Program-made: the position numbers and the translations under genes | The notes under the pieces: generated by a model | The model's database searches: none | What the model was told of the DNA's origin: nothing | What the model saw: the letters and a program-made list of their open reading frames with translations, nothing else | Assembly (NCBI GenBank): GCA_903831815.1 | Contig: CAIKZC010000001.1 | Location: 20,188-84,187 of the forward strand | Direction of reading: 5' to 3' | DNA length: 64,000 bases | Origin: an uncultured bacterium | GTDB lineage: Bacteria > Patescibacteriota > Minisyncoccia > Phycocordibacterales > UBA11359 | Shown here: in pieces, positions 1 to 64,000 of the stretch | Numbering within the stretch: position 1 is the stretch's first letter | How the letters are laid out: every line of letters begins with the position of its first letter

Positions 1-420
1 GTCCATCCTATCCGCGAGCGCCATACCCACAGCTTGCGAGAGACCTTCACCAAGCGGCCCGGAACTTGTTTCTAAAAACGGCAAAAAATCGCGATGCGGA
101 TGTCCTTGCAAACGTGAACCAAATTTTCGTAATGTTTTTAATTCTTCGATTGGAAAATATCCGGCATGAGCCAGAGTTGCGTACAAAACCGGACAAATAT
201 GGCCGTTGGATAAAATAACGCGGTCACGTTCGATCCAATCCGGATGTTTCGGGTCGTGATGTAAAACATGAAAATACAATGCCGTAAAAATATCGGCCAT
301 ACCAAGAGCACCGGCCGTATGTCCGGAACCGGCCGCCAACAACATCTCAATAATCGACTGACGAATATCGTTAGCTTTTCTTTCTAATTCAATGATCTTG
401 TTGCCGCTAATGTCGTCCAT
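1..420 (-). CDS. transketolase, N-terminal (TPP-binding) subunit; 3' part continues beyond window start
   Basis: Manual translation of the minus strand from the ATG at 418-420 gives MDDISGNKIIELERKANDIRQSIIEMLLAAGSGHTAGALGMADIFTALYFHVLHHDPKHPDWIERDRVILSNGHICPVLY..., the signature of a split-transketolase N-terminal subunit. It is absent from the ORF track because there is no stop inside the window. Confidence 0.7.
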   Translation of the reverse strand, partial: MDDISGNKIIELERKANDIRQSIIEMLLAAGSGHTAGALGMADIFTALYFHVLHHDPKHPDWIERDRVILSNGHICPVLYATLAHAGYFPIEELKTLRKFGSRLQGHPHRDFLPFLETSSGPLGEGLSQAVGMALADRMD

Positions 421-450
421 TTTTAAATTTTAAAAAACGCCGTTTTTTTG

Positions 451-1155
451 TTAATTTCCAAGATGTTTAAATTCTTTTATCGTCGCACCAATATCTTCAC
501 TTTTAAAAATCGCCGAACCAACCACCAATCGATTCGCGCCGGCGGCAATAAGTTCGGGTGCCGTGTCTAGAGAAACCGCTCCGTCAACACTTATTATAAT
601 CTTTGGGTCGTGTGCTCGCAATGTGCGAATCTTGCCCAAAACTCTTTCATCAAAAGGATTTCCCTGCACACCAATTTCCGCGATGCCCATAAATTGTATA
701 AAATCGATTTTATCCAGAAAAGGATAAAGAGATTCGACTGGTGTATCAATATTTTGCGCGACACCAATCTCACAATCAAAAACATCCGGTTGTTCGCTTT
801 TTGGGAAGCGCTCGCGAAAATCCGATAGGATTTTCGCGAGATTGTCCGTGCTCTCTTCATGTACTACAATGCGTCGCACACCGGCAGCGATCCAATCATT
901 TATCACTTCCTCCGGTCTCATGACCATGAGGTCAACCTCAAAATCAAACTGATCCCAATAAGGCAAACCTTCATCTTCATGTAAAATACCTTGAAAATAT
1001 TCTTCGTCTTCAGTGTACGGCCAAGAAACATCTTCCACAAATTTTCCATCCATAACATCAATTTGTGCCACAGACATATGTCCCGCCACCTGCGCCAGTT
1101 TAGATTGGAGGTCAGTTGTGCTAGTTGGCATCACCGCCGGAATAATTTCGATCAT
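451..1155 (-). CDS. rpe: ribulose-phosphate 3-epimerase
   Basis: 234-aa ORF with the DVMDGKFV motif and C-terminal VVGSAIF motif typical of Rpe; full-length TIM-barrel size. Confidence 0.9.
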   Translation of the reverse strand: MIEIIPAVMPTSTTDLQSKLAQVAGHMSVAQIDVMDGKFVEDVSWPYTEDEEYFQGILHEDEGLPYWDQFDFEVDLMVMRPEEVINDWIAAGVRRIVVHEESTDNLAKILSDFRERFPKSEQPDVFDCEIGVAQNIDTPVESLYPFLDKIDFIQFMGIAEIGVQGNPFDERVLGKIRTLRAHDPKIIISVDGAVSLDTAPELIAAGANRLVVGSAIFKSEDIGATIKEFKHLGN

Positions 1156-1207
1156 TGTGAATTAAATAAAAAAATAATTTTAAATCTTCTATATTTTTCT
1201 GTTTTAT

Positions 1208-1726
1208 TTAAGGTTTAATTTCTTCAATTTCCTCAATTCTCCTCTTATGCCTTTCTTCACCGGAAAAAGGCGTTTCCAACCAAAGTTTTACTGCCGCTTT
1301 AGCTTCGTTTTCATCCAAAAACTTTGCTCCAAGAGAAAGAACATTAGCATCATTATGCTGACGCGAAAGTTCAATAATGCGCATGGCGGTAATCGCTTCC
1401 ATTTCCGCTTTTTTAGCAGTATTTTTATTTTGTCCATCTTGCTCCAAACCAAAACCATAATAGACCGCTGCACGCACGTGTGGAAATTTGTTAGCCACCA
1501 TTGCCTCACCTTGACCCGACGCACCAATTACAATTCCTTTTTCCATTCCGGCATGTTTTGAAATTTCATGTGCGACAGGAGTAATATAATCCGGATAATC
1601 ATCACTTGGATCAAGTTTTTTCGGTCCGCAATCGTGCACTTCATATCCAAGCTCTTCCAAAAAAGGTTTCAAAGCCTCCTTCATCTCAAACCCCGCATGA
1701 TCCGACCCGATAATAATTTTTTTCAT
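1208..1726 (-). CDS. rpiB: ribose-5-phosphate isomerase B
   Basis: 172-aa ORF starting MKKIIIGSDHAGFEMKEAL... (RpiB/LacAB family N-terminus, about 150 aa core plus short tail). Confidence 0.85.
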   Translation of the reverse strand: MKKIIIGSDHAGFEMKEALKPFLEELGYEVHDCGPKKLDPSDDYPDYITPVAHEISKHAGMEKGIVIGASGQGEAMVANKFPHVRAAVYYGFGLEQDGQNKNTAKKAEMEAITAMRIIELSRQHNDANVLSLGAKFLDENEAKAAVKLWLETPFSGEERHKRRIEEIEEIKP

Positions 1727-1781
1727 ATTTATCTTATTTATAAATTTTCATTCATCATTTTACATAATGGATGACCTTTTT

Positions 1782-2111
1782 TTATGAAAACCCAAATAAA
1801 TTACCGCTCAATATAGCAACAAAGAACGATAATATTACAAAAACTACCGCTATTACAGCCAATGTTACCAATAATCTTTTTGCAAATTTTTTATATTGTA
1901 TTCTATCACTTATCGTATTCCCCGACTTAGCTGACAGTTTTCCATATATCCACCCTACAGCTGATCCAATAATTATGGCCAAAATAGATATAGTAAAAAA
2001 CGTAGATATAAAATCATGTCTATCTTCACTAAGTGCAAAACTTATTAACCAAAGCACAATCCAAACACTTTCAAATGAAATCGCTCCAAGTAACCAATAT
2101 TTTTTATTCAT
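1782..2111 (-). CDS. hypothetical small membrane protein (3 predicted TM helices)
   Basis: 109-aa ORF, hydrophobic stretches; located inside the Fic cassette; no recognisable family. Confidence 0.4.
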   Translation of the reverse strand: MNKKYWLLGAISFESVWIVLWLISFALSEDRHDFISTFFTISILAIIIGSAVGWIYGKLSAKSGNTISDRIQYKKFAKRLLVTLAVIAVVFVILSFFVAILSGNLFGFS

Positions 2112-2200
2112 AAAATTTTAAATATTTTATCGATTCTGCTGTCTTAACTACATGATCCACCAGCGTGTACATATACCACCATCTCATTGTCGTATATTTT

Positions 2201-2749
2201 TTATTTATAAAAATCTTCTTCTTCGTAGTAATATGACTGCTCCACACCCTTCATGAAAACTTCACGATCATCAATTTTATCGGTCAAGGCACCACGCAAA
2301 AGCTCGCAAATTTCGAGACTATTCACTGGGCTACGTTGCATAGCGTTCAAATAATCCGCTTTATCAATCTTTAACCAATCAACGCATTGTCTAAGATTTT
2401 TTTTCAATATCAAATCTAACCAAATTCTCATACTCCTACCGTTGCCCTCCATAAACGGATGTGCGATATTCATTTCTACGTATTTGGCTACAATTTCTTC
2501 AAAAGTACTTTCTGACATTTCGCTAATACTTTTTAAACTTTCACTCAGATATAAACAAGAGGCAAACCGGAAACCACCTTTGCTTATATCCTTTGTTCGA
2601 ATTTGGCCAGCAAAATCGTAATGACCACCAAACAAATATTCGTGAATTTGTTGCAACCCTTTTGCTGTACCAATCTCAAAACTGTCAATTTCTTGACTAC
2701 CAAACAGTTTTTTAGCACGTTCTTTGCTGATTTCGTCAACTTCTTGCAT
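2201..2749 (-). CDS. Fic family protein (Fido fold, probable AMPylase)
   Basis: 182 aa with the canonical Fic active-site motif [12 protein letters not shown] (HxFx(D/E)GNGRxxR). Confidence 0.8.
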
Positions 2750-2786
2750 AGCGATATTATACCATTTTTATTGACATTTTTCTAGT

Positions 2787-3197
2787 TCAAAACCAAACTC
2801 TTCCAAAAAAGGTTTCAAAACCTCCTTCATCGCAAACCTCGCATGATTCGACCCGATAATAATTTTTTTCATATTTTATTTTTTTCGAAATACCCCCCCA
2901 AAAAATCATGATAATAAAAAGATAGATAATGTAAGAGAAAACCAAATCAATAATATGTAGACTAGGACAATTTAAATAACTAGGAAAACTACTTGCCTGG
3001 TCTCTGCAGGATGCTGGTGCAACAAATAAATCGATTATTGCTCCTGGAAAAGTCGGGACTATAACTAAAACTGAGTTTATTGAACTACTGTCCAGAATAT
3101 CATTTTTTTGTGATTCACTTGTGAAATCAAAAAATACAAGCATAATTACAAAAATAACTGTTAACACTACAAGGCTTTTTATAGGTAATATTCTCAT
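2787..3197 (-). CDS. hypothetical membrane protein; C-terminal ~30 aa read out-of-frame through the rpiB fragment
   Basis: 136-aa ORF with an N-terminal signal/TM segment (MRILPIKSLVVLTVIFVIMLVFF). Its 3' end overlaps the duplicated rpiB fragment in another frame, giving a chimeric tail. Confidence 0.4.
   Translation of the reverse strand: MRILPIKSLVVLTVIFVIMLVFFDFTSESQKNDILDSSSINSVLVIVPTFPGAIIDLFVAPASCRDQASSFPSYLNCPSLHIIDLVFSYIIYLFIIMIFWGGISKKIKYEKNYYRVESCEVCDEGGFETFFGRVWF
2789..2872 (-). pseudogene. duplicated 5' fragment of rpiB (first ~28 codons, truncated)
   Basis: About 82 bp with ~90% identity to 1649-1730, the rpiB start region. In the rpiB frame it reads MKKIIIGSNHARFAMKEVLKPFLEEFGFEL*. 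It forms a direct repeat flanking the Fic cassette. Confidence 0.7.
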
Positions 3198-3203
3198 ATA
3201 CAG

Positions 3204-4232
3204 TTATTTTATCGACTCAGCTGTTTTAATAACGTGATCGACCAAAGTGTATGTATACCCCATTTCGTTGTCGTACCAAGCGAAGACTTTGACGAGATTG
3301 CCGCCAACGACGCGAGTGAGAGCGAGGTCTGCGAGCGAAGCATATTTGCAACCGACAATGTCTGATGAAACGAGCGGTTCTTCAGTCACAGAAAATACTT
3401 TACTCCAACGATCGGATTTAGCCGCTTCTTTCAAAATATTATTTACTTCCTCGGCAGTCGTGTCTCGTTTTGCGATAAAAGTAATATCAACGATCGAGCC
3501 AACTACGACAGGCACGCGAATTGAAACACCATCAAACTTGCCTTTCAAATCAGTCAAAACTTTGGTCACAGCGATGGCGGCACCGGTCGATGAAGGCACG
3601 ATGTTTTGCGCTGCGGCACGTCCTTCACGAAAATCTTTTTTGTTTGGTCCATCCACAATTCCCTGACTGGCCGTGTAAGCATGCACAGTGTTAAGCAAAG
3701 CTTTTTCAATTCCAATTTTTTCGTGCAAAATAGCGATAAGTGGTGATCCGGCATTGGTCGTGCAAGAAGCGTTTGAACTGATCACGCAATTTGCCAAAGT
3801 ATCATCATTGATTCCCATGAGCACGGTGCCACCAGCAATGCCTGGCAAAGGTTCGTCTTTGACCGGTGCACTGATCACAACTTTTTTAGCTCCGGCAGTA
3901 ATGTGAGCTTGAGCTTTTTCATAAGTCGTGAAAAGTCCGGTCGATTCAACCACAACATCGATTCCAAGAGCGCCCCATGGCAATTTAGCCGGATCTTTTT
4001 CACTTAAATATTTTATCGCTTTGCCATCCACCACAATACTGTCGCCTTGTACTTCCACAGAAAAATCGCTCACACCGTAAGCCGTGTCGTATTTCAAAAG
4101 ATAAGCAATGCTTTTGATGTCACCAAGATCATTCATGGCCACGATCTCAATTTCCGGATGTTGACGCGCGACTTTTAGAAAAGCTCGCCCGATTCTGCCC
4201 GCACCATTTATCGCCACTTTAATTGTTTTCAT
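3204..4232 (-). CDS. gap: glyceraldehyde-3-phosphate dehydrogenase
   Basis: 342 aa; N-terminal NAD-binding INGAGRIGR motif and catalytic SNASCTTN motif. Confidence 0.9.
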   Translation of the reverse strand: MKTIKVAINGAGRIGRAFLKVARQHPEIEIVAMNDLGDIKSIAYLLKYDTAYGVSDFSVEVQGDSIVVDGKAIKYLSEKDPAKLPWGALGIDVVVESTGLFTTYEKAQAHITAGAKKVVISAPVKDEPLPGIAGGTVLMGINDDTLANCVISSNASCTTNAGSPLIAILHEKIGIEKALLNTVHAYTASQGIVDGPNKKDFREGRAAAQNIVPSSTGAAIAVTKVLTDLKGKFDGVSIRVPVVVGSIVDITFIAKRDTTAEEVNNILKEAAKSDRWSKVFSVTEEPLVSSDIVGCKYASLADLALTRVVGGNLVKVFAWYDNEMGYTYTLVDHVIKTAESIK

Positions 4233-4283
4233 ATTTGCGTATCTATTAATATATAAAGGTATATTTAGTATACCACAGGCTTT

Positions 4284-5729
4284 TTACTTCAAAATCACAC
4301 TTTGACCGACCGTAAATCCGCCGTTTTTGACCGTTCCGGCCGGCAATTCCAAAACATATCGTACAGGTACGTGAGGCATGTATGCTTTTGGATAACTTTC
4401 CGGTGTCATATTTTCCACAATATCGCTAATTTTTAAATCATCAGTTATCCACAAAACATCAATTGGAAAGTTCATGTCTTTCATCCAAATCCCCCAGCCT
4501 GAATCATAACCAAAAACAAAAAACATGCCGGCGTTTGGAGCCAACGATGTTCTGCTCGAAAGACCTTGAATTTGTTCAGCTTCGGTCGTCGCCAATTCAG
4601 CGTTGATATAAATATTTCCGATTTGAATTATTCGAGAATTGGACGTATTTTTTAAATCGGAAATATTTCTTGGTAAAACCATCTCACCGTTCGGAACTTC
4701 TAGAACCTCGAGGTCTTTTTGTCTTTCTTCACCCACTAAAACATTAGATTGTTGATTTAAGATCGAAATCGGAAATAGATCATAAGTCACATTTTCCGGA
4801 GTCAAAGAAATTTTAACCGCCAAACCGCGAGTGGTCGGGCCGGTATTAGCTTGATCAAAAATAAAATTACCGAGGGAATAGAAAATGAATTTATTTTTAT
4901 AATTTTCTATTGGCTGGATCACATGAGGATGTGAACCAATCACAACATCGGCTCCAGCGTCGATGAAAGAATGTGCTGTTTTTATTTGCGTAGATGTCGC
5001 GTTCATTTCGTATTCGTTGCCCCAATGCGCATAAACAACCACGAAAGAGACTTTATCTTTCGCGTTTTGAATTGCTTGCAAGACATTTTTCAACCCTTGC
5101 TGCGCAAATTCGTTGTAACCGATAAAAGCAAGTTTTTCATCTCGGACTTCGGCAATATATGGCGTAACATCTTGATTTCTTGGATCACCAAACCAATTCA
5201 ATCCCGCTTTTTCTATTGAAGAAGTCGATTGCCTAAAACCGGCCATGCCAAAATTAAGAGTATGGTTGTTGGCTTGATCAAGTAAAGTAAAACCTAGATC
5301 TTTGAGTGTCGGCAAAAGTGCCGGATCAAAAGTAAATTGCAACGGTCCATCTTTTACACCGACCGTTAAAGAATTATTGTAAGTAAAAGGACCTTCGGCA
5401 TTTGCCACCACGATGTCATTGGCATTTCCGGTTGCATCTCCCCTCAAAAAATCCTTGATCAAAGCAAAAGGATATTCCGGACCGTTTAAATCTATCTGCT
5501 CCCTAACTTTTCGATCAAGCATCATGTCGCCAAAAGCTAGAATCGTCACAGGTTTCAATGCAATGGGTTTTACTTCAGACAAAACACTTTTTGACGAATT
5601 TGAGACAACCGAACTAAACCAACCGAAGTTAGTTTGACCGTAAAGAAGCAAACCAAATAAGCCAATAACAAAACACCACAATAAACCGACAATAAAAAAA
5701 ATAGTTTTTTTATTCATTAACAAAAACAA
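4284..5729 (-). CDS. CapA/PGA_cap-family metallophosphatase fused to a C-terminal DUF192-like domain; N-terminal membrane anchor
   Basis: 481 aa. Central region has CapA-like motifs (ILAFGDMMLDR, DQANNHTLNFG, VVYAHWGNEY). The last ~110 aa (GMFFVFGYDSGWGIWMKDMNFPIDVLWI...) resemble DUF192. Confidence 0.55.
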   Translation of the reverse strand: MFLLMNKKTIFFIVGLLWCFVIGLFGLLLYGQTNFGWFSSVVSNSSKSVLSEVKPIALKPVTILAFGDMMLDRKVREQIDLNGPEYPFALIKDFLRGDATGNANDIVVANAEGPFTYNNSLTVGVKDGPLQFTFDPALLPTLKDLGFTLLDQANNHTLNFGMAGFRQSTSSIEKAGLNWFGDPRNQDVTPYIAEVRDEKLAFIGYNEFAQQGLKNVLQAIQNAKDKVSFVVVYAHWGNEYEMNATSTQIKTAHSFIDAGADVVIGSHPHVIQPIENYKNKFIFYSLGNFIFDQANTGPTTRGLAVKISLTPENVTYDLFPISILNQQSNVLVGEERQKDLEVLEVPNGEMVLPRNISDLKNTSNSRIIQIGNIYINAELATTEAEQIQGLSSRTSLAPNAGMFFVFGYDSGWGIWMKDMNFPIDVLWITDDLKISDIVENMTPESYPKAYMPHVPVRYVLELPAGTVKNGGFTVGQSVILK

Positions 5730-5732
5730 TCC

Positions 5733-6038
5733 CTAAGAATTACTGGCAATACTTGCGCGAACATCGATAAGTTTTTTCTGATCGTTCAACTCTTTGGTCA
5801 TTTTATCAATTTCCTTAATAGCAGACATGCCCTCTTTTTGCAATCGAACTTTTTGTTCGCCGGCTTCCACGTCAATATCGACGGCTTCCATAAAAAATTC
5901 GAACATTATTTTCTTTTTCAGGTCTTCCGGTAGTTCATTTATATGTTCGGACAAATACGCCCGAGCACCCTTCTCATCACCATTTTCGACAAATGCCATG
6001 AGAGTCTTATATAGTTCTGAGATTTTGTTGGTATCCAT
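5733..6038 (-). CDS. hypothetical protein
   Basis: 101-aa acidic ORF, no recognisable motif; tightly spaced downstream of the 374-aa ORF (possible operon). Confidence 0.4.
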   Translation of the reverse strand: MDTNKISELYKTLMAFVENGDEKGARAYLSEHINELPEDLKKKIMFEFFMEAVDIDVEAGEQKVRLQKEGMSAIKEIDKMTKELNDQKKLIDVRASIASNS

Positions 6039-6057
6039 TTTATTAATATTAATGAAA

Positions 6058-7182
6058 TTATTTTAAGCTAGCTTTTTTAGTATCAATAAAAGGATTGAAC
6101 AGATTTGCGAAGATAGCTCCCCAAAGTCCACGACCGGAATATTTTTTGCCATCCTTTTTCAAACCGTCGACAAATTCATCTCTGATACGATCTTTTTCAT
6201 CGTCGTCGAATTTATCCCAAGACTTATGTTTTTTGGAGACATTTTCCTGTATACATTCTTCCCACATTTGATCGACTTTTGGATCAGAAGGAAAAGTATT
6301 TTTCATATCTTTAAATCCTACCCTTTCCACTTTCAAAGATTCACCAAAAATCGCTTTTGATAAAGCTGCTGTCATATCATAATTACCCTTAATAGTTGCA
6401 CTCAATACTGAACCAATATTTTTTTTATGGTTTTCGAGCTCTGCAAGCCAAGCGCCAACTTCATTTTTTTTTGCTTCGAGCGTCTGAACATCTTTACCGG
6501 AACCGCTCCCTGCAAACATGGTATCAAAAAGTCTTCTATACCACCCCAAAAAACCATCTCCCCAAGATGCCCGAACCATTTCTGAAAAAGCTTCTTCACG
6601 TTTGGAATGATCTTTTATCAACATTGCTTGAGCATAAGCAGTTTCATCCCAACCGTTTTCATCGCACATTTTTTTAACCGAATCATCCAATTTTTTTCGA
6701 CTGTCTCCTTCGTCGCTTTGTTTTTGCTCGATAGCCTTTAAAAGTTTCTCAAAGCGTGTCGAATCACTTATCGCAAGTTCATTCAACCTCGAATCAACAA
6801 CATCCTTCATGTTATCCGCTGTAACTTTCCCAAGTAAGGCTTTAAATTCCTGATCATTTTTACCAAGATCGGTAATTAACTCCACAGTTAACTCTTTTTT
6901 AATAGTTTCAACCTGATCCATCTTTTTTTCAAATGCTACTCGTTGCTTTTCAAGACGATCGTGGTCTTCTTGACGGATCTCTGATTTGGCGATCTGATCA
7001 GCGAGCTGTTCGTCCTCTTCTTCCCCAGTATCAACAAGCATTTGAACAAACAAATCACTTTTTTCCTTGTCAGCTAAAATCTCCTTGACTGTCAAAGGTT
7101 CTTTTTCAACTATTCCAGCTTTCGCTTTTTCTTCCTTATCAATCCTCTCTTGCTCCCTTTGGTATGCTTCGGTTATTCCCAT
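6058..7182 (-). CDS. hypothetical K/E-rich coiled-coil protein
   Basis: 374-aa ORF with charged, heptad-like composition; no recognisable catalytic motif. Confidence 0.4.
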   Translation of the reverse strand: MGITEAYQREQERIDKEEKAKAGIVEKEPLTVKEILADKEKSDLFVQMLVDTGEEEDEQLADQIAKSEIRQEDHDRLEKQRVAFEKKMDQVETIKKELTVELITDLGKNDQEFKALLGKVTADNMKDVVDSRLNELAISDSTRFEKLLKAIEQKQSDEGDSRKKLDDSVKKMCDENGWDETAYAQAMLIKDHSKREEAFSEMVRASWGDGFLGWYRRLFDTMFAGSGSGKDVQTLEAKKNEVGAWLAELENHKKNIGSVLSATIKGNYDMTAALSKAIFGESLKVERVGFKDMKNTFPSDPKVDQMWEECIQENVSKKHKSWDKFDDDEKDRIRDEFVDGLKKDGKKYSGRGLWGAIFANLFNPFIDTKKASLK

Positions 7183-7401
7183 AGTATTAATTGATCCTAG
7201 TAATAAGATTTATACATATAATATTACTCCAAGACACGAATAATTACCATTGAGAAAAAATAAACTCTGCGGGCTGTTTGGTTCGAAGTTGGAACCTTTA
7301 TAAGCACAGTATACAACAAAAACACCCCTTTGTAGGAGTGTCTTTGTAAGCTTTTAAACAAGAGGAAATATGATCCACCGTCTTACGTATCGTTAGACTG
7401 A

Positions 7402-8109
7402 TTATCCTTGTGTTTGAGGGAGACACATAAACGACTCAAAAACCGGAGTTAAAGAAATGGTGGGTAGTACGGAACTGATTAAAAAGTTTGCAGACTCTTG
7501 CAAATCACCCTTCCCAGAAACCCTAACGGTCAATAAACTGGCACTATTTTTGCTTAATACGGTTGCTTGAAGCACAGGGTTTTTTACATCTGGATTAGAA
7601 CACTCTGTGCATGTTTTTGTACCCGCCACATGAGCAATATAACCATTGGTTAATGTGATTGTTTTATCTAGATCCGGTTTACCAAAACCATACGCAACAA
7701 TGTTATCTTTTGGATAACCCGGCCAACCACACTGTCTTGGGCTATACTGAACAGTAATTGAGTCTGTCTTTGCTTCAAAATTATTCATACCACCATCAAC
7801 AAAGTTCCTTTCCTTGATTACCTCAGGGCCTGCATATTTAAATCCAAATCCATATTGAGTATTTGTATACGTTTTCAAATTACTCATCTGGTTAGACGGC
7901 GTTGTGTTCGTCTTTACAACAGCTTGATTGGTCGGAGTGTTTTGAGTAGTTATAGGCTGAGTGTTTCCGGTCGTTGTCTGAGAACTATTTACTTGTTGTG
8001 TCGTCTGACCATTACTTTGTGAATAAATATAAATACCAAATGCTAACACCAATAAAACAATAATTATTGATAAAACCAACACTGCCGAACCTTTTTGTGT
8101 ATTTTTCAT
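7402..8109 (-). CDS. hypothetical membrane-anchored surface protein with Thr/Gln-rich linker
   Basis: 235 aa: N-terminal TM helix (AVLVLSIIIVLLVLAFGIYIY), a T/Q/N-rich low-complexity linker, then a Cys-containing globular domain. Confidence 0.4.
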   Translation of the reverse strand: MKNTQKGSAVLVLSIIIVLLVLAFGIYIYSQSNGQTTQQVNSSQTTTGNTQPITTQNTPTNQAVVKTNTTPSNQMSNLKTYTNTQYGFGFKYAGPEVIKERNFVDGGMNNFEAKTDSITVQYSPRQCGWPGYPKDNIVAYGFGKPDLDKTITLTNGYIAHVAGTKTCTECSNPDVKNPVLQATVLSKNSASLLTVRVSGKGDLQESANFLISSVLPTISLTPVFESFMCLPQTQG

Positions 8110-8206
8110 ATTGTGTTTAATGGTACAACATATTTTACAAAATGAACAGGTGCGTGGTGTAAATTGAATTTTTAAGGAAAACGAGTAGTATTACGTTCAT
8201 AATTTT

Positions 8207-9124
8207 ATGGATCTGCTTATCGCACAATTAGACCAAAAATACAAAGACTTCTTGCGTAATTTGAACTACAAAGAACCTGCCGATTCTGTAGCTTTTGGCC
8301 ATGCGTATGACTACTTTTGTATCATTGAAAAGCAACCTCGAATAAAAGAAATTATCGAAAACGATAGGAAGGAAATTGGATATAAAAAAGATGCTGTCGT
8401 ATTTAATCATCCTTCAATTGACGAGCAAAAAGACATAATGGACAGAATTGAGTGGAATTCCTTGTCTTTCTGCTATGACGAAATGTCGAGAGATATGTAT
8501 ATTCCTACTCTTAAATACAAAAATTCACTTGATGTACTTACACCGAAAGACATCATCGGCATAACTGAAATCCGCCGAGAAAAGTTTATAAGTTTCATGT
8601 TCTATCTCGTCAAAAAAGTAGGAAAATGGTTTGTAACCGATCGATCAGATTCCGACATTGATAATAGAATTGCTCTAGGCAAAATCGAATACAATTTCAA
8701 GCAAGAAAAATATCAGGTCTATATGAGTCGAATCCACTCAATTCTCATTCCTCAACTTTTAGAAATTCACACCAAGAAACCGATAGATGTGTCTGATCCG
8801 GAAGACCTAAACGGCATTTCTTTCGATAAAGAAAATAGCATTTTAAAAATCGGCGACAAAGAGGTAAAAATTACTTTGAAAAATGATAAAACAAACGGTC
8901 ATTATGTTCTCGAATATCTTTTTGAAAATGGCGTGGAAAATCCAGCCGATTATAAAGACATCATCATATCAAAATTCAAAGGCGACAGGAAAGATAACAT
9001 GTCCATTTATCGAGCTTGCAATGACATCAACAAAAAGGTTTCCAAACAAGCCGGTGTAGGTGAATTTTTGGATATTCACAGCGGAAAAACGGGCTGGGTT
9101 CAGATATATTCTAACTTTCTCTAA
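8207..9124 (+). CDS. hypothetical protein (element-borne)
   Basis: 305-aa ORF, no recognisable motifs; first gene of the plus-strand block. Confidence 0.45.
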   Translation: MDLLIAQLDQKYKDFLRNLNYKEPADSVAFGHAYDYFCIIEKQPRIKEIIENDRKEIGYKKDAVVFNHPSIDEQKDIMDRIEWNSLSFCYDEMSRDMYIPTLKYKNSLDVLTPKDIIGITEIRREKFISFMFYLVKKVGKWFVTDRSDSDIDNRIALGKIEYNFKQEKYQVYMSRIHSILIPQLLEIHTKKPIDVSDPEDLNGISFDKENSILKIGDKEVKITLKNDKTNGHYVLEYLFENGVENPADYKDIIISKFKGDRKDNMSIYRACNDINKKVSKQAGVGEFLDIHSGKTGWVQIYSNFL

Positions 9125-9194
9125 AGTTACCCGTAAAATACGGTAACGCTGAAAATATAAGATTGCCTCGCACAAACAAAGTGCGAGCTTTTGT

Positions 9195-9425
9195 ATGTCT
9201 ACATTTTCAAAACAACTGGTCGATAAATGTATCGAATATTTCAAACGTGTTCATCACACGGATATTTCCGTTGATACAGCCAACGAATACCTGCACTCCT
9301 TTGCCAAACTCTACCTAGCTTTCAATCGACCAAACGGCGGGGGCGGCGCCCGCTCCTTATGGGGCGGCGAGGCCCCGCCGGTGGGGGTGACTCCTAAAGT
9401 TATCCTAGGTGTTAGTAACACCTAG
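9195..9425 (+). CDS. hypothetical small protein (doubtful; 3' half lies in a GC-rich hairpin region)
   Basis: 76-aa ORF. The N-terminal 45 aa look protein-like; the C-terminal part (GGGGARSLWGGEAPPVGV) is encoded by GC-rich hairpins that are more likely a replication origin. Confidence 0.2.
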   Translation: MSTFSKQLVDKCIEYFKRVHHTDISVDTANEYLHSFAKLYLAFNRPNGGGGARSLWGGEAPPVGVTPKVILGVSNT

Positions 9426-9426
9426 G
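9335..9426. promoter_or_regulatory. GC-rich hairpin cluster plus perfect 23-bp palindrome CCTAGGTGTTAgTAACACCTAGG (9404-9426); candidate double-strand origin / recombinase site
   Basis: Seen directly: about 70% GC hairpins (GCGGG..CCCGC, CGGC..GCCG) followed by an 11-bp perfect inverted repeat with a 1-nt spacer, 20 bp upstream of the Rep_trans gene start. Confidence 0.35.
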
Positions 9427-9445
9427 ATACGTTGCAATATACAAC

Positions 9446-10498
9446 ATGATAGATACTGTTAAATTCTTAATACCCATGACTGATCAAACCATAATTGATC
9501 AACTTAAACATACCCTAAAACGCTTTAAAAAAGATGATATGAAAACTGGCGAAATAGAATTTGAGTTTTTTAGCAGTAACATCGAGCTTGGCTCATACCA
9601 CCGAACTGTGGCAATTAAATCAACAGAATTACCACTCGGATTTTTCATTGAATTCTCAGCTCCTAAATATTCTAAGGGTAACAATGTTGAAATGATATAT
9701 CCCCATGAACTGCCGGAAATAGTAGCGAAACTATACGATGAATTATGCACCCACATGAACTACAAGCTCCCTGACTTTAACCTCTGGCCTGTATATCGTT
9801 TAGACGTCTGCTACAACTGGCTTTTCAAAGATGAAAGTGAAGCTATGTATGCCATGAACTTTCTGCGCCGTATCGACTACCCCCGAAAAAAGAAACATAC
9901 CTACGACACATCCGTCATGTACCAAGGTTCTGCCTACACGGTCAAATTCTATTTAAAAGGTGCCGAGTTTAAAGTTAACGATTCCAAGAAAATCGAATTC
10001 AAGCGAGCGGTCAATCTACAATCATGGGCTAACCGGATTGTGCGGTTTGAAGTGAACCTAAAGAAAACATACCTACAACAGACATTTTTAGTGGACAAAG
10101 TATATTTACAAAATATTATTGATGATACTGTTATCGAACAAATCCTAAAATATTATTTAGAAGACAAAGTCTTTAAATATCTCAACATCAACTCCATGAC
10201 GGATGAAAATATCAAGCAAATTCTTTTTGAAAATTTCACTAAGACAAAATCCATGCGACTATATCAATTTTACAAGGGTTTCTTTTTTGATACCGAGATT
10301 AAAGATATGTTAATTTCCGGTGGTCTCAATCGCAGTACCATATACCGTTACAAAACTGATCTGAAGCGTGTCGGGGTTGGTATCTCACTTGAGAAACTAC
10401 CCGAAAGTAAGAATATTTTAGAGCAGTTAGTCATTCCATCCCCAAATTCACAATTTAATTTGATTGATTATGTTGATTATAAAATTTTAGAAGCATAA
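9446..10498 (+). CDS. rolling-circle replication initiator, Rep_trans (pT181 RepC-like) family
   Basis: 350 aa. Three blocks match pT181 RepC motifs: YRLDVCYNW (cf. TRLDLAFDF), YTVKFYLKG (cf. RFIRIYNK) and RIVRFEVNLKK (cf. WRVEIELKR). Confidence 0.55.
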   Translation: MIDTVKFLIPMTDQTIIDQLKHTLKRFKKDDMKTGEIEFEFFSSNIELGSYHRTVAIKSTELPLGFFIEFSAPKYSKGNNVEMIYPHELPEIVAKLYDELCTHMNYKLPDFNLWPVYRLDVCYNWLFKDESEAMYAMNFLRRIDYPRKKKHTYDTSVMYQGSAYTVKFYLKGAEFKVNDSKKIEFKRAVNLQSWANRIVRFEVNLKKTYLQQTFLVDKVYLQNIIDDTVIEQILKYYLEDKVFKYLNINSMTDENIKQILFENFTKTKSMRLYQFYKGFFFDTEIKDMLISGGLNRSTIYRYKTDLKRVGVGISLEKLPESKNILEQLVIPSPNSQFNLIDYVDYKILEA

Positions 10499-10508
10499 TA
10501 TAGCAACC

Positions 10509-11960
10509 ATGAAATACATTCTCTATTGCAGAAAATCAACCGAGTCGGAAGACAGACAGATTCTGTCACTTGATTCTCAAAAAGATGAGCTAACAAAGCT
10601 TGCTACCAATCAAGGTTTTCAAATCGTCAAAACCCTGCAAGAAAGCAAATCAGCTAAAGCACCCGGCAGACCTGTATTCAATGAAATGCTGAAACTAATC
10701 GAGACCGGAAAAGCTGACGCGATTCTGTGTTGGAAAATAGATCGCCTGGCTCGCAACCCAGTGGACGGCGGACAGATACAATGGCTGTTACAAAATAGCA
10801 AAATAAAATGTATTCAAACTTTTGAAAAATGCTACTATCCCAACGACAATGTTCTCCTCATGTCTATCGAACAAGCCATGGCTTCGCAATACATCAGAGA
10901 CTTAAGCACCAACGTCAAACGTGGCAACCGAGCCAAACTCGAAAAAGGTGTCTGGCCAAATCGTCCTCCATTCGGATATGACAATGACCGATTAAACAAA
11001 ACGATAATCGTTGATCAAGAAAATTCAAAATATCTCATTCGGGCTTTTGAACTCTACTCCACCGGCAGTTATGGTTTCAAAGAAATCGGCAACATACTAT
11101 ACAAAGAAGGACTACGAACAAAAACTGGCAAGAAATTCTTTTCTGGCAAAATACATAAATTTATAAGTAACCCATTTTACTATGGTGTCATGCGCATGGA
11201 CGGCAAACTATACAACGGCACTCATACGCCACTCATCTCAAAAGAGTTATTCGATCAAACTCAAGACGTGCTACACAACAGAAACAGACCACGACCTAAA
11301 AATCACTTCTTCCCACTTCGGGGATTTATGTCCTGTGAAGTCTGCGGCTGTTCATTAACCGCTTCGCTTAAAAAAGGTCATCACTATTACTACTGCACCA
11401 ACAGCAAAGGTGTCTGCACCGAACACAAAACCTACATGCGAGAGAGCAAACTATATCCTATCGTGGCTTCACTTTTTGAAAAGCTCAACCTGGATGAAGA
11501 AACTATTGAAATGATGTACCAAGCCGCTAAAGAGGAGACCGGCCACGCCACTGAATACTCAACCACCACTCTTTCTTCCCTTCAAAGTAACTTAAATGCC
11601 CTCACAGCAAAAGAAAGCAAACTACTTGATACTTTGCTCGCTGAACATATTACACAGGAGGTATACCACGACAAGGCTATTGAAATACAGAACGAGAAAG
11701 TCACACTAAAGAAACAAATCGCCGATCTTGAACTGAAAAGCAAAAACATTATTTCCACCTTGGAACCAACCAAAGAAATCTTTTTACGAGCAAGTAGAGC
11801 CAAAAAAGAGTTTATCGCCGGCGATGATTCAAAAAAGCGTGATATAGTAGAAACTATACTTTGGGACCTTTCGATGAAAGAACAGAAAATGGCTCAATAC
11901 AAGTTTAAAAGTCCGTATGCGAGCTTCCTAAAACTGCCTAAAAAAACCCGTCTTTTTTAG
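10509..11960 (+). CDS. large serine recombinase (resolvase/integrase)
   Basis: 483 aa. N-terminal catalytic domain with YCRKSTE (active Ser), central recombinase domain, Cys-rich zinc ribbon (CEVCGCS...YYYCTNSKGVC) and C-terminal coiled coil. Confidence 0.85.
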   Translation: MKYILYCRKSTESEDRQILSLDSQKDELTKLATNQGFQIVKTLQESKSAKAPGRPVFNEMLKLIETGKADAILCWKIDRLARNPVDGGQIQWLLQNSKIKCIQTFEKCYYPNDNVLLMSIEQAMASQYIRDLSTNVKRGNRAKLEKGVWPNRPPFGYDNDRLNKTIIVDQENSKYLIRAFELYSTGSYGFKEIGNILYKEGLRTKTGKKFFSGKIHKFISNPFYYGVMRMDGKLYNGTHTPLISKELFDQTQDVLHNRNRPRPKNHFFPLRGFMSCEVCGCSLTASLKKGHHYYYCTNSKGVCTEHKTYMRESKLYPIVASLFEKLNLDEETIEMMYQAAKEETGHATEYSTTTLSSLQSNLNALTAKESKLLDTLLAEHITQEVYHDKAIEIQNEKVTLKKQIADLELKSKNIISTLEPTKEIFLRASRAKKEFIAGDDSKKRDIVETILWDLSMKEQKMAQYKFKSPYASFLKLPKKTRLF

Positions 11961-11965
11961 AACTG

Positions 11966-12050
11966 CGGAGGGTAGGAGATTCGAACTCCTGAAGGGTTGC
12001 CCCTTACACGCTTTCCAAGCGTGCGTACTAGACCACTATACGAACCCTCC
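11966..12050 (-). tRNA. tRNA-Ser (anticodon GGA), long variable arm
   Basis: Minus-strand cloverleaf: acceptor GGAGGGT/ACCCTCC, anticodon stem CACGC/GCGTG with loop TTGGAAA, long variable arm, T-arm AGGAG-TTCGAAT-CTCCT, discriminator G. Confidence 0.85.
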
Positions 12051-12069
12051 CTTTTTCAATAAACATCCA

Positions 12070-12969
12070 CTATACGACATCTTTGCCGCCCAGCAAAATG
12101 CGAACACGATCTTCAACTGGTGGATGTGTGAAAAAAAGTCCGGAGACTTTTTTGCCTAGATTTCCAAAAGGATTGGCAATAAAAAGATGAGCCGTGGCCT
12201 GACTTGCATGTTGCATTTGCATGGAGTTATCGGAAATTTTTCGGAGAGCATTGGCCAAACCTTCGGGATAACGGGTCAATAATGCACCATCGGCATCAGC
12301 TAAATATTCGCGCTTTCGCGAAACGGCTAGTTGAATGATAGTCACGGCGATTGGCGACAAAATTGCCAACACCACGCCAATCAAGATTAAAATTCCATTC
12401 CCGCCTTCCCTATCATTTCCTCGACGAGCGCCACCAAACATCATTCCACGAAGAAAAATATGAGAAAGGATACTGACAAAACCGACGAGAACAATTACAA
12501 TAGTTGAGATGAGGATGTCGCGGTTACCGATGTGAGAAAGCTCGTGGGCAATGACGCCTTCGAGCTCGGTTTTATTCAAAATTTGCAAAAGTCCAGAGGT
12601 AACCGCGACCGCCGCATGCTCTTTATTTCGTCCAGTCGCAAAAGCATTCGGCGCGTTATCCGAAATAATATAAACACGAGGCATCGGCAATCCGGCCGTA
12701 ATCGACAAATTTTCGACTGTATTCCAAAGATCGGTATTTTGCTCACGAGTTATCGGCTGCGCCCGATACATCGACAGAACAATTTTGTCCGAAAACCAGT
12801 AACTAAAGAAATTCATGAACAAACTAAACACGACGGCAATGAACAAAATGCCGATATTGTCATAAATCATGGCGAAAACATATCCGATAGCGATGATTAC
12901 CACCAAAAAAGTGATCATCAACAACCATGTCTTCCAAACATTTTTTGATTGTTCGTGATAGATATCCAT
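12070..12969 (-). CDS. htpX: zinc metalloprotease HtpX
   Basis: 299 aa with HELSHI (HExxH) motif and multiple TM helices; M48 family layout. Confidence 0.85.
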   Translation of the reverse strand: MDIYHEQSKNVWKTWLLMITFLVVIIAIGYVFAMIYDNIGILFIAVVFSLFMNFFSYWFSDKIVLSMYRAQPITREQNTDLWNTVENLSITAGLPMPRVYIISDNAPNAFATGRNKEHAAVAVTSGLLQILNKTELEGVIAHELSHIGNRDILISTIVIVLVGFVSILSHIFLRGMMFGGARRGNDREGGNGILILIGVVLAILSPIAVTIIQLAVSRKREYLADADGALLTRYPEGLANALRKISDNSMQMQHASQATAHLFIANPFGNLGKKVSGLFFTHPPVEDRVRILLGGKDVV

Positions 12970-12984
12970 TTCGATTTCAGAGAA

Positions 12985-13542
12985 TTAGAACTTTACTTCG
13001 ACTGGCTGTCGTTCAGCTTCAGATCCCTCAAGATTAAAGAATTCCATTTTTGAGAAATGAAAGGCTCCGGCGATTACATTCCCAGGGAAAACTTCAAGTG
13101 CAGTATTTAGATCGCGAACATTGGTGTTATAGAATCGGCGAGCGGCTTGAATTTTGTTTTCCGTATCCGACAATTCGGTTTGCAAAGCCAAAAAATTTTG
13201 ATTGGCCTTTAACTCCGGGTATGCCTCAGCGATCGCAAATACCGATTTTAAAGCACCAACGAGATTATTTTCTGCAACTGCTTTGTCGGCCAGATTACCT
13301 GCACCCATGGCTGCAGCCCGAGCTTGCGTCACCTTTTCAAAAGCCGTACTTTCGTGTGTCGCATAACCTTTCACCGTGTTCACAAGGTTAGGAATAAGGT
13401 CATATCGACGCTTCAATTGCACATCAATGTCAGCCCAAGCTTCCTTAGCTCGATTTACGAACGTAACGAACCGATTATACGAAAACATGAGCCAAATAAG
13501 CACAATTACTACTATTGCCACAATAATATAGATAAAAGTCAT
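12985..13542 (-). CDS. lemA: LemA family protein
   Basis: 185 aa with N-terminal TM helix and the LemA region (KRRYDLIPNLVNTVKGYATHE). Confidence 0.8.
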   Translation of the reverse strand: MTFIYIIVAIVVIVLIWLMFSYNRFVTFVNRAKEAWADIDVQLKRRYDLIPNLVNTVKGYATHESTAFEKVTQARAAAMGAGNLADKAVAENNLVGALKSVFAIAEAYPELKANQNFLALQTELSDTENKIQAARRFYNTNVRDLNTALEVFPGNVIAGAFHFSKMEFFNLEGSEAERQPVEVKF

Positions 13543-13635
13543 AAAAAGTGATGATTAAATGATAACCTAAATAATACCCAAGTATTATAGCACAAAACTT
13601 GCCAACTTTCCCCTATTCTGATAAGCTTTTACCTA

Positions 13636-13872
13636 ATGCAATTTCTGGCACGAATATTACCTTATATACAGCTAATCCTATCGGCGATCCTTATAGCCGT
13701 AGTTTTGCTTCAGCAATCCGATTCTTCTTTGGGTGGCGCTTTTGGCGGAGGAGATGACGCTGGCGGAATCCAACACACACGCCGCGGCTCTGAAAAAGTC
13801 CTCTTCAATACTACAATCGTTACGGGCATTTTGTTTACCGTCGCTGCTTTTATTGCATTAGTTATACGATAA
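13636..13872 (+). CDS. secG: preprotein translocase subunit SecG
   Basis: 78 aa, two TM helices separated by a Gly-rich loop (LLQQSDSSLGGAFGGG), classic SecG. Confidence 0.75.
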   Translation: MQFLARILPYIQLILSAILIAVVLLQQSDSSLGGAFGGGDDAGGIQHTRRGSEKVLFNTTIVTGILFTVAAFIALVIR

Positions 13873-13888
13873 AATCGTTTCTCTTAGC

Positions 13889-15598
13889 GTGAATAACCTC
13901 AAAAAAACACTCCATTCATTTTCTTTTGCCGAAAAGATCATCTTTTCATTTTTTGTCGCACTTTTCATCGGAAGCAGTTTATACGTACTTTCAATAATCA
14001 ATAAACATTTTTCCGTCCAAGTTCCGATAGAAGGTGGCACATTGACCGAAGGAGTTATTGGATATGTCGGCTTTATCAACCCCGTTCTTGCAGTAACTGA
14101 CTCGGGACGTGACCTAACCGAACTTATTTACTCCGGACTTATGAAAGCAACTTCCGCGGGCACCCTCGTTCCGGAATTGGCGGAAAGTTACAACATTTCG
14201 GATGACGGACTTAATTACACATTCGTTTTAAAAAACAATATCTTTTTTCATGATGGCACTCCGATAACCGCCGATGATGTGATTTTCACGATCCAAAAAG
14301 TTCAGGATCCGGCTCTTAAAAGTCCCTCAAAACCAAATTGGGACGGTGTGACGGTCAAGAAGATCGACGACCGCACGGTTTCATTTACTCTCGCAAAGCC
14401 ATACGCGCCATTTTTGGAAAATACCACATTAGGAATCATCCCAAAACATATTTGGAAAAATGCCAGCGATGATGAATTTACCTATAGTCAATACAACTTC
14501 GAACCTATTGGTTCCGGCCCATACAAGCTTTACAGTATAGAACGCAACTCATCCGGAATCCCACAAAATTACGATCTTGTACCATTCGATAAATATCCTC
14601 TTGGTAGCCCATACATTTCACATATCATCGTAAAAAGTTTTACGAACGAAAAAAGCATGATTGAAGCTTACCAACAAGGCGATATCCAAAGTATGTATGA
14701 CATATCTCCGCAAGTTGCGAAATCGGTCAGTCGCAGAGATAGTCAGATCTATACAACCTCACTACCCCGCGTTTTTGGCATATTCTTCAATCAAAACGAA
14801 GCTCCTGTCCTTGCAAATAAAGAGGTTAGACAAGCTTTGCAACTTGCCACAGACCGACAAGCGATCATAGACAACGTTCTGGGTGGTTACGGCGCAGTTA
14901 TTACTGATCCGATTCCGCCGGGTGCATTGCCAGCCGGCGCCGACCTGCCGACAACTGTGGCCTCAACTTCAATCGATGGAGCAAAGAAAATTTTGACCGG
15001 CGCCGGCTGGACCCCTGATGCAAACGGCATTATGCAAAAAAAGATCGGCAAAAGTACAATCGCTTTGCGTCTTTCAATTTCAACTTCCGACACGCCGGAG
15101 TTAGTTCAAGCCGCCAATATGGTCAAAGTGATGTGGCAAAAAATCGGCGCAGACGTTTCGGTTAAGATTTTTGAAACCGGCGAACTTAATCAAAGTGTTA
15201 TTCGTCCTCGCAAATACGACGCTTTGCTTTTTGGTGAAATTATCGGTCGCGATCTTGATCTTTATGCATTTTGGCATTCATCCGGTCGTCTTGATCCCGG
15301 TCTCAACATCGCAGAATACGTCAACGTCAAAGCTGACAAGATCTTGGAAAACGCACGCACAATCACCGACATGCAAAAAAGACTTGATCAATATGCCGCA
15401 TTTGAAACAGAAGTGAGAAACGACATTCCGGCCATTTTCCTTTATGCTCCAGATTTTATTTATATATTGCCGAAAAATATTCAAGGAGTGACTCTTGGAT
15501 CGGTCACCACGCCATCAGAAAGATTCTCGAGTGTCTCGGATTGGTACATCGACACCGAAAATGTTTGGAAAATTTTTGTAAGAACTGCCCCAAATTAA
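13889..15598 (+). CDS. ABC transporter substrate-binding protein, family 5 (peptide/nickel type)
   Basis: 569 aa with N-terminal signal anchor; length and motif pattern of SBP_bac_5 (OppA/DppA-like). Confidence 0.75.
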   Translation: MNNLKKTLHSFSFAEKIIFSFFVALFIGSSLYVLSIINKHFSVQVPIEGGTLTEGVIGYVGFINPVLAVTDSGRDLTELIYSGLMKATSAGTLVPELAESYNISDDGLNYTFVLKNNIFFHDGTPITADDVIFTIQKVQDPALKSPSKPNWDGVTVKKIDDRTVSFTLAKPYAPFLENTTLGIIPKHIWKNASDDEFTYSQYNFEPIGSGPYKLYSIERNSSGIPQNYDLVPFDKYPLGSPYISHIIVKSFTNEKSMIEAYQQGDIQSMYDISPQVAKSVSRRDSQIYTTSLPRVFGIFFNQNEAPVLANKEVRQALQLATDRQAIIDNVLGGYGAVITDPIPPGALPAGADLPTTVASTSIDGAKKILTGAGWTPDANGIMQKKIGKSTIALRLSISTSDTPELVQAANMVKVMWQKIGADVSVKIFETGELNQSVIRPRKYDALLFGEIIGRDLDLYAFWHSSGRLDPGLNIAEYVNVKADKILENARTITDMQKRLDQYAAFETEVRNDIPAIFLYAPDFIYILPKNIQGVTLGSVTTPSERFSSVSDWYIDTENVWKIFVRTAPN

Positions 15599-15650
15599 AT
15601 TATTAAACTTTAAAAAAATTAATTATTAAAAATAAAAACAGAGAGAAAAT

Positions 15651-17576
15651 ATGGAAAAATCATACAATAATAAAGTAGTGGCGTTAGCGCGTGGAGCGGC
15701 AGCAGCGCATGCGGCGTCAACAAATACAACAACGACACCTCCGACAATGCCGCGCGTACCAATATCGCCTGCCATGACGACCCAAAAAAACGCCGGTCAC
15801 CGCATGGAAAACCGCAAACACGGCCGTCGAATGAGTCATGAACGCCGACCTACTACCAGTGCACCCAGAAAAGTAAAAGACGAAAATGTCATAATCCCAC
15901 CTATCGGAGATAACATCCGCATAATTACAATCGGCGGAGTGGAAGAGATCGGCAAGAATATGACCGCTATTCAATACAAAGACGATATCGTCGTTATTGA
16001 TGCCGGTATTCAATTTAGTACCGAGGATACTCCCGGCATTGATTACATTTTGCCAAATACCAAATATCTAGAAGACAACAAGGAAAAAATCCGTGCTGTG
16101 GTTATCACACACGGTCACTTGGATCATATCGGCGGATTGCCGTATATCATGGACCGCATCGGCAATCCGCCGATTTACACTCGCGAATTCGCTTCTTTGC
16201 TCATCAAAAAGCGTTTTACCGAATTCCCTAACCTACCAGAACTCAATTTAAAAATTGTTGAAAAAGACGACGGATCCTTACCAATCGGCAAACACTTAAA
16301 AATCAGGTTTTTTGGGTTAACCCACTCAATTCCAGATTCAACGGGCGTAATTATTGAAACACCATACGGCGACATCGTAAACACCGGTGACGTGCGTGTT
16401 GATAATACCGATGGAGTGCCAACCGAAAACGAATTAAAACAATACGAGATTTTCAAAAATCGTAAAATACTTTTGCTTACCATGGATTCGACCGGTATCG
16501 ATAAACCGGGTTGGGCTATGTCCGAAAAACATATTTTGGCTAACATCGACAAGATTGTTTCTACGGTTCCGGGCCGAATTATTATCGCCACCTTTGCTTC
16601 TCAAGTTGAACGTATCATCGAATTCTTAAACATTGCCAAAAAATACGGTAAAAAAGTTGTCATCGAAGGCCGTAGCATGAAAGTCAACGTTGAAATCATC
16701 AAACATCTTAAACTGGCCGACACAAAACACATCGTACCTCTCGAGGAAGTTGAAAAACATCCGCCACACAAAATTATGATGCTCGCTACCGGCGCACAAG
16801 GCGAAGAATTTGCCGCTCTAATGCGTATGTCCAATAAGTCTCATAAATATATTCGTCTCAACAGCACTGACACAATTATTTTATCTTCTTCGGTTATTCC
16901 GGGTAATGAACGTTCAGTGACCACGCTCAAAGATAACCTGTTCCGACATGATTGCCACATCATCACCTATCTAGATTCTGATGTACACACCTCAGGTCAC
17001 GGTAAACGTGGAGAATTGGAATGGATTCACAAACAAATTCCTTACAAATTCTTTATGCCGGTACACGGTCACCATTTCATGCTAAAAATGCATGCTGAAT
17101 TGGCCGTGGGACTCGGCACTAAACGCGAAAACGTCGTTGTACCCGACAACGGCAACATCATCGAACTTTTTGATGAAGGCCGACAAATCAGAAAATTAAA
17201 AGAAAAAGTCGCTTCAAATCCAATAATGGTTGACGGTTTTTCTGTCGGAAATATTCAAGAAGTAGTCATTCGCGATCGCCAAATGTTGGCGCAGGATGGT
17301 ATGTTCGTCATCATTGCAACAATCAACAGCTCGAACGGTAAACTTCGCAAGTCTCCGGATATTATTTCTCGCGGTTTCGTCTATTTACGTGAATCACAAG
17401 ACCTGCTTCGACAAGCTCGATTCATCATCAAGAAAACTATTGAAGATTCAACCAACGGCATGAATCCAATTAACTTTGACTTCGTCAAAACTAACGTCAC
17501 CGACGAGCTCAGCAAATTTCTCTTCCAAGAAACCGCCAAACGCCCGATCGTCATCCCTGTGATTTTGGGAATATAA
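15651..17576 (+). CDS. rnj: ribonuclease J (beta-CASP metallo-beta-lactamase RNase) with Ala/Pro/Arg-rich N-terminal extension
   Basis: 641 aa with the HGHLDHIGG metallo-beta-lactamase motif, a beta-CASP region and an RNase J C-terminal domain. The first ~90 aa are low complexity, so the true start may be internal. Confidence 0.85.
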   Translation: MEKSYNNKVVALARGAAAAHAASTNTTTTPPTMPRVPISPAMTTQKNAGHRMENRKHGRRMSHERRPTTSAPRKVKDENVIIPPIGDNIRIITIGGVEEIGKNMTAIQYKDDIVVIDAGIQFSTEDTPGIDYILPNTKYLEDNKEKIRAVVITHGHLDHIGGLPYIMDRIGNPPIYTREFASLLIKKRFTEFPNLPELNLKIVEKDDGSLPIGKHLKIRFFGLTHSIPDSTGVIIETPYGDIVNTGDVRVDNTDGVPTENELKQYEIFKNRKILLLTMDSTGIDKPGWAMSEKHILANIDKIVSTVPGRIIIATFASQVERIIEFLNIAKKYGKKVVIEGRSMKVNVEIIKHLKLADTKHIVPLEEVEKHPPHKIMMLATGAQGEEFAALMRMSNKSHKYIRLNSTDTIILSSSVIPGNERSVTTLKDNLFRHDCHIITYLDSDVHTSGHGKRGELEWIHKQIPYKFFMPVHGHHFMLKMHAELAVGLGTKRENVVVPDNGNIIELFDEGRQIRKLKEKVASNPIMVDGFSVGNIQEVVIRDRQMLAQDGMFVIIATINSSNGKLRKSPDIISRGFVYLRESQDLLRQARFIIKKTIEDSTNGMNPINFDFVKTNVTDELSKFLFQETAKRPIVIPVILGI

Positions 17577-17577
17577 C

Positions 17578-17949
17578 TTATTTCCACTCACCTCTCTGAT
17601 CGTCAAAAATAGCAACCCTATCACCACCGACAACTTCACCATCCTGAAAATATTCAACATCGATGGAAGTTTCCGATGTTTCAACTCCATTTATCATGAT
17701 ACCTTTTCTGGTATAACAATATTCATTGATAGCACCAAGTTCTTCACCTTTAGCACTTAAATCAAGCCAATAAAGCCCTAAAGCATCGGACACTTCTTCA
17801 AGTATAGTAATTCCTTCCGAAGATTTTAAGTGGTGCATGATAATCCCCATAACTTCGGACTTTGTCGGAATTCTCTCACCTCTTCCCTCAATTTGATTTT
17901 CTTTCATACGATAAGTATATATCCTATATATTTCTGAAGCAAAACACAT
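17578..17949 (-). CDS. hypothetical protein
   Basis: 123-aa ORF convergent with rnj; no recognisable motif; start ambiguous (internal Met at MKENQIEG). Confidence 0.3.
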   Translation of the reverse strand: MCFASEIYRIYTYRMKENQIEGRGERIPTKSEVMGIIMHHLKSSEGITILEEVSDALGLYWLDLSAKGEELGAINEYCYTRKGIMINGVETSETSIDVEYFQDGEVVGGDRVAIFDDQRGEWK

Positions 17950-17979
17950 GTTGAAGTTTTAGACTAGTGATATACTAAT

Positions 17980-19173
17980 ATGAGCATGGAACTTATTCCC
18001 CCTGCCCAACCGCAAAAAAAGATCCTTCGAATTTTGTATATTTCGATGTTCTTTTCTTCGTTTCACTATTATATTTTTCTATATATACAGTCGACTTTTC
18101 TCAGCAGATATGTTTCTGAAAATTATTTAAGCTTGATCTACGGTATCGGCGCAATTATTTCGCTCATCACATTATTTTTTGTTCCAAAGATCTTTGGTCG
18201 CATTTCAGATCGTCGCTTTACTCTGATATTGATTAGTATCGAAGCTCTGATATGTCTGACCTTAGCGTTCGGACAATTGGCTTTTTTGATCATTTTTGCC
18301 TTTATTTTCCAACAGGCACTCATACCGGTATTAGCCTTTGCATTAGACGTTCTTCTTGAGGATTATTCGAAAAATAGAGATGTGGGACTGATTAGGGGAA
18401 TTTCATTTACCGCGTCCAACATCGCCTTAGTATCTTCTCCTATCTTGGCAGGATACTTGGGAACGAAATACGGATTTGGAATCATCTTTTACCTATCAAT
18501 ACTTTTCCTATTTCCCCTCTTTATTTTGGTCTTTCGATTGCGCAAAAATCTCCATGAGCCGACATATCACAACCAATCAATCATCGAGACTGTCATAAAA
18601 ATACATAACGATTTCTCGGAACGCAGTCGCGACATCCAGCTCATCTTCAAGGTGAATTTTTTGCTTCAATTTTTTTACACTTGGATAGTTATTTATAGTC
18701 CGTTGTATTTGTTACATCAAGGTTTTAATTGGGGTCAAATCGGTATTATTTTCAGCATCATGCTTTTACCATTTCTTTTATTTGAATTGCCACTTGGCAG
18801 AATTGCCGATCGATGGCTCGGAGAAAAAGAAATTCTTGCGATCGGTTTTGCGATCCTTGGAGCCAGCACTATAGCAATCGCGTTTGTTCATTCTCAAAGC
18901 ATGTTGGTCTGGGCGACAGTACTCTTTATGACTCGAGTCGGTGCGAGCTGCATCGAGATCATGTCCGAAACATATTTTTTCAAACAAATACATAAAGACG
19001 ATGCACCGATCATCAGTCTATTTAGATTTACCCGTCCACTATCTCTTCTGGTTGCGCCGATCGCCGCCGCATTCACGATTTTAGTTGTCGGCGAAACCGG
19101 TGCCTTTCTGATACTCGGAATATTAATGATCTTTGGTTTAAGATTTGTCTATCCACTCGTTGATACGAGATAG
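17980..19173 (+). CDS. MFS transporter
   Basis: 397 aa with about 12 hydrophobic segments and a GRISDRRF-type MFS loop motif. Confidence 0.7.
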   Translation: MSMELIPPAQPQKKILRILYISMFFSSFHYYIFLYIQSTFLSRYVSENYLSLIYGIGAIISLITLFFVPKIFGRISDRRFTLILISIEALICLTLAFGQLAFLIIFAFIFQQALIPVLAFALDVLLEDYSKNRDVGLIRGISFTASNIALVSSPILAGYLGTKYGFGIIFYLSILFLFPLFILVFRLRKNLHEPTYHNQSIIETVIKIHNDFSERSRDIQLIFKVNFLLQFFYTWIVIYSPLYLLHQGFNWGQIGIIFSIMLLPFLLFELPLGRIADRWLGEKEILAIGFAILGASTIAIAFVHSQSMLVWATVLFMTRVGASCIEIMSETYFFKQIHKDDAPIISLFRFTRPLSLLVAPIAAAFTILVVGETGAFLILGILMIFGLRFVYPLVDTR

Positions 19174-19176
19174 AAA

Positions 19177-20079
19177 TTATATTTGCTCAGGGATTGTGCT
19201 TGTCGCTTCTGCACAAGTATTGAATGTAGCCACTTGTTTATTGTATGAGGAAATTTTAGCTTTGAGATTGTTAACAAGCGTATTAAATTGCTTAACAGCA
19301 GAGTTGTACTGACCGACTTGGGCATTGTAATCCACGCCAAATTTTATCGTGGCGGAATCAATGGCCGTTTTTTGAGTAGCAAGAGATGATTCAAGATTAT
19401 TGACTTGTGTTTTTATTTTATTGATCGTGACTTTATCGGTCACAGAAGGTTGGGGACATGCTGTTATCGGTAAACCAAATTCCTGTACGGCAATCCATGT
19501 CGTTTTACCTTCAAACACACCCTGACCGACGGCAATTCCGATCTCACGATATCGAGGATTTAAAATATTGGCGCGATGTCCCGGACTTGCCATCCAAGCG
19601 TCGATCAAAGCTTGATCTCCATTGAAACTACCAAGCGCCAAATTTTCGCCTATAACGATATAATCATAGCCATTTTCTTTGGCCAAGTCGCTTGGTCCAA
19701 TGCCGGTTGGAGAAACGTGCTCAAAATATTGTTTGGAGAAAAGATCGTCGAGTTTCTGCTTAGCTATCACCGAAAGAGTGTCGTTCAAAGTCAGATCTTT
19801 AACACCTGCTTCATCACGGTTCTTATTGGTCAAAGCCAAAACGCCAACGTCGGTCAAAGGCTCGTGTAATTGACCAAAAACTCCACGCAGTGGCGGAGGG
19901 GTCAAAGAATCCGAATGAATCGTTTGTACGAAAAAATTGTTTGTCGCAGTTTCGAAACTTTTAATTTTTGAAGAAAAATCGAACTGTTGAATAAAAACCA
20001 ACGTCAACACAAACAAGACCGAAATCCCTGTAACGGTCCAAATGAAAGCTCGATGTGATTTTGGTTGGATCGGTTCCAT
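19177..20079 (-). CDS. CAP/SCP (PR-1-like) domain secreted protein with C-terminal coiled coil
   Basis: 300 aa, N-terminal TM/signal segment, CAP-domain motifs (YFEHVSPTG, GENLA, AWMASPGHRANIL). Confidence 0.65.
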   Translation of the reverse strand: MEPIQPKSHRAFIWTVTGISVLFVLTLVFIQQFDFSSKIKSFETATNNFFVQTIHSDSLTPPPLRGVFGQLHEPLTDVGVLALTNKNRDEAGVKDLTLNDTLSVIAKQKLDDLFSKQYFEHVSPTGIGPSDLAKENGYDYIVIGENLALGSFNGDQALIDAWMASPGHRANILNPRYREIGIAVGQGVFEGKTTWIAVQEFGLPITACPQPSVTDKVTINKIKTQVNNLESSLATQKTAIDSATIKFGVDYNAQVGQYNSAVKQFNTLVNNLKAKISSYNKQVATFNTCAEATSTIPEQI

Positions 20080-20081
20080 AA

Positions 20082-20858
20082 TTATTTTCCAAATTTTTTA
20101 ATTTCCACAAAAAGGAAAAGAGGTATTTCGCTGCGCATTCGATCTTCTTCTTTTTGACGTGGTCCGACTTGACTGCGCTTGTGAGAGATCCATTCTTCGA
20201 GACGAGTTATTACAAAACCAGTAGCCGAAAATAGTTTTGAATAATATTGTAGAGGTCGATGAAAAGAAACGGTAATCTGCTCAACATTCTGCCCTTTCGA
20301 TGAACCGGGCTTCATATCGATTTCCTCTTTTGATTCTCGTAAATATCCGTCAATACGTCTATATTGTTGACTTGTGACCTCATCAAATCCCCACGCTGAA
20401 CGCTTTGGTATCCTAAAAGCCGGGTGGTTCATTACTATATACACCGAACCGCTTGGTTTTAATACACGATTGACTTCCATAAGCATCGCCTTGACTTCAG
20501 CGATGTTTTGGATCGCCAAAACTATCGTTACCTTATCAAAATAATTAGAAGCGAAAGCAGAAAGATCATCAGCCGAAGAAATTCGAAAATCAATTTCCGG
20601 ATTATTTTTCTTGGCGATTGAAATGAGTTGCTTGCCAATATCAACGCCGATGACATTTTTTACTCCGACAATCTTACCAAAAAGTCCACTAAAAAAACCT
20701 GTGCCGCAAGCCAGATCTAAAACTTTTTCCCCGGGCCGGAGATCCATGAGACGAGTCAGATTTGGAGCAATAACTTGAGTTTGATAACTATCATTATCAC
20801 CTACCGCTGCCTCGTACCAAGTCGCAACGGCACCCCATGATGTATCTTTTTTCTTCAT
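20082..20858 (-). CDS. class I SAM-dependent methyltransferase
   Basis: 258 aa with SAM-binding motif I (VLDLACGTG) and the downstream acidic motif. Confidence 0.75.
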   Translation of the reverse strand: MKKKDTSWGAVATWYEAAVGDNDSYQTQVIAPNLTRLMDLRPGEKVLDLACGTGFFSGLFGKIVGVKNVIGVDIGKQLISIAKKNNPEIDFRISSADDLSAFASNYFDKVTIVLAIQNIAEVKAMLMEVNRVLKPSGSVYIVMNHPAFRIPKRSAWGFDEVTSQQYRRIDGYLRESKEEIDMKPGSSKGQNVEQITVSFHRPLQYYSKLFSATGFVITRLEEWISHKRSQVGPRQKEEDRMRSEIPLFLFVEIKKFGK

Positions 20859-20861
20859 GGA

Positions 20862-21134
20862 TTATTTTTTACCTTTCTGATGAAAATGAAATAGTTGTTT
20901 AAAATATTTAAAAATGGATTTTACTACGGCCCCCTCGGTGTGGATCAAAGTATGCAGATCTCGTAAGTCACCGGACAAAGAATCGCTACCCTCTCGAATC
21001 TTACTGGAAATATGCCGTAGGTCTTTCATGATATGAGCAACATGCCAAAGAATATATGCGACTATACCCGAAATAATGAACATCCAAATAGTTGCGAGAA
21101 AGAAGAAAACATCGGCGTGTATTAAGGTTGTCAT
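20862..21134 (-). CDS. small membrane protein (DUF948-like)
   Basis: ORF trimmed to the internal Met (MTTLIHADVFFFLATIWMFIISGIVAYILW...): one TM helix plus a charged coiled tail. Confidence 0.35.
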   Translation of the reverse strand: MTTLIHADVFFFLATIWMFIISGIVAYILWHVAHIMKDLRHISSKIREGSDSLSGDLRDLHTLIHTEGAVVKSIFKYFKQLFHFHQKGKK

Positions 21135-21190
21135 ACGCTCTAATATAGCATATTTCAAGTTTTTTTGAAAACAAATGGGCATTTTTACCC

Positions 21191-21223
21191 TGTGGACAAG
21201 TCTGTGGATAAGTCTGTGTACAA
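21191..21223. promoter_or_regulatory. three 12-bp direct repeats containing DnaA-box-like 9-mers (TGTGGACAA, TGTGGATAA, TGTGTACAA)
   Basis: Seen directly between divergent genes. TGTGGATAA is the exact reverse complement of the DnaA-box consensus TTATCCACA; its neighbours have 1-2 mismatches; the period is 12 bp. Confidence 0.3.
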
Positions 21224-21286
21224 ATTTACCACCCCAAAAATGAAACAACCTATACTAATCACCATTATTCATTAATAATAAAAAGT

Positions 21287-21958
21287 ATGCGCCTACTGAT
21301 CGTAGAAAATGACGAGAGTTTGACGGAGCAATTAAAAAAGAAACTTGAGTCGCAATCTTTTGCTGTAGATATTGCCAACAACGGAGATGACGGATCCTAT
21401 ATGGCTAGAGTTAATGATTATGATCTCATCATCTTGAGCGACATTTTACCAAAAAAGATGGGTAAGGAAGTTTGTAAAGACATAAGAGACGCCAACAAAA
21501 CCACTCCAATTATTGTCATATCCGAAACAACGAATATTCAAGAAAAAATTTCTTTTCTACATGAAGGAGCGGATGATCATATCATCAAACCATTTTCCTT
21601 CGATGAAATTCTGGCTCGAATTCAAATAATCCTGCGAAGGCCTCGAATATTGCACAAACCGGTACTGGATATCGACGTCGTTAAATTGGATAGCTACAGC
21701 CAACTGGTGACTCGCAACGAAAAGAGAATTTATCTGACACGAAAGGAGTTCGCATTGCTTGAATATTTGATGCGAAATAAGGGCGCAGTCGTTTCGCGCA
21801 GCATGATCATGGAACATGTTTGGGATGAAGAGACCGATCCGTTTTCCAACACTGTGGAATCGCATATTTTAAATCTACGCAAGAAAATAGACTCGAAACG
21901 CAGGCGTCTAATACACAACGTTCCGGGTCGTGGTTACAAAATTGATGTCTTAAAATAG
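21287..21958 (+). CDS. OmpR/PhoB-family response regulator, orphan, with atypical receiver (Ser at phospho-acceptor position)
   Basis: 223 aa with receiver plus winged-helix (…NVPGRGYKI). Alignment to OmpR places S (YDLIILSDILP) where the phospho-Asp sits (HLMVLDLMLP), and the acidic pocket is E-N-D instead of D-D-D. No histidine kinase in the window. Confidence 0.75.
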   Translation: MRLLIVENDESLTEQLKKKLESQSFAVDIANNGDDGSYMARVNDYDLIILSDILPKKMGKEVCKDIRDANKTTPIIVISETTNIQEKISFLHEGADDHIIKPFSFDEILARIQIILRRPRILHKPVLDIDVVKLDSYSQLVTRNEKRIYLTRKEFALLEYLMRNKGAVVSRSMIMEHVWDEETDPFSNTVESHILNLRKKIDSKRRRLIHNVPGRGYKIDVLK

Positions 21959-21962
21959 TAAA

Positions 21963-23255
21963 TTACGACTTTAAACTCTCTAAAATTTTCGTAAGACTTG
22001 CGGTGGCGACAGCTGTAACCGTATCTCCTGCCCCGTAATATATAAAAAGCTCATCCCCTTCGACAATGGCTCCACAAGGAAAAACCACTTCATTTACTTG
22101 ACCGTTTTTTTCGTAGGTCATTTTGGGTTCAAAAAGAAAACCTTTTGAACGTGCGATTACTTTATGAGGGTCTTTGAGATCAAGCAATACGGCTCCAATT
22201 CTATAAGTTATAGAATTATCGATACCATGGTATATGATGAGCCATCCATTTTTAGTTTTTATCGGTGAACATGAAAGACCTATTTTTCTACAGTCCCACA
22301 TTCCGACTCGTGGACCAAAGATCGGGGTCATTGTCGTAACCTCAGCATTGTCCCCAAGCGAAGAAATAGGATCCAAACAAACTGCATAATGCGTACGATG
22401 GATCAAATAATATTTCCCGTTTATCGTTTCCGGAAACAAACACGCATCTTTATCATTGATTTTTGGCGGAGTTACAATGACCGGTTTAGACCAGTTATTT
22501 TTTTTATTTATAAAATCTTTGACCGAAATATGAGTCAAAGCCACGCGCGGACAACCATCTCCGCAGTAAGCCGTGTAAACCATATATATCCTTTCACCGA
22601 TCTTTGTTAAACGCGGATCTTCGCAACCGGAATTCCCCGCTTTTGATTTCATCTCAAAATGAGCACGCGGAATATAAGCAGGTTCTTCCATTCTCTCTAA
22701 AATCGTAAAACCGTCTTTTGTGGTCGCGTGTCCGATAACAGAAGTATTATCCGAATTCATGGCTCGGTACAACAAATGCGTCACACCATCGATACGAATC
22801 GCCCCGGGATTAAAAACCGCCTTATTTTGCCAAGAAGAATTTTCAATTGGAGACAAGATCGGATTTCCTTCATACCTTTTAAATATTTCCCCCGTCTCAT
22901 TTTGCTTTTTTGAAATTCGCCCATAATGATCTTCCAAACGCACCACATCGTTTTCATCGAAGCGACCGAGCGCTATTTCCAAAAAAACCACATTATTCGT
23001 CGTGGCTTTAATGCGATGCTTAACTCTTTTGTCGATAAAAAATTCGTTGCCAGGATTTGCCGGAAATTCTTTTTCTCCGATCGTCACTACGGGATTACCT
23101 TGTATTATTTGCCAAAACTCTTGGCGATTCTCATGATATTGCAAACTCAAAGACTCACCGCTATTGACCGTGATCAATTTTACGGTTGAAGGAACTTCTT
23201 TTGTAAATCTCTCAAAAGAACCCCACGGACGCTTTTCTTTATAAACGTGGATCAT
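21963..23255 (-). CDS. cupin domain fused to glycoside hydrolase family 130 (mannoside phosphorylase-like) domain
   Basis: 430 aa. The N-terminal ~110 aa are cupin-like (RPWGSFERF...). The remaining ~320 aa match the GH130/DUF377 beta-propeller pattern. Confidence 0.65.
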   Translation of the reverse strand: MIHVYKEKRPWGSFERFTKEVPSTVKLITVNSGESLSLQYHENRQEFWQIIQGNPVVTIGEKEFPANPGNEFFIDKRVKHRIKATTNNVVFLEIALGRFDENDVVRLEDHYGRISKKQNETGEIFKRYEGNPILSPIENSSWQNKAVFNPGAIRIDGVTHLLYRAMNSDNTSVIGHATTKDGFTILERMEEPAYIPRAHFEMKSKAGNSGCEDPRLTKIGERIYMVYTAYCGDGCPRVALTHISVKDFINKKNNWSKPVIVTPPKINDKDACLFPETINGKYYLIHRTHYAVCLDPISSLGDNAEVTTMTPIFGPRVGMWDCRKIGLSCSPIKTKNGWLIIYHGIDNSITYRIGAVLLDLKDPHKVIARSKGFLFEPKMTYEKNGQVNEVVFPCGAIVEGDELFIYYGAGDTVTAVATASLTKILESLKS

Positions 23256-23288
23256 ATGATATACCGATATTATATCGCCAATTTTTAT

Positions 23289-24512
23289 TTATTCATAGCG
23301 CAAGGCTTGGATCGGATTGAGATTTGAAGCGCGAGCGGCCGGATAATATCCGAAAATTATTCCGATTGCAGCCGAAACTCCGAAAGAAAGCACTATTGAA
23401 AAGATAGAAATTTGAGCTTGAACAAGTCCAGTAAATGAAATCGCATAAGCCAATCCGATACCGAGTAAAACTCCGAGTAAACCTCCAACGAAAGTCAACA
23501 TCACTGATTCGACTAAAAACTGTAAACGAATATCTTTTTTCTTGGCACCAATTGCTTTACGCAAACCGATCTCTCGTGTTCTTTCGGTTACCGTCGTCAA
23601 CATCATATTCATGATGCCAATACCTCCAACAAGTAATGAAATTCCGGCAATCGAAGCAAGTAAATATGTGAGTGTTGTGGTAACCGAACTGGCCGTAGCC
23701 AAAATATCCGCCTGATTTAAAATTGTAAAATCTGCAGCCGTAGGATCAGAAATATTATGCAACTGCAAAAGCAAAGCCGTGACCTGATTTTGTGTTGCTT
23801 GAATATCAGAAGTGTTGTCAACCTGAATACTGATCGTCGACACGTGATTGTCTCCAACCAAATATTGTCCCGCTACGGAGATTGGAATATACACTCTGTC
23901 GTCAGTGTTATTAAATCCAGAACCGCCCTTGGGTGCTGTGACACCGATAACGGTAAATAGCACGCCTTTTATTCTGATAGTCTTTCCGATCGAATCACCA
24001 TTCACACCAAACAAATTGTCACGTGTTGTAGGACCTAGTACTGCTACTCGCGCCAAAGATTGCGCTTGAATGTCATCAAAAAACGATCCTTCTCCAACCG
24101 CAAGATTACGAACATTTAGATAAGAAGGGACTGTCCCTATCACCGACGTGTTGGTGTTGGTGCCGGAAGCGGTCACCTGCTGTCGTGTAGTAATATCCGG
24201 CGCGACGGCTTGAGCAGTCGATACTTGCGCCGCTATGGCATCGGCGTCAGTTTTTTTAAGGGTTAAGGAAGATCCGAAACCGCCGCTAACTGTGCTTCCC
24301 GGCGTGCGTTGTGCGCCCGGAGTAACCAAAAGTAGATTAGAGCCGATCGACTGAATGCTGGCTTGAATGGAATTAGTCGCGCCTTGCCCAACGCCGAGCA
24401 TTGTGATGACCGAACCGATACCAATAATTATTCCGAGAATGGTGAGGCCGGATCGGACTTTATTTCCGAGGAGTGCCGTTGATGTTTCGTGAAGGAGGTC
24501 TTTGATGGTCAT
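23289..24512 (-). CDS. ABC transporter permease, MacB/FtsX-like
   Basis: 407 aa: N-terminal TM helix, large extracytoplasmic domain, three C-terminal TM helices (FtsX fold). Confidence 0.8.
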   Translation of the reverse strand: MTIKDLLHETSTALLGNKVRSGLTILGIIIGIGSVITMLGVGQGATNSIQASIQSIGSNLLLVTPGAQRTPGSTVSGGFGSSLTLKKTDADAIAAQVSTAQAVAPDITTRQQVTASGTNTNTSVIGTVPSYLNVRNLAVGEGSFFDDIQAQSLARVAVLGPTTRDNLFGVNGDSIGKTIRIKGVLFTVIGVTAPKGGSGFNNTDDRVYIPISVAGQYLVGDNHVSTISIQVDNTSDIQATQNQVTALLLQLHNISDPTAADFTILNQADILATASSVTTTLTYLLASIAGISLLVGGIGIMNMMLTTVTERTREIGLRKAIGAKKKDIRLQFLVESVMLTFVGGLLGVLLGIGLAYAISFTGLVQAQISIFSIVLSFGVSAAIGIIFGYYPAARASNLNPIQALRYE

Positions 24513-25231
24513 AAAGTTGTGGGATGAACATAATCGGCATGACGCTTATGCAAATTTTTTTTATCACTTAAAATTTCGCCGTCTTTGATATGAATAATTC
24601 TATCGGCATGTTCCGCAACATCAAGTTCGTGTGTGATTAAAACAATCGTGCGACCTTCTTTTTCATGTAAATGTTGGAATGTGCCCAACACAATTTCGCC
24701 CGTTTTTGAATCCAAGTTTCCTGTCGGTTCGTCAGCCATTATCAGAGTCGGATTATTAACGAGCGCTCGAGCAATAGCCACACGTTGTACTTGTCCTCCT
24801 GATAGTTGATTGGATAAATGTTGCCATCGACTTTTTTCTAAACCAACCGATATTAGAGCTTCCGATGCCTGTTTTTCTCTATCTTCCGGTGAAGTGCCTT
24901 TATATACCAAAGGTAAAATAACATTTCGCATCACAGTAGACCTCGAAAGCAAGTTAAACGATTGAAAAACGAAACCGATCTTCCGTCCGCGAATATCCGC
25001 CAATTCATCATCGGAAAGTTTTGACACATCTTCGTCATCCAAAAAATAAGTTCCGTGCGTTGGTGTATCCAGCGCACCTAAAATATGCATCAGCGTTGAT
25101 TTACCGGAACCAGACGGACCCATGATAGCGACAAATTCGCCGTCTTTAATCGTGAAAGAAATGCCTTTCAACGCTTCGGTTTTCATTTCACCGTTTATGT
25201 AGACTTTTTTTATGTTATTACATTCGATCAT
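24509..25231 (-). CDS. ABC transporter ATP-binding protein (MacB/LolD-like)
   Basis: 240 aa with Walker A (GPSGSGKST), signature LSGGQ and Walker B (IMADEPTG); overlaps the permease gene by 4 bp. Confidence 0.85.
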   Translation of the reverse strand: MIECNNIKKVYINGEMKTEALKGISFTIKDGEFVAIMGPSGSGKSTLMHILGALDTPTHGTYFLDDEDVSKLSDDELADIRGRKIGFVFQSFNLLSRSTVMRNVILPLVYKGTSPEDREKQASEALISVGLEKSRWQHLSNQLSGGQVQRVAIARALVNNPTLIMADEPTGNLDSKTGEIVLGTFQHLHEKEGRTIVLITHELDVAEHADRIIHIKDGEILSDKKNLHKRHADYVHPTTL

Positions 25232-25237
25232 AGGATT

Positions 25238-27061
25238 TTATCCGCCGATTCTGCCACCACCTCCGCCGCCGGTTCTAACACCTCCTCCGCCAATATTAAA
25301 TAAAGAACCGGATCGGGTTGTGTTTGTTGAAGCGCTTGTAGCGCTACCGGTAATAGTTCTAACTACAATCGTATCGCCTTCATTAAGACCGGAAATAATT
25401 TCCGTGTTCGTTTCGTTTGAAATACCGACCTCAACAAATACGGGATGAACTTCAGCTGTTGTGGCTTGAGTTCCGGTATTTGTTCCGTTCTGACCGAACA
25501 TTCTTGCTCCATTTAACCTCCCTCTAGTAGATGATGCCGTCGACGTGCTTGTTGAAGATGTGAATGAAGTTGTTGTTGTCGCTCCGGCAGGCGCATTATT
25601 TGGCACCAAAACGACACTTCGATTTCCGACTTTTGTTATTGCCGTTGTCGGCACCATCAAAACATTTGGATGCGTTTGAGTTGTAATATTTACAGTGGAG
25701 GTCATGCCGGTTTTAAGCTGATTGTTTTGATCAACGATCCCGATCTGAACCGCGTAATTAACGACTCCTTGAGTAACGGTGCCTAGTGGATCCAAATAGC
25801 TTACCGTTCCTTGTAACGTAACATTAGGCAAAGCATCAAACGTTAAAGTCACAGGATCACCAGCCGCAACCTTGGCGGCATCAACTTCATTAAGAGAAAC
25901 ATTAACAACTTTTTGAGAAGTGATAATCGTGCCGAGAACATCTGATGAAGAAACCTGCTGACCGATCTGTGCAGTCAAACCTCCGATCTGTCCGTCAAAC
26001 GGTGCGGTAATAATTCTGCTGGCATAAGTTTGTTGCGCCGTCGCTAGATTGGCTTTGGCATTATCGAGTTGCGCTTGAGCGACCGCTACATCAGCCGGCA
26101 AGGATGTGACCGATTGATTTAAGGAAAGCGACGTACTCTTATATGACTGTAACGCACTCGTTATATCGTTAACTGCCGAATTGGCGGTTGTGCGCGCGAC
26201 TGAAGCTGTGTTTTTGTCCGCAGTTATATTGGAATCTCCGGTTGTAGAAACGCTCTTAGCTTCGTTAGTCAAAAGCATTGTCATGTCATCAAAATAATTT
26301 CTCACCGCAGTAAATTTCGTTATGGCATCATTGGCCAAGGCCACAGGATCTGAACTCGTCAAAATATTCTGACCGATATTTTTTAAAAAATCGAGAGTCG
26401 TGGCTATCCGCGTTCTTTCATCGCTAAGTTGGATCACTGGTGCAGTATCTTTAAAATACACGTCACTTATCGTGATCGTCGGATTGGTGGTTGGATCGGT
26501 GAAAAATGAATCGGTATTAATGTATACGGCGCTGGAAACACTTAGATAATCTGTCTGCAATTTAGTCGAAAGGTTTTGCAATGAATTTTGCAACGAAAGT
26601 TGGGCCGATTGAATTGAAGGATTATTTATCGACGAACCTGTTGCCGAACCGGAAGCACCTGCACCGACCAATTTATCATAATTTGCTTGAGCGCTGGCTA
26701 CGCTTGATCTCGCTTGATTGACAGCTTGAAGAGCGTTTAGACCATCAAGCACCGCGATGACATCGCCGGCTTTAACGGTTTGACCATTTATGACATTTAC
26801 CTTGATAATCTGTCCCAAAGTTTGTGTTTGACCTGTGGTTTTTGGCTTGATTTCTACTTTGCTCAAAGTCGAAACTTGACCCGTTCCGGAAACTGAAACG
26901 ACTAGATCACCTCGTTGAACCTTATTAAAAACATACTGTGTTGGAGTTGAAGAACCTCTAAAAAGAGTAAAAATATAGTATCCGATACCAACTAGAACTA
27001 TCGCGACAACAGTCGAAATTATTTTATGTGCGGCAATATACTTAAATATTTTTTTGGTCAT
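25238..27061 (-). CDS. HlyD/MacA-family periplasmic adaptor with Thr/Ser/Gly-rich C-terminal tail
   Basis: N-terminal TM anchor (MTKKIFKYIAAHKIISTVVAIVLVGIGYYIF), coiled-coil and barrel-sandwich regions, then a low-complexity tail ending GGGGVRTGGGGGGRIGG. Start set at the second Met; the ORF-track start is 27085. Confidence 0.7.
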   Translation of the reverse strand: MTKKIFKYIAAHKIISTVVAIVLVGIGYYIFTLFRGSSTPTQYVFNKVQRGDLVVSVSGTGQVSTLSKVEIKPKTTGQTQTLGQIIKVNVINGQTVKAGDVIAVLDGLNALQAVNQARSSVASAQANYDKLVGAGASGSATGSSINNPSIQSAQLSLQNSLQNLSTKLQTDYLSVSSAVYINTDSFFTDPTTNPTITISDVYFKDTAPVIQLSDERTRIATTLDFLKNIGQNILTSSDPVALANDAITKFTAVRNYFDDMTMLLTNEAKSVSTTGDSNITADKNTASVARTTANSAVNDITSALQSYKSTSLSLNQSVTSLPADVAVAQAQLDNAKANLATAQQTYASRIITAPFDGQIGGLTAQIGQQVSSSDVLGTIITSQKVVNVSLNEVDAAKVAAGDPVTLTFDALPNVTLQGTVSYLDPLGTVTQGVVNYAVQIGIVDQNNQLKTGMTSTVNITTQTHPNVLMVPTTAITKVGNRSVVLVPNNAPAGATTTTSFTSSTSTSTASSTRGRLNGARMFGQNGTNTGTQATTAEVHPVFVEVGISNETNTEIISGLNEGDTIVVRTITGSATSASTNTTRSGSLFNIGGGGVRTGGGGGGRIGG

Positions 27062-27085
27062 AAGGTACACTATCTTAAGATACAT
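27062..27085 (-). promoter_or_regulatory. conserved leader motif ATCTTAAGATAGTG(N3-4)CC(Y)T immediately upstream of start codon (copy 1 of 3)
   Basis: On the coding strand, ...ATCTTAAGATAGTGTACCTT ATG lies directly 5' of the adaptor-gene ATG. Near-identical copies sit at 52268-52287 and 60707-60727. Confidence 0.45.
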
Positions 27086-27167
27086 ATGTTAATAGGGACA
27101 CTAAATAATGCTTTATCTATGTTTATACAACCACAACACGTTTTTATTACAAAATGTTATTCTTCTA

Positions 27168-28289
27168 TTACCTATTACTTGCACCCACAGCTTCGGAGAT
27201 ATTTTTGAAACCGTCTCTTTGTAAAAATTCCGCAAGACCGCGATTGATCTCACCGATAAGTTGTGGACCTTCAAATATCATGCCGGTGATGATCTGAAGT
27301 AATGACGCGCCAGAAAGAATTTTTTTGTAAGCATCTTCGGCACTAAAAATTCCACCAACTCCCATAATAATAAATTTTTTGCCGGTTTTTTTGTAAATAT
27401 ATTTGATCATTTCATTAGAAAATTCTTCAACCACTTTTCCGCTGAGTCCGCCTTTATCGGTCGGCAATTCGTCAACAATCTTACCTTTACTTGCCATCAG
27501 GTCTCGATCTTTTGTGAGATTAGTACAAATAAAACCGTCTACATCATATTTTTCGGCCAGTATAATAATTTCGTCGATTTGTTTTGTTGAAATATCCGGC
27601 GGCATTTTTAGAAAAATCGGTTTGGTTTTTGGCAGAGCATAAATTTCTTTGAGCAAAAATTCCAAGCGTTCTGAATCAGTAAAAGGCTGACCGCCAAAAG
27701 CATTCGGACAACTAATGTTTATTGTGAAATAATCTCCAATATCTTGAAAAGCTTTGTAAACTTTTAGATAATCGGCAATCCCCGCTTCCGTTTCCACAGT
27801 GTTTTCACTATTTGTTTTGGCAATACTGACACCGATCGGAAAATTAAATTTTTGTCCTTGCAAACGTTTAGAAATTTTTTCGGCGCCGTCATTTTTGAGC
27901 CCGTAATAAACAATGAGAGACTCTGATTTTGGCAATCGCCACAAACGCGGCTTTGGATTTCCTTCACAATACTCACCTGTTATGGAACCGATTTCTTCAA
28001 ATCCAAATCCAACCGAAGGTAAAATTTTAGTCAGTTCGGCATTCTTATCAAATCCCGTCGCCAAACCAATCGGATTTTTGAAATTTATACCAAGGATCGT
28101 TTGCTCCAAAATAGAGTTTTTATAATTAAATAAAAAACCGGTTATTTTTCGCATCAAAGCAAACTTTCCCAACATTTTTCCAAAAGCCAGCATGCGGTCA
28201 TGCACCTTTTCCGGATCCTGTGCAAAGAAAATCGGCTTCAAAATATGCTTGTATTTCCAACGTATAATGTCACTTTTGAAAGATTTCAT
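27168..28289 (-). CDS. pyrD: dihydroorotate dehydrogenase (quinone), class 2
   Basis: FMN/substrate motifs GLATGFDKN and GFGFEEIGSIT plus a class-2 N-terminal extension. Start set at the ATG at 28289; the ORF-track GTG at 28322 would overlap the upstream palindromic element. Confidence 0.85.
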   Translation of the reverse strand: MKSFKSDIIRWKYKHILKPIFFAQDPEKVHDRMLAFGKMLGKFALMRKITGFLFNYKNSILEQTILGINFKNPIGLATGFDKNAELTKILPSVGFGFEEIGSITGEYCEGNPKPRLWRLPKSESLIVYYGLKNDGAEKISKRLQGQKFNFPIGVSIAKTNSENTVETEAGIADYLKVYKAFQDIGDYFTINISCPNAFGGQPFTDSERLEFLLKEIYALPKTKPIFLKMPPDISTKQIDEIIILAEKYDVDGFICTNLTKDRDLMASKGKIVDELPTDKGGLSGKVVEEFSNEMIKYIYKKTGKKFIIMGVGGIFSAEDAYKKILSGASLLQIITGMIFEGPQLIGEINRGLAEFLQRDGFKNISEAVGASNR

Positions 28290-28312
28290 GATTACAGTAT
28301 ATAACAAAAAGT

Positions 28313-28409
28313 AAAAAGACACTCGCAGGGTACCTTGCGCAGCGCGACTGGCGCGAGCGGAGCGGACGGCCAGTAGGCCGGAACGCGTGCATCCCTAGAG
28401 TGTCTTTTT
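28313..28409. other. GC-rich (~68% GC) 73-nt core closed by a perfect 12-bp inverted repeat (AAAAAGACACTC ... GAGTGTCTTTTT); candidate structured leader/attenuator or bidirectional terminator
   Basis: Seen directly. Strong compositional contrast with the flanks, internal GC hairpins (CGCAGGGtaCCTTGCG, GGCCagtaGGCC), and A-run/T-run flanking symmetry. It lies 24 nt upstream of the pyrD ATG. Confidence 0.35.
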
Positions 28410-28435
28410 GCTTTTTGTTTCCTACTTTCTAGTAT

Positions 28436-28603
28436 TTATTTTACAACCGCAACCTTCCCGATACATCGCACACACAACGTCTGATTTTCCCGTGTCTTGA
28501 TATATTTATTTCCGCAAACGCACATCAAAATAGCGCTGACACTTGGGCGTTCAACCCATTTGCCGTCTTGCTGATATGTTTTTCGAGTGATTAGTTTTGT
28601 CAT
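28436..28603 (-). CDS. hypothetical 55-aa zinc-ribbon-like small protein (below ORF-track size cutoff)
   Basis: Manual translation: MTKLITRKTYQQDGKWVERPSVSAILMCVCGNKYIKTRENQTLCVRCIGKVAVVK*, with a CxC...CxxC arrangement. It lies between the helicase gene and the pyrD leader. Confidence 0.3.
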   Translation of the reverse strand: MTKLITRKTYQQDGKWVERPSVSAILMCVCGNKYIKTRENQTLCVRCIGKVAVVK

Positions 28604-28615
28604 AGATTTAAAAGG

Positions 28616-30133
28616 TTAGCCAATAAAGGTTAAAGCTTTCCCTGTTTTGTCGCCTCGTCCAGTTCGCCCAATACGGTGAACATAGTCATCGTAGGTAGCA
28701 GGAAGATCAAAGTTGATCACGTGACTCACGTCTGGAATATCCAGCCCTCTTGCGGCCACATCGGTCGCTACCAGCACCTGCACCTTACTATCTTTAAACG
28801 CACCGAGTGCGCGCTGTCGCTGTCCATGGTTTTTATTTCCATGAATTGATTCAGCTTTGACACCAGCTTGTGAAAGAAGTTTTGAAAGTTTTTCCACACC
28901 ATGTTTGGTGCGTCCGAAAACAAGCACTTTGCTAAATTCTGCTTTTGAAAGCATTTCTCGCAAAACCTGAACTTTGTCGCTACCACCAACTCGCACAACA
29001 TCTTGATCCACGTTTCGAGCGGTATCGCGAGTCTTCACGGAAATACTAACTGGTTCTTTCAAAAATTCTTTGATAAGACCAGCGATTTCAGGAGAAAGAG
29101 TGGCTGAAAAGAAAAGCGTCTGGCGATCCTTGGCCATACGAGACATAATTGCGCGCATGTCATTGATAAATCCCATGTCGAGCATGCGATCAGCTTCGTC
29201 GAGCACAACCGTTTTGAATTCTTCGAGCTTAATAAATTTTCGCTCGATTAGATCCTTGATACGTCCAGGAGTTCCGATAACAAAACTGTGCATCAATTTA
29301 AGTTGTGAAATTTGGCGACCAATTGGCGCACCACCAACACAGCAAACTCCGAAAATTCGAAGCATTGGAGTAAAGAGACGAAGCTCAGCTTCGATTTGAA
29401 TAGCGAGCTCACGAGTCGGTACCATAACGATAACTTTCTCGCGAGGACTAATTAATATTTTATTTATAAGAGGAATAAGAAAGGCCGCGGTCTTTCCGGT
29501 ACCGGTATTAGCAATACCAACAACGTCCTGCCCTTTTATGACATGAGGAATTGCTTTATCTTGAATTGGAGTTGGAGCAGTAAAACCGTGCTTAGCAATA
29601 TTTTGTTTAATGCGAGCATCAATTTCAAAATCATTGAACTTATGTTCAGGCACAAATTTTTCAACGGTCTCAGTAATAACAGCTTTGTTAACAAAACGAG
29701 CTGGATCGATTTTTTGATCCGCTGGACCACGACGGCCACCGCCATTGCCACCGCGACTTCCACCATATCCGCCGCGTGAACTTGAACCGCCACGACTAAA
29801 ACCACTATGTGAGCTTGAGCTTCCATAGGTTTTCTTGGCACCGTAAGTACTTGAAGTATTTCGGTGACCATAGGTCGATGTCCCAGATCTCCAAGTTGAA
29901 ACAGCTCCAGTAGAACCTACACTAGATGTTCGAGGAGATGATCCTTCATAACGACTGGTTGTTCGAGGCTTGTAACTTGAAGAACCGCCTGTACTTGCAG
30001 GACTTCTTACTGAGCTTACCGGGCTTTTATAACCGGTACCGTGACCGCTTCCACTAAATTTGCTTTTATTGCCAAAGGAGCTTCCACCAGCCCCGGGCAT
30101 TTTTCGATAGACTTTGATTATACTCATAGACAC
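28616..30133 (-). CDS. DEAD-box ATP-dependent RNA helicase with Gly/Ser/Arg-rich N-terminal extension
   Basis: 505 aa. Core motifs are Q, Walker A (ANTGTGKT), DEAD (VLDEADRM), SAT and HRIGRTGR. The N-terminal ~140 aa are RGG/S-rich low complexity. Confidence 0.85.
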   Translation of the reverse strand: MSMSIIKVYRKMPGAGGSSFGNKSKFSGSGHGTGYKSPVSSVRSPASTGGSSSYKPRTTSRYEGSSPRTSSVGSTGAVSTWRSGTSTYGHRNTSSTYGAKKTYGSSSSHSGFSRGGSSSRGGYGGSRGGNGGGRRGPADQKIDPARFVNKAVITETVEKFVPEHKFNDFEIDARIKQNIAKHGFTAPTPIQDKAIPHVIKGQDVVGIANTGTGKTAAFLIPLINKILISPREKVIVMVPTRELAIQIEAELRLFTPMLRIFGVCCVGGAPIGRQISQLKLMHSFVIGTPGRIKDLIERKFIKLEEFKTVVLDEADRMLDMGFINDMRAIMSRMAKDRQTLFFSATLSPEIAGLIKEFLKEPVSISVKTRDTARNVDQDVVRVGGSDKVQVLREMLSKAEFSKVLVFGRTKHGVEKLSKLLSQAGVKAESIHGNKNHGQRQRALGAFKDSKVQVLVATDVAARGLDIPDVSHVINFDLPATYDDYVHRIGRTGRGDKTGKALTFIG

Positions 30134-30352
30134 TATAAGTTATTGATTAAGTGAGCAGATTCTTCTGAAGTTTTATCCAAGAACGTGCCAAAATATGGCT
30201 AACTTCTTGAGTTTCAGAGAATCTTGTTCACGGAAACCAAAACTATTGAGATTTGCTTACATAGTGAGTATATACCACTTTTAAGAACCTGTCAATATTG
30301 ATTCAAAAAGCTGGTTTGTTAGTATATAAACACATTTGGGAATTCCCACGTC

Positions 30353-30371
30353 CCCCGCCCACAAGGCGGGG
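30353..30371. terminator. GC hairpin CCCCGCC-cacaa-GGCGGGG followed by T-rich tract
   Basis: Seen directly, 8 nt downstream of the MazF-like gene stop; the T-run is on the plus-strand side (atttatttta). Confidence 0.35.
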
Positions 30372-30378
30372 ATTTATT

Positions 30379-30774
30379 TTATGAGGTCATATGCAAATGA
30401 GTAAATTCCTCTCTAATAAAAACTCCTTCACCTAAAGTCAGTTCACCTATCTTTTTGTCCAAACGTCTATAATCAAATATTCTACTTTGAGACAAAACAA
30501 CTGTTTGCGATGTATTCAAAAAAGATATTGGAACATACCAAGATCCAACCTTCTTTTTTGAAGTCAAAGGTAAACCGAAAAAAGTGTATCTATCATATTT
30601 TTTAAATATGAAAATCGGCCGAGTAAATTTCTCGCTTTTACCATTTATTTCATTTCCAACATTTTCTCCTATATAACACCACCAAACTTCATTTTCTTTG
30701 AATAAAGGCGGTTCGTGGTTCTGTTTATTCAATTTCTCTTTTAACCCTATCCACTCCAAAAATCTTTTGATCAT
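30379..30774 (-). CDS. MazF/PemK-family endoribonuclease toxin-like protein (orphan; no adjacent antitoxin ORF)
   Basis: 131 aa. Block pattern matches PemK/MazF: ENEVWWCYIGENVGNEINGKSEKFRP (cf. GEIWLVDLDPTxGxExxGxRP), IFIFKK (RPVLVV), FGLPLTSKKK (PVTS), and TVVLSQSRIFDYRRLDKKIGEL (cf. xVxxDQIRTIDKxRL..xxG). Confidence 0.5.
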   Translation of the reverse strand: MIKRFLEWIGLKEKLNKQNHEPPLFKENEVWWCYIGENVGNEINGKSEKFTRPIFIFKKYDRYTFFGLPLTSKKKVGSWYVPISFLNTSQTVVLSQSRIFDYRRLDKKIGELTLGEGVFIREEFTHLHMTS

Positions 30775-30849
30775 TTAATGACCATAACATATTGGAGATA
30801 AAATATTTATAAAGAAATAATAGAGAAAAAATGAAGAAAAAACGTTAAC

Positions 30850-32355
30850 CTATTTCTCCAAATCGAGGGTTTCGTCGATGCGAATTTGTTTGACGAATTC
30901 GGGGACGTGGCTCACGAGGATCATCGCTCCTTCGTATGCATTAAGAGCTTCAGCAATAAGAGGAATATGACGGAAATTTATATGGTTAGTTGGTTCATCC
31001 AAAATAAGTAGGCCTGGTTTTTGTAGAAGAAGTCGTGCGAAAGCCACGAGACCTTTCTGCCCTTCCGAAAGACTTCCGATTTTACTATTTATCAAAGTGT
31101 CGCCAATTAAAAATCCGGCGGCGACAGTACGCAAACGTTCCTCATTTACTCTTCCGGTCACAGTATCCAAAACAGTGGCCAGCGATTGGTAAACCGTATC
31201 TTCAAAATTAAGAGTGGAAAAATCTTGTCGGTAATATCCAACTCGCACACCTTCGGAGATTTCCGTCCCTTCCGCTTCCCCTTTAGCCATAGCTTCAAGT
31301 AATGTGCTTTTACCGATACCGTTTGGACCCGCAAGCAACAAGTGCATATTTTTGCGCAAAGTCACCGAGCATTTTCGCATTGTCGGTTTATGATTCTTAA
31401 TCATTTTAAATTTTGTGATGTGCACGATTTCAGCCGGTAAATTTTCTTGAGCCTGTATCGTGAAAGCTCGGATAGTTCTGTCCTCTTTGCGAACATCAAC
31501 TTTAGATTCCTCGAGTTCCTCAGCTTTTTCGCGCATGCGCTTAGCGACGAGTCGCATCTGACCACCTTTCATGGCAAAAAAGTTAGCTTTATCTTTGTTC
31601 TCTTGGATCTCTTTGGCGAGCTGCGCATTCTTGCGATTTTCTTTTTCAATGCGAATTGTAATCTCAGCAAGCACGTCATTGTAGTTTCCGACATACTGTT
31701 CAATCTTGCGAGTATGCACATCCAAATATAAAACGCCATGAGTGAAAGCATTTAGAAATTCTGAATCATGAGAAATAACAATGACGGTCTTTTTGTAATT
31801 CACCAAAAAATTGGTTAAATGTTCGATGCCAGCTTTGTCCAAATTGTTGGTTGGCTCATCAAGAAGCAAAACATCCGGGTCTTGGATGAGAGCTGAAGCG
31901 AGAAGCAAACGCGCTTGCTGACCGCCGGAAAAACTTCTGACCGTGCGATCGTGTGGTGCTTTGAGATTGACCACTTCCAAAACGGCGTCAATTCGCGGAT
32001 CGATGTCATATACTTTTTTGCCGTTTATCAAAACACCCTCGAGTGCTTTTTTAAAAAATTCGAGGACTGTGAGGTCGAGGTCGGCGCGCGGAATAACTTG
32101 CTTGGAAATCGCAATTGAAAGACCTTTTTGAATATGCACTTGGCCATCTTCCGGTCTAAGCGCGCCGATGATCATCTGGAAAAGCGTGCTTTTGCCTGCA
32201 CCGTTTTGTCCCATGACCGTAATTTTACTGCCACGACGAACGGCAAAATCAACCTCATTTAAAATAGGTTTGTGAATACTGTATTCAAATGTCACCTTTT
32301 CGAACCGAATGATAAGCTCACCTCGGTTTTCTGGGCGGTTGTCGTTAGGATTCAT
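30850..32355 (-). CDS. ABC-F family ATPase (two ABC domains, no TM; EttA/Uup-like)
   Basis: Two Walker A motifs (GQNGAGKST, GPNGIGKST), two signature motifs, and an inter-domain linker. Start trimmed to MNPNDNRPENRG; the ORF-track extension is hydrophobic junk overlapping the divergent promoter. Confidence 0.8.
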   Translation of the reverse strand: MNPNDNRPENRGELIIRFEKVTFEYSIHKPILNEVDFAVRRGSKITVMGQNGAGKSTLFQMIIGALRPEDGQVHIQKGLSIAISKQVIPRADLDLTVLEFFKKALEGVLINGKKVYDIDPRIDAVLEVVNLKAPHDRTVRSFSGGQQARLLLASALIQDPDVLLLDEPTNNLDKAGIEHLTNFLVNYKKTVIVISHDSEFLNAFTHGVLYLDVHTRKIEQYVGNYNDVLAEITIRIEKENRKNAQLAKEIQENKDKANFFAMKGGQMRLVAKRMREKAEELEESKVDVRKEDRTIRAFTIQAQENLPAEIVHITKFKMIKNHKPTMRKCSVTLRKNMHLLLAGPNGIGKSTLLEAMAKGEAEGTEISEGVRVGYYRQDFSTLNFEDTVYQSLATVLDTVTGRVNEERLRTVAAGFLIGDTLINSKIGSLSEGQKGLVAFARLLLQKPGLLILDEPTNHINFRHIPLIAEALNAYEGAMILVSHVPEFVKQIRIDETLDLEK

Positions 32356-32415
32356 CGCAGTACTACAGAGTACCTTATATCGGCAAAAAAGCAAAATGAT
32401 GCTAGACTGTGACGT

Positions 32416-33753
32416 ATGGCGAAAAACGCAGAAAAAACCGTAAATGAAGCGAAAGACGACATAAAAAAGACCGCGCACAACATGATCGACGTGAACGTTT
32501 GGGACGTGGCGGTGATCGGTGGCGGACCGGCCGGCATGATGGCGGCTGGAAGGGCGGCCGAGCGCGGTCTGCGCGTGGTTTTGCTCGAGAAAAACGAGGC
32601 GCTCGGCCGCAAACTCCTCCTTACCGGCGGCGGTCGGTGCAACTTGACCAACGCAGAGCTCGACACTCGCAAACTACTTTCAAAATTTAAAGACAACAAC
32701 AAATTTCTTTTTTCGGCTTTTTCGCAATTTTCCGTTCAACAAACTCTGGATTTTTTCCACGATCACGGCATGCAAACCAAGATCGAAGCCGGTCAACGAG
32801 TGTTTCCCGCTAGCGAAATGTCGCAATCGGTTCGCAATGTACTTGAAGATTATTTGAAAAGCGGAAAAGTTACAGTTCAAAGCAATTCACCTGTCAAAGG
32901 TTTTATAAAAAGTTTCGATTCGGAAAACACAAAAACAATTTCGGCAATCGAACTTGCAAACGGCGAAATAATTTGCGCCAAATCTTTTGTTCTGGCCACC
33001 GGCGGTAAATCTCGACCGGAAACCGGATCGACCGGTGACGGCTTCGTTTGGCTAAAAGATCTGGGACATACTATTACCGAACCGTCAGCTTCGCTTGTGC
33101 CAATCGCCATAAAAGACGAATGGGTCAAAAAGCTTCAGGGCGTGCCACTCGAAAATGTCAAAATCACCACAATTCAATTTGGGAAAAAGGAAACATTCAA
33201 AAAAGGCAAAATCCTTTTCACTCATTTCGGTCTGACTGGTCCGACGATTCTAAATATGAGTAAAGATATCGGCGAACTACTAAAATACGGAGACGTTGAA
33301 ATTTCGATCGATATCCTCCCCTCTCTCGATTACGGACAACTAAATTTGAAACTTCAAGAAATTTTTACGACTGAAGCAACCAAGAAATTTAAAAATTCTT
33401 TAAAATCTCTAGTCTCATCATCCATCGCGCCGGTCATTGTCAAACTTTCCGGCATCGATCCAGATAAAACCTGCAACGGTGTCTCGCGCGAAGAACGCCT
33501 CAAACTTATTCAACTTTTCAAAGACGTGCGAATAACAGTCGCAGGACTATTAGGAGTTGATAAAGCTATCGTCACCTCCGGTGGTGTCGCGCTCGACGAA
33601 GTTGATTTCCGCACCATGCAAAGCCGTCTTTTCCCCAACCTCTACCTCGTCGGCGACATTCTAGACATTGATCGCCCATCCGGTGGCTACAGTCTTCAAC
33701 TTTGCTGGACTACCGGTTATGTCGCCGGCAATTCAGTGGCCATAAATACATAG
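32416..33753 (+). CDS. HI0933/BaiN-like NAD(P)/FAD-dependent flavoprotein
   Basis: 445 aa with Rossmann motif VAVIGGGPAGMMAAGRAAERG and HI0933-family length and C-terminal pattern. The true start may be the internal MIDVN at 32482. Confidence 0.75.
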   Translation: MAKNAEKTVNEAKDDIKKTAHNMIDVNVWDVAVIGGGPAGMMAAGRAAERGLRVVLLEKNEALGRKLLLTGGGRCNLTNAELDTRKLLSKFKDNNKFLFSAFSQFSVQQTLDFFHDHGMQTKIEAGQRVFPASEMSQSVRNVLEDYLKSGKVTVQSNSPVKGFIKSFDSENTKTISAIELANGEIICAKSFVLATGGKSRPETGSTGDGFVWLKDLGHTITEPSASLVPIAIKDEWVKKLQGVPLENVKITTIQFGKKETFKKGKILFTHFGLTGPTILNMSKDIGELLKYGDVEISIDILPSLDYGQLNLKLQEIFTTEATKKFKNSLKSLVSSSIAPVIVKLSGIDPDKTCNGVSREERLKLIQLFKDVRITVAGLLGVDKAIVTSGGVALDEVDFRTMQSRLFPNLYLVGDILDIDRPSGGYSLQLCWTTGYVAGNSVAINT

Positions 33754-33851
33754 ATGGTATTCTTCCGTTGCGTTTACAAACACCTTAAAAAATGCTATCG
33801 TAATGGTTTGCAGGGTTTTTGGGAGGTAACCATAAATACAACTCAAAAAAA

Positions 33852-36068
33852 ATGAAACATTCACAAAAAGACAAAAAGTGGGCGGTATACGTTAGCACTT
33901 TTCCCCCTCGTGAGTGTGGAATAGCCAATTTTACTCAAGATCTATCTAACGCATTCAACGAACTTTACGCTCCACGTGAAGAGACAAAGATCGTGGCCAT
34001 GAACCTCGATAGTGACGCGTCTTATGTCTATGACAAAAAACGAGTCATCTTTCAGATCCCCCAACCCGATGAATCAAAATATGTCGAAGCGGCGAAATTT
34101 TTAAATAATTCTTCCAAAGTTTCAATAGTCAACGTTCAACACGAGTTCGGTATTTTTGGCGGACCAAACGGTAGTCATATTATTATTTTTTTGCGAGAAC
34201 TTAAAAAACCGGTCGTCATAACTTTCCATACAGTTTTACCGAATCCAAATCAGGAGATCCACGATGTGGTTTCTGCCATCAACAACCATGTTCGCACCAT
34301 TATTGTCATGACCGAAAATTCCAAGAATATTTTGATCAAAGATTATGGCATCAATCCAGAAAAAATTAAAATTATTCCCCACGGCATTCATTCGACTCCA
34401 TATTCCGACAGTTTAAAATTCAAAAAAAAGCTCGGTTTGAAAAATAAGACTACGATCTCAACTTTCGGACTTTTAAGTTCCGGTAAAGGTATCGAGTTCG
34501 GAATCGAGGCTATGACCGAAGTTGTGAAAAAATATCCCGAAGCTGTCTACCTAATTATTGGCGCCACTCACCCGGTCGTATTAAAAAATGAGGGTGAAAA
34601 ATATCGCGAAGGACTCCTGGCGAAAGTCAAAGAACTTGGTCTGGAAAACAATGTTATTTTTTACAATAAATATTTAGACACGCCGGACCTTTTGGATTTT
34701 CTAAATGCCACAGATATTTATCTCGCTCCTCCGCAAAATCCCGATCAAGCCGTATCCGGAACTCTCTCTTATGCTCTTGGTTGCGGAAAACCGATAGTTT
34801 CCACTGCTTTCGCTCAAGCCAGAGAGGATGTCACGCCTGAAGTTGGAATTTTGGTTAATTTTAATGAATCGGGAGGTATTCGCGATGCAATCTTAGATCT
34901 GTTAAATGATCCGGAGAAACGACAAAAAATGGGTATGCTCGCCTATTTCAGAACCCGAAGCCGAACCTGGCAAAATGTAATTCTCAATTATATGCGAGAG
35001 TATATCGAGATCGCACCGGAGCTTGGTGAAACTGAAAAGAATTTACCTAAGATCAAACTCGACCATCTAATCAATATGACCGATAAATTTGGTCTTTTCC
35101 AATTTGCCAAATTGACTGAGGCTGATCCGACCTTTGGATATACGACCGATGACAATGCCCGCGCACTGATCGCTATGATCAAATTTTATGAAGAAACCGG
35201 TCGTAAACGAGCGCTTCCGCTTATCAAGACATATCTCAACTTTCTGGAATTCGTTTCTAGACCCGAAGGTGGTTTTCATAATTACGTAAACCATGACAAA
35301 ACTATTTCTCTTGAGCAACATGTGCGAGAAAATTTAGAAAGTGCCAACTCACGAGCTATTTTTGCCTTATCAAAAACAGCCGTTTCATCGGTGTTACCGG
35401 AAGCAATTCGAGAAAAAGCCGCTCAACTTTTTAGAAAAAATATCGAAACAGGCTGCCAAATGATTGCGCCCCGTTCGCTTTCCTATTTTATAAAAGCCTT
35501 ATCGAAGTGGACTCAGATAGATTCAGGTCCCGAAATTCTAAAATTGATCCAGGAAAGAGCGGACAGGCTTGTGGCAATGTTCGAAGAAAACAGCGATCCT
35601 AATTGGAAATGGTTTGAAGATATACTCGCCTATTCTAATGGACTTATGCCGGATGCTCTAATCGATGCTTATAAAATTTTGAAAAACGAAAAATATTTGA
35701 GCGTGGCCAGAGAATCTATGGAATTTTTGAACGCTTACAGTTTTGACGGGGATGTTTGTGTTCCGATCGGACAAAGCGGCTGGCTCAAGCGTGGCAGTAA
35801 AAAAACTCTACACGATCAACAGCCGGAGGAAGTCGCGATGTTAGTTTTGACGCAGAAATCTCTGTATCAGATCACCAACGACGAACGTCTCCAAGAAAAA
35901 ATGCATTTGGCTTTTAATTGGTTCCTCGGCAACAACACTTTGCATCAAGTCGTATATGATCAAGCGACCGGCGGCTGTTACGACGGAGTCGGTGAAAAAA
36001 ATATCAATCTCAACCAAGGAGCGGAATCGACCGTTATGTATTTGTTGGCGCGTTTGGCTTTTGAATAA
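33852..36068 (+). CDS. GT4-family glycosyltransferase fused to a ~350-aa C-terminal domain of unknown function (possibly six-hairpin glycosidase-like)
   Basis: The N-terminal ~390 aa show the GT-B/GT4 pattern (Gly-rich loop, E..E motif region); the C-terminal half has no clear match. Start taken at MKHSQKDKKWAVYV; the ORF-track start is 33819. Confidence 0.65.
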   Translation: MKHSQKDKKWAVYVSTFPPRECGIANFTQDLSNAFNELYAPREETKIVAMNLDSDASYVYDKKRVIFQIPQPDESKYVEAAKFLNNSSKVSIVNVQHEFGIFGGPNGSHIIIFLRELKKPVVITFHTVLPNPNQEIHDVVSAINNHVRTIIVMTENSKNILIKDYGINPEKIKIIPHGIHSTPYSDSLKFKKKLGLKNKTTISTFGLLSSGKGIEFGIEAMTEVVKKYPEAVYLIIGATHPVVLKNEGEKYREGLLAKVKELGLENNVIFYNKYLDTPDLLDFLNATDIYLAPPQNPDQAVSGTLSYALGCGKPIVSTAFAQAREDVTPEVGILVNFNESGGIRDAILDLLNDPEKRQKMGMLAYFRTRSRTWQNVILNYMREYIEIAPELGETEKNLPKIKLDHLINMTDKFGLFQFAKLTEADPTFGYTTDDNARALIAMIKFYEETGRKRALPLIKTYLNFLEFVSRPEGGFHNYVNHDKTISLEQHVRENLESANSRAIFALSKTAVSSVLPEAIREKAAQLFRKNIETGCQMIAPRSLSYFIKALSKWTQIDSGPEILKLIQERADRLVAMFEENSDPNWKWFEDILAYSNGLMPDALIDAYKILKNEKYLSVARESMEFLNAYSFDGDVCVPIGQSGWLKRGSKKTLHDQQPEEVAMLVLTQKSLYQITNDERLQEKMHLAFNWFLGNNTLHQVVYDQATGGCYDGVGEKNINLNQGAESTVMYLLARLAFE

Positions 36069-36096
36069 ATTTTTTCTTCATTTTTTTTGGATAAAG

Positions 36097-36125
36097 AAAA
36101 ACCCCTGTGCGGGGTTTTCCTTTGG
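36097..36125 (+). terminator. rho-independent terminator ACCCC-tgtgc-GGGGT + TTTCCTTT
   Basis: Seen directly, 30 nt after the glycosyltransferase stop. Confidence 0.55.
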
Positions 36126-36416
36126 TACCGGATTGCCGGTGGGATTGCCTATTTTTTTAAGGTGGTGCCTGATTAAGTATCCAAGGATACTGTAAATGTT
36201 TGGCCCCTTGTGATATGTTAGCGAATCCAGACCTCAAAGCAACCCTAGTAACCTGAATATAGTATACGGAGGGTTCCAAAAATCGGACTTTTTTGAAGTG
36301 CACAAACTGTTGAGAAAATGTGCAAATTGAAATCAGAAAAATATAAGGCTAATTTTCAGGAAGAACATTGGTCTATTTTTCAGGGTCAAAAGTGCAAAAC
36401 TTTATTTATTGAAACT

Positions 36417-36446
36417 TGACAGCTTTTTGAATGCTTGAATATTGAC
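36417..36446 (+). promoter_or_regulatory. candidate sigma70-like promoter TTGACA-N18-TATTGA upstream of tRNA-Gln
   Basis: Seen directly: consensus -35 hexamer and a plausible -10, about 55 nt upstream of the tRNA. Confidence 0.3.
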
Positions 36447-36475
36447 TCATTTTAAAGTATTCTGTGAACACATCC

Positions 36476-36499
36476 GGCGCGCTGCTTCGCGCGCGCCGT
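36476..36499 (+). other. perfect GC hairpin (CGGCGCGC-N8-GCGCGCCG) 4 nt upstream of tRNA-Gln
   Basis: Seen directly: 8-bp all-GC stem in an AT-rich intergenic region. Confidence 0.4.
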
Positions 36500-36503
36500 C
36501 ATT

Positions 36504-36574
36504 GCGGGTTCGTCTAATGGTAGGACATTGCCCTCTGGAGGCAAGTATTGGGGTTCGAGTCCCTGACCCGCAGC
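36504..36574 (+). tRNA. tRNA-Gln (anticodon CTG)
   Basis: Cloverleaf: acceptor TGCGGGT/ACCCGCA with the U1-A72 pair typical of tRNA-Gln, D arm GTC-TAATGGTAG-GAC, anticodon stem TTGCC/GGCAA with loop CTCTGGA, T-loop TTCGAGT. Confidence 0.75.
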
Positions 36575-36587
36575 AATATCAACTTAC

Positions 36588-36893
36588 TCATAAATTCTTA
36601 TATTGTTTTTCTATTTCTTTCGCAACCTCAAAATCCAGATCAGTCACCTTGCCTCCAACATCAAAACGTTGGAGTTCGAATAGTATTTTTGTATAAAAAA
36701 TATGCATATCGGGATGATGATCGATCTGTTCACAAAAAAGTGTGAGATTATTGATGAAATTTATTCCTTCCACAAATGTTTTGAACTCAAATTCCTTGCT
36801 TAATTTATTGTCATGGTATTTCCAACCTGGCAATTCTCTCATTCGTTCCGTTATTTCCTCATCTTTTAAAATTATTGGATTAGATTTTGCCAT
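36588..36893 (-). CDS. pterin-4-alpha-carbinolamine dehydratase (PCD/DCoH)
   Basis: 101 aa with the PCD pattern (W..f.tF.ea..F...v...ae..dHHPd..i.y..v.i.l.thd). Confidence 0.7.
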   Translation of the reverse strand: MAKSNPIILKDEEITERMRELPGWKYHDNKLSKEFEFKTFVEGINFINNLTLFCEQIDHHPDMHIFYTKILFELQRFDVGGKVTDLDFEVAKEIEKQYKNL

Positions 36894-36895
36894 TT

Positions 36896-37258
36896 TTATG
36901 TTTCTTTAGTGTCATAGTAGAAATGTTCGTTCACAACTTTTCCGTCGCGCCATTTCTGAATAGATACTTCTTTTCTATCAACTTTTCCGAAATCCCTATG
37001 ATCAAAATCAAGATGCCACTCTGTTATGCTGATGTCATCACCAATTGCGGTATTTAGCACCGTCGCACCACGGAATTCCATAAGACCACTCACCAAATTT
37101 TGCTGATATTCTCGATTCACCTCTTTTCCAACGCGCGGTTCGCTGTTATTTTCTTGCACTTCAACCTCATCATCGTAATATTTTTCGAATGCGTCGATCA
37201 ACTCGCCTTTTGTGACCATTTCGTTCAGGTTTTCGGATAATTTTTTAATATTTTTCAT
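36896..37258 (-). CDS. SnoaL/NTF2-like fold protein
   Basis: 120 aa; size and pattern consistent with the SnoaL-like (DUF4440/NTF2) superfamily. Weak call. Confidence 0.4.
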   Translation of the reverse strand: MKNIKKLSENLNEMVTKGELIDAFEKYYDDEVEVQENNSEPRVGKEVNREYQQNLVSGLMEFRGATVLNTAIGDDISITEWHLDFDHRDFGKVDRKEVSIQKWRDGKVVNEHFYYDTKET

Positions 37259-37423
37259 TAGTTTTTGATTAGTTAATAAGACTTAATTGTTAGCTATAGA
37301 CCGCTGGAAATCGGTTTTTATTACAATATAAAGCCATATTTTGTGTGAATAACTTATATAGACATGCTGTCAGCAAGTTATATAATTAAACATGTAAGAC
37401 GATTATTAGTTAACAAGAATAAA

Positions 37424-37651
37424 ATGAAAATGAGTCCTCTTGGTTGGGTTGCTTTTGTTCTCACTATTATTGGAGGTTTAAATTGGGGCCTTATCGGGGC
37501 TTTCGGATTTGACCTAGTAGCTTCAATTTTTGGCGCTATGAGCGTAACTTCACGAGTTATCTATGTCCTCGTTGGATTGAGCGCAATCTATATGCTCGTT
37601 GAAGGATTGATGAAGACAAAGGCTCCAGCAGTTTCTGCTCCACAAATGTAG
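37424..37651 (+). CDS. DUF378 family small membrane protein
   Basis: MKMSPLGWVAFVLTIIGGLNWGLIGAFGFDLVASIFG... contains GGLNWGLIG, characteristic of DUF378; start set at the internal Met. Confidence 0.6.
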   Translation: MKMSPLGWVAFVLTIIGGLNWGLIGAFGFDLVASIFGAMSVTSRVIYVLVGLSAIYMLVEGLMKTKAPAVSAPQM

Positions 37652-37655
37652 TCGT

Positions 37656-37707
37656 AATAAAGCAAAATAAAAACACTAGATAACTAGTGTTTTTATTTTG
37701 CTTTATT
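37656..37707. terminator. perfect 24-bp inverted repeat (AATAAAGCAAAATAAAAACACTAG-ataa-CTAGTGTTTTTATTTTGCTTTATT); bidirectional terminator between convergent genes, right arm encodes the pyrG C-terminus
   Basis: Seen directly. The reverse complement of the left arm equals the right arm exactly. The pyrG stop (37693-37695) lies inside the right arm. Confidence 0.5.
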
Positions 37708-39354
37708 GTGTCGATCTGATGCTGCTTTCATGAATTCGGTAAATAGCGGATGCGGGCTAAGTGGTCGTGCCAAAAATTCTGGATGAAACTGTGAACCAAG
37801 GAAGAACGGATGAATTTCACGTGGTAATTCCGCGATTTCCATGAGCTGTCCGTCCGGTGAAGTACCGGAAAAAACCAAACCGGCGGATTCTATTTGATAA
37901 ATATATTCAGGATTGACCTCATATCGATGACGGTGACGTTCAATGATCGTGTCGGTTTTATATGCTTCACGCGCGATCGTCCCCTTCTTAAGTCGCGCCG
38001 GATATGCACCAAGCCGCATTGTTCCGCCATAATTATTTTCGGCCATCAATTTTTTCTGGTCAATCATAATATCAATGACTTTGTATGGACTTTTTGGGTC
38101 AACTTCGGCCGTGTGTGCACCTTTTAGTCCGACAACATTTCGGGCGTATTCGATAACCGCGAGTTGCATGCCATAACATAAACCAAAATACGGAATTTTG
38201 TGTTCACGAGCATATTGAATCGCTTTAAGAATGCCTTCCACACCGGTCGAACCGAAACCTCCCGGCGCCAGAATGCCGTCATATTGTTCAAGTTCGCCAA
38301 TACGCTTAGCATCTTTTTCAAAAGGATGGGAACTGACATAATGCAATTTCAACTTCTTCCCCACCTTATACGCCGAATATTTTAAAGCTTCAAGAACTGA
38401 AATATAAACATCAGAAAGAACGAATTCACCTGAGTTGAAATACTTTCCAACCACCGCAATATTAACCTCATCCTTGACCGATTTGGATCTTTTAATGAAA
38501 GAACGCCAAGCCGCGCATCGCATTGGACGATTTTTTAGATCCACTTTCAAAAGACTGCACAAAATCGTGCTCAAATGATCGCGTTCAAAATTTATCGGGA
38601 TATCGTAAATACTTTCGACGTCCGGTGCGGAAATGACACACTCAGGTCGAATGTTACAGAACATCGCGATCTTATCTTTTCGTTTTTGATCGAGAGGTAC
38701 AGAAGCGCGAGCGATAATGATATCGGTCTGAATTCCGGCGCTGTTCAATGTTCTTGAAGCGTATTGCGTCGGTTTAGTCTTCATTTCTCCTATTTTGGAA
38801 GGGATTGGCAAATAACTAACCATTGTAAAAGCCACATCATCCGGTCGTTTGCTCTTTAACATACGAGCGGCTTCCAAAAAAAGCATGTTTTGATATTCAC
38901 CGATCGTGCCACCAATCTCGATTATCGTAAAATCGGCATTAGCTTTTTCGGTGGCGATTTCGATGCGACGAATAACCTCGAAAGGAATGTCCGGCACAAC
39001 CTCCACGTTTTTACCTTTATATTCCAAATTTCGCTCGCGGCGGATAACTTCCTGATAGACGCGACCAGTCGTCATGTAATTAACGCGCGAAAGAGTCACA
39101 TTCAAAAAACGCTCATAATTGCCCATATCCTGATCACATTCATCTCCGTCTTCCAAAACAAAAACCTCGCCGTGTTCGGTGGGGTTCATGGTGCCTGCGT
39201 CGACGTTAATGTATGGATCAATTTTAAGCGCGGTGACGATAAAGCCGCGAGCCTTCAAAATAGAACCGATGGATGATGCTGCGACTCCCTTTCCGACTCC
39301 GGACATAACTCCGCCAGTAACAAAAATATATTTTCGTTGTTTCTTTGACTTCAT
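37693..39354 (-). CDS. pyrG: CTP synthase
   Basis: 553 aa with the N-terminal synthetase domain (FVTGGVMSGVGKG) and C-terminal glutamine amidotransferase domain (GLCYGMQ, catalytic Cys). Confidence 0.9.
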   Translation of the reverse strand: MKSKKQRKYIFVTGGVMSGVGKGVAASSIGSILKARGFIVTALKIDPYINVDAGTMNPTEHGEVFVLEDGDECDQDMGNYERFLNVTLSRVNYMTTGRVYQEVIRRERNLEYKGKNVEVVPDIPFEVIRRIEIATEKANADFTIIEIGGTIGEYQNMLFLEAARMLKSKRPDDVAFTMVSYLPIPSKIGEMKTKPTQYASRTLNSAGIQTDIIIARASVPLDQKRKDKIAMFCNIRPECVISAPDVESIYDIPINFERDHLSTILCSLLKVDLKNRPMRCAAWRSFIKRSKSVKDEVNIAVVGKYFNSGEFVLSDVYISVLEALKYSAYKVGKKLKLHYVSSHPFEKDAKRIGELEQYDGILAPGGFGSTGVEGILKAIQYAREHKIPYFGLCYGMQLAVIEYARNVVGLKGAHTAEVDPKSPYKVIDIMIDQKKLMAENNYGGTMRLGAYPARLKKGTIAREAYKTDTIIERHRHRYEVNPEYIYQIESAGLVFSGTSPDGQLMEIAELPREIHPFFLGSQFHPEFLARPLSPHPLFTEFMKAASDRHNKAK

Positions 39355-39384
39355 ATTTTTTCAATCAGTGTTCTTGTAATTCGC

Positions 39385-40305
39385 CTAAACTTTCAAATAC
39401 CTTTTAACCGCCAAAAAACTGGAAACACCGCCAATCAACACTCCCGAACCAAGCAAAAGAACAAAAATTTCACCGAAATGTCGCAAATAATATTGCAACA
39501 GATCTATTCCGGCAAAAGCCAAAGTGAAATTATGGGTGTAGTACATGATCGGATACAAGACGATTACGGTGAATAGCGCGGCCACCAAACCGTACATGAC
39601 TCCGGTTACAACAAAAGGACCGCGAACAAACATGTTGCTGGCACCGACTAGTTTCATCACGGAAATTTCTTCACGTGACATATAAATGACCAGACGAATA
39701 GTATTGAAAGTAATCAGGATCGAAAGCAAAACCAAAAGAAGCGTTACAACAAAACCAAGCTCCTGACTTGATGCAATGATGGCGGTCAAACGATCGATAG
39801 CCACTTTATTTTTGGCATAATTAACGCTCTCTACGATCGGAGTTCCGTCTCGGGAAATAAAATTTTTACCTTGCAGAAAGCCGGCGATGCTTTCATATTG
39901 CGAAGGATCCTGCGCTTTGATGTTTAAGACTGCACCGAGAGGATTTTTATCGAGTTCGGACAATGCCTGCAAAGTTGATTGATCGTTCACGTGACGGTCC
40001 TTGAAATCTTGCAAAGCCTGATCGCTCGAAACATAATCGACACTTTTTACTTCAGGCATAGCTTGAAGGGTTTTTTGCAGAGACAAGATATCGGACTCTT
40101 GAGCGGTCGTAACAAAATAAACATTGATATCCACCTTATCCTTAATCTGATTGAGAGCAGAAGTCAGTAGAGCACCAACAAAAAGGACCGAACTGATGAC
40201 AAAAAGCGCAATAATCATCATCAAAACCGCAGAAAGAGAAATGCTACCGTTTCGCCAGAAATTCACAAAACCTGATTGTATGACTCTTTTTGTTTTAGCC
40301 CACAT
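39385..40305 (-). CDS. ftsX: cell-division ABC transporter permease FtsX
   Basis: 306 aa with FtsX topology (TM1, periplasmic domain, 3 TM) directly downstream of ftsE. Confidence 0.85.
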   Translation of the reverse strand: MWAKTKRVIQSGFVNFWRNGSISLSAVLMMIIALFVISSVLFVGALLTSALNQIKDKVDINVYFVTTAQESDILSLQKTLQAMPEVKSVDYVSSDQALQDFKDRHVNDQSTLQALSELDKNPLGAVLNIKAQDPSQYESIAGFLQGKNFISRDGTPIVESVNYAKNKVAIDRLTAIIASSQELGFVVTLLLVLLSILITFNTIRLVIYMSREEISVMKLVGASNMFVRGPFVVTGVMYGLVAALFTVIVLYPIMYYTHNFTLAFAGIDLLQYYLRHFGEIFVLLLGSGVLIGGVSSFLAVKRYLKV

Positions 40306-40326
40306 ATTGTTTATTTTATCACGAAA

Positions 40327-41007
40327 TTATAAGTTGTACTTGCCTTCCTTATCATCACGAATTATCTTGCCGTTTTCCATGGTAATGACGCGGCGTTTCA
40401 AAGAATCGATGACGCCTTTATTGTGAGTAGTTAAAATGACAGTAGTTCCAAGATCGTTGATCTTTTTTAAAATTTGAACGATCTCATAAGTGTTCATTGG
40501 ATCGAGATTTCCGGTAGGTTCGTCTGCAATAATGATATCCGGCTGGGTAACGATTGCTCTCGCAATAGCGACGCGTTGTTTTTCTCCACCGGAAAGTTCG
40601 TGAGGAAAATTCCAGATCTTTTTACTGAGGTCAACGAGTTCCAAAACATGAGGAACATCAGTTTCGATTTCGGATTGCGGACAACCAGCCGCCTCCATCG
40701 CAAACGCAATATTTTCATACACGTTTTTCTTGCTGAGCAACCTAAAATCTTGAAATATCGCGCCCATTCGGCGGCGCAACATATTGAGCTCCCCTCTTTT
40801 AACTTTATGAATGTTGGTCGATCCAAAAAAGACCTTGCCGGATGTCGGCTCCTCCTCGGCCATTAACATTTTGAGCAAAGTTGTTTTACCCGCCCCGGAA
40901 TGACCAACTATGGAAACAAATTCTTTTGGTTCGATGGAAAAAGTCACTTCATCCAGAGCTTTTGAGTCATCCGCGTATATTTTGGTAACCTTATCAAAAT
41001 GGATCAT
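40327..41007 (-). CDS. ftsE: cell-division ATP-binding protein FtsE
   Basis: 226 aa with Walker A (GHSGAGKTT), LSGGEKQR and Walker B ([11 protein letters not shown]). Confidence 0.9.
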
Positions 41008-41014
41008 ATTTATT

Positions 41015-41026
41015 GATTATAGCACA
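41015..41026 (-). promoter_or_regulatory. extended -10 promoter TGcTATAAT for ftsEX
   Basis: The minus strand reads tgTGCTATAATcaataaatATG; the TGnTATAAT element is about 10 nt upstream of the ftsE ATG. Confidence 0.35.
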
Positions 41027-41033
41027 AAGAGAA

Positions 41034-41144
41034 AAGCACTGAAAACACTCTTTTAAGGGCACAGGTAAATTTCCTGCTGGAAATTTCCTTCACACTCCGC
41101 CCGTCGGCGTCCGTGAGTCCCTTAAAAGAGTGTTTTCAGTGCTT
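41034..41144. repeat. 111-bp element with perfect 26-bp terminal inverted repeats (AAGCACTGAAAACACTCTTTTAAGGG ... CCCTTAAAAGAGTGTTTTCAGTGCTT) and inner hairpin AAATTTCC-tgct-GGAAATTT; MITE-like or unusually long terminator between prfB and ftsE
   Basis: Seen directly: the arms at 41034-41059 and 41119-41144 are exact reverse complements; the right arm abuts the prfB stop codon. Confidence 0.5.
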
Positions 41145-42056
41145 CTATAGTTTTTTCTCGGCTTCAATGAATTCGTCTAAATAACCGTCAAAAACTTTGT
41201 CGGGGTTGGAGGTTTCAACATTGGTGCGCAGATCTTTGACCATTTTGTACGGATGAATCACATATGAGCGAATCTGATTCCCCCATTCAATGTCGGTGGT
41301 TTTACTCACATACATGCCACTTTCGGCACTTTTGCGCGCTTCTTCCTCTCGTTTAAAAAGTTTTCCACGCAACATAGCGAGAGCCTTCTCTTTATTCTGA
41401 GCTTGAGAGCGCTCAGACTCCACATGCACCGCAATTTTCGTTGGAATATGTACCAATCGCACCGAAGTCTCTCGCTTGTTCACATTTTGCCCGCCCGGAC
41501 CACTAGAGCGAGCATACCCTATTTCAATATCAGTTTCCGGAATAACAAAATCTGCCGCCGATGATGCCGTATCAAATCTCGGCACAACTTCAACGAGCGA
41601 AAAAGAGGTGTGACGCTGATCCTTGGAATTAAAAGGCGAAATGCGCACGAGCCGGTGCACGCCGGATTCGTTTTTTAACATTCCGTAAGCATTTTTGCCA
41701 TTTATTTCAAAAGCGATATTGCGATAACCGCCGTGATCATTCTTGTGCTCGTGCAACATGTAAATATTCCAACCTTGTCGAGCTGCATACTTTCGATACA
41801 TTTCAAAAAGCATTCGTGAAAAGTCCTCAGCATCATCTCCACCGGCGCCGGAAAAGATCGTGAAAATAGCATCACCCTTGTCGTATTTTTCGGCGCCCAA
41901 AATTTCGTCTTTAAGTTGCGAAATTTCCCGCAACACCGCCTGCGCCGCTGTTTTGTCAGTCCAAAAATCCGCCGCGCCCATCCGCTCTTCCAGTTCACGA
42001 AGCTGTGCCTGCTTGTCTTCCTTTCCTCCTGTATTTTTCGGGTTAATTTCGACCAT
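41145..42056 (-). CDS. prfB: peptide chain release factor 2 (no programmed +1 frameshift site, short N-terminal domain)
   Basis: SPF tripeptide motif (RISPFNSKD) and GGQ (SGPGGQNVNK). Starts MVEINP... in frame (cf. E. coli MFEINP). No CTT TGA C shift site. Confidence 0.85.
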   Translation of the reverse strand: MVEINPKNTGGKEDKQAQLRELEERMGAADFWTDKTAAQAVLREISQLKDEILGAEKYDKGDAIFTIFSGAGGDDAEDFSRMLFEMYRKYAARQGWNIYMLHEHKNDHGGYRNIAFEINGKNAYGMLKNESGVHRLVRISPFNSKDQRHTSFSLVEVVPRFDTASSAADFVIPETDIEIGYARSSGPGGQNVNKRETSVRLVHIPTKIAVHVESERSQAQNKEKALAMLRGKLFKREEEARKSAESGMYVSKTTDIEWGNQIRSYVIHPYKMVKDLRTNVETSNPDKVFDGYLDEFIEAEKKL

Positions 42057-42098
42057 ATATGCAAGTATACCAAAAATAGTCAGTAAATAAAAAAGCAT

Positions 42099-42491
42099 AA
42101 AAAAAACCGCTAGGATCCTCGGTAGGCCAAGTGCCTATACGAGACTATGAGCGCGGTGTGTGTGCAAGACTCCATCATGAGACGAACGGGCCACGGACCT
42201 ATGCCGGACCGATTACACCATACTCGGTGAAAGGTTTGTAGTTCAGCACTACCAACCTTGTTCATGGGAATCACGCGCTATCCTAGCGATCGCTCAGTAC
42301 CGATCAAGCGGTTGTTTGGGTGTAGGTCGAAGTCGTCCCGCGACCAGTCAGACCAAACCTGAACTTCAACGAAATCGTTGTTTTACCATCTCTTACCTCG
42401 AGGACAGAGACGGACTTATGCGACACATCCGTTGCAAACGTGCCACAACGATGCTTTTAGACTATCACAATGCTTTTTTTTAGCAACTTTT
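42099..42491. other. ~390-nt GC-rich ORF-free segment between prfB and the tRNA-Thr pair; candidate structured ncRNA of undetermined class
   Basis: No ORF of 60 aa or more on either strand. GC content is well above the flanks. Long-range inverted repeat CGCTAGGAT (42108) / ATCCTAGCG (42268) and a 10-bp palindrome AGCGATCGCT. No hallmark motifs for tmRNA, RNase P or SRP RNA could be confirmed by eye. Confidence 0.25.
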
Positions 42492-42565
42492 TGGAGCCGA
42501 AGGTGGGAATCGAACCCACGTTCCCGCTTTACGAAAGCGGTGTTCTGCCACTGAACTATCTCGGC
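42492..42565 (-). tRNA. tRNA-Thr (anticodon CGT), CCA encoded
   Basis: Cloverleaf: GCCGAGA acceptor (one A-C mismatch at 7-66), D arm GTTC-AGTGGCA-GAAC, anticodon stem CCGCT/AGCGG with loop TTCGTAA, T arm GTGGG-TTCGATT-CCCAC, 3' CCA. Confidence 0.75.
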
Positions 42566-42589
42566 AAAAACAACGTAAAAACTTCTCTC

Positions 42590-42855
42590 TGGAGCCGTTG
42601 ACCGGGATTGAACCGGTGACCTCGTCATTCACTTCTACCTCCATTTCGCCAAATTGGCTTATAAAAGGGTTAGACTGTATCTTACGCATACCTTTCGGTT
42701 TAGCGCCCCTTGTCAGTCGTTCGGGCGAAACTATCGCCACGGTCTTACCCACACTTGTGGACTTTAACCGTAATTCGGGCTTCATCATTTCGTTTCCAAA
42801 ATGAAGGGCTATTTAATTAACCAATGACGTGCTCTACCAACTGAGCTACAACGGC
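42590..42855 (-). tRNA. tRNA-Thr (anticodon GGT) interrupted by a 190-nt group I intron after position 36; CCA encoded
   Basis: 5' exon 42855-42820 is GCCGTTGTAGCTCAGTTGGTAGAGCACGTCATTGGT. 3' exon 42629-42590 is AATGACGAGGTCACCGGTTCAATCCCGGTCAACGGCTCCA. Joined, they form a canonical 76-nt tRNA nearly identical in pattern to E. coli tRNA-Thr. Confidence 0.75.
42630..42819 (-). ncRNA. group I self-splicing intron (190 nt, ORF-less) in the anticodon loop of tRNA-Thr(GGU)
   Basis: Helices found by eye: P7 GACUG/CAGUC with J8/7 AAGAUA, P3 GGUUA/UAACC directly 3' of P7, P5 CCAC/GUGG, P6 GGCGA/UCGCC, P8 GCGC/GCGU, P9 GCCAA/UUGGC. The 5' exon ends in U, the intron ends in G (GUG). Confidence 0.65.
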
Positions 42856-42920
42856 GTGTTGGTTTTTAAACATTACTATATTCCGGCCATACAATCAAAC
42901 CGCAAAAAATGCGAAGCCAG

Positions 42921-43925
42921 CTACTCCTTCAGGTCCGGATAAATCGAGCCGATAGTTTCAACAACTTTTTTGACCGCTTCATTGAGAGAAGTTTTTAAAG
43001 TTGCCCCAGACGCATCTTTGTGTCCCCCGCCACCGAGAGCGGCGGCAATTTTAGAAACGTCATATTTTCCTGAATCACGTGTTCGGAAACTTGCTTTTAC
43101 TTTGTTCGGTTCATCCTCAACCATTTTCACGCCAATTTCCCAGCCAATCACAGATTTTAAAGTGTTGGCAATGCCAACAAAAATTTCTTCTTTCTTAATT
43201 TTTTTCTCTTGCAAAGCGTCATAAGAAACAGCGGAAATCGCGACACTATTGTGACAATGTAATGTTACGGAGCTCAAAGCCAATGCTTCAAAAGCAATTA
43301 CTCCGGGAGTATTACTGTTGTCCATATAAGAAAGAGTGGAAGTGAAATCTGGCGCAATCTTGGCCAAATCCGCAGCGGATGCCAGAGTGCTGCTCTTAGT
43401 ATTTTGAAAACTAAAACCTCCCGTATCAGAATACATTCCAAGCATCAAACATTTGGCAATTTCCGGTGTAATCGCAACATTCCATGCGACAAAAAGATCA
43501 TACAAAACCTGACAAGTCGCCGGATAGGTTGCTTCAACCAAATTTATCTCTGCGAAATTTTTGTTGGTTATATGGTGGTCAATATTAATGGTTTTTAGAG
43601 AGGCAGGAAAAACCACGGGGGCAATGCAAGAAATTCGATCGAGACTAGCACTATCTTGAATGATAAAAAGATCAAATTGAGCGAGATCTATCTCAAAAAA
43701 ATTCTTCGGCAGAATTTTTTTGATTCCCGGCAAAATGGCAAACCCCTGCGAAATCTCCGAATCACCTCGAATAACCGTCACCTTTTTATCCATCCCTTCC
43801 AAAACATGCATCATCGCTAGCGCACCACCAACACTATCAGCATCCGCGCTTGGATGACAATGCAGCAAAATATTTTGCGCTTTTTTAATTTCCTCTAAAA
43901 TCTGAGGGGCTAATTTTTCAATCAT
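42921..43925 (-). CDS. DHH-family phosphoesterase (NrnA-like oligoribonuclease/pAp phosphatase)
   Basis: DHH motif region (HCHPSADADSVGG, IDHH) and DHHA1 GGGH motif near the C-terminus. Start trimmed to MIEKL because the ORF-track extension overlaps tRNA-Asp. Confidence 0.75.
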   Translation of the reverse strand: MIEKLAPQILEEIKKAQNILLHCHPSADADSVGGALAMMHVLEGMDKKVTVIRGDSEISQGFAILPGIKKILPKNFFEIDLAQFDLFIIQDSASLDRISCIAPVVFPASLKTINIDHHITNKNFAEINLVEATYPATCQVLYDLFVAWNVAITPEIAKCLMLGMYSDTGGFSFQNTKSSTLASAADLAKIAPDFTSTLSYMDNSNTPGVIAFEALALSSVTLHCHNSVAISAVSYDALQEKKIKKEEIFVGIANTLKSVIGWEIGVKMVEDEPNKVKASFRTRDSGKYDVSKIAAALGGGGHKDASGATLKTSLNEAVKKVVETIGSIYPDLKE

Positions 43926-43932
43926 TTTAATG

Positions 43933-44006
43933 CGCGCCCGGCCGGACTCGAACCGGTGACCTATCCCGTGACAGGGGATTGTTCTAGCCAACTGAACTAC
44001 GGGCGC
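43933..44006 (-). tRNA. tRNA-Asp (anticodon GTC)
   Basis: Cloverleaf: acceptor GCGCCCG/CGGGCGC, D arm GTTC-AGTTGGCTA-GAAC, anticodon stem ATCCC/GGGAT with loop CTGTCAC, T arm ACCGG-TTCGAGT-CCGGC, discriminator G. Confidence 0.85.
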
Positions 44007-44659
44007 ATTTTTATGAACTTATCGAAAACAAGCTTCTTCCTAGGCAAATACAGCTTGTGAAGCTTATTATACATAATTTTGTATAATTTCAAAGAGTCCA
44101 GAGTACTAAAGCTTAATCTGCTACAATTTTTTGCTTTTACCTTATAAATATATCCACCCAATAAACCTTGTTTTTTGAGACAAAAAAGTAGACTTTTCAG
44201 AAAATCATAACTACAACTAGTAAAAGAAGATTGAATAACATGTGTAGGAGTTTTTCTTTTTTTATTCAGAAAACCGACCCAAACATTTCCGTCACCATCA
44301 AAATAGCCTCGAATAAAATCTCCAGCGTATTCTATAGGAATATGAGGCAATTCCATACGTTTTGCCTTATTCATAATCAACCCAAGAGCCAAAAGATCAG
44401 CAAACAGCTCCTTGCTGCCAATTTGTATATTGTAACAATAACCAGTTTCTGAAACTCGTTTTGCTATTTTGTGATTTGACCCGATTGAAAAACGAATCGA
44501 GCGAATCAATTGGTAGTCTTTTGTATAAATTGAAGTAAAATGCGTCCCTCTTTTTGTTTTAATGATATTTCCATCGGCAAACAAAAAGCCCAAGATATAC
44601 GCCATATCTGATGACCACGTTTTAAAAAAGTTTTTGTTGTATTTTTTATATATTGGCAC
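43997..44659 (-). CDS. LAGLIDADG homing endonuclease, free-standing (two LAGLIDADG motifs)
   Basis: 220 aa with YILGFLFADGNI and IRGYFDGDGNV, the two dodecapeptide motifs of single-chain LAGLIDADG enzymes. Its stop overlaps the first 10 nt of tRNA-Asp. Confidence 0.75.
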   Translation of the reverse strand: MPIYKKYNKNFFKTWSSDMAYILGFLFADGNIIKTKRGTHFTSIYTKDYQLIRSIRFSIGSNHKIAKRVSETGYCYNIQIGSKELFADLLALGLIMNKAKRMELPHIPIEYAGDFIRGYFDGDGNVWVGFLNKKRKTPTHVIQSSFTSCSYDFLKSLLFCLKKQGLLGGYIYKVKAKNCSRLSFSTLDSLKLYKIMYNKLHKLYLPRKKLVFDKFIKMRP

Positions 44660-44679
44660 GTGACAGTATTATACACTAA

Positions 44680-45077
44680 ACATAATATAAAAAAGGAGGG
44701 CCGCGCATTTACGACCCCCACACATAACCCGCTAAACATCATCCTCACCTTCTGCGTCCAATAGTGTGCAAAGAGCCGCCTCGCATCTTCATGCAACGCG
44801 CCTCATCAGGTCCGGAATGTCGAATTTGCGACCTTTCGGAATCAACGTAAATCTGACTCATGACACGCGCGGCATACTGCGCACCACGAGACCGCACAAC
44901 AGGAGACCGCCCACCTCGAGATTTTGTGGCCATTTTGCCACCTCCAGAAATGTACTCTACCAAAGCTTTCCGTGAACCCATACACACAGAACGTCCATGC
45001 GTACATGTCTTCGCTTTGGCGTTATCCACCTATAGTCTATTACTATTGACAGATTTGTCAAAGTTTAATAAATGTTG
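44680..45077. other. ~400-nt GC-rich ORF-poor segment between the LAGLIDADG gene and the CAU tRNAs; candidate structured RNA or decayed intron/foreign DNA
   Basis: GC is about 55% against about 40% locally. Only short, Arg-rich, RBS-less ORFs. No confirmed family motifs. Confidence 0.25.
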
Positions 45078-45148
45078 TGTCGACGAATGGAATCGGACCA
45101 TTGTTTGAGGCTTATGAGTCCCCCGTTCTACCATTGAACTACGCCGAC
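45078..45148 (-). tRNA. tRNA with CAT anticodon (Met or Ile2/lysidine type), atypical: C at position 55 and mismatched 31-39 pair
   Basis: Minus strand: GTCGGCG-TA-GTTC-AATGGTA-GAAC-G-GGGGA-CTCATAA-GCCTC-AAAC-AATGG-TCCGATT-CCATT-CGTCGAC-A. The cloverleaf holds but the T-loop is TCCGATT instead of TTCGATT. Confidence 0.5.
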
Positions 45149-45185
45149 AATACTACCACAAATGCCCTTGCGGGCATTTTACTTG

Positions 45186-45257
45186 TTGCGGGGGACGGAA
45201 TTGCACCGTCGATCTACAGGTTATGAGCCTGTCGAGATACTACTTCTCCACCCCGCG
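45186..45257 (-). tRNA. initiator-like tRNA-Met (CAT) with C1xA72 mismatch; atypical D-loop (no GG) and T-loop TGCAATT
   Basis: Minus strand: CGCGGGG-TG-GAGA-AGTAGTA-TCTC-G-ACAGG-CTCATAA-CCTGT-AGATC-GACGG-TGCAATT-CCGTC-CCCCGCA-A. The unpaired 1-72 and the GG/CC in the anticodon stem are initiator hallmarks. Confidence 0.5.
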
Positions 45258-45311
45258 ATCTATAATGTTCGGTATTGTACACTAAAATAAACGTCTAAGC
45301 AAATCGAAGAA

Positions 45312-46007
45312 TTAGACGTAATTGAATTCGTTGAAAACCATTTCGTAGAGACCAATCACACGTTTTGATTCGCGCTGAGAAAGAACAAAATTAGAACCTT
45401 CGTGAGCAATAGCGTTACGAATCTTGTGACCTTCCCACGCAGCATCAAGAGTTTTAAAATCCCCTTTCGCAGCATTTTTTAAACGATCTCCGAGAGTTTC
45501 ACCCATATAACCGAGAGATTGCACCAAATCATCAAGCAAAACATCAGCTTCAAGAATCGATAGTCTCCATTCGGCCGGATTTTGGGAATTAACATGAGTC
45601 TGAATTTGTCGCCATTTTTGATTTTGCATCGAAGGTAATTTTTCTTCAACGGCAACAATTTTACTCTTTTTCTTTTCCTCAACTTTTAGTTCATGGGTTA
45701 ACCAAGCCACCCAAAGAATGGCCAAAAATGTGACTATACAAAAGATGGTTGCAATCATTATGTAAATAGATACGCTGACTTGAATGAAGTGAAGTAAATT
45801 GGCAAACCAACCGTTTGGTCCGCCTGTCAACATTTCAAATTGAGTATTTGAAATTCCACTGCCACCATTGTTTGAAAAGAAAAAATTGCTAGTCTGTGCT
45901 ACAAAAACTAGTGCCAAAAAAGCCACGAAAATTGTTATCAAAATTTCTTCGGCCGTTTTTCCCGCCGAACCCTTTTTGTCGTCTTTTTTTCCTTTTTTTT
46001 CGTCCAT
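45312..46007 (-). CDS. hypothetical membrane protein with C-terminal HEPN-like domain (Rx4H motif)
   Basis: 231 aa: Lys-rich N-terminus, two TM helices, then a soluble domain ending ...AAWEGHKIRNAIAHEG (R-x4-H as in HEPN RNase motifs). Tentative. Confidence 0.4.
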   Translation of the reverse strand: MDEKKGKKDDKKGSAGKTAEEILITIFVAFLALVFVAQTSNFFFSNNGGSGISNTQFEMLTGGPNGWFANLLHFIQVSVSIYIMIATIFCIVTFLAILWVAWLTHELKVEEKKKSKIVAVEEKLPSMQNQKWRQIQTHVNSQNPAEWRLSILEADVLLDDLVQSLGYMGETLGDRLKNAAKGDFKTLDAAWEGHKIRNAIAHEGSNFVLSQRESKRVIGLYEMVFNEFNYV

Positions 46008-46040
46008 AATTACTACTTATTGTACAATATTTAATAAATT

Positions 46041-47492
46041 TTAACGAACGCTCTCTACGACCTTGCCAAGCTGGAACAGAATATCTTCACGGAAATGCGG
46101 AGCCATAATCTGAAATCCTAAAGGTAAGTCTTTCCCTTCTCGATTGGCGGTGCCACACGGTACAGAAATAGCCGGTACACCGACCAGATTGGCAGTGACC
46201 GTAAAAATATCAGCGAGATACATTGAAAGTGGGTCCGAAGCTTTCTCGCCAACTTTAAATGATGGAGTCGGAGAAGTTGGAGTCACAATCACATCAACTT
46301 CTTTGAAAGCTTCAATGAAATCTTTTTTTAGGAGGTTTTGTGTTGCGCGAGCTTTGCCGTAATATGCATCATAATATCCCGTCGAAAGGACATATGTTCC
46401 AAGTATAATACGACGGCGAACTTCTTTTCCCAGAAATTGTCCGCGGGTTAGCATATAATCTTCCAATAGATCCTTACCGTCCGCATGAGCGCCATATTTT
46501 ATACCATCAAAACGCGCCAAGTTTGAAGAAACTTCGGCTGGCATCAAGACATAGTAAACCGCGAGAGAATAATCTATGTTCGGCAAGGAAACATCTACGA
46601 TCGTGTGGCCGGCATTTTCCAATTTCTTTAAAGTTTCTTCAAAATTTTTCAGCACATCGACGTCGATGCCCTCTTTCATAAAATGTCGCGGTACACCAAT
46701 TGTTAATTTAAGTTTTTCTTCTTTTCCCGTAAACAGTGAATCGGCCGAAGTGCTGTCATACTTATCTTTACCTTTTATTGTATTAAAAATTATTTCAGAA
46801 TCGGCAACGGTTTTGGTAATCGGACCGGCTTGATCAAGCGAAGATCCCATGGCAATAAGACCATATCGCGAAATTGCTCCATAAGTGGGCTTTAAACCAA
46901 CCATACCGCAAAAAGATGCGGGTTGACGTACGGAACCACCCGTATCTGTCCCTAAAGCAGCTAATGCCCCGTCCATGGCCACTGCCGCCACACTTCCGCC
47001 TGAAGAACCTCCGGAAACACGTGTTGGGTCGACCGGATTTCGAGTTGCGCCATAAGCAGAGTTTTCGGTTGAACCACCCATAGCGAACTCGTCCATGTTT
47101 GTGCGGCCAAGAAAAATCGCTCCGGCTTCTTTAAGTTTTTTTGTGACCGTCGCGTCGTAGCTGGCTTTGTAGTTTTCCAAAATTTTTGAAGAAGCTCCGG
47201 CGATTCTGCCCTCGATCAAAATATTGTCTTTCATGGCAAAAGGAATGCCAGTCAACAAATTAACACTACCGACTTTTCCGGATTTGATTTTTATGTCAGC
47301 CTGCTTCGCTTGTTCAAGAGCATCAACAAAAACTTCTCTATATGCATTAATTTCAGGATTTTTCTTAGCAATGATGTCGAGATAAGTTTGAGTTAGTTCA
47401 ACCGCAGTAAAATCGCCTTTTATCAAATGGTCGTGAGCGGATTCTATGGTTAGTTTGGATACATCGATCATGAAAATTTCTGAATTATACAA
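46041..47492 (-). CDS. gatA: Asp-tRNA(Asn)/Glu-tRNA(Gln) amidotransferase subunit A
   Basis: 483 aa with the amidase signature (GGSSGGSVAAVA, catalytic Ser-cisSer-Lys region). Confidence 0.9.
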   Translation of the reverse strand: MYNSEIFMIDVSKLTIESAHDHLIKGDFTAVELTQTYLDIIAKKNPEINAYREVFVDALEQAKQADIKIKSGKVGSVNLLTGIPFAMKDNILIEGRIAGASSKILENYKASYDATVTKKLKEAGAIFLGRTNMDEFAMGGSTENSAYGATRNPVDPTRVSGGSSGGSVAAVAMDGALAALGTDTGGSVRQPASFCGMVGLKPTYGAISRYGLIAMGSSLDQAGPITKTVADSEIIFNTIKGKDKYDSTSADSLFTGKEEKLKLTIGVPRHFMKEGIDVDVLKNFEETLKKLENAGHTIVDVSLPNIDYSLAVYYVLMPAEVSSNLARFDGIKYGAHADGKDLLEDYMLTRGQFLGKEVRRRIILGTYVLSTGYYDAYYGKARATQNLLKKDFIEAFKEVDVIVTPTSPTPSFKVGEKASDPLSMYLADIFTVTANLVGVPAISVPCGTANREGKDLPLGFQIMAPHFREDILFQLGKVVESVR

Positions 47493-47792
47493 TTACATTA
47501 TTTTTTTTACTTTAAGATAATTGTCTTCGCGGGCCGGCGCGGAGGCAAGGACCCTCTCGGTGAATTCGCTCGGCATATGCGGCTCGCCGTCTTCGCGCAA
47601 AACATTGCGAAGCGCGCCGGCCTGAACGGTCGGTTTTTGAGAAACTGCATCGGAAACCAGAGTCGCTTTCTTGATTTGATCAATATAACCCAAAATAGAC
47701 TCGATTTGAGTACGCAAAGTCTCCTGCTCTTCCGGAGCTATTTTTATTCGAGATAATTCGGAGAGTTTTTGAATATCCTCAATCGTAATCAT
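47493..47792 (-). CDS. gatC: Asp-tRNA(Asn)/Glu-tRNA(Gln) amidotransferase subunit C
   Basis: 99 aa, GatC size and pattern (IEDIQKLSELSRIKI..); directly upstream of gatA, ends 1 nt before the gatA start. Confidence 0.8.
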   Translation of the reverse strand: MITIEDIQKLSELSRIKIAPEEQETLRTQIESILGYIDQIKKATLVSDAVSQKPTVQAGALRNVLREDGEPHMPSEFTERVLASAPAREDNYLKVKKIM

Positions 47793-47813
47793 GCCCGTAA
47801 TACTAGCATTTTT

Positions 47814-49862
<2,049 letters not shown>

Positions 49863-50396
49863 TTAATAATTCGTCGTAATGCCGCGCTCCAAACGACTCA
49901 GTGATGCAGCGCAAGTATTATAGCCGTAAGATTGAATAGTTGTATACATTCTGGTTTGATCCTGCCCAAGATTTATATCTCCGATGTTTTTTAAAATTTT
50001 AACGACCGCACAGGTTGTTTGATTATTTGAAACAATGCCGACAGGAATACCCGGTACCAAGAAGGTATAACTGTAATTTTCTTGGTTCGATCCGGTATCG
50101 AGAGAGTAGGATATATCCCTGCCGTTGCAGCTTATTGGCTCAAGATTATTACCACCATCAGCACCGTTTGCCCACACAAATTTTCCTCCACCATTGGCGC
50201 TCTGATCCCAATACATGGCGCATTCAACTCCAGAATCGGCAGCATAGAAGGCGATCTGAGAATCTTTGTTGGCAATAGAGAGCATTTGTTCTTTTAGCGC
50301 GATCCCTCCGATAGACATGGCAATAATCAGCAAAATTCCCGCTGTCACCACGGCAACCAAAATCGTAAAGCCTTTTTGTGAATTTTTGCTATTCAT
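49863..50396 (-). CDS. pilin-like protein with N-terminal GFTILV segment lacking Glu5 (minor pilin/pseudopilin, PilX-like)
   Basis: Start trimmed to MNSKNSQKGFTILVAVVTAGILLII; hydrophobic N-terminal helix after a positively charged leader; last gene of the pilus cluster. Confidence 0.55.
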   Translation of the reverse strand: MNSKNSQKGFTILVAVVTAGILLIIAMSIGGIALKEQMLSIANKDSQIAFYAADSGVECAMYWDQSANGGGKFVWANGADGGNNLEPISCNGRDISYSLDTGSNQENYSYTFLVPGIPVGIVSNNQTTCAVVKILKNIGDINLGQDQTRMYTTIQSYGYNTCAASLSRLERGITTNY

Positions 50397-50982
50397 AATT
50401 GTAATCATTGAAAATATCTTCACTGACGGTATACGAACGCGGAAGCGCGCCATCATTCCAACTCACGGTCACGGTAACAGTCACTTCATCACTTGTAATC
50501 GGAGTGACAACCACAACTCGCGTATACGGAGAAGGTTTATCATATGTGGAAGATTCGGAACGGTAACCATAAAAACCGTCACTGTTTTGGTATAACGCTT
50601 CCAAATTTGAATCGATATGCTGAATATAATTACTTTTTGGATCAACATAGCAACCGTGACCTCCACAAAAAGCAGAATCGGTTAGGTTTCCAACAACGCG
50701 ATTTGAATTGATTGCTTCTAGCCACGATACCGATAAAATGTTCGAATTATCATTTGGGTCAAACTGTTTATAATAATTTGTACCACGAAGATTATTTATG
50801 TATTCGAGAGCTTCCTGCGCAAGATAGATCGCGGTCACTTGATTGCGTTGATGGTTTGAAGAAAAAAGTCCGGCTTGCACCAACGAAAGCGGTCCTGCAA
50901 TGGCAATCATCAAAATACTGACAGCTATCATGGTTTCGATGAGAGAAAATCCGTATTTATTTTTGAAAGTATTTTTTATCAT
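50389..50982 (-). CDS. prepilin-type N-terminal cleavage/methylation domain protein (minor pilin, PilV-like)
   Basis: MIKNTFKNKYGFSLIETMIAVSILMIAIAG: class III signal peptide with G-1, F+1, E+5. Confidence 0.7.
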   Translation of the reverse strand: MIKNTFKNKYGFSLIETMIAVSILMIAIAGPLSLVQAGLFSSNHQRNQVTAIYLAQEALEYINNLRGTNYYKQFDPNDNSNILSVSWLEAINSNRVVGNLTDSAFCGGHGCYVDPKSNYIQHIDSNLEALYQNSDGFYGYRSESSTYDKPSPYTRVVVVTPITSDEVTVTVTVSWNDGALPRSYTVSEDIFNDYNYE

Positions 50983-50983
50983 T

Positions 50984-51643
50984 TTATTGACAAGAAGTTG
51001 CATTCGGAAAAACCTTGCATGTATCCAAATTCCTCTGCGAGATCAAAGTCTCGATTTCAAATTTTTGTTGACTCGTTCCGGCGGTCGCATATCCCGAAAC
51101 AGCGATGAAAACTGAAGGTTGTTGCTGTATGCTTTCTTCCGCTCCTTGCACATAGAAATTCAATTTTGTAATATGGACTTCCGGTGCGGTCATAGCGACG
51201 CAAACACCTTGATTTTGAAAATCAATTTGATTCGCACATTTATAAATGGTGCCTGGAACCGTTTGGTCAGCTGAATCATTATCGCGTCTTAGCGTGTAGA
51301 TGGTCTGTTCTCCGAGATATCCAGCGGCAATGGGGCGAGCCACAAAAGCAAATGTGCTATCCCCATCCAAACAAGAAGTTGGATCTTTAAAATTTCCGTC
51401 CGGATTTCCGCAATGATACATCGTGCCATATCGCGCATCCCTCGACATCGTATCCAAGGCACTACTTAAATTATCCATCACAGATTTCAAGGCTTGCGAC
51501 GTTTTGTTGGCTGCCACAATACTGAAAATTGCTCCGACTGCGATCGTCATGATGATACTGAAGACAAAAACCGCAACCAGCATTTCAATCAGGGTAAATC
51601 CGGATCTTTTTGAAATTATTTTTTTTGACCGAAGAAGTTTCAT
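50984..51643 (-). CDS. prepilin-type minor pilin (PilW-like)
   Basis: MKLLRSKKIISKRSGFTLIEMLVAVFVFSIIM: class III signal peptide. Confidence 0.7.
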   Translation of the reverse strand: MKLLRSKKIISKRSGFTLIEMLVAVFVFSIIMTIAVGAIFSIVAANKTSQALKSVMDNLSSALDTMSRDARYGTMYHCGNPDGNFKDPTSCLDGDSTFAFVARPIAAGYLGEQTIYTLRRDNDSADQTVPGTIYKCANQIDFQNQGVCVAMTAPEVHITKLNFYVQGAEESIQQQPSVFIAVSGYATAGTSQQKFEIETLISQRNLDTCKVFPNATSCQ

Positions 51644-51649
51644 GATCGT

Positions 51650-52267
51650 TTATTGTACAGATATTTGACCTGATTGTTCCACAACAACGGATTTATGAAG
51701 GTCGTTTGAAGAATTTTGTAATTTTATTGTGGCCTCACTACCGTTACTAAATCTATGACCTCTGATATTAATTCCTGTACCGGATATTTTAGCTTCAGGA
51801 TCCGGTCGTTTAAATACGATATCGAGAGCATCGAACGTGCATGGATTATTTCCCAAAGAAACATTGTTAGCAATACATAAACTTTCTATATTGATACCCC
51901 GTTGAAATTTATATGTTTGTATGACAGTCTCACCGTTATCATATGATCCGTTATTGTTTTCATCAACAAACAATGTCAATGGCGTGGCTTCAGGAGTTGA
52001 TTTATCAAAATGCACGCCGTAAGCGCTTTGAAAATTGTTGAAGCTATCAGTACTAATTGGCGACATCTGACCGCTTGCTCCTCCCTCTTTTACAGCAACA
52101 CCATAAACTTGCGCCTGACGAATCGTGAGCGAAATATCGTAGGCAAAAGCTCCAAGCAAAGAACTATCGTTAAATTTATTGTAATTAAAAATGACAACGG
52201 AAGTCATGATCAACATAATGGAAATGGTGACCATAAGCTCGATGAGAGTAAATCCTTTTGTTGTCAT
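51650..52267 (-). CDS. prepilin-type minor pilin (GspH/FimT-like)
   Basis: MTTKGFTLIELMVTISIMLIM; start set at the ATG because the ORF-track start is a GTG 3 codons upstream. Preceded by conserved-motif copy 2. Confidence 0.7.
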   Translation of the reverse strand: MTTKGFTLIELMVTISIMLIMTSVVIFNYNKFNDSSLLGAFAYDISLTIRQAQVYGVAVKEGGASGQMSPISTDSFNNFQSAYGVHFDKSTPEATPLTLFVDENNNGSYDNGETVIQTYKFQRGINIESLCIANNVSLGNNPCTFDALDIVFKRPDPEAKISGTGINIRGHRFSNGSEATIKLQNSSNDLHKSVVVEQSGQISVQ

Positions 52268-52287
52268 AGGGTACACTATCTTAAGAT
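52268..52287 (-). promoter_or_regulatory. conserved leader motif ATCTTAAGATAGTG(N3)CCCT upstream of start codon (copy 2 of 3)
   Basis: Coding strand: cATCTTAAGATAGTGTACCCT ATG, directly 5' of the minor pilin start, in the 20-nt gap after pilD. Confidence 0.45.
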
Positions 52288-52288
52288 G

Positions 52289-53098
52289 TTATAAGAACGA
52301 GCCGACCAAAAGCAAATTGAAACCGGAAAAGAAGACGAATAAAACTCCGAAAATGAGGAATGGAGCAAATGGAAGCTCACTCTTCATTGTAAGGCTATTT
52401 CGGGCAAAAAACAATCCGATACAAGTGCGAGAAAACCAAGCTGAATCTGAGATTTTTTGAAGCAAGAGGTAGGCTAAACCGAATATGGCACCAGTCCAGA
52501 AACCGATGATAATAGCCGATAAACCGAGTGAAAGTCCAAGGTAGGCACCGATTCCGATAGCTAATTTACCGTCACCTAGGCCAATCCAACGACCGTTGGA
52601 AACTTTCCAGAGCAAATAAAAAGGTAAGAACAAAATACCTCCGGCCAAAAAATTCCAGATCAGAAAACTTCCGCCATATAGTAGCGGCGCCAATAATTTT
52701 GCGAGGCCAGCTATTACAAACAACGTTACTAATCCGTCCGGGATGATCTTGTGTCGAATATCATAAACCGTCATCACCACGAGCACCCCCACCACAACCA
52801 AATCAAAGAAAAGTGCAATCGAAAGACCGTCAACACTATAAACCGCCAAAAATAAAATAGCGGTAATGAGTTCGATGATCGGATATTGCCAAGAAATCTT
52901 ACTTTTGCAAGTACGACAACGTCCGCGAAAAGTCAAAAAACTCGCAACCGGGATCATGTCGAACCACTGCAGACGTCGACCGCAAGAAAAACATTGTGAG
53001 CGACCATTGATAGACATGCCAGTGTTGTATCGATAGATCACAACATTGAGAAAACTGCCGATACACGCTCCGAGCAAAAAGAAAAAAAGTGAAAACAT
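52289..53098 (-). CDS. pilD: prepilin peptidase (A24 family, PilD)
   Basis: 269 aa with the N-terminal zinc-binding CxxC...CxxC (CFSCGRRL...CRTCKSKI), about 8 TM helices and the catalytic Asp region of A24 peptidases. Confidence 0.85.
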   Translation of the reverse strand: MFSLFFFLLGACIGSFLNVVIYRYNTGMSINGRSQCFSCGRRLQWFDMIPVASFLTFRGRCRTCKSKISWQYPIIELITAILFLAVYSVDGLSIALFFDLVVVGVLVVMTVYDIRHKIIPDGLVTLFVIAGLAKLLAPLLYGGSFLIWNFLAGGILFLPFYLLWKVSNGRWIGLGDGKLAIGIGAYLGLSLGLSAIIIGFWTGAIFGLAYLLLQKISDSAWFSRTCIGLFFARNSLTMKSELPFAPFLIFGVLFVFFSGFNLLLVGSFL

Positions 53099-53108
53099 GT
53101 TATGGTGT

Positions 53109-53573
53109 CTAAATAGAAGTATTAGCGCTCGTTGATTGCACAGCGTCCGGACTGGTCACTCCGTAAAGATTTTGAGTATCGGCAGGTAAAGGAGTTTCAG
53201 TACAAGTTGTCAAAGAATTTTTAGGTATTAGGTTTGGAGTCGTTTTCGAATTTTCCAAAGTTGTATACAAGAAATAACTTATTCCGCATTCCCCTCCCGA
53301 AAATCGAAGAGGAACATAAGTATAAGCCGCGCCGCTTGGATCTTTCGGTAAATTTGGAAATGACGTTTGATCGGTCAAATCTCTTGGATAAATACCGTTC
53401 TGCTCTTTAAATGACTCAAGTTTTAATTGAATCAGACGAATATCCGTTTTGCGCTGATTATCTCGCGCCACCGATTTGGCCGAACTCCCGGCCATTATAG
53501 CAACACTCGTTAAAATGGCGATTATCCCGACCACAACCATTATCTCAATAAGAGTAAATCCTTTTTTTATCAT
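53109..53573 (-). CDS. type IV pilin / pseudopilin (GspG-like)
   Basis: MIKKGFTLIEIMVVVGIIAILTSVAIMA; class III signal peptide. Confidence 0.7.
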   Translation of the reverse strand: MIKKGFTLIEIMVVVGIIAILTSVAIMAGSSAKSVARDNQRKTDIRLIQLKLESFKEQNGIYPRDLTDQTSFPNLPKDPSGAAYTYVPLRFSGGECGISYFLYTTLENSKTTPNLIPKNSLTTCTETPLPADTQNLYGVTSPDAVQSTSANTSI

Positions 53574-53598
53574 ATTAATATTGTACCACAATTTAAAA

Positions 53599-53620
53599 AC
53601 CTCACGAATGTGAGGTTTTT
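53599..53620 (-). terminator. rho-independent terminator (CCTCAC-gaat-GTGAGG flanked by A/T runs) after pilin gene
   Basis: Seen directly, about 25 nt after the stop of the 53643-54104 pilin. Confidence 0.5.
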
Positions 53621-53642
53621 ACTTAAAAATATCTTCAAAAAA

Positions 53643-54104
53643 TTACATTGTGTTTCCAAAACAATCCTTTCCGGAAGCAGGTACGGTTGTCGCGGCTGAT
53701 AACCCGGCACTATCTATACACCAACCGTTTGCACCATTAGCGTACAATGCGTGCCACATTGAGTAACTAGTTATGTTTGAACCTATATTTGCTCCTGCAT
53801 TGGATGTACAAGTTGGGGATGTAAGATTTGACCAGTTACTTGCAGTCATAAGTTTTGATACGCCAGGATCAATTACTAAAGTACCGCAAGTATTTGCTGT
53901 AGCCACAGTCGTTACGCCATATTTATTTCCCGAATAAACAATTTCAGCAGCTGCCCTAATACTAGACATTTGTGCTTGAATCTTTGCATCATTCGCTCTA
54001 TTTCGAGCCGTACTTAACGATGCCATCACAATTGCTGAAAGAATACCGATGATGGCGATAACCACCAAGAGTTCAACTAACGTAAAACCTTTAATTTTTT
54101 TCAT
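53643..54104 (-). CDS. pilA: major type IV pilin candidate (paralog 2)
   Basis: MKKIKGFTLVELLVVIAIIGILSAIVMASLSTARNRANDAKIQAQMSS...; the N-terminal ~60 aa are nearly identical to the upstream paralog; Cys pairs in the C-terminal domain; own terminator. Confidence 0.7.
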   Translation of the reverse strand: MKKIKGFTLVELLVVIAIIGILSAIVMASLSTARNRANDAKIQAQMSSIRAAAEIVYSGNKYGVTTVATANTCGTLVIDPGVSKLMTASNWSNLTSPTCTSNAGANIGSNITSYSMWHALYANGANGWCIDSAGLSAATTVPASGKDCFGNTM

Positions 54105-54159
54105 ATTGTTTAGATTACAATTTATTTCATTTATAATACCATAACATATATACAAATGT

Positions 54160-54198
54160 ACACAACAAAAAAACTCCGCGAAACGCGGAGTTTTTTGA
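54160..54198 (-). terminator. strong rho-independent terminator (ACTCCGCG-aaa-CGCGGAGT with flanking A/T runs) after the first major pilin gene
   Basis: Seen directly: perfect 8-bp GC-rich stem followed by TTTTTT on both strands. Confidence 0.6.
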
Positions 54199-54215
54199 TC
54201 AACTAAACAAAAGTC

Positions 54216-54671
54216 TTAAATACAAGCTGTAGCACCTGCAAGTTGAAGAGCTCCTTCTTGAGTTGATTTACCGGTACTATCTACACACCAGTATTGACCG
54301 GTTGTGGTCAAAGGAGCCTGAGCTGCCCAAGCACCAGCAGCATCACTGCAACTTACGTTACCAGCTGTCTCAACTGCACCCATAGCCAAGATACCTGCTC
54401 CGGTTGACGAAGCACTAGCTAACAAAAGAGACTTTATACCTCCAGGTGTTGCGGTACCAAGAGCTGAACAAACGCCACCATAACTATTCGTATTGCCTCC
54501 ATAAAAAATTTCAGCTTGTGCACGAGCACTACTCATTTGAGCTTGAACCGTCGCATCCTTTGCTCGATTTCGAGCTGTGTTAAGAGACGCCAACACTATT
54601 GCCGAAAGAATACCGATGATGGCGATAACCACCAAGAGCTCGATCAACGTAAAACCTTTGTTTCTTTTCAT
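54216..54671 (-). CDS. pilA: major type IV pilin candidate (paralog 1)
   Basis: MKRNKGFTLIELLVVIAIIGILSAIVLASLNTARNRAKDATVQAQMSS...; class III signal peptide; followed by a strong terminator (monocistronic, high-expression layout). Confidence 0.7.
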   Translation of the reverse strand: MKRNKGFTLIELLVVIAIIGILSAIVLASLNTARNRAKDATVQAQMSSARAQAEIFYGGNTNSYGGVCSALGTATPGGIKSLLLASASSTGAGILAMGAVETAGNVSCSDAAGAWAAQAPLTTTGQYWCVDSTGKSTQEGALQLAGATACI

Positions 54672-54778
54672 TATATTAAACACTAACTAATAATTCTAAT
54701 AATAGACCGTGTCCATTTATTATACCCCATTTACCAACAGGTCAAAAGTCAACCTGTGGATAACCGCTATATCGTTTC

Positions 54779-55984
54779 CTAAACACTAGAAGCAACATTG
54801 TAAATAGGAATGAGGACTGAGGCAAGAAGAATACCAACCGCCAAGCCAAGAAAAACGATCATGACCGGCTCAATGAGACTGATCAGGGTTTCCATAGCGG
54901 CGCTAACTTCGCGCTGATAGAATTTGGACATCGTTTTGAGAATAGGACCGAGCTCCCCCGTTTCCTCACCCACCTTGATCATCTGTACGACAATGCCAGG
55001 AACTTCTGGATATTTTGACATAGCATCGGAAACTGCGGCGCCACCTTTAATCGACACAACTGTTTTTTCCAAAAGATTTTTATAAACTTCGTTATCAACG
55101 GTCGTAGCGCTTAGCTCGATCGAACGCACCATCGTGATACCGCTCGCGAGAGACGTGCTCATGTTGTCTGCAATGCGCGCCAAATATAATTTTTTATAGA
55201 AATCTCCCACGAACGGAATAGAAATCTTGAATCGATCGAGTGCGAGGCGACCGGACGTAGTTCGAATATATCTAAGCAAAAACAATCCGCCAACCACGAT
55301 CGCGATTAGCAAAAACAGCCCGTAATCGACAAAAAATGTGCTAAATCCCAAGATAAGACGGGTATAAAAAGGAATTTCTTGACCGGAAGCAAGTAAAATA
55401 TCGCTGATCTTCGGAATAACCATAGTAAGCATCAAGACCATCACGGCAACAAAAGTTACAACAACGAATGCGGGATAGATCAAAGCGTTGCGAGCTTTGG
55501 AATTCATCGCATATGTGCGATCCATGTATTCGGCAAGAGAATTAAATATTTCATCAAGGTGTCCGGTCTCTTCGCCTGAAACAACCATGCTGACATAAAA
55601 AGACGAAAACACTTTTGGATGTTTCGCCATAGCTTTTGAAATGGAACTACCGCCTTGAAGATCATCCGCAATAACATTAAGGATCGAAGCGAGTGCCGGA
55701 TTTTGTGTTTCGGTCGCTAAAAGCCTGAAAACTTTTAAAGCCGAAACCTGAGCGCTAAATAATGTGGCGATTTGTTGCGAAAGGATAACGACATCTTTTG
55801 TTTTAACGCCGTTTAGAAAGCTAAAATATTTTGTAATCTTATTGGGTGCATCAGCCGGTTGAATACTGGAAATAACCAAGTCGCGTCGTTGAAGAGAACT
55901 AATAGCGACATCGATATTTATGGCGTCGATCGAACCGCTCTGCGTTTCGCCTTTATTGGTTATAACTTTGTAATTGAAAAGCAT
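54779..55984 (-). CDS. pilC: type IV pilus platform protein PilC (GspF family)
   Basis: 401 aa with two GspF repeats and 3-4 TM helices. Confidence 0.85.
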   Translation of the reverse strand: MLFNYKVITNKGETQSGSIDAINIDVAISSLQRRDLVISSIQPADAPNKITKYFSFLNGVKTKDVVILSQQIATLFSAQVSALKVFRLLATETQNPALASILNVIADDLQGGSSISKAMAKHPKVFSSFYVSMVVSGEETGHLDEIFNSLAEYMDRTYAMNSKARNALIYPAFVVVTFVAVMVLMLTMVIPKISDILLASGQEIPFYTRLILGFSTFFVDYGLFLLIAIVVGGLFLLRYIRTTSGRLALDRFKISIPFVGDFYKKLYLARIADNMSTSLASGITMVRSIELSATTVDNEVYKNLLEKTVVSIKGGAAVSDAMSKYPEVPGIVVQMIKVGEETGELGPILKTMSKFYQREVSAAMETLISLIEPVMIVFLGLAVGILLASVLIPIYNVASSV

Positions 55985-55990
55985 AATAAA

Positions 55991-57052
55991 TTAAATCATT
56001 TTCTCCAAATTTTTCGGATTGTTGGAATGTTGGTAAGCGTTTTCGATCGTGATTTCACCGCGACGAACCAAGTCAACGAGAGATCGGTTCATATCGATCA
56101 TCCCCTGCTCCGAACTTGTTTCGATGACGCTGGAAATTTCGTGCGTGCGTTTCTTGCGAATCAAGTTTGAAACTGCATTGTTGTTGATGAGAAGTTCATA
56201 AGCCGGAATAAGTCCGCCGGAAATGCGTGGAATAAGTCTTTGAGAAAAAATACCCGAAAGTGAACCGGCCAATTGAATGCGGATCTGTTCTTGTTGCTCA
56301 GCCGGAAAAGAGTCGATTATACGATCGATCGTTTGCGACGCGTCGTTGGTGTGCAAAGTAGAGAAAACCAAATGACCGGTTTCGGCAGCCGTAACGGCAG
56401 TTGAAATCGTTTCAAGTCCTCGCATTTCTCCAACCAAAACCACATCGATATCTTGTCGGAAAACATTGTGCAAACCGGTATGAAAATCGGCTGTGTCAAT
56501 GTGCACTTCTCTTTGATCGATGATAGATTTTTTCTCGGTATAAATATATTCGATCGGATCTTCAATCGTAATGATGTGCTCCAGTCTATTTTGATTGATC
56601 GATTCTATCATGGAAGCCAGAGTAGTTGACTTACCTTGCCCTACCGGACCCACTACAAGGAAAAAGCCTTGTTCCAGTTGAGTGAAAGATTCAAGGATTG
56701 GCGGTAAATTTAATTCTTGCAAACTTTTTATTTTTTGCGGAATGAGACGCAATGCAAAACTCATTTTATCTTGACGCATAAATCCGTTACCTCGAAAACG
56801 CGAATCTTTACTACTGAACGAAAAGTCGACTTCTTTGGTCGCGTTGAATTGATCGTGAGCTTGCTTTGTTAGTAGAATCGAAGCGACGCCTTCCATGTCA
56901 GCGCGAGTTAAAATGGGTTCTCTAACCAAAACCACCAACGTGCCATTAACACGAATAACCGGCGATCGACCTTCGGAAAGATGGAGGTCGGAAGCATTTT
57001 GCTGAATAACGCTTGTTATAAATTTTTCAAGAAACGCTTTATAATCGTTCAT
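55991..57052 (-). CDS. pilT: twitching-motility (retraction) ATPase PilT
   Basis: 353 aa with Walker A (GPVGQGKST), Asp box, Walker B (VGEMRG) and the His box of PilT/PilU. Confidence 0.85.
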   Translation of the reverse strand: MNDYKAFLEKFITSVIQQNASDLHLSEGRSPVIRVNGTLVVLVREPILTRADMEGVASILLTKQAHDQFNATKEVDFSFSSKDSRFRGNGFMRQDKMSFALRLIPQKIKSLQELNLPPILESFTQLEQGFFLVVGPVGQGKSTTLASMIESINQNRLEHIITIEDPIEYIYTEKKSIIDQREVHIDTADFHTGLHNVFRQDIDVVLVGEMRGLETISTAVTAAETGHLVFSTLHTNDASQTIDRIIDSFPAEQQEQIRIQLAGSLSGIFSQRLIPRISGGLIPAYELLINNNAVSNLIRKKRTHEISSVIETSSEQGMIDMNRSLVDLVRRGEITIENAYQHSNNPKNLEKMI

Positions 57053-57053
57053 T

Positions 57054-57443
57054 TTATTTTTTTGCTAAAATATCATCAACTGCTTTGACAACTTCAGAAG
57101 GAATTGAGGTGGCTTTGACAATATATCCGTCAATGCCGATCTTCTTGGCTCTTTCAATATCGGCCGGCTCACCTTGATTGGAAAGGATCAGACACTTAGC
57201 TTGATCAGCGAGGTGCTGATTGCGCACAGCGCTGAGTAATTCAATACCATCCATACCAGGCATGATCACGTCAAAGATCAAAATATCCGGCTTGTAACCG
57301 TCTTTTAATTTATCAATGGCTCCTTGGCTCGAAAGTGCGGAAACAACTTCATAATTATTTTTGCCAAACTTTAACGAATACATATTTAGCAAAAAACTAT
57401 CATCGTCAACAAGCAAAACTTTCTTCTTTAATGTATCGGTCAT
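57054..57443 (-). CDS. single-domain response regulator (CheY/PilH-like)
   Basis: 129 aa with a canonical receiver: DDD pocket (LLVDDDS), phospho-Asp (ILIFDVIMPGMDG), T/S and K (YIVKA). Confidence 0.8.
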   Translation of the reverse strand: MTDTLKKKVLLVDDDSFLLNMYSLKFGKNNYEVVSALSSQGAIDKLKDGYKPDILIFDVIMPGMDGIELLSAVRNQHLADQAKCLILSNQGEPADIERAKKIGIDGYIVKATSIPSEVVKAVDDILAKK

Positions 57444-57455
57444 AATAATATTATA

Positions 57456-59162
57456 CTATAATTTATTAACCTCCTCAAAGGGGATAATTTTTTCAAAAGC
57501 TTTGAGTATGGCGTCTTCTTTCATAGTGAGCATTCCCTGAGCGCGGGCGATCTTGTTAATCTCAAGTTCGGTCGGATTTGTCAAAATTGCCGCTTCTATC
57601 TCTTTGGACATTGGCAACATTTCAAAAACCGCGACACGACCATGTGTACCCATCGGTGATTCCGGCGTCGGATTTATTTGATAAATAGACTGTGGATAAA
57701 TAATGGTTTTCTTGAATTCTGTTGGAACTTCCGCCAACTCTCGATCAATAATAGCCTTGATACTGCCATCAATCGGAACTTCTTTGACTGCCCGTGGAGC
57801 GGCCACGCCAACAAGTCTCTGAGCCACCGTCATAATAAGAGTTGGAGCGATGAGGTAAGGGTCAACACCCATATCAACAAGACGAGGAATGACGCCAACC
57901 GCATTGTTGGTGTGAATGGTAGAGAGCACAAGGTGACCGGTCAGCGCAGCTTGCACAGCAAGCTGCGCTGTCTCCTTATCTCTAATTTCACCGACCATAA
58001 TAACGTCAGGGTCTTGTCTCAAAGTTGTGCGCAAGCCGGTGGAAAAATCATAACCGATTTCCGGTCGCACCTGCGACTGACTTACACCATCAATACTGTA
58101 CTCAACCGGATCTTCCAAAGAAAGCACGTTGCTATGTTCCCTATCAACCTCATTAAGCATTGCATACAAAGTCGTGGATTTTCCGGAACCGGTCGGACCT
58201 GAGATCAAGATCATTCCGTAAGGTCGAGCGATTGCTTTACGCAAGAGATCAAGATTGCGTGGCGTCATACCCAATTTATCGAGCGGTCGCAAACCTTTTT
58301 CCTGATCAAGCAGACGGATCACCACTTTTTCACCATAAAACGCCGGAAATGTGGAAACACGAAAATCGATACGCTTACCTTCGATACGAGCGGAGAAACG
58401 TCCGTCTTGCGGTTTACGTTTTTCATCAAGACGCATACTGCACAAAATTTTGACACGAGCTACAAGTGACGAATGTATCTTTGTCGGCAAAACCAAACTG
58501 GTATTTAGCACGCCATCAACACGAAAACGAACGCGAATATTTTCTCGGAGCAATTCAATGTGAATATCGGAAGCGTCTCCCTCGGTCGCATAACGCAAAA
58601 TAGTCGCCACAATTTTTGTCACCGGCGCATCTTCAATGATTTTGGTATCTTCTTTTTTATCTTCAAGCTCGACGTTGAGCTCTTTTTCTCCGGTAAGCTC
58701 AGACTCGAGATCGGTCAAAGCCACTCCAACTTCACTTGAAATCCCCTTGTACATGCCAAGCACTTTGGCAAAATCTTCTTCGGAAATTAAAAAAACTTTA
58801 AAAGGAACATGTCGTTTGGAAGAAATAAAATTGAGCGCATCACGAGCTTCGATGTTATCAGGATCAACCAAACCAACTTCGAGCACTCCGTCTTTGAGAA
58901 CGAGCGGCACAAATTTATAATGCTCCGCCGACTCTTGTGGAATATAATCCAAAACATTAAAAGCCACTTCTATGCCTGCCAAACTTCTCCTTGGCACATC
59001 AAAAAGTTCTGATTTTGCCGCCAAAATATCCTCGCCATTTATGCCGCGGCGCAACAAAACATCTTCAACAGAAAGACCTTGTTGATCCACTTCACGCTCG
59101 ATGTCTGGAACATCATTTTTCGAGACTATATTTTTTTGAACCAAAATATCAATTAGGCTCAT
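57456..59162 (-). CDS. pilB: type IV pilus assembly ATPase PilB (GspE family)
   Basis: 568 aa with an N-terminal GspII-like domain, Walker A (GPTGSGKSTTL), Asp/His boxes and a tetra-Cys-less variant. Confidence 0.85.
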   Translation of the reverse strand: MSLIDILVQKNIVSKNDVPDIEREVDQQGLSVEDVLLRRGINGEDILAAKSELFDVPRRSLAGIEVAFNVLDYIPQESAEHYKFVPLVLKDGVLEVGLVDPDNIEARDALNFISSKRHVPFKVFLISEEDFAKVLGMYKGISSEVGVALTDLESELTGEKELNVELEDKKEDTKIIEDAPVTKIVATILRYATEGDASDIHIELLRENIRVRFRVDGVLNTSLVLPTKIHSSLVARVKILCSMRLDEKRKPQDGRFSARIEGKRIDFRVSTFPAFYGEKVVIRLLDQEKGLRPLDKLGMTPRNLDLLRKAIARPYGMILISGPTGSGKSTTLYAMLNEVDREHSNVLSLEDPVEYSIDGVSQSQVRPEIGYDFSTGLRTTLRQDPDVIMVGEIRDKETAQLAVQAALTGHLVLSTIHTNNAVGVIPRLVDMGVDPYLIAPTLIMTVAQRLVGVAAPRAVKEVPIDGSIKAIIDRELAEVPTEFKKTIIYPQSIYQINPTPESPMGTHGRVAVFEMLPMSKEIEAAILTNPTELEINKIARAQGMLTMKEDAILKAFEKIIPFEEVNKL

Positions 59163-59188
59163 GCAAAAAAGTTAACAATTATTAAAAT

Positions 59189-59539
59189 TTATTGCGCTCT
59201 TGGAAGCGCAACTTTTGGAGTCGAACTGCCTACGGAACCCGTACCATAGGTTGGCAAATATGGATTTGGTCGTCCGACTGGTTGTGGGGCGATATCAACA
59301 CTGCGATCTTGCAAAGTCGCAAAATCCGGATCTGAAAAGATCTGTCCATCAAGTTTTATGGATTGTAAACGACTAAGCCAAGACAAAACTTGCGCGCCGT
59401 TCGCGTTAGAGGTTGTTAGATTTTGATTGATAGGCACGAGGTCTGATTGTCCGTAAGCGATATTGGTGTACTGCGCTAAAGCAAAATACCCCGCCCCAAC
59501 AATCGCCGCCAAACCAAGTAATGAAATGAAGTAACGCAT
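59189..59539 (-). CDS. hypothetical secreted protein in PilP position
   Basis: 116 aa with N-terminal signal anchor; located between pilO and pilB where pilP usually sits. Confidence 0.4.
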   Translation of the reverse strand: MRYFISLLGLAAIVGAGYFALAQYTNIAYGQSDLVPINQNLTTSNANGAQVLSWLSRLQSIKLDGQIFSDPDFATLQDRSVDIAPQPVGRPNPYLPTYGTGSVGSSTPKVALPRAQ

Positions 59540-59543
59540 GATT

Positions 59544-60125
59544 TTATTTTGAATTTAATGTTGTTGCCGATATCGGATTTAACCAAAAAGCATTGACACC
59601 TAGATAAACTCTGTATCGATCGGGATTTTTGTTATCAGCCGTGAACGAAATCGATTTAATCTCGACGATACGCAAACTTTGTTCCAAATCTTTCAAAAAC
59701 GAGATCAGATTTTCGTAAGTTGTGCTGACGGAAAAAGAAAGTGCCATTTGTCCATAAGGTTTATTGGAAGAACCGATCGTTTTTGTCGTACTCGTTTTTT
59801 GATTTTGATCAGCCACGGATATATCTTGAACCGAAATACTATATCGCGATGCGATGCCTTGAATATCCAAAAACCATCGAATATTATCTACGTTATCCGG
59901 CAAAAGTTTTTGCAATTTAGCGAGATCGGCTTGATTAAAAGAATTTTCCGTGTCAACCAATTTTGCTTTTGTCGTTTCAAGTGTGGCGACGCTGGCCAAT
60001 GCACTATCAGAATCTTTTGATTGCGCCATCAAACCTTTTACGATTGTATACTGTGGATTGACCCACATGAAAAATCCGGCGATGGAAATAATGATCAGAA
60101 AGATTGGTAAAAGTGCTCGGTTCAT
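59544..60125 (-). CDS. pilO: type IV pilus assembly protein PilO-like
   Basis: 193 aa: N-terminal TM helix, coiled coil, C-terminal ferredoxin-like region; overlaps pilN by 4 bp. Confidence 0.6.
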   Translation of the reverse strand: MNRALLPIFLIIISIAGFFMWVNPQYTIVKGLMAQSKDSDSALASVATLETTKAKLVDTENSFNQADLAKLQKLLPDNVDNIRWFLDIQGIASRYSISVQDISVADQNQKTSTTKTIGSSNKPYGQMALSFSVSTTYENLISFLKDLEQSLRIVEIKSISFTADNKNPDRYRVYLGVNAFWLNPISATTLNSK

Positions 60126-60706
60126 ATATTTGTAGTGTTATATTTAATGACCGACTGATCTATCGTAGCGGTAAATTTAAAAAGGACACCACCGTCAACA
60201 TCAAGCCCTAAGTTCGAGAAAACTTGATTTTGCAAATATGGTTTAGCTGAAAACGTATCCGATTGCAAAGCAACAGAAGCAAAGTTGGGAGCTTTGCCGC
60301 CGAGCGATAATGTCAACTTTCCTGTGTCGTCAGAAGTATATTTAAGATCGGTAAATTGAACAGACTGAACTGTGTTATTGGCTATAAGATCGAGCAACGT
60401 AGAAACCGCGCGGTGATTATCCAAAAGCGCATTAGCCGCTTGCATTCTTGAATTCAACTGAACGAAATGATCAATCGAAGAGACGTCGAAAGATTTAATG
60501 CGATTGGTCAATTCGGCATTTTTAGAAGCTATCGATTTTGCGAGAAAACCCTGATACAAAAATACTCCAACGGATGCGAGAGCGACGATGATGAAAATGA
60601 ACCAAGCCAAAACTGAAAATAAACTTACAGAAACCGGAGCTTTTTTGGCTTTGTTTTCTACAAGCGGTTGTTTGGGAATGAATGATGTTTGCAATTTTCC
60701 TTCCAT
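60122..60706 (-). CDS. pilN: type IV pilus assembly protein PilN-like
   Basis: 194 aa with a single TM helix after a short cytoplasmic N-terminus (typical PilN); preceded by conserved-motif copy 3. Confidence 0.6.
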   Translation of the reverse strand: MEGKLQTSFIPKQPLVENKAKKAPVSVSLFSVLAWFIFIIVALASVGVFLYQGFLAKSIASKNAELTNRIKSFDVSSIDHFVQLNSRMQAANALLDNHRAVSTLLDLIANNTVQSVQFTDLKYTSDDTGKLTLSLGGKAPNFASVALQSDTFSAKPYLQNQVFSNLGLDVDGGVLFKFTATIDQSVIKYNTTNI

Positions 60707-60727
60707 AGGTTTTCACTATCTTAAGAT
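60707..60727 (-). promoter_or_regulatory. conserved leader motif ATCTTAAGATAGTG(N4)CCT upstream of start codon (copy 3 of 3)
   Basis: Coding strand: tATCTTAAGATAGTGAAAACCT ATG, directly 5' of pilN in the 94-nt pilM-pilN gap. Confidence 0.45.
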
Positions 60728-60800
60728 AATTTTTTGTCTAGGTACTATTGTTTATTATTATACTACATCCAGTTTGCAATGAGAACATACTTTATCCACA

Positions 60801-61907
60801 CTACGACTCCTGAAGCATACGGAGTGCCGCACCGACCGCTACAGAAAATTCCGGATTGGCTGTTTTTAGGACGTCTCGTAGAAATGCCGGCGCCTCGACT
60901 TTCGAAAATGGATCACCGAGTGTAACGTCGATCTGAAAACTGCGCTTTGCAGTCGGCAAAATACCCTTTAACAACGATCCTCCACCGATCAAAATGACCT
61001 GATCGACGGTTTTGGCATATTTCTTTTCATAACTCAACAAAACTTGATTGGCTTCAGAGAAAATATAATCAAGAGTAATCGCGATTATACCAATAATATT
61101 TCTATCGGATTGCGTGGAAGAAATATCCGTCGAACGTTTCAAATTTTCCGCTTCAACAAAAGAAATGCTGTTGGCATTTGAAATAGCCAAAGTGATATCT
61201 TGCGAGCCACGATTAACTAGATGCGAATTTTTGATAACTCCTCGCTCGACAACATATAATTTTGTCGTTCCGGCGCCGATATCCACTATCATGGCTGATT
61301 TGGAATTTTGATCGAGCAACGCTCGTATAGTACTGAACATTTCTATCTCATAAAAAGCGGCGTTGAGATTGGTTTTGGCTCCGATTTCTTGGTATTTGGT
61401 GATCGTATCGTTGTGAATAGCCACGACCATAACATCGGTTTTCTCCGTTTTTATTTCATTTTCAGCTTGAAACATTTTGGCTTCTTTAGGAACAATGGAC
61501 CAGTCGAGCGATACTTCCGAGATCGGTACGGGAATATATTTGCGGGCTTCGATCGGGATCATTTGAGCAAGTTGTTTCTGATCGGACGTCGGCATTTCAA
61601 TCAGCGAAACAAGGCTTGCAACAAAAGGAATAGCCACAGCCGCACGTTTCGCCGTCACTGATGATTCTCGACAGAGGTCAATCAAAGCTTCGGCGATTTT
61701 ATCCGGCGGCAAGTTCATCGCCTTCCCCATTTCTTTTCCATCATATGGGGCAAGGGCAATTTCACCGTAAGTTTCAAGAACGGCACGGTCGTGTTTACGA
61801 GTTAGTTGAACAACTTTTATAGAAGAAGCGCCAATATCCACACCCAAAAAACTCTGGACCTTTGGAGGAAACAAATTTTTATAAAAATTTGATATGGAAA
61901 ATGCCAT
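60801..61907 (-). CDS. pilM: type IV pilus assembly protein PilM (actin-like ATPase)
   Basis: 368 aa with actin/FtsA-like phosphate-binding motifs (GVDIGASSIKVV, DIGAGTT). Confidence 0.8.
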   Translation of the reverse strand: MAFSISNFYKNLFPPKVQSFLGVDIGASSIKVVQLTRKHDRAVLETYGEIALAPYDGKEMGKAMNLPPDKIAEALIDLCRESSVTAKRAAVAIPFVASLVSLIEMPTSDQKQLAQMIPIEARKYIPVPISEVSLDWSIVPKEAKMFQAENEIKTEKTDVMVVAIHNDTITKYQEIGAKTNLNAAFYEIEMFSTIRALLDQNSKSAMIVDIGAGTTKLYVVERGVIKNSHLVNRGSQDITLAISNANSISFVEAENLKRSTDISSTQSDRNIIGIIAITLDYIFSEANQVLLSYEKKYAKTVDQVILIGGGSLLKGILPTAKRSFQIDVTLGDPFSKVEAPAFLRDVLKTANPEFSVAVGAALRMLQES

Positions 61908-61950
61908 GCTTTAAATGCTGTGTATTATTATATCACAAGAAAAATAAGAC

Positions 61951-62670
61951 GTGATACGTTTAGTAGTGCATATGAATAAAACGATCAAGAAAATAATAGA
62001 CTTAATTGCCGAATTGTTTTTCCCGCAAGATCCGATTGAACTACAGGTGGCTGAGGTAGTATCGAATATTGCTAAAATTCAGTGCGATGAAGGTGACAGA
62101 ATAACCGTCTATCCACACCCCGCTTACAGCTTTTTTGCTTATCGTCATCCGACAATACGGTCCATGATTTGGCGGCTCAAATACCGTGGCGATAAGTCTG
62201 TAGCTACATTGTTTGCCAAAAGAATACATGACCAGTTATGCGAAGAGCTAGCGGAATTAGCGGAGTGGAAGGACTTCAAAAAACCCTTGCTTATAGCCAT
62301 ACCAGTCACCAAACGTAAATTACGAATACGCGGCTTTAATCAAAGCGCGGCCATATGTAAGGCTTTGGCTGATATAGATGAAGGTCGGTTTTTCCACTAC
62401 ATACCAAATGTCCTTTACAAGATAAAGGACACGAAAAGCCAAGCCCGCGTAAAGGACAAATTATCCCGACTCCAAAATCTAAAAGACAGTTTTGTTGTCA
62501 AGGACATTTCGGGTAATAGAAATAATGGGAGTGGCAAAAATGTTTTATTAGACCAAAACGTAATTTTACTTGACGACGTTTTGACCACCGGCAGTACCCT
62601 GACCGAGGCTTCACGTATTTTAAGAAATTCCGGTGCTCGAAATATTATTTGGGTTGTCGTTGCTCATTAA
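61951..62670 (+). CDS. comFC: ComF family protein (ComFC phosphoribosyltransferase-like competence protein)
   Basis: 239 aa with the C-terminal PRTase motif LLDDVLTTGSTL and ComFC-like N-terminal region; adjacent to the T4P cluster. Confidence 0.7.
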   Translation: MIRLVVHMNKTIKKIIDLIAELFFPQDPIELQVAEVVSNIAKIQCDEGDRITVYPHPAYSFFAYRHPTIRSMIWRLKYRGDKSVATLFAKRIHDQLCEELAELAEWKDFKKPLLIAIPVTKRKLRIRGFNQSAAICKALADIDEGRFFHYIPNVLYKIKDTKSQARVKDKLSRLQNLKDSFVVKDISGNRNNGSGKNVLLDQNVILLDDVLTTGSTLTEASRILRNSGARNIIWVVVAH

Positions 62671-62759
62671 TCTTTTTACAAACCAAGTAGTAGACTTATC
62701 ACCCACAATTTGATAGCTTTGTGTCAGAATATAACTCGTACAAAGAAAGGAGACTGTTT

Positions 62760-63155
62760 ATGCCGCAAGCAACGACGCAAAAGCCAATGGGGCATATCAA
62801 AGTAATCTGTCTTCCTGTAGGTGAAGCTCCATATAAGGTTCGTAAGAAATGGATTGGGCTTGTCCTCCCATGCGATCCATTCATTGGCGCCCCTCAAGGA
62901 AACACACTTCGTGGTGTTGTTTCCAAGAAAACAACGATCAGTTTTGCGAGCGGTGTCAGTGTCCCTCAAGATAAAGCGATCGAGATCTTGGAAAAATGGA
63001 ATAGGAAAGCGGCAAAATGGTTCAAGGACAACGGCTTTCCTAAGCCTGGGGAGTATTTCAACTTCGCCGAGGAAGAGATTCAAATCCTCGACGGTGTCAC
63101 TCGACAAGAGGTTGTTAAGGTCGAGGATGATGATTGGGGTAATCCCTGGCGATAA
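62760..63155 (+). CDS. hypothetical protein (GC-richer than surroundings)
   Basis: Strong SD (AAAGGAG) 8 nt upstream of the ATG at 62760; reads MPQATTQKPMGHIKVICLPVGEAPYKV...; followed by a clear terminator. The overlapping 190-aa minus-strand ORF is rejected. Confidence 0.45.
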   Translation: MPQATTQKPMGHIKVICLPVGEAPYKVRKKWIGLVLPCDPFIGAPQGNTLRGVVSKKTTISFASGVSVPQDKAIEILEKWNRKAAKWFKDNGFPKPGEYFNFAEEEIQILDGVTRQEVVKVEDDDWGNPWR

Positions 63156-63180
63156 CATTTCTACTGACGGCACAATCGAC

Positions 63181-63217
63181 GGCCGCCTTCGCTTCGCGAA
63201 GGCGGCCCATCTTTTTA
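63181..63217 (+). terminator. rho-independent terminator GGCCGCCTTCGC-ttcg-CGAAGGCGGCC + CATCTTTTTATT
   Basis: Seen directly: perfect 11-bp stem, then a T-run. Confidence 0.6.
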
Positions 63218-63255
63218 TTCTGTAATATGTTCTGAGTATTTTCGGCGTTTTTAAT

Positions 63256-63699
63256 ATGTATAACGAAGATGAGGAAGAAAATGCGGAAAATATCAAAAAA
63301 ATGGAGTCGGTTATTCCCTCGCACTATGTACCGGCAGTAAGGGTGCTGTTATTTACTGCAGGTATCGTTCTCCTTCTAGCTATCCTCATCGATAAAGGAA
63401 TTCTCTTTTTCTATCTTTCTATCGGCATCATTGAAGTCGTCACTCTAATGATCTTTGCCGCTTTTACAGGCAAGGGATTTAAAGAAGTGTATATTTTAGA
63501 TTTTGGTATTTCTTTAATCTCGTTTCTGATCTTTGAATATTTCGCCGTCACCCGATATTATGCGATAAATACTTTTTGGGACCAGGTTTTCCTGGTTCGG
63601 CAAACACTGGCAATACTTTTTGTCCTGACAGTTTATTTCAGTACAAAAACCATGATTGCTCGTATTCTCTCAAAACCAAAAGAAGAAAATTCAGTGTAA
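63256..63699 (+). CDS. hypothetical membrane protein (4 TM helices)
   Basis: 147 aa, acidic N-terminus (MYNEDEEENAEN) then hydrophobic helices. Confidence 0.4.
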   Translation: MYNEDEEENAENIKKMESVIPSHYVPAVRVLLFTAGIVLLLAILIDKGILFFYLSIGIIEVVTLMIFAAFTGKGFKEVYILDFGISLISFLIFEYFAVTRYYAINTFWDQVFLVRQTLAILFVLTVYFSTKTMIARILSKPKEENSV

Positions 63700-63731
63700 T
63701 TTTTTACTTGATCAACTATTTCGACGTTATC

Positions 63732-64000
63732 TTAATTCAGTAAAAATCTGAGTGTAGAAACAAGTCTAACTTTCTTGTATTCAGGAGAACCCGGATCTTT
63801 ATCCGTTATATCAAACACGCCTTGATTCCCTCGAGATACAGCACCTAGAGAGGACCCGGATTTTTGAGCAAATTGCAGTGCGGTGTCTTTCGCGTTTTTA
63901 ATTGCTTCGGTAAGCATATCTGGCTTTATACTATTTATGTCTGAAACTTCAAAAGAAATGTTGTTTTGGTTCAAGATCACACCTTTTTTGACTAAAAGTA
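63732..64000 (-). CDS. SIMPL/DUF541-like protein, C-terminal part (5' end beyond window)
   Basis: The reading frame stays open to the window end. C-terminal region AIKNAKDTALQFAQKSGSSLGAVSRGNQGVFDI resembles the SIMPL domain. Confidence 0.4.
   Translation of the reverse strand, partial: LLVKKGVILNQNNISFEVSDINSIKPDMLTEAIKNAKDTALQFAQKSGSSLGAVSRGNQGVFDITDKDPGSPEYKKVRLVSTLRFLLN

Follow-up and report, generated by a model that had tools for sequence, protein, structure and literature searches.

How did a Fic gene come to lie among genes of central carbon metabolism, bracketed by broken pieces of its neighbours? The locus belongs to an uncultured bacterium of the Patescibacteria (CPR) group and was analyzed within a stretch of 64,000 nucleotides, referred to here as the window. 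On the minus strand the order is gap, memA, a remnant of the rpiB 5' end, Fic, a remnant of the gap 3' end, memB and rpiB (Table 1). A first-pass annotation of this DNA took the arrangement as a recent event that had dropped a Fic toxin module into the operon. Part of that proposal stands, as there is a clear footprint of recombination and duplication. However, a recent arrival of Fic itself does not fit its presence at this locus in other lineages, its own promoter and the purifying selection acting on it.

Table 1. Features of the gap-rpiB region and of the downstream part of the operon, in window coordinates.
Feature	Coordinates	Strand	Evidence or description
gap, type I GAPDH, 342 aa	3204..4232	-	TIGR01534 372.5 bits; Pfam Gp_dh_N + Gp_dh_C
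memA, 136-aa ORF	2787..3197	-	two hydrophobic segments; 31% GC
rpiB 5' remnant	2786..2891	-	~15-19 nt upstream spacer + 29 codons, ATG at 2872
Fic promoter	2756..2784	-	-35-like TAGAAA + TG-extended -10 TATAAT
Fic, 182 aa, class III (NmFic-type) AMP-transferase	2201..2749	-	NF046029, PF02661, NmFic PDB chains
gap 3' remnant	2123..2194	-	encodes ...YMYTLVDHVVKTAESIK after 1-bp insertion
memB, 109-aa ORF	1782..2111	-	three hydrophobic segments; 30% GC
rpiB, intact, 172 aa	1208..1726	-	PF02502, NF004051
rpe	1155..451	-	PF00834; downstream operon part
Transketolase N-terminal subunit, start only	420..1	-	translation; downstream operon part

Self-comparison of the sequence confirms the reported repetition of the rpiB start near 2789-2872 at about 90% identity. 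In a blastn comparison of the whole 64-kb window the core of this first repeat (1640-1730 versus 2786-2876) is 92.3% identical over 91 bp (E 5e-34), and a repeat search gave 88% identity over 106 nt (1640-1745 versus 2786-2891), with 1640-1745 of intact rpiB as the source copy. The similarity is far beyond chance and blastn found no third copy in the window. Other parts of the annotated anatomy were likewise recovered. The truncated rpiB fragment amounts to 29 codons within a 34-aa ORF (2872..2768, MKKIIIGSNHARFAMKEVLKPFLEEFGFELEKCQ), the Fic gene and the 109-aa ORF lie between the copies (2749..2201 and 2111..1782), and the 136-aa ORF at 3197..2787 does read out of frame through the rpiB fragment. 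Frame comparison places the last 29 codons of memA within the remnant, where an A-to-C change has abolished the TGA that closes this frame in the intact rpiB copy. A second repeat was absent from the earlier annotation. It pairs the last ~72 nt of gap (3205-3275) with a copy directly downstream of Fic (2123-2194) at 80.6% identity over ~72 bp with a 1-bp indel (E 1e-13), and this copy starts 6 nt past the Fic stop codon and finishes just ahead of memB.

Of the seven differences that separate the rpiB remnant from the intact copy, six arose in the remnant, where they change the region of the GSDHAG motif. Nearly all changes in this remnant are non-synonymous and the gap remnant is frameshifted, and thus both look like decayed copies of genes from the organism's own lineage. 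The rpiB piece is a fragment of a pseudogene in decay. The two membrane ORFs are both AT-rich and lineage-specific. A search with memA returned only the self match, while memB belongs to a rare small-protein family with distant homologues P0123 (40% identity, E 2e-15) and P0124. The two show no similarity to one another, and a plain tandem duplication followed by divergence is ruled out by this dissimilarity alongside flanks that are still 80-92% identical. The repeat search detected no strong inverted repeats at the repeat boundaries.

Misassembly does not account for the arrangement. Strain variants joined chimerically at shared sequence could be suspected since many contigs from the source samples end within the 1.4-kb region (at 3171, 2884, 2569, 2514, 2206, 2148, 2094 and 1786) and scaffold L010 opens with 213 unrelated bases. 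However, sequences L001-L010, from several samples and assemblers, are colinear across both junctions at 99.9-100% identity, and every junction is spanned by contigs of different samples and assemblers. For example, L002 covers 3281-2094 and L004 and L005 cover 2569-548. The repeat copies, being only 80-92% identical, are furthermore too diverged to collapse or be mis-joined, and we regard such an artefact as extremely improbable.

The Fic protein is assigned with confidence to a known family. It scores 289.9 bits against the NF046029 equivalog (cut-off 230), covering profile positions 2-177 of 177, and residues 1-177 match the PDB chains of NmFic from Neisseria meningitidis (class III; PDB 2G03, 3S6A, 5CGL) with E 4e-74. 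Residues 97-108 (positions 2426-2461) fit the active-site motif HxFx(D/E)GN(G/K)RxxR, which is invariant in an alignment of nine CPR homologues. The same polypeptide carries a C-terminal motif SYYYEE (2219-2236), in which S172-Y-Y-Y-E176 aligns with S182-E186 of NmFic. Two of the three specified positions of the inhibitory consensus (S/T)xxxE(G/N) fit, including the inhibitory Glu; the last position is Glu rather than Gly or Asn, and this final Glu is invariant in the nine CPR homologues. Judged by these alignments, Fic is a full-length class III enzyme of the NmFic type with its own C-terminal inhibitory helix, which agrees with the intramolecular helix anticipated in the first-pass annotation. 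The absence of a partner antitoxin also holds, as no small antitoxin gene is adjacent to Fic and the upstream 34-aa ORF is the rpiB fragment, which lacks (S/T)xxxE(G/N).

NmFic has AMP-transferase activity, undergoes auto-AMPylation, is subject to concentration-dependent tetramer control and targets GyrB (PMC12894286), and the roles of its inhibitory E186 and of Y183 have been described (PMC3667792, PMC12894286). The window protein equals NmFic in length and architecture, shares the HPFxEGNGRSxR active-site motif and the lack of a separate antitoxin, and keeps in its helix both the inhibitory Glu and a Tyr aligned with Y183. By analogy, it may AMPylate a growth-related target such as GyrB. It differs in ending its motif with Glu in place of Gly/Asn, and it also has Glu at the position aligned with Y188, the second auto-AMPylation site of NmFic. 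It further differs in coming from a CPR host, where it sits inside a gap-rpiB-rpe-tkt operon behind a promoter of the leaderless type. The class I toxin-antitoxin modules VbhT/VbhA and FicT/FicA share with it the Fic fold and an identical catalytic motif, but the window Fic lacks their small upstream antitoxin gene. Models of VbhT and E. coli Fic gave weak matches far below the family cut-offs. A phage origin was rejected, as homologues on viral contigs are only 61-66% identical.

The Fic promoter consists of TAGAAA (2784-2779), a 17-nt spacer and a -10 element TATAAT (2761-2756), and it is the best promoter-like site between 1100 and 4400 (10/12 plus TG). Since the -10 element ends 6 nt ahead of the Fic ATG, the Fic mRNA is predicted to be leaderless. 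An alignment showed that this element of ~38 nt is conserved in seven lineages. In the window the rpiB remnant halts precisely at its start, and with the gap remnant beginning 6 nt after the Fic stop codon, the Fic unit is intact.

Synteny was compared across eight lineages, the window included. Six further Patescibacteria lineages (L171, L176, L186, L191, L197 and L201) also have Fic between gap and rpiB, and in one more, L194, it neighbours pgl-zwf. Each of the eight thus shows Fic linked either to gap-rpiB-rpe-tkt or to pgl-zwf. Its downstream neighbours vary by lineage and comprise memB, rpiB, MazG, ORF103, ORF115, NUDIX and pgl. In L186 gap, Fic and rpiB are tightly packed with no remnants. 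At non-synonymous sites Fic evolves 2-4 times slower than GAPDH (pN 0.05-0.11 versus 0.19-0.25 for gap in deep pairs), which indicates that purifying selection constrains it more than gap, and protein identity among homologues is 82-91% for Fic versus 55% for rpiB. Its synonymous divergence between lineages is mostly 0.62-0.82, that is, near saturation. The conserved position, the own promoter and the slow non-synonymous evolution together mark Fic as a long-term resident of this locus and not as a toxin cassette that has only just arrived. The idea that Fic has lately spread rampantly by horizontal transfer was largely rejected because synonymous sites are near saturation in most pairs, and it is also disfavoured by the general slowness of the family, as seen in the full-length NmFic match. 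The window and L176 are the sole pair that resembles an exchange of Fic. Their Fic pS is 0.40 while gap pS is saturated at 0.79, which indicates at least one exchange of Fic between lineages.

The interval between gap and rpiB is itself variable. The two genes are adjacent in many species (L011, L014, L015, L021, L026, L027 and L034), and elsewhere the space between them holds an AbiEii toxin (L020), a GIY-YIG gene with ORF113 (L016) or a membrane ORF (L013). Between constant flanks the contents thus range over nothing, Fic, AbiEii, GIY-YIG with ORF113, membrane ORFs, MazG and NUDIX. Gene-end scars recur as well. In L171 a gap 3' remnant and an rpiB 5' remnant stand on the two sides of ORF100, of which a 73%-identical homologue lies between intact gap and rpiB in L016, which is without Fic. 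L191 has two gap 3' remnants, and L020 has an rpiB 5' duplication (43 bp, 97.7%). These remnants are comparable to those of the window but independent of them, differing in length and position. The first-pass annotation held that a duplication would be contradicted by relatives that all carry the identical arrangement; relatives do share Fic at the locus, but they do not share the arrangement of repeats. Two candidate features of the slot were dropped. A MazG-like identity of L171 ORF100 and L016 ORF113 has no Pfam or NCBIfam support, and an apparently hypervariable small ORF upstream of Fic in Hainich strains turned out to be one protein called at 106, 110 or 119 aa from different start codons.

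There is no recombinase gene between gap and rpiB. The annotated absence of a recombinase nearby needs correction, as a large serine recombinase is encoded at 10509-11960, 7.6 kb away, with tRNA-Ser and a Phage_CRI replication gene as neighbours. This recombinase seems to be part of a distinct integrated element and is probably unrelated to the Fic locus. A link between the two was rejected, since no att-like repeat turned up and L171 lacks the element. A genomic island driven by an integrase, or an integron cassette, was also rejected because the repeats are gene fragments of 80-92% identity rather than att cores, and no recombinase lies inside.

We somewhat favor the reading that units carrying memA and memB were added on either side of a resident Fic in a recombination-prone gap-rpiB slot. 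The interval would be, across the group, a variable slot between two conserved genes whose usual occupant is a class III Fic, presumably self-inhibited through the Glu of its C-terminal helix (E176) and expressed from an extended -10 promoter of its own, with an mRNA that is probably leaderless. Each unit would have been copied from the junction "gap 3' end - small membrane gene - rpiB 5' end" of a closely related genome. One, comprising memA and the rpiB 5' remnant, would have been placed between gap and Fic, and the other, comprising the gap 3' remnant and memB, between Fic and rpiB. As for mechanism and the order of events, we infer that homology in gap or in rpiB served each addition at one end and that the other end was joined illegitimately. 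Possible routes are homology-facilitated illegitimate recombination or, after DNA uptake, a single crossover of a circularised fragment. The outcome would be addition instead of allelic replacement, leaving a truncated copy of the far flank that is now decaying. We counted the recurrence of this type of scar in L171, L191 and L020 in support of a recombination-prone slot. A search for a donor genome with gap-memA-rpiB or gap-memB-rpiB found none.

A possible but less probable account would bring in Fic by a single event. A related genome with Fic would have supplied an intermediate, circular or tandem, that carried Fic and one copy of the gap3'-mem-rpiB5' junction and crossed once with a Fic-less gap-mem-rpiB locus, duplicating both gene ends around Fic as direct repeats that could later excise it. 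The interleaved order gap3' ... rpiB5' ... gap3' ... rpiB5' exactly fits one such Campbell-type event, is as much expected from this crossover as from two additions, and takes fewer events. Fic-less gap-rpiB loci are common, and the low Fic pS between the window and L176 shows that Fic is able to move between lineages. Additionally, L020 has the same topology for another toxin (rpiB 5' remnant, AbiEii cassette, intact rpiB), and Fic of L171 too sits between an rpiB 5' remnant and intact rpiB. Against a single event, synonymous divergence of Fic in the six other lineages mostly equals that of their hosts, and the unrelated memA and memB would confine the crossover to less than 100 bp of homology. 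The repeats are also unequally diverged, the source of the rpiB remnant being almost identical to the genome's own rpiB and the gap remnant much more decayed. This difference (7/91 versus 14/71, Fisher p=0.033) weakly favors two events over one, the p-value being weak and based on ~160 nt.

It is very improbable that the repeats are maintained functional features, for instance with the rpiB leader and first codons driving or coupling Fic translation, or with the gap 3' end reused upstream of memB as an RNA or terminator element. The remnants do abut the Fic unit and memB precisely, and in three lineages accessory ORFs follow gap 3' remnants. However, the conserved promoter lies directly at the Fic ATG in every lineage, including the majority that have no rpiB remnant, and remnant length and position are not constant among lineages. 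The non-synonymous changes and the frameshift noted above also argue against maintained function. An RNA element in the repeats was dropped as no Rfam family matched, and no terminator-like site was found at the remnants.

Two described processes resemble the favored reading of two additions to a resident Fic. Sites of the minimal-mobile-element type likewise have conserved flanks (here gap and rpiB), differing contents and no dedicated recombinase inside. The exchanges here differ in being additive, leaving partial flank duplicates instead of clean replacements, and Fic, as one of the occupants, has been conserved among deep lineages and is not strain-specific; uptake by transformation is assumed for the window organism. 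Homology-facilitated illegitimate recombination during natural transformation has been described in Acinetobacter (cf. PMC3410848, PMC8116780), where a homologous anchor and an illegitimate join insert foreign DNA beside the anchor. The scars in this genome would fit such a process at both places, with [gap...memA-rpiB remnant] attached directly ahead of the Fic promoter and [gap remnant-memB...rpiB] directly behind the Fic stop codon.

A broader and more speculative proposal, which we put forward only tentatively, combines two statements. The gap-rpiB junction of Paceibacteria-type CPR would be a recombinase-free cassette-capture site that stacks toxin-like and nucleotide-handling genes (Fic, AbiEii, MazG/NUDIX-type genes and small membrane proteins) by additive homologous or illegitimate recombination, and class III Fic would be a quasi-core regulator coupled to pentose-phosphate and glycolytic genes, not an addiction toxin. 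The second statement draws on the stronger conservation of Fic relative to GAPDH, its own promoter and its linkage in all eight lineages.

The account of a mobile toxin cassette is thus replaced by that of a known NmFic-type enzyme residing in a recombination-prone slot amid scars of gene ends. Gene and process are both ordinary, and the conserved linkage of Fic with the pentose-phosphate genes is mildly interesting. The recurrent gap 3' and rpiB 5' remnants provide direct sequence evidence that allelic loci of unculturable organisms have recombined additively. A class III Fic that persists among the central-carbon genes of very small CPR genomes and changes less rapidly than GAPDH points to a regulatory function in housekeeping, and this set of Fic proteins offers clean comparative material on the role of the class.

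Every gene in window 1-5800 lies on the minus strand. The direct repeat of the rpiB 5' end around Fic that was described in the first-pass annotation is confirmed by a repeat search (1640-1745 versus 2786-2891, 106 nt, 88% identity) and by blastn against the whole window, which gives 92.3% identity over 91 bp (E 5e-34) and two copies only. A second direct repeat had been overlooked: the gap 3' end at 3205-3275 occurs again at 2123-2194 with 80.6% identity and a 1-bp indel (E 1e-13), reading YMYTLVDHVVKTAESIK versus YTYTLVDHVIKTAESIK at the protein level. The order is gap3'-memA-rpiB5' / Fic / gap3'-memB-rpiB5', with the two repeat pairs interleaved around Fic; memA and memB are small membrane-protein ORFs. 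An assembly artefact is unlikely, and we regard the arrangement as genuine because contigs obtained independently (from several BUCK21-1 samples, from a MEGAHIT-style assembly and from a Logan assembly) match the window at 99.9-100% identity and jointly cover all junctions of the repeat region. Source-sample contigs (L001-L010) repeatedly stop at module boundaries (3171, 2884, 2206, 2148, 2094 and 1786) and also end within Fic (2569 and 2514). Such ends in 1786-3171 hint at either cassette-level polymorphism or Fic sequence shared across species in the assembly graphs. Bases 1-213 of L010, joined to gap at window 3721, match neither the window nor the other loci and probably reflect either chimeric scaffolding or a variant with a rearrangement.

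Features of the window and gene orders at loci retrieved for comparison
Locus	Feature or gene order	Position	Strand	Remark
Window	PGA_cap-DUF192 fusion	5729..4284	-	5'-most gene of 1-5800
Window	gap	4232..3204	-	next after fusion
Window	memA, 136-aa ORF	3197..2787	-	between gap and Fic
Window	34-aa ORF	2872..2768	-	first 29 rpiB codons + 5 unrelated codons
Window	Fic	2749..2201	-	between 34-aa ORF and gap 3' remnant
Window	gap 3' remnant	2194..2123	-	frameshifted copy, last ~24 gap codons
Window	memB, 109-aa ORF	2111..1782	-	between gap 3' remnant and intact rpiB
Window	rpiB, intact	1726..1208	-	3' of memB
Window	rpe	1155..451	-	3' of rpiB
Window	transketolase N-terminal subunit	420..1	-	start only; 3' of rpe
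Window	four ORFs	5733-9124		no family matches
Window	Phage_CRI rolling-circle replication protein	9446-10498
Window	large serine recombinase	10509-11960
Window	tRNA-Ser(GGA)	11965-12050		abuts apparent integrated element
L186-190	gap-Fic-rpiB-rpe-tktN-tktC			Zambryskibacteria protein, Rifle groundwater; genes tightly packed
L191-193	gap, three ORFs, Fic, ORF115, rpiB-rpe-tkt			Taylorbacteria
L171/172	gap, ORF100, Fic, rpiB
L176-185	gap, small ORF, Fic, MazG ... rpiB
L197-199	gap-Fic-ORF103-rpiB-rpe-tktN
L201	gap, ORF293 (reverse), Fic, NUDIX ... rpiB-rpe
L194	Fic-pgl-zwf	4001-6312		Nomurabacteria, GCA_016196605.1; oxidative pentose-phosphate genes
L016	ORF113 + GIY-YIG protein			between gap and rpiB
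L013	membrane ORF			between gap and rpiB
L017, L023, L029	larger inserts			between gap and rpiB
L020	AbiEii-family toxin gene + 69-aa ORF	962-1932		between gap and rpiB; Parcubacteria GW2011_GWC1_45_13

The first-pass annotation had proposed that Fic was recently dropped into this operon, a view that the contexts retrieved for Fic homologues 83-91% identical to the window gene do not bear out. Synteny was compared in eight lineages, the window included, of which L171/172 is the closest relative (amino-acid identity 91% for gap, 87% for rpe and 80-81% for rpiB). Nei-Gojobori pN in deep pairs is 0.05-0.11 for Fic versus 0.19-0.25 for gap, while pS in most pairs is 0.62-0.82 for Fic and near saturation for gap. 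The gap/rpiB synteny in relatives together with low pN and high pS indicates that Fic has long resided in this neighbourhood under very strong purifying selection. The window-L176 pair is the exception: its pS of 0.40 for Fic versus 0.79 for gap indicates that Fic was exchanged laterally at least once. The L194 Fic lies away from gap/rpiB, directly 5' of the genes for 6-phosphogluconolactonase and glucose-6-phosphate dehydrogenase, and is thus again linked to the pentose-phosphate pathway.

The ~38 nt 5' of the Fic ATG (window 2750-2787) are kept in all 7 lineages compared (window, L171, L176, L186, L191, L194 and L197), with the consensus AACTAGgAAAATATCnnTAAAAATGGTATAAT. TGnTATAAT is invariant, ends 6-7 nt ahead of the ATG and is the top promoter-like site within window 1100-4400. 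The element is predicted to be an extended -10 promoter giving a leaderless mRNA. The rpiB remnant stops exactly at its start, and the gap remnant starts 6 nt past the Fic stop. In L186 the gap stop codon falls within the element.

With the L171 rpiB as outgroup, 6 of the 7 sites at which the rpiB remnant differs from intact rpiB show the derived state in the remnant; nearly all of the changes are non-synonymous, and the GSDHAG motif is hit. Most differences in the frameshifted gap remnant are likewise derived. Both remnants therefore look like copies, now in decay, of gene ends from this lineage itself, and retention of the repeats by selection for function is unlikely. The chimeric memA C-terminus read through the rpiB fragment, as claimed earlier, is upheld by frame comparison: in intact rpiB this frame is closed by a TGA, which the remnant has lost through an A-to-C change. 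The two membrane ORFs share no similarity and are unrelated, and their GC content is 30-31% versus 41-45% in flanking genes. No memA homologue was found among 5.8 billion proteins; for memB there are two distant homologues, which share its three-segment layout. Since by our own estimate chance alone would rarely produce ORFs of 109-136 codons at 30% GC, memA and memB are probably real genes.

The interval between gap and rpiB is variable elsewhere. Among species representatives, gap and rpiB are directly adjacent, without Fic, in many Patescibacteria (L011, L014, L015, L021, L026, L027 and L034); others have unrelated genes in this interval (L013, L016, L017, L020, L023 and L029; see table). 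In L020 the rpiB start is duplicated as a 43-bp direct repeat (97.7%) either side of the AbiEii insert, the same type of footprint in a genome without Fic. L171 has a copy of the gap 3' end directly 5' of ORF100 (5066-5153 versus 5236-5323, 77%) and an rpiB 5' remnant 3' of ORF100 (5614-5691 versus 6544-6622, 75%). ORF100 shares 73% identity with ORF113 of L016, which is flanked by intact gap and rpiB in a genome lacking Fic. L191 carries two remnants of the gap C-terminus; additionally, a Y1_Tnp (IS200/IS605-type) transposase gene (978-1658) lies immediately 5' of its gap. A further accessory insertion in the same operon, at 7008-8340 of L197/L198, separates the genes for the N- and C-terminal transketolase subunits and consists of a Gp49 (HigB-like) gene, an HTH gene and two small ORFs.

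We lean towards a resident Fic that was flanked by two additive recombination events. One would have brought in memA with an rpiB 5' piece and the other a gap 3' piece with memB, each from an allelic gap-X-rpiB junction of a close relative and each through a single homologous anchor and a single illegitimate join. No genome that could have donated memA or memB was found. Remnant divergence (rpiB 7/91 versus gap 14/71, Fisher p=0.033) is weak evidence for two separate events that differ in age. The main rival refines the earlier insertion model: by one Campbell-type crossover, a circular intermediate with Fic and a junction copy would have entered a gap-mem-rpiB locus that lacked Fic. While this agrees with the interleaving of the repeats, the analogous case in L020 and the similarity of Fic between the window and L176, it is a poorer fit to the deep Fic synteny and to the different extents to which the repeats have decayed, and we consider it a doubtful explanation. 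The locus behaves like the minimal mobile elements of Neisseria (definition quoted in PMC3082526), with conserved flanks, different cassettes and, presumably, homologous recombination. It also bears additive scars such as homology-facilitated illegitimate recombination would be expected to leave. It is neither an integrase-bounded island nor an integron.

An apparent integrated element (5733-12050) adjoins the operon and holds the four ORFs without family matches, the Phage_CRI gene and the large serine recombinase gene of the table; an att-like repeat was looked for and none was found. In L171, the closest relative, the genes 5' of PGA_cap differ from those of the window, and PGA_cap and DUF192 are separate (2572-4060; 339 and 154 aa), whereas in the window they form a single fused 481-aa ORF.

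Fic scores 289.9 bits on the NCBIfam NmFic-type protein adenylyltransferase equivalog (cut-off 230 bits), its residues 1-177 align to solved NmFic structures (E 4e-74) and the catalytic motif is present. Its C-terminal SYYYEE lines up with NmFic SYYYEG, the inhibitory helix in which changing the glutamate to glycine lifts inhibition (PMC3667792), and the last Glu is invariant in nine CPR homologues. No conserved small gene adjoins Fic, the gene 3' of it being different in each lineage examined. On these grounds Fic belongs to class III, with predicted self-inhibition, and is not part of a toxin-antitoxin pair, class I or otherwise, in keeping with the earlier suggestion of an intramolecular inhibitory helix without partner antitoxin. 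Class III Fic homologues are encoded on 126 stretches of IMG/VR viral contigs, the best 80 listed (L091-L170) being 61-66% identical to the window Fic. NmFic-type genes are thus common on predicted phage contigs, with none near the CPR type among the matches listed. The window gene adds a member to the NmFic class III family. Genes of the MazG/NUDIX nucleotide pyrophosphohydrolase type lie beside or near Fic in three lineages (L176 6560-6859, L201 5621-6136 and L194 7419-8006) and may reflect a functional association.

Follow-up and report, generated by a model that had tools for sequence, protein, structure and literature searches.

A probable integrative rolling-circle replicon at the 3' end of a tRNA-Ser gene in a Patescibacteria chromosome

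Positions ~7273-11968 of the window, the 64,000-nucleotide stretch of a Patescibacteria chromosome analysed here, probably represent an integrative rolling-circle replicon of 4.7 kb (4,696 bp) located at the extreme 3' end of the tRNA-Ser(GGA) gene. Four plus-strand ORFs are bounded by two minus-strand genes, p235 and HtpX (12070-12969). All ORFs of the element are intact in the window, which also retains the conserved att arm, origin palindrome, and catalytic motifs. Neither virion nor conjugation genes were found in the element, and the literature yielded no published description of the family. An earlier note on this DNA had placed a rolling-circle, plasmid-like integrated element at 8110-12050. 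That reading is borne out and the span holds the four genes, but it misses the probable left end at ~7267-7320. The left boundary at 8110 is replaced by a start near 7270, ~840 nucleotides further left, which places p235 inside the element. The features are as follows:

7267 to 7320, plus strand: proposed attL; core CTGCGG (7267-7272), which recurs at the tRNA-Ser 3' end in attR, and then the arm on the element side, GCTGTTTGGTTCGAAGTTGGAACCTTTATAAGCACAGTATACAACAAA
7402 to 8109, minus strand: p235, probable cargo, between attL and the conserved module
8207 to 9124, plus strand: p305 (305 aa), predicted DNA-binding protein, candidate regulator or recombination accessory factor
9167 to 9187, plus strand: terminator-like hairpin 3' of p305, with CTTTTGT after it (terminator scan and fold)
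9195 to 9425, plus strand: p76 (76 aa), small conserved core protein, candidate directionality factor or regulator
9335 to 9380, plus strand: 18-bp GC-rich hairpin, a candidate for the single-strand origin or for another structural part of the origin region
9401 to 9429, plus strand: palindrome TATCCTAGGTGTTA-G-TAACACCTAGGATA, conserved and invariant at its centre (T)AGTAACACC; candidate for the double-strand origin and the site nicked by Rep
9431 to 9445, plus strand: small conserved palindrome GTTGCAATATACAAC directly 5' of the Rep start codon, candidate site for Rep binding or for control of translation
9446 to 10498, plus strand: Rep (350 aa), rolling-circle initiator of the gpII / Phage_CRI (rep_II_X) family (PF05144, TIGR01629, phrog_702, fold)
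10509 to 11960, plus strand: Int (483 aa), large serine recombinase (integrase) with Resolvase, Recombinase, and Zn_ribbon_recom domains
11940 to 11990, plus strand: proposed attR; last Int codons (...TTTTTTAGAACT), core CTGCGG (11963-11968), and the acceptor and T-arm of tRNA-Ser
11965/6 to 12050, minus strand: tRNA-Ser(GGA), the integration target, intact (ARAGORN; Rfam RF00005 53.8 bits, full length, 11966-12050)

Rep matches PF05144 Phage_CRI (1.2e-18) and phrog_702 (6.9e-27), and scores 35.2 bits against TIGR01629 rep_II_X, above the cut-off of 29. The earlier note had assigned this protein to Rep_trans and had named the lack of a Rep_trans HMM hit as evidence against its reading. Such a hit is indeed lacking, since PF02486 gives no match in Rep even at E<=10. 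Membership in Pfam Rep_trans is thereby ruled out in favour of the sister family Phage_CRI / rep_II_X. The predicted model (pLDDT 90) has a Rep_trans-like catalytic fold with a C-terminal HTH-like helical domain, and its sole significant PDB matches are the Rep_trans structures 4cwe, 4cwc, and 4cij (RepDE and RepSTK1). The motif set is RxD, YxKxxE, and xxRxE, as defined for Rep_trans (PMC5714925) and shared by Phage_CRI (PMC4797284, PMC5714925). The three motifs quoted in the earlier note are present, and their key residues (R118/D120, Y169/K171/E174, and R200/E202) do not vary among 30 homologues. Within YxKxxE, Y169 is the likely catalytic tyrosine. Because the fold matches only Rep_trans structures and the literature gives Phage_CRI the same motifs, the superfamily had been named correctly and the family had not. 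The pT181-family proteins (RepC, RepD/RepDE, RepSTK1; PF02486) resemble Rep in these motifs (PMC5714925, PMC4797284) and in structure, and in both groups a hairpin or palindrome origin lies close to the rep gene. Structural-alignment identity to them is only 11-14%, and pT181 plasmids, unlike this element, are not integrative and have no such recombinase.

The palindrome upstream of Rep has 14-nucleotide arms and one central base. The perfect 23-bp palindrome described previously (9404-9426) is real, but its length was understated. In loci where the Rep start matches that of the window, the palindrome sits 16-21 nucleotides upstream of the ATG. Across the family, 7 of the 11 stem pairs show compensatory changes on both sides, with a covariation of 0.319 compared with 0.145 for shuffles (attained by 0 of 500) and <=0.084 for slid controls. 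This conserved position and these compensatory changes make the palindrome a very good candidate for the double-strand origin that had been suggested from the sequence.

The GC-rich structure reported upstream of the 350-aa gene was also confirmed as the 18-bp hairpin. The region 9120-9450 folds much more strongly than shuffled sequence (z = -7.5, 0 of 100 shuffles as good), and most family members carry a GC-rich hairpin of differing sequence at the equivalent position. The small palindrome has the family consensus ACGTTGCAAnnTGCAACATG; its helix 2 is 88% paired with little covariation. The terminator-like hairpin is a consensus match only, and the regional total of such sites is not above that of shuffled sequence.

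Int contains all three domains expected of a large serine recombinase (PF00239 1.1e-23, PF07508 4.4e-15, PF13408 1.8e-5) and matches the phrog_95 integrase (1.4e-79). Its scores for the XisF and CcrA/B/C equivalogs do not reach their cut-offs. The N-terminal YCRKST context points to S10 as the likely catalytic serine. As the earlier note had described, the gene ends beside tRNA-Ser(GGA), its stop codon 5 nucleotides from the tRNA 3' end.

Of 22 reference loci from Patescibacteria, ~18 share the module of p76, origin, Rep, Int, and antisense tRNA, and more than ten different tRNAs are occupied. The Int stop lies 8-20 nucleotides from the tRNA end in family loci, and the targets include Val(cac), Val(gac), Gly, Lys, Gln, Trp, Ser(tga), Ser(gga), Ser(cga), Ile, and Leu. 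Elements range from 3.9 to 6.8 kb and consist mostly of the conserved module plus unrelated cargo. The identifiable cargo comprises restriction/methylase genes, a protease, and surface proteins.

The left boundary in the window is based on comparison with these other elements and not on a self-significant repeat, because the direct repeat is only 6 nucleotides long (best 30-mer match 17/30, null maximum 19). A conserved att arm, TGGTTCGAAGTTGGAAC, lies at 7279-7295, 3' of the 6-nucleotide core shared with the tRNA end. Fifty non-coding nucleotides at attL are 90% identical to positions 6617-6666 of locus L015, which is in a different genome at a tRNA-Val. The motif TGGTWCGAAGTTGGAAC occurs once in the 64-kb window, where 0.02 occurrences would be expected by chance. 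The arm is located upstream of Rep in 13 of 13 testable loci, and in the same number the bases before it (the core) equal the end of that locus's own tRNA, a result equalled by 0 of 100,000 permutations. The sequence ...TTT(c)AGAACT is conserved and adjoins the tRNA end in most loci. In L017, core and arm directly follow the Int stop codon, as in an attP-like junction. Three loci (L022, L027, and L030) are bounded by direct repeats of 16-19 nucleotides of the tRNA end; their long direct repeat lies ~150-190 nucleotides outside the arm motif, which complicates the simple attL model. Beyond AACnGC-GG-GCnGTT, there is little dyad symmetry between the P and P' arms. In some relatives, up to ten att-like sites form an array.

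The remaining genes had been described as being of unknown function, possibly cargo or a regulator. For p76, cargo is not borne out: in 19 of 25 loci, a profile HMM places it directly 5' of Rep. Its N-terminal ~42 aa are conserved (FSxxLIxxxIxCFKEE...ANEYLxSLAGLFLAF), its G/P/A-rich tail is coded by the GC hairpin, and its C-terminal LGVSNT by the palindrome. It has no family match in the libraries searched (Pfam, PHROG, NCBIfam). Homologues of p305 occur at the equivalent position in 9 of 25 loci, likewise without a Pfam, PHROG, or NCBIfam family. The AlphaFold model of p305 (pLDDT 79) predicts a novel all-helical N-domain (~residues 1-190) and a C-terminal OmpR/PhoB-type winged helix. In Foldseek, the C-terminal ~100 residues match the DNA-binding domains of PhoB, CovR, AdeR, and SaeR (TM 0.65-0.73, rmsd ~3 A, probability ~1). 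This prediction favours a DNA-binding protein and keeps regulator as a candidate role. A TM segment at the N-terminus (MKNTQKGSAVLVLSIIIVLLVLAFGIYIY) and a linker rich in Thr, Gln, and Asn indicate that p235 is membrane-anchored or secreted. It has no Pfam match above cut-off, no NCBIfam match, and no known domain. Genes sharing its N-terminus lie in the att-bounded segments of L015 (491 aa) and L016 (280 aa), and p235 is probably passenger cargo.

A defective or satellite filamentous prophage, in which a CPR inovirus replication and integration module has lost its virion genes or takes them from a helper phage, is an unlikely origin for the element. Rep is of the gpII family, exceeding the curated cut-offs of PF05144 and TIGR01629, and 50,697 phage records yield only two relatives, both of them complete Inoviridae genomes with Zot and G5P. 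Structured origin hairpins also lie directly upstream of the initiator gene in the Ff phages (M13/f1/fd), where the intergenic region 5' of gene II has a hairpin containing the nick site, next to the minus-strand origin hairpins. However, identity to the inovirus Reps is just 22-25%, the C-terminal HTH-like domain is distinct, the origin sequence is not common to the element and the two inovirus relatives examined, and IMG/VR contains no match. Gene X, gene V, and the morphogenesis module of Ff are absent from the element, and no Zot/pI ATPase, G5P-like protein, or run of small coat-protein genes was found in ~25 elements examined. The small size of the elements and the nature of their cargo also argue against a prophage. 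The Ralstonia inoviruses phiRSM1 and phiRSM3 are similar in being small rolling-circle replicons with their own serine recombinase, which integrate at the 3' 13 bp of tRNA-Ser with attP beside the recombinase gene (PMC4471427, PMC10975378). They differ in having a small resolvase/invertase-type enzyme in place of a large serine recombinase of ~480 aa that includes Recombinase and Zn-ribbon domains, a Rep described as HUH-type (PMC10975378) in place of a Phage_CRI protein with Rep_trans fold, a full virion module, and betaproteobacterial hosts.

Rep could instead be mainly a relaxase that nicks an oriT (the palindrome) of an integrative mobilizable element served by a helper type IV secretion system or pilus, like MobT/Rep_trans in Firmicutes ICEs and IMEs. 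Rep_trans-fold proteins are both relaxase and replication initiator in Tn916, ICEBs1, and many streptococcal IMEs (PMC5704250), and the element itself lacks transfer genes. The p374/p101 pair of the adjacent chromosomal DNA adjoins T4SS_pilin genes in three related contigs, but this association is found in other genomes and outside the element. No coupling protein or T4SS gene lies within or next to any element, and a 30%-identical Rep is carried by a free 3.5-kb plasmid found in Rivularia PCC 7116, which is non-mobilizable according to PLSDB. This plasmid and the complete Inoviridae genomes are also precedents for related Reps on replicons. We consider a mainly relaxase role quite improbable, although it is compatible with a rolling-circle replicon, as one protein could do both jobs. 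Streptococcal IMEs are likewise small and integrated, encode both a site-specific integrase and an initiator of rolling-circle type (Rep_trans, Rep_2, and others), and lack their own transfer apparatus. In the review of these IMEs, those at gene or tRNA 3' ends have tyrosine integrases, and those with serine recombinases insert inside genes and disrupt them (PMC5704250). Here a serine recombinase is used at tRNA 3' ends, and the Rep family and host phylum differ. Very little likelihood is given to a fixed remnant whose four genes are now ordinary chromosomal genes of the lineage. The 14 near-identical metagenome contigs, from at least six samples, are all collinear with the window and have the insertion at the same place. 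One population variant has a 1-nucleotide deletion that splits Int, so some copies may be decaying. Against fixation stand the intact ORFs and conserved sites of the window and the occupation of more than ten different tRNAs in different genomes. Several assemblies also break at the element edges, a weak hint of heterogeneity.

The earlier note had held that the same synteny in all relatives would argue for a long-fixed region. The relatives do not show such synteny: LemA-HtpX-tRNA-Ser is conserved in dozens of them without the Rep/Int pair of the window, and the module lies at other tRNAs elsewhere. The comparison with close genomes that had been suggested recovered no empty site or circular form for this lineage; the att ends are proposed from other elements. 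The closest possibly empty relative, L037 (HtpX 85% identical), ends 26 nucleotides past the tRNA, and its trailer is only modestly like the left flank of the window.

The ssrA islands of Dehalococcoides also pair a large serine recombinase (DsiB) with the 3' end of a tRNA-like gene that is not inactivated. They are bounded by direct repeats of the target end and form tandem arrays by the target, including units without an integration module ('accretion') (PMC3146451). Unlike the present element, they are much larger, have two serine recombinases (DsiA and DsiB), lack a rolling-circle Rep and origin, and are confined to one target (ssrA) rather than spread over many tRNAs.

For the integrative rolling-circle replicon, the proposed cycle begins with recombination by Int between the attP of the circular element (Int 3' end, core, arm TGGTTCGAAGTTGGAAC) and the tRNA end (attB). 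Crossover would fall inside the shared CTGCGG, which is made up of the final two bases of the acceptor stem, the discriminator, and three bases of the trailer, so that the tRNA remains intact. After excision, the gpII-type Rep, probably through Y169, would nick the conserved palindrome (TAGTAACACC) just 5' of its own gene and start rolling-circle replication, and the adjacent GC-rich hairpin may be the single-strand origin. Either p76 or the winged-helix p305, or both, may serve as directionality factors or regulators. Transfer between cells is not self-encoded and would require DNA uptake or a helper. The element-side arm is similar to the tRNA acceptor and T-arm (GGTTCGAA), and the near-universal T-loop sequence may be read by the recombinase as one half-site. 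If so, a few base changes in the core would suffice to retarget the family to another tRNA. Its presence at more than ten different tRNAs suggests that mobility is evolutionarily recent at the family level.

The four plus-strand ORFs described in the earlier note are present between minus-strand genes, and the stop codon of the recombinase does lie 5 nucleotides from the 3' end of tRNA-Ser(GGA).

Genes and structures of the element and its right flank (window positions; p305, p76, Rep and Int from the ORF list)
7402–8109, minus strand, p235, left neighbour of the four plus-strand ORFs
8207–9124, plus strand, p305
9195–9425, plus strand, p76
9335–9380, 18-bp GC-rich hairpin, precedes the palindrome
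9401–9429, palindrome with 14-nucleotide arms
9446–10498, plus strand, Rep, 350 aa
10509–11960, plus strand, Int, 483 aa
11965/6–12050, minus strand, tRNA-Ser(GGA), 3' end 5 nucleotides from the Int stop codon
12070–12969, minus strand, M48/HtpX peptidase, right neighbour

The base composition of the block is not distinct from its surroundings. Rfam returned no match in 6900–12200 besides the tRNA, and a promoter scan was uninformative, with 18 sites against 14.2 expected.

The attP and attB sites of large serine recombinases are short and have a small central core in common, which leaves very short direct repeats at the ends of an element. The closest relative of the element lies at a tRNA-Val (locus L015), and its Int is 78% identical. 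The two loci have in common a collinear core (window 8816–11992) and a 50-nucleotide non-coding block at 7271–7320 that is 90% identical. The left site of the window reads CTGCGG followed by GCTGTTTGGTTCGAAGTTGGAAC, and the tRNA junction reads AGAACTGCGG followed by AGGGTAGGAGATTCGAACTCC. The corresponding site of L015 starts with GTGGGCGGT, the end of its own tRNA-Val. The CTGCGG core is present at 7267–7272 and 11963–11968. It was found through the L015 comparison alone because it is 6 nucleotides long with a 2-nucleotide register shift; in a 30-mer scan of the window, no duplicate of the tRNA end stood out above the null. Cores are 4–13 nucleotides long in 13 loci.

The core is followed by a conserved element-side arm, TGGT(A/T)CGAAGTTGGAAC, located 5' of Rep in all loci with sufficient sequence. 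The arm motif occurs once in the 64-kb window, compared with 0.02 expected. The bases ahead of the arm match the first 4–9 nucleotides of the locus's own tRNA end in 13 of 13 loci, while random pairing gives a mean of 3.3 loci and none of 100,000 permutations reached 13. In L017, one copy of the site comes directly after the stop of another recombinase, which is the P-core-P' order expected of attP. Together, the block shared with L015, the arm and the own-tRNA core matches place attL at 7267–7320 and attR around 11963–11968. The left boundary of the earlier note, at 8110, is corrected to this attL on the basis of the shared block and the arm. The predicted element is 4,696 bp in length and would include p235 as cargo. 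Genes with a p235-type N-terminal anchor are found in the att-bounded segments of L015 and L016. The candidate junctions are ...CCCGTCTTTTTTAGAACTGCGG + GCTGTTTGGTTCGAAGTTGGAACC... for attP and ...GAGAAAAAATAAACTCTGCGG + AGGGTAGGAGATTCGAACTCC... for attB. The likeness of the arm to a tRNA acceptor and T-arm suggests that the recombinase may read the T-loop consensus in attB and attP alike.

A structured segment of approximately 170 nucleotides separates a 16–19-nucleotide copy of the tRNA 3' end from the arm in L022 (2042–2250), L030 (7828–8046) and L027 (657–838). The segment of L017 (12495–12700) lies instead between the tRNA-end copy and the real tRNA. Those of L022 and L030 are homologues of each other, and in each the two strands of an acceptor-like stem close the segment. 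Possible readings are a miniature element and a tRNA-like remnant.

Large serine recombinases have a resolvase domain, then a Recombinase domain, then a zinc-ribbon domain, and are about 450–700 aa in length. HMM searches upheld the earlier assignment of Int to this group by locating the three domains: Resolvase (PF00239) at residues 4–149, Recombinase (PF07508) at 172–257, and Zn_ribbon_recom (PF13408) at 269–319. Int also matches the phrog_95 integrase (1.4e-79). Excision by these enzymes needs a recombination directionality factor, for which p76 and p305 are candidates by position alone. No family in any library matched p305. In its model, the N-terminal domain is helical, and the C-terminal domain can be superposed on winged-helix DNA-binding domains of the OmpR/PhoB type (TM 0.65–0.73). 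The N-terminal 42 residues of p76 are conserved in 19 loci, so the reading of p76 as a mere translated hairpin was rejected. The GC hairpin encodes its tail and the palindrome its last residues, LGVSNT; this tail is probably constrained by the DNA structure and not by the protein.

The region between p305 and Rep is strongly folded (9120–9450, z = −7.5 against dinucleotide shuffles). The palindrome reported in the earlier note exists but is longer than was given there, spanning 9401–9429. In loci whose Rep start agrees with that of the window, it is located 16–21 nucleotides 5' of the Rep ATG. Across those loci, the outer stem of the palindrome varies and its centre, (T)AGTAACACC, does not. 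In an alignment of 15 sequences, 7 of 11 stem pairs are changed on both sides. The covariation is 0.319, compared with 0.145 in shuffles (0 of 500 reach 0.319) and at most 0.084 with slid partners. The two-sided changes and the covariation above controls argue that selection keeps the dyad symmetry, which may serve either as a hairpin or cruciform or else as a symmetric binding site. Ahead of the palindrome, most loci have a GC-rich hairpin of unrelated sequence; a small palindrome, ACGTTGCAAnnTGCAAC, lies on the other side, directly 5' of the Rep start codon. Positions 9401–9429 are a candidate origin or nick site for Rep. In the Ff intergenic region, structured elements are located directly upstream of the initiator gene, and the layout in the window parallels this. 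The origin motif is absent from the two inovirus relatives examined.

The earlier note had placed Rep in the Rep_trans family on the basis of its motifs. The Rep_trans HMM (PF02486) does not match Rep even at E ≤ 10. Instead, Rep matches Phage_CRI (PF05144), the gpII-type initiator family of filamentous phages, at 1.2e-18 with 68.1 bits (cut-off 21.7). It scores 35.2 bits with TIGR01629 rep_II_X (cut-off 29) and matches phrog_702, annotated as "replication protein". PDB sequence searches with Rep, as a single sequence and as a profile, returned nothing meaningful, and the fold search alone succeeded. The AlphaFold model is confident (pLDDT 90, pTM 0.85), and among solved structures only RepDE (4cwe, 4cwc) and RepSTK1 (4cij) match significantly, with E of 1.6e-7 to 1.1e-4, probability of 1.00, and TM of 0.41–0.54 normalised to the target. 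As modelled, Rep has the crescent-shaped Rep_trans catalytic fold.

Three segments, R118-L-D120, Y169-L-K171-G-A-E174 and I-V-R200-F-E202, are invariant in 30 Rep sequences; they are the counterparts of Rep_trans motifs I, III and IV, and motif II has an approximate counterpart (S156-V-M-Y-Q-G161). The Rep_trans motif set is RxD, T/SxYxG, YxKxxE and W/LxRxE (PMC5714925). Phage_CRI proteins are reported to have these motifs too (PMC4797284, PMC5714925), so the motifs cannot discriminate between the two families. The fold matches to Rep_trans proteins only, together with the invariant motifs, therefore sustain the original motif observation at the level of the superfamily; the family itself was wrong. 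Initiators of the gpII type nick site-specifically at their cognate origin through a covalent tyrosine-DNA intermediate. The invariant Y169 is a candidate for this role.

More than 120 Rep homologues were found at E < 1e-97. PF05144 is present in all those listed except one (P0084), and many are on long contigs of Patescibacteria, the longest being 577 kb. A one-genome-per-species scan identified 22 loci, all in Patescibacteria MAGs. The order p76, Rep, recombinase, antisense tRNA is present in about 18 of the 22, and the recombinase stop is 8–20 nucleotides from the tRNA 3' end in most mapped loci. The target tRNAs differ and comprise Val(cac), Val(gac), Gly(ccc), Lys(ttt), Gln(ctg), Trp(cca), Ser(tga), Ser(gga), Ser(cga), Ile(gat) and Leu(tag). 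Of 25 loci searched with profiles, 19 have p76 and 9 have a p305-like gene. Elements of the family are about 4–7 kb long and have a four-part core of p76, origin, gpII-type Rep and large serine recombinase, with at least 10 tRNA targets. As cargo, L027 carries an EcoRI-type methylase with a GmrSD/HNH nuclease, L118 an Mrr/ResIII helicase-nuclease and L016 a trypsin-like protease; surface-anchored proteins are also among the cargo. Family elements showed no virion, coupling-protein or secretion genes. IMG/VR contained no match to the Rep profile or to the att arm motif, and exact-sequence look-ups of Rep and Int gave none. A Rep of 30% identity is located on a free 3.5-kb cyanobacterial plasmid. 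The comparative evidence raises a guess made at a single locus to a defined element family.

The window also contains tRNA-Gln(CTG) at 36503–36574 and tRNA-Thr(CGT) at 42492–42565, which are targets, or neighbours of targets, of related elements in L019, L024, L027 and L034. Neither has a Rep/Int copy or the att arm motif there. In L016, a tRNA-Gln-type 3' end (GCTGGGGGTCTGGGACTCGA...) lies beside the recombinase at 12482–12560, where ARAGORN calls no tRNA. The tRNA gene here may be interrupted or degenerate; group I introns have been reported in Patescibacteria tRNA genes (PMC13011429).

Some loci contain several att-like sites upstream of the Rep-Int module; the window has a single site. The longest array (L016, 1104–6646) has 10 core and arm sites on the same strand, 360–1400 nucleotides apart. 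Its segments hold one or two small ORFs each, in mixed orientation, between sites composed of the core and TGGTACGAAGTTGGAAC. The other multi-site loci are L017 (2010, 2724, 6224), L015 (5041, 6625), L019 (6191, 6701) and L022 (2234, 2782). Integron-type arrays consist of single-gene cassettes, each bounded by a site that the adjacent integrase recognises. A rather doubtful reading is that, for the recombinases of this family, one half-site is the universally conserved tRNA T-arm (GGTTCGAA) and specificity comes from only a few core bases, and that the same recombinase and site pair builds integron-like single-gene cassette arrays in CPR bacteria, each cassette bounded by the core and TGGTACGAAGTTGGAAC, with up to ten per locus. 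If true, these recombinases would be naturally reprogrammable across tRNA genes, and a serine-recombinase analogue of the integron would exist in bacteria whose gene exchange is mostly obscure. The ssrA islands of Dehalococcoides are proposed to have formed by tandem accretion and then decay (PMC3146451), and a similar accretion with later loss of Rep and Int would fit the arrays as well as cassette mobility does.

Collinearity with the window extends to all 14 near-identical metagenome contigs (99.3–100% identity), several of which stop near the edges of the element. Look-ups with HtpX, p235 and p305 returned collinear contigs alone, and thus no empty site was gained. None of the short contigs checked for circularity had terminal repeats. 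The arrangement LemA-HtpX-tRNA-Ser(GGA) is conserved in 80 loci with HtpX relatives (58–85% identical), and the window's Rep/Int pair follows the tRNA in none of them. Three of these more distant relatives have a different antisense serine recombinase (30–34% identical) approximately 200 nucleotides past the tRNA (L045, 4966–5853; L061, 6843–8162; L082, 7308–8537). L067 and L077 have a short second copy of the tRNA 3' end just downstream. The lack of the pair in all 80 loci and the other recombinase in three indicate that the site was ancestrally empty. With other recombinases and tRNA-end duplicates at the same site, tRNA-Ser(GGA) appears to be a recurrent integration hot spot. L037, the closest of these relatives, stops 26 nucleotides past the tRNA, and its trailer, AGTTCGTATTTTTT, compared with the left flank of the window, AGAGTTTATTTTTT, modestly supports the predicted boundary.

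The left-flank genes p374 and p101 (5733–7182) form a conserved gene pair without known domains (L119–L124). As a route to an empty site, p374 gave distant homologues only, 30–43% identical and in unrelated contexts. In three related contigs, two or three T4SS_pilin (PF18895) genes immediately precede the pair; in another, the pair lies ahead of a type IV pilus operon (PilM, T2SSE, T2SSF, prepilin peptidase). In one variant contig (L003), a 1-nucleotide deletion at 11370 splits Int into 334 and 148 aa, and 30 SNPs are clustered in 145 nucleotides of the Rep gene (10058–10201). Split genes also occur in a second sample. These differences suggest recombination with a second Rep allele and local integrase decay in the variant.

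The element is probably an integrative rolling-circle replicon. The central idea of the earlier note, an integrated rolling-circle element with a large serine recombinase at a tRNA, was right once the Rep family and the left boundary are corrected. A satellite or defective inovirus would share the gpII-type Rep, but true inovirus relatives of Rep do have pI/Zot, ssDNA-binding and coat genes, and no genes for a pI/Zot ATPase, an ssDNA-binding protein or a small coat protein were found in the window element or in the scanned and listed cargo of its relatives; we consider this origin improbable. A relaxase-type IME is somewhat less probable again. Elements of that kind have a relaxase and an oriT, with or without a coupling protein, and depend on a T4SS. 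A protein of the Rep_trans fold could serve as the relaxase (PMC5704250); no coupling-protein or T4SS genes lie in or beside the elements. A fixed remnant, for which the presence of the insertion in every near-identical contig would speak, is the least probable of these readings.

The phiRSM inoviruses also use a serine recombinase to integrate, into the 3' 13 bp of tRNA-Ser (PMC4471427, PMC10975378), but theirs is a small resolvase-type enzyme accompanied by an HUH Rep and a full virion module. The ssrA islands of Dehalococcoides resemble the family in having a large serine recombinase at the 3' end of a tRNA-like gene and accreted tandem units (PMC3146451), whereas they have no Rep and one target. 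Streptococcal IMEs combine an integrase with an RCR initiator (PMC5704250), but those with serine recombinases insert inside genes. The combination that sets the present element apart is a gpII-type Rep, a large serine recombinase, many tRNA 3' ends, and a CPR host. Full-text searches of a library of papers turned up no account of this Patescibacteria family.

The family is a candidate replicon and integration toolkit for CPR bacteria, and its related serine integrases, with predictable and differing tRNA attB sites, would be useful for studying the evolution of new specificities. To our knowledge, CPR bacteria are currently without genetic tools, and the mobile elements of these mostly uncultured organisms with tiny genomes are poorly catalogued. 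The restriction/methylase and surface-protein cargo, together with the multi-site arrays, points to one way in which accessory genes may enter reduced CPR genomes.

Follow-up and report, generated by a model that had tools for sequence, protein, structure and literature searches.

A probable ultra-small, non-coding insertion element flush with start codons in Patescibacteria of the Parcubacteria group

Why should one 14-mer, ATCTTAAGATAGTG, stand three times shortly before a start codon within a single stretch of bacterial DNA, and does the repetition speak of shared control or of something that moves? In the 64-kb window, by which is meant the whole stretch analysed (64,000 nucleotides), a pattern search gives three exact matches, all on the minus strand, at 27081-27068, 52287-52274 and 60727-60714. 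What follows the 14-mer is TACCTT in the first copy, TACCCT in the second and AAAACCT in the third, and then, directly, the ATGs at 27061, 52267 and 60706 respectively. The first-pass annotation of this DNA had picked out the motif at these three start codons, and the triplicate is indeed exact: with up to one mismatch allowed there are three matches where dinucleotide-preserving shuffles lead one to expect 0.01, and none of 100 shuffles reached three. Palindromic self-overlaps apart, the 64-kb window has no copies with one or two mismatches. That ATCTTAAGAT is a perfect palindrome, of 10 bp, as had also been noticed, is borne out. The answer that we favour, and think probably right, is that the motif is a modular insertion element, ultra-small and non-coding, that is scattered among Patescibacteria of the Parcubacteria group.

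The first copy (ATCTTAAGATAGTGTACCTT, 20 nt, positions 27062-27081, minus strand) is flush with the start codon (27059-27061, minus strand) of an HlyD/MacA-like adaptor gene that spans 25238-27061; Pfam sees an HlyD-type adaptor, then an ABC ATPase and a MacB permease. Gene callers wrongly prolong this ORF through the copy to an ATG at 27085, adding eight codons and giving a 615-residue product (P0121) with the N-terminus MYLKIVYLM..., and the homologous N-terminus of a relative (L154) starts at the equivalent of 27061. With the element-encoded N-terminal extension LKIVYP as a protein probe, only the window's own protein was found among 240 homologs. A candidate half-copy 20 nt upstream of the first copy, TAGTGTCCCTA, was set aside as chance, as it aligns to ordinary spacer in L154 and as the loose pattern that finds it occurs about once per shuffled window.

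The second copy (ATCTTAAGATAGTGTACCCT, 20 nt, 52268-52287, minus strand) fills the junction between pilD, which encodes a prepilin peptidase, and a pseudopilin gene. The pilD stop codon TAA (52289-52291, minus strand) is 1 nt upstream, so that the junction reads TAA-C-element-ATG, and the pseudopilin ATG (52265-52267, minus strand) is 21 nt past that stop. The protein begins MTTKG^FTLIE..., with the N_methyl motif of Pfam at residues 4-25; gene callers mis-call it from an internal GTG. The third copy (ATCTTAAGATAGTGAAAACCT, 21 nt, 60707-60727, minus strand) forms the final 21 nt of the spacer between pilM and pilN, the start codon of the latter (Pfam PilN) being at 60704-60706 on the minus strand and the first 30 nt of its coding sequence being conserved in all relatives. 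Some 30 nt upstream of this copy is a sigma-70-like promoter, TTCTCA-17-TATAAT (60757-60785, minus strand; 10 of 12 consensus matches). A homologous TATACT/TATAAT box is found in relatives that lack the element, which makes the promoter older than the insertion and places the third copy inside the pilN 5′ UTR. A 15-mer common to this copy and to position 29820 is in coding sequence there and at chance level.

What stands at these places in relatives? Orthologous loci of four sister lineages were compared, their PilM proteins being 78–84.5% identical to that of the window and to one another, i.e., the lineages are approximately equidistant, in a star-like relationship. In the window the pilM-pilN spacer reads ...GACAAAAAATT, then ATCTTAAGATAGTGAAAACCT, then ATGGAAGG. 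In all four sisters (L125, L127, L152 and L006) the site is empty and of the form ...AAAAT(T/C)^ATGGAAGG, where ^ marks the junction, as it does hereafter: ...GACAAAAATTC^ATGGAAGG in L127, ...CACAAAATATT^ATGG in L125, ...GACAAAAATAAT^ATGG in L152 and ...AAAAAAAAT^ATGG in L006. The last of these is a mosaic, 100% identical to the window from the ATG on and 68% upstream, and so represents only another lineage's empty spacer and not an empty site in the same strain. At the pilD-pseudopilin junction, TTATAAC, 20 nt and ATG in the window correspond to TTATAAC^ATG in both L125 and L127. The spacer between the DHODH gene and the adaptor gene, which in the window is ...AACATATGT, 20 nt and ATGACC, is empty in L154, where it reads ...TTAATAATAT^ATGATT and the spacer end is CATTAATAATAT^ATG. 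All three window copies are thus shown to be lineage-specific insertions of exactly 20–21 nt, flush with the ATG in spacers that are otherwise alignable. With the lineages about equidistant, parsimony favours one gain at each site over precise loss repeated from lineage to lineage; were precise excision in the relatives nevertheless preferred to gain, a mobile element would be equally implied.

How far does the family extend? In a first scan 185,579 species genomes were searched for the motif with N3-4-CYT-DTG behind it, and 12 loci were returned. The Taylorbacteria MAG UBA11359 accounts for five, each on a different contig; a Moraniibacteriota MAG has one, in front of gyrB, and a Magasanikbacteria MAG has two on one contig. 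The remaining five, single matches in unrelated taxa, are followed by no gene and have the look of chance matches. By NCBI ranks Taylorbacteria, Moraniibacteriota and Magasanikbacteria are separate candidate phyla of the Parcubacteria group. A second scan, of JGI metagenomes with the ATG-agnostic pattern ATCTTAAGATAGTGTN1-2CCCT, added ten more independent CPR-like copies, and with those of the window there are 21 independent copies. As both large scans required the exact 14-mer, they underestimate sequence variation and the number of copies that truly exist. Forward copies stand before unrelated genes, which encode 6PGDH, an S41 protease, GyrB, ribosomal protein S17 (rpsQ), a Mur ligase (murF), a large serine recombinase, sugar-modifying enzymes and small membrane proteins. 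The family is, then, present in at least three candidate phyla, beside unrelated genes. Even between the window species and UBA11359 the genes that carry the element are entirely different. Copy number is low, three per 64 kb in the window and at least five in the fragmented UBA11359 MAG, which sets the element apart from most repeat families. Among viral contigs (IMG/VR) there were 119 chance matches to the 14-mer, none with the tail; a BLAST search of plasmid and phage collections with the long form described below gave no match. A viral origin was dropped; a right-half pattern matched only a coding sequence, and an 18-bp palindrome in L042 is unrelated to the element. In the literature searched, neither the sequence of the element nor any account of repeats in Patescibacteria was found.

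Comparison of the 21 copies reveals a modular architecture, (ATCTT)1-3 followed by one or two AAG-N-TAGTG-T-N(1-2)-CCCT units (AAGNTAGTG-T-N-CCCT). The short form has 20 nt in 15 copies, 21 nt in five and 19 nt in one; the two-unit long form, ATCTTAAGATAGTGTNCCCT-AAGCTAGTGTNNCCNT-ATG, is about 41 nt and occurs in L142, L145 and L151. In every copy the CCCT end is against an ORF boundary and the ATCTT end toward AT-rich spacer. The base flanking the 5′ end is T in 18 of the 21 copies (TT in 13), and the 3′ junction is ...CC(C)T(T)^A in every one, so that the element sits at a T^A step, in a few copies at C^A or A^A. In 18 of 21 copies the sequence allows a reading with TA on both sides of the element, the left side of the other three being CA or AA, and at an empty site T^A or C^A stands once; on the strength of these flanks a TA may be duplicated at insertion. 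An ATG follows immediately in 14 of 21 copies and after the second unit in three more; among the 11 copies found without an ATG having been demanded, seven adjoin one. Forward copies have T^ATG(A/G) as their boundary, with the element reading toward the gene. Four copies are inverted with respect to the neighbouring gene and lie inside its stop codon, and cutting 20 nt out of such copies restores the T^AA stops of the genes for S11, L36 and S7. With an inverted copy in place the gene end becomes TAG-GGN-ACA-CTA-TCT-TAA, a double stop whose TAG comes from the ...CCCTA end. One copy (L143) lies between a gene end and a hairpin with T-run, with no gene behind it. Two frames of the element have stop codons and the third continues into the ATG.

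The termini of the element, TCTTAAG... and ...GTNCCC, are non-complementary, i.e., there are no terminal inverted repeats, only the internal 10-bp palindrome. A suggestion that it could be a structured translational element is refuted by folding, z being around zero: the minimum free energies of six copies lie between -1 and -5 kcal/mol and their z-scores, relative to shuffles, between -0.7 and +0.9. A search of the window and 22 related loci with Rfam returned just tRNAs and one tmRNA.

Gain and loss can also be followed away from the window. At the murF locus L137 has TGTTACAATCAAAAT^ATG, and immediately before that ATG its ortholog L142 has the 41-nt long form; what L137 has instead is a decayed copy, inverted, in the stop codon upstream. 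The occupied sites vary among sister species. This is the behaviour of a dispersed family whose 20-nt insertions have precise bounds, keep one polarity at ORF boundaries and come and go rapidly among sister species. The first-pass annotation had set its regulatory proposal against a dispersed repeat family with random placement. A dispersed family is what was found; the placement is far from random.

Is the placement due to function, or to the target? Three copies (in L131, L145 and L148) are followed by ATGAA where no gene starts. The frame opened by the ATG is 30 codons in L131, four in L145 and nine in L148, where the gene for RNase HII starts 13 nt on in another frame. Such non-gene ATGAA sites speak for targeting by sequence as well as any selection for function. 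A plain preference for T^A fails to explain the placement, as only 28 of the 1284 oriented T^A junctions that touch non-coding DNA in the window are at start codons. Among T^ATGA sites touching non-coding DNA in the window, 15 of 25 are real starts, so a T^ATGA preference together with loss of insertions that disrupt coding can explain it. The element would spread by a cut-or-copy-and-insert process whose target is approximately (A/T-rich)T^ATG(A/G), and a TAA stop with a T-rich spacer would present the same T^A step on the other strand. Selection against disruption of coding would leave survivors mainly at true start codons. Once inserted, the element would merely be the last 20 nt of a leader or intercistronic spacer, something that a genome free of Shine-Dalgarno (SD) sequences would evidently tolerate even before essential genes, and any effect on expression would be a by-product, e.g., of the weak -10-like TAAGAT or GATAGT 6–11 nt before the ATG, and the element would define no regulon of pilus and efflux genes.

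The style of gene expression in the host bears on this. Homologs of PilM and of the adaptor place the window in Patescibacteria, near 'Candidatus Taylorbacteria'. (Pfam also identifies in the window a serine recombinase and a rolling-circle Rep of a probable prophage, and a LAGLIDADG ORF.) Of 62 genes no more than 2 have an SD-like tetramer upstream. Some ten genes are preceded, at 6–9 nt from the ATG, by a TATAAT-like hexamer, often with TGn, an architecture of the leaderless type. The earlier remark that the motif has no SD core was correct, GGAG, GAGG and AGGA being absent from the window copies of the element; since it is shared by nearly all genes there, the missing AGGAGG is a genome-wide property and not one specific to the motif.

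Could the element then be a portable promoter? Its -10-like hexamer, pyrimidine tract and T-A-T would direct transcription from, or just before, the A of the ATG to give leaderless or near-leaderless mRNAs, and its copies would include internal promoters in pilus and ribosomal protein operons. We judge this unlikely. The SD-poor host, with its ten or so genes of leaderless type, is one in which it would be at home, and the murF ortholog of L137 is of just that type, having TGTTACAAT-CAAAAT-ATG as its promoter. Through the variable spacer GATAGT stays 6–8 nt from the ATG in 21 of 21 copies, and the invariant 0-nt spacing between CCCT and ATG fits a fixed start site; this spacing, and the rule that CCCT faces the ORF, are also to be expected from a fixed-distance promoter or from a processing site. 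Promoters on small repeats have a precedent in the Correia MITEs (PMC10969869). Against this, GATAGT (6–8 nt) and TAAGAT (9–11 nt) match at only four of six positions, have no TGn and no -35, and a consensus scan calls no two-hexamer promoter that uses the element. Sites 1 and 3 already have an upstream promoter of their own, the ATG-proximal unit of the long form reads GCTAGT, and about one copy in four either stands inverted at a gene end or has no gene after it. Nor would a -10 alone account for the invariance of ATCTTAA.

A role in translation initiation is, to our mind, improbable. On this proposal the unit AAGAUAGUG would stand in for an SD by pairing with the ribosome, either at a 16S rRNA tail of altered sequence or elsewhere; in an alternative version the element would mark an RNase cut that yields a leaderless 5′-AUG. 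TAAGATAGTG does resemble the ideal TAAGGAGGTG, from which it differs by ATA in place of the core GAG, and it stands at SD distance, 5–7 nt separating GTG and ATG as for an SD. The genome is essentially without canonical SDs, an unstructured element would favour initiation, and the element is tolerated directly before the essential murF, gyrB and rpsQ. However, the anti-SD is almost universally CCUCC, some 5% of genes carry the element and their orthologs manage without it, a second tandem unit is unexpected for an SD, and neither inverted copies at stop codons nor copies before non-genes would serve initiation.

The proposal with which the locus was first presented, that an operator unites pilus and efflux genes in a regulon, we consider very improbable. 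A dimeric regulator would bind (T)ATCTTAAGAT(A), a palindrome of 10–12 bp, and co-control the two sets by occluding the gene start. The palindrome is certainly perfect, reaches 12 bp where the 5′ flank is T (18 of 21 copies), overlaps the initiation region and is identical across distant lineages. But the sister orthologs of pilN, of the pseudopilin gene and of the adaptor gene are without the motif, and at the orthologous genes of no sister lineage is the site conserved. The same module precedes unrelated genes in other Patescibacteria, the gene sets being functionally incoherent and completely different between genomes, and it also occurs inverted at gene ends, in ribosomal protein stop codons, or before no gene. 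The non-palindromic GTGTNCCCT part is just as conserved, and insertion of a whole 20-nt block is an abnormal origin for a binding site. The candidate regulator, of OmpR type, is encoded at 21287, and no link to it was found; OmpR-type regulators bind direct repeats. As for chance similarity, or an artefact of assembly or sequencing such as an adapter, the likelihood is negligible, having in its favour the shortness of the motif and nothing else, and facing three matches against 0.01 expected, consistent placement across 21 copies, the absence of the tail from all 119 chance viral 14-mers, and the same copies in independent assemblies of the same species from other samples (L001-L005) and from several studies, by which recurrence an assembly artefact is excluded.

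The insertion element, which we take to be the best explanation, leaves the matter of what moves and maintains it. Among the ORFs of the window Pfam offers no candidate transposase, RAYT or other mobilising enzyme, and an element with neither terminal inverted repeats nor a hairpin suits no transposition chemistry that is known. No enzymology is known to us for insertion in register with start and stop codons; were such insertion understood, a novel mode of integration or of gene-boundary marking could come to light. The main argument for constraint, be it function or a conserved template, is near-perfect conservation across phyla, in part an ascertainment effect of requiring the exact 14-mer, together with the near absence of decayed copies in about 200 kb of CPR loci. 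The scarcity of decayed copies could reflect purifying selection, i.e., function, beyond recent mobility. By analogy with Correia elements, a weak promoter or other expression role may have been co-opted at some copies. A bolder proposal, which we put forward tentatively as a possibility, is of an undescribed class of site-specific mobile DNA of some 20 nt in CPR/Patescibacteria, in register with start codons or inverted in TAA stops, that would be moved by an enzyme or an RNA-templated process and would have been co-opted as a portable gene-boundary cassette supplying stops in two frames, a weak -10 or short leader, and start context. If so, such a cassette could rewire expression in genomes that do not have SD-based initiation, and, should it have promoter activity, organisms with leaderless or SD-free initiation would have in it a minimal expression cassette, natural and portable. 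Meanwhile, as the element both misleads gene callers and mimics the signal of a regulon, those annotating Patescibacteria should recognise and mask it.

To which of the known systems is the element akin? The promoters of leaderless genes in Actinobacteria and Deinococcus have a -10 box about 7 nt before the ATG (PMC3160421, PMC6028130). The likeness is in a TAnnnT-like hexamer 6–8 nt before the A of the ATG, with no SD, and the host has such genes; those promoters are, however, ordinary locus-specific sequences, whereas here an identical inserted 20-nt block bears weak hexamers. The extragenic palindromes known as REP, REPIN and BIME are mobilised by RAYT transposases (PMC3116915; PMC3733652), and share with the element a size of 20–40 nt, an extragenic position in operons or at gene ends, occurrence as singlets or doublets, and lineage-specific gain and loss. 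They are imperfect palindromes rich in GC, headed by GTAG or CGTC, with stable hairpins, and are present in hundreds of copies, in contrast to an AT-rich 10-bp palindrome without a loop and without folding above that of shuffles, and no gene for a RAYT (an IS200/IS605-like Y1 transposase) is among the window ORFs.

The Correia elements (NEMIS) of Neisseria are, like the present one, small non-autonomous repeats that for the most part lie a little upstream of genes. TA is the insertion site of Correia elements and is duplicated on insertion; the flanks here are T...A in 18 of 21 copies. They differ in having 100–200 bp or so, 26-bp terminal inverted repeats, IHF sites and susceptibility to RNase III, as against 20 nt, no inverted termini, no stem and a position in register with the ATG. 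Correia elements can bear sigma-70-type promoters and alter expression, including that of an efflux operon (PMC10969869). As to MITEs in general, the multiple dispersed copies whose presence differs between relatives are found here, and the size of roughly 50–500 bp (here 19–21 or about 41 nt) and inverted termini that match those of a parent IS are not.

There remain the small dispersed repeats (SDR) of cyanobacteria, reportedly described by Elhai et al. in 2008 (Genome Res 18:1484; cited in PMC3116915 and PMC2884548) as 'very small mobile repeated elements' of 21–27 nt. They are of the same size class of about 20 nt, dispersed and non-coding, with clean insertions relative to orthologous sequence and possible tandem or modular arrangements. 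Clean insertions of this kind, about 20 nt relative to orthologs, are seen for all three window copies and for the L142/L137 pair. The SDR belong to another phylum and are of other sequence, and several of their families form hairpins and often nest in other repeats, whereas this element is unstructured, low in copy number and flush with start or stop codons, with no nesting seen. Lacking the termini and size of a MITE, and the hairpin and abundance of a REP, the element is placed outside both, among very small dispersed insertion elements; by size and behaviour the SDR are closest to it, and by genomic role the Correia-type MITEs and REP/REPIN. That would put the lower size limit of mobile DNA at about 20 nt in a second and very different lineage, one of streamlined and largely uncultured bacteria in which repeats are thought to be rare.

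In the element, the short dispersed insertion whose CCCT end lies against start or stop codons, one of the reading frames is open and continues into the ATG, and in the 20-nt copies that open frame includes an in-frame GTG. The frame lies open over 27062-27085 at the gene for the HlyD-type adaptor and over 52268-52276 at the pseudopilin gene, and therefore the adaptor is called from ATG 27085 in the public gene calls, which give it 615 aa (P0121) versus the 607 aa expected. The mechanical ORF list places the pseudopilin start at GTG 52276, and it is likely that both starts are mis-annotated. Across the whole window Shine-Dalgarno-like tetramers are found upstream of just 2 of 62 genes, and at several genes (TGn)TATAAT is present 6-9 nt ahead of the ATG, from which pattern it is suggested that Shine-Dalgarno-independent, partly leaderless initiation is widespread in this Taylorbacteria-like genome.

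Ribosomal-protein operons are repeatedly hosts of the element, with 4 of the 21 independent copies, from three different organisms, being at the junctions rpmJ/rpsM, rpsK/rpsD, rpsG/fusA and rpmC/rpsQ (in the loci L140, where the copies are at 6092-6111 and 6950-6969, L144 and L139). Orthologous spacers from two metagenomes carry the short form in one case (L143, 3600-3670, minus strand) and the long form in the other (L145, 578-640). In both, the element has the end of a gene on one side and a terminator-like hairpin on the other, with a TACAAT/TATGAT box upstream of it. As read from the sequence, this arrangement of box, element and hairpin would yield a transcript of ~60 nt that is almost the element alone, and the predicted product may be an sRNA-like by-product.

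What is to be made of the pilN site in L006, a 994-nt contig from sample ERZ27313089 that was compared with window positions 59700-60900? It is a mosaic and lacks the element, its identity to the window being 100% over the 887 nt that begin at the pilN ATG versus 68% in the 105 nt upstream of that codon. Either the contig is an assembly chimera, or it comes from a recombinant strain in which the exchanged tract stops at the boundary of the element.

Window positions 7402-12050 probably hold an inovirus-like element that has integrated into a CPR genome. The region opens with several hypothetical ORFs, after which come genes for a rolling-circle replication protein of filamentous-phage type (9446-10498, Phage_CRI/G2P) and for a large serine recombinase (10509-11960). 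The recombinase gene stops 5 nt short of tRNA-Ser(gga) (11965-12050). A homolog of that recombinase, with ~41% identity in a tblastx match, is encoded by UBA11359 (locus L137), and its ATG is directly abutted by a copy of the dispersed insertion. Elsewhere in the window a free-standing LAGLIDADG-type homing-endonuclease-like ORF (43997-44659, minus strand) has a 3′ end that overlaps tRNA-Asp (43932-44006) by ~10 nt. The region of the gap 3′ end and rpiB 5′ end is duplicated by two direct repeats (1640-1745 versus 2786-2891, 88% identical over 106 nt; 2123-2177 versus 3205-3259, 80% identical over 55 nt) that flank a Fic/DOC gene (2201-2749), and what looks like a segmental duplication or insertion of ~1.1 kb is the putative source of that gene.

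The spacer separating the release-factor gene (41145-42098) from an ftsE-like ABC ATPase gene (40327-41007) holds a perfect inverted repeat with 26-nt arms (41034-41059 and 41119-41144) and a 59-nt loop, and the T-run signature of a terminator is not present at this repeat (41034-41144). Since the release-factor ORF is short, at 317 aa, a frameshift or leader of the prfB type might be involved.
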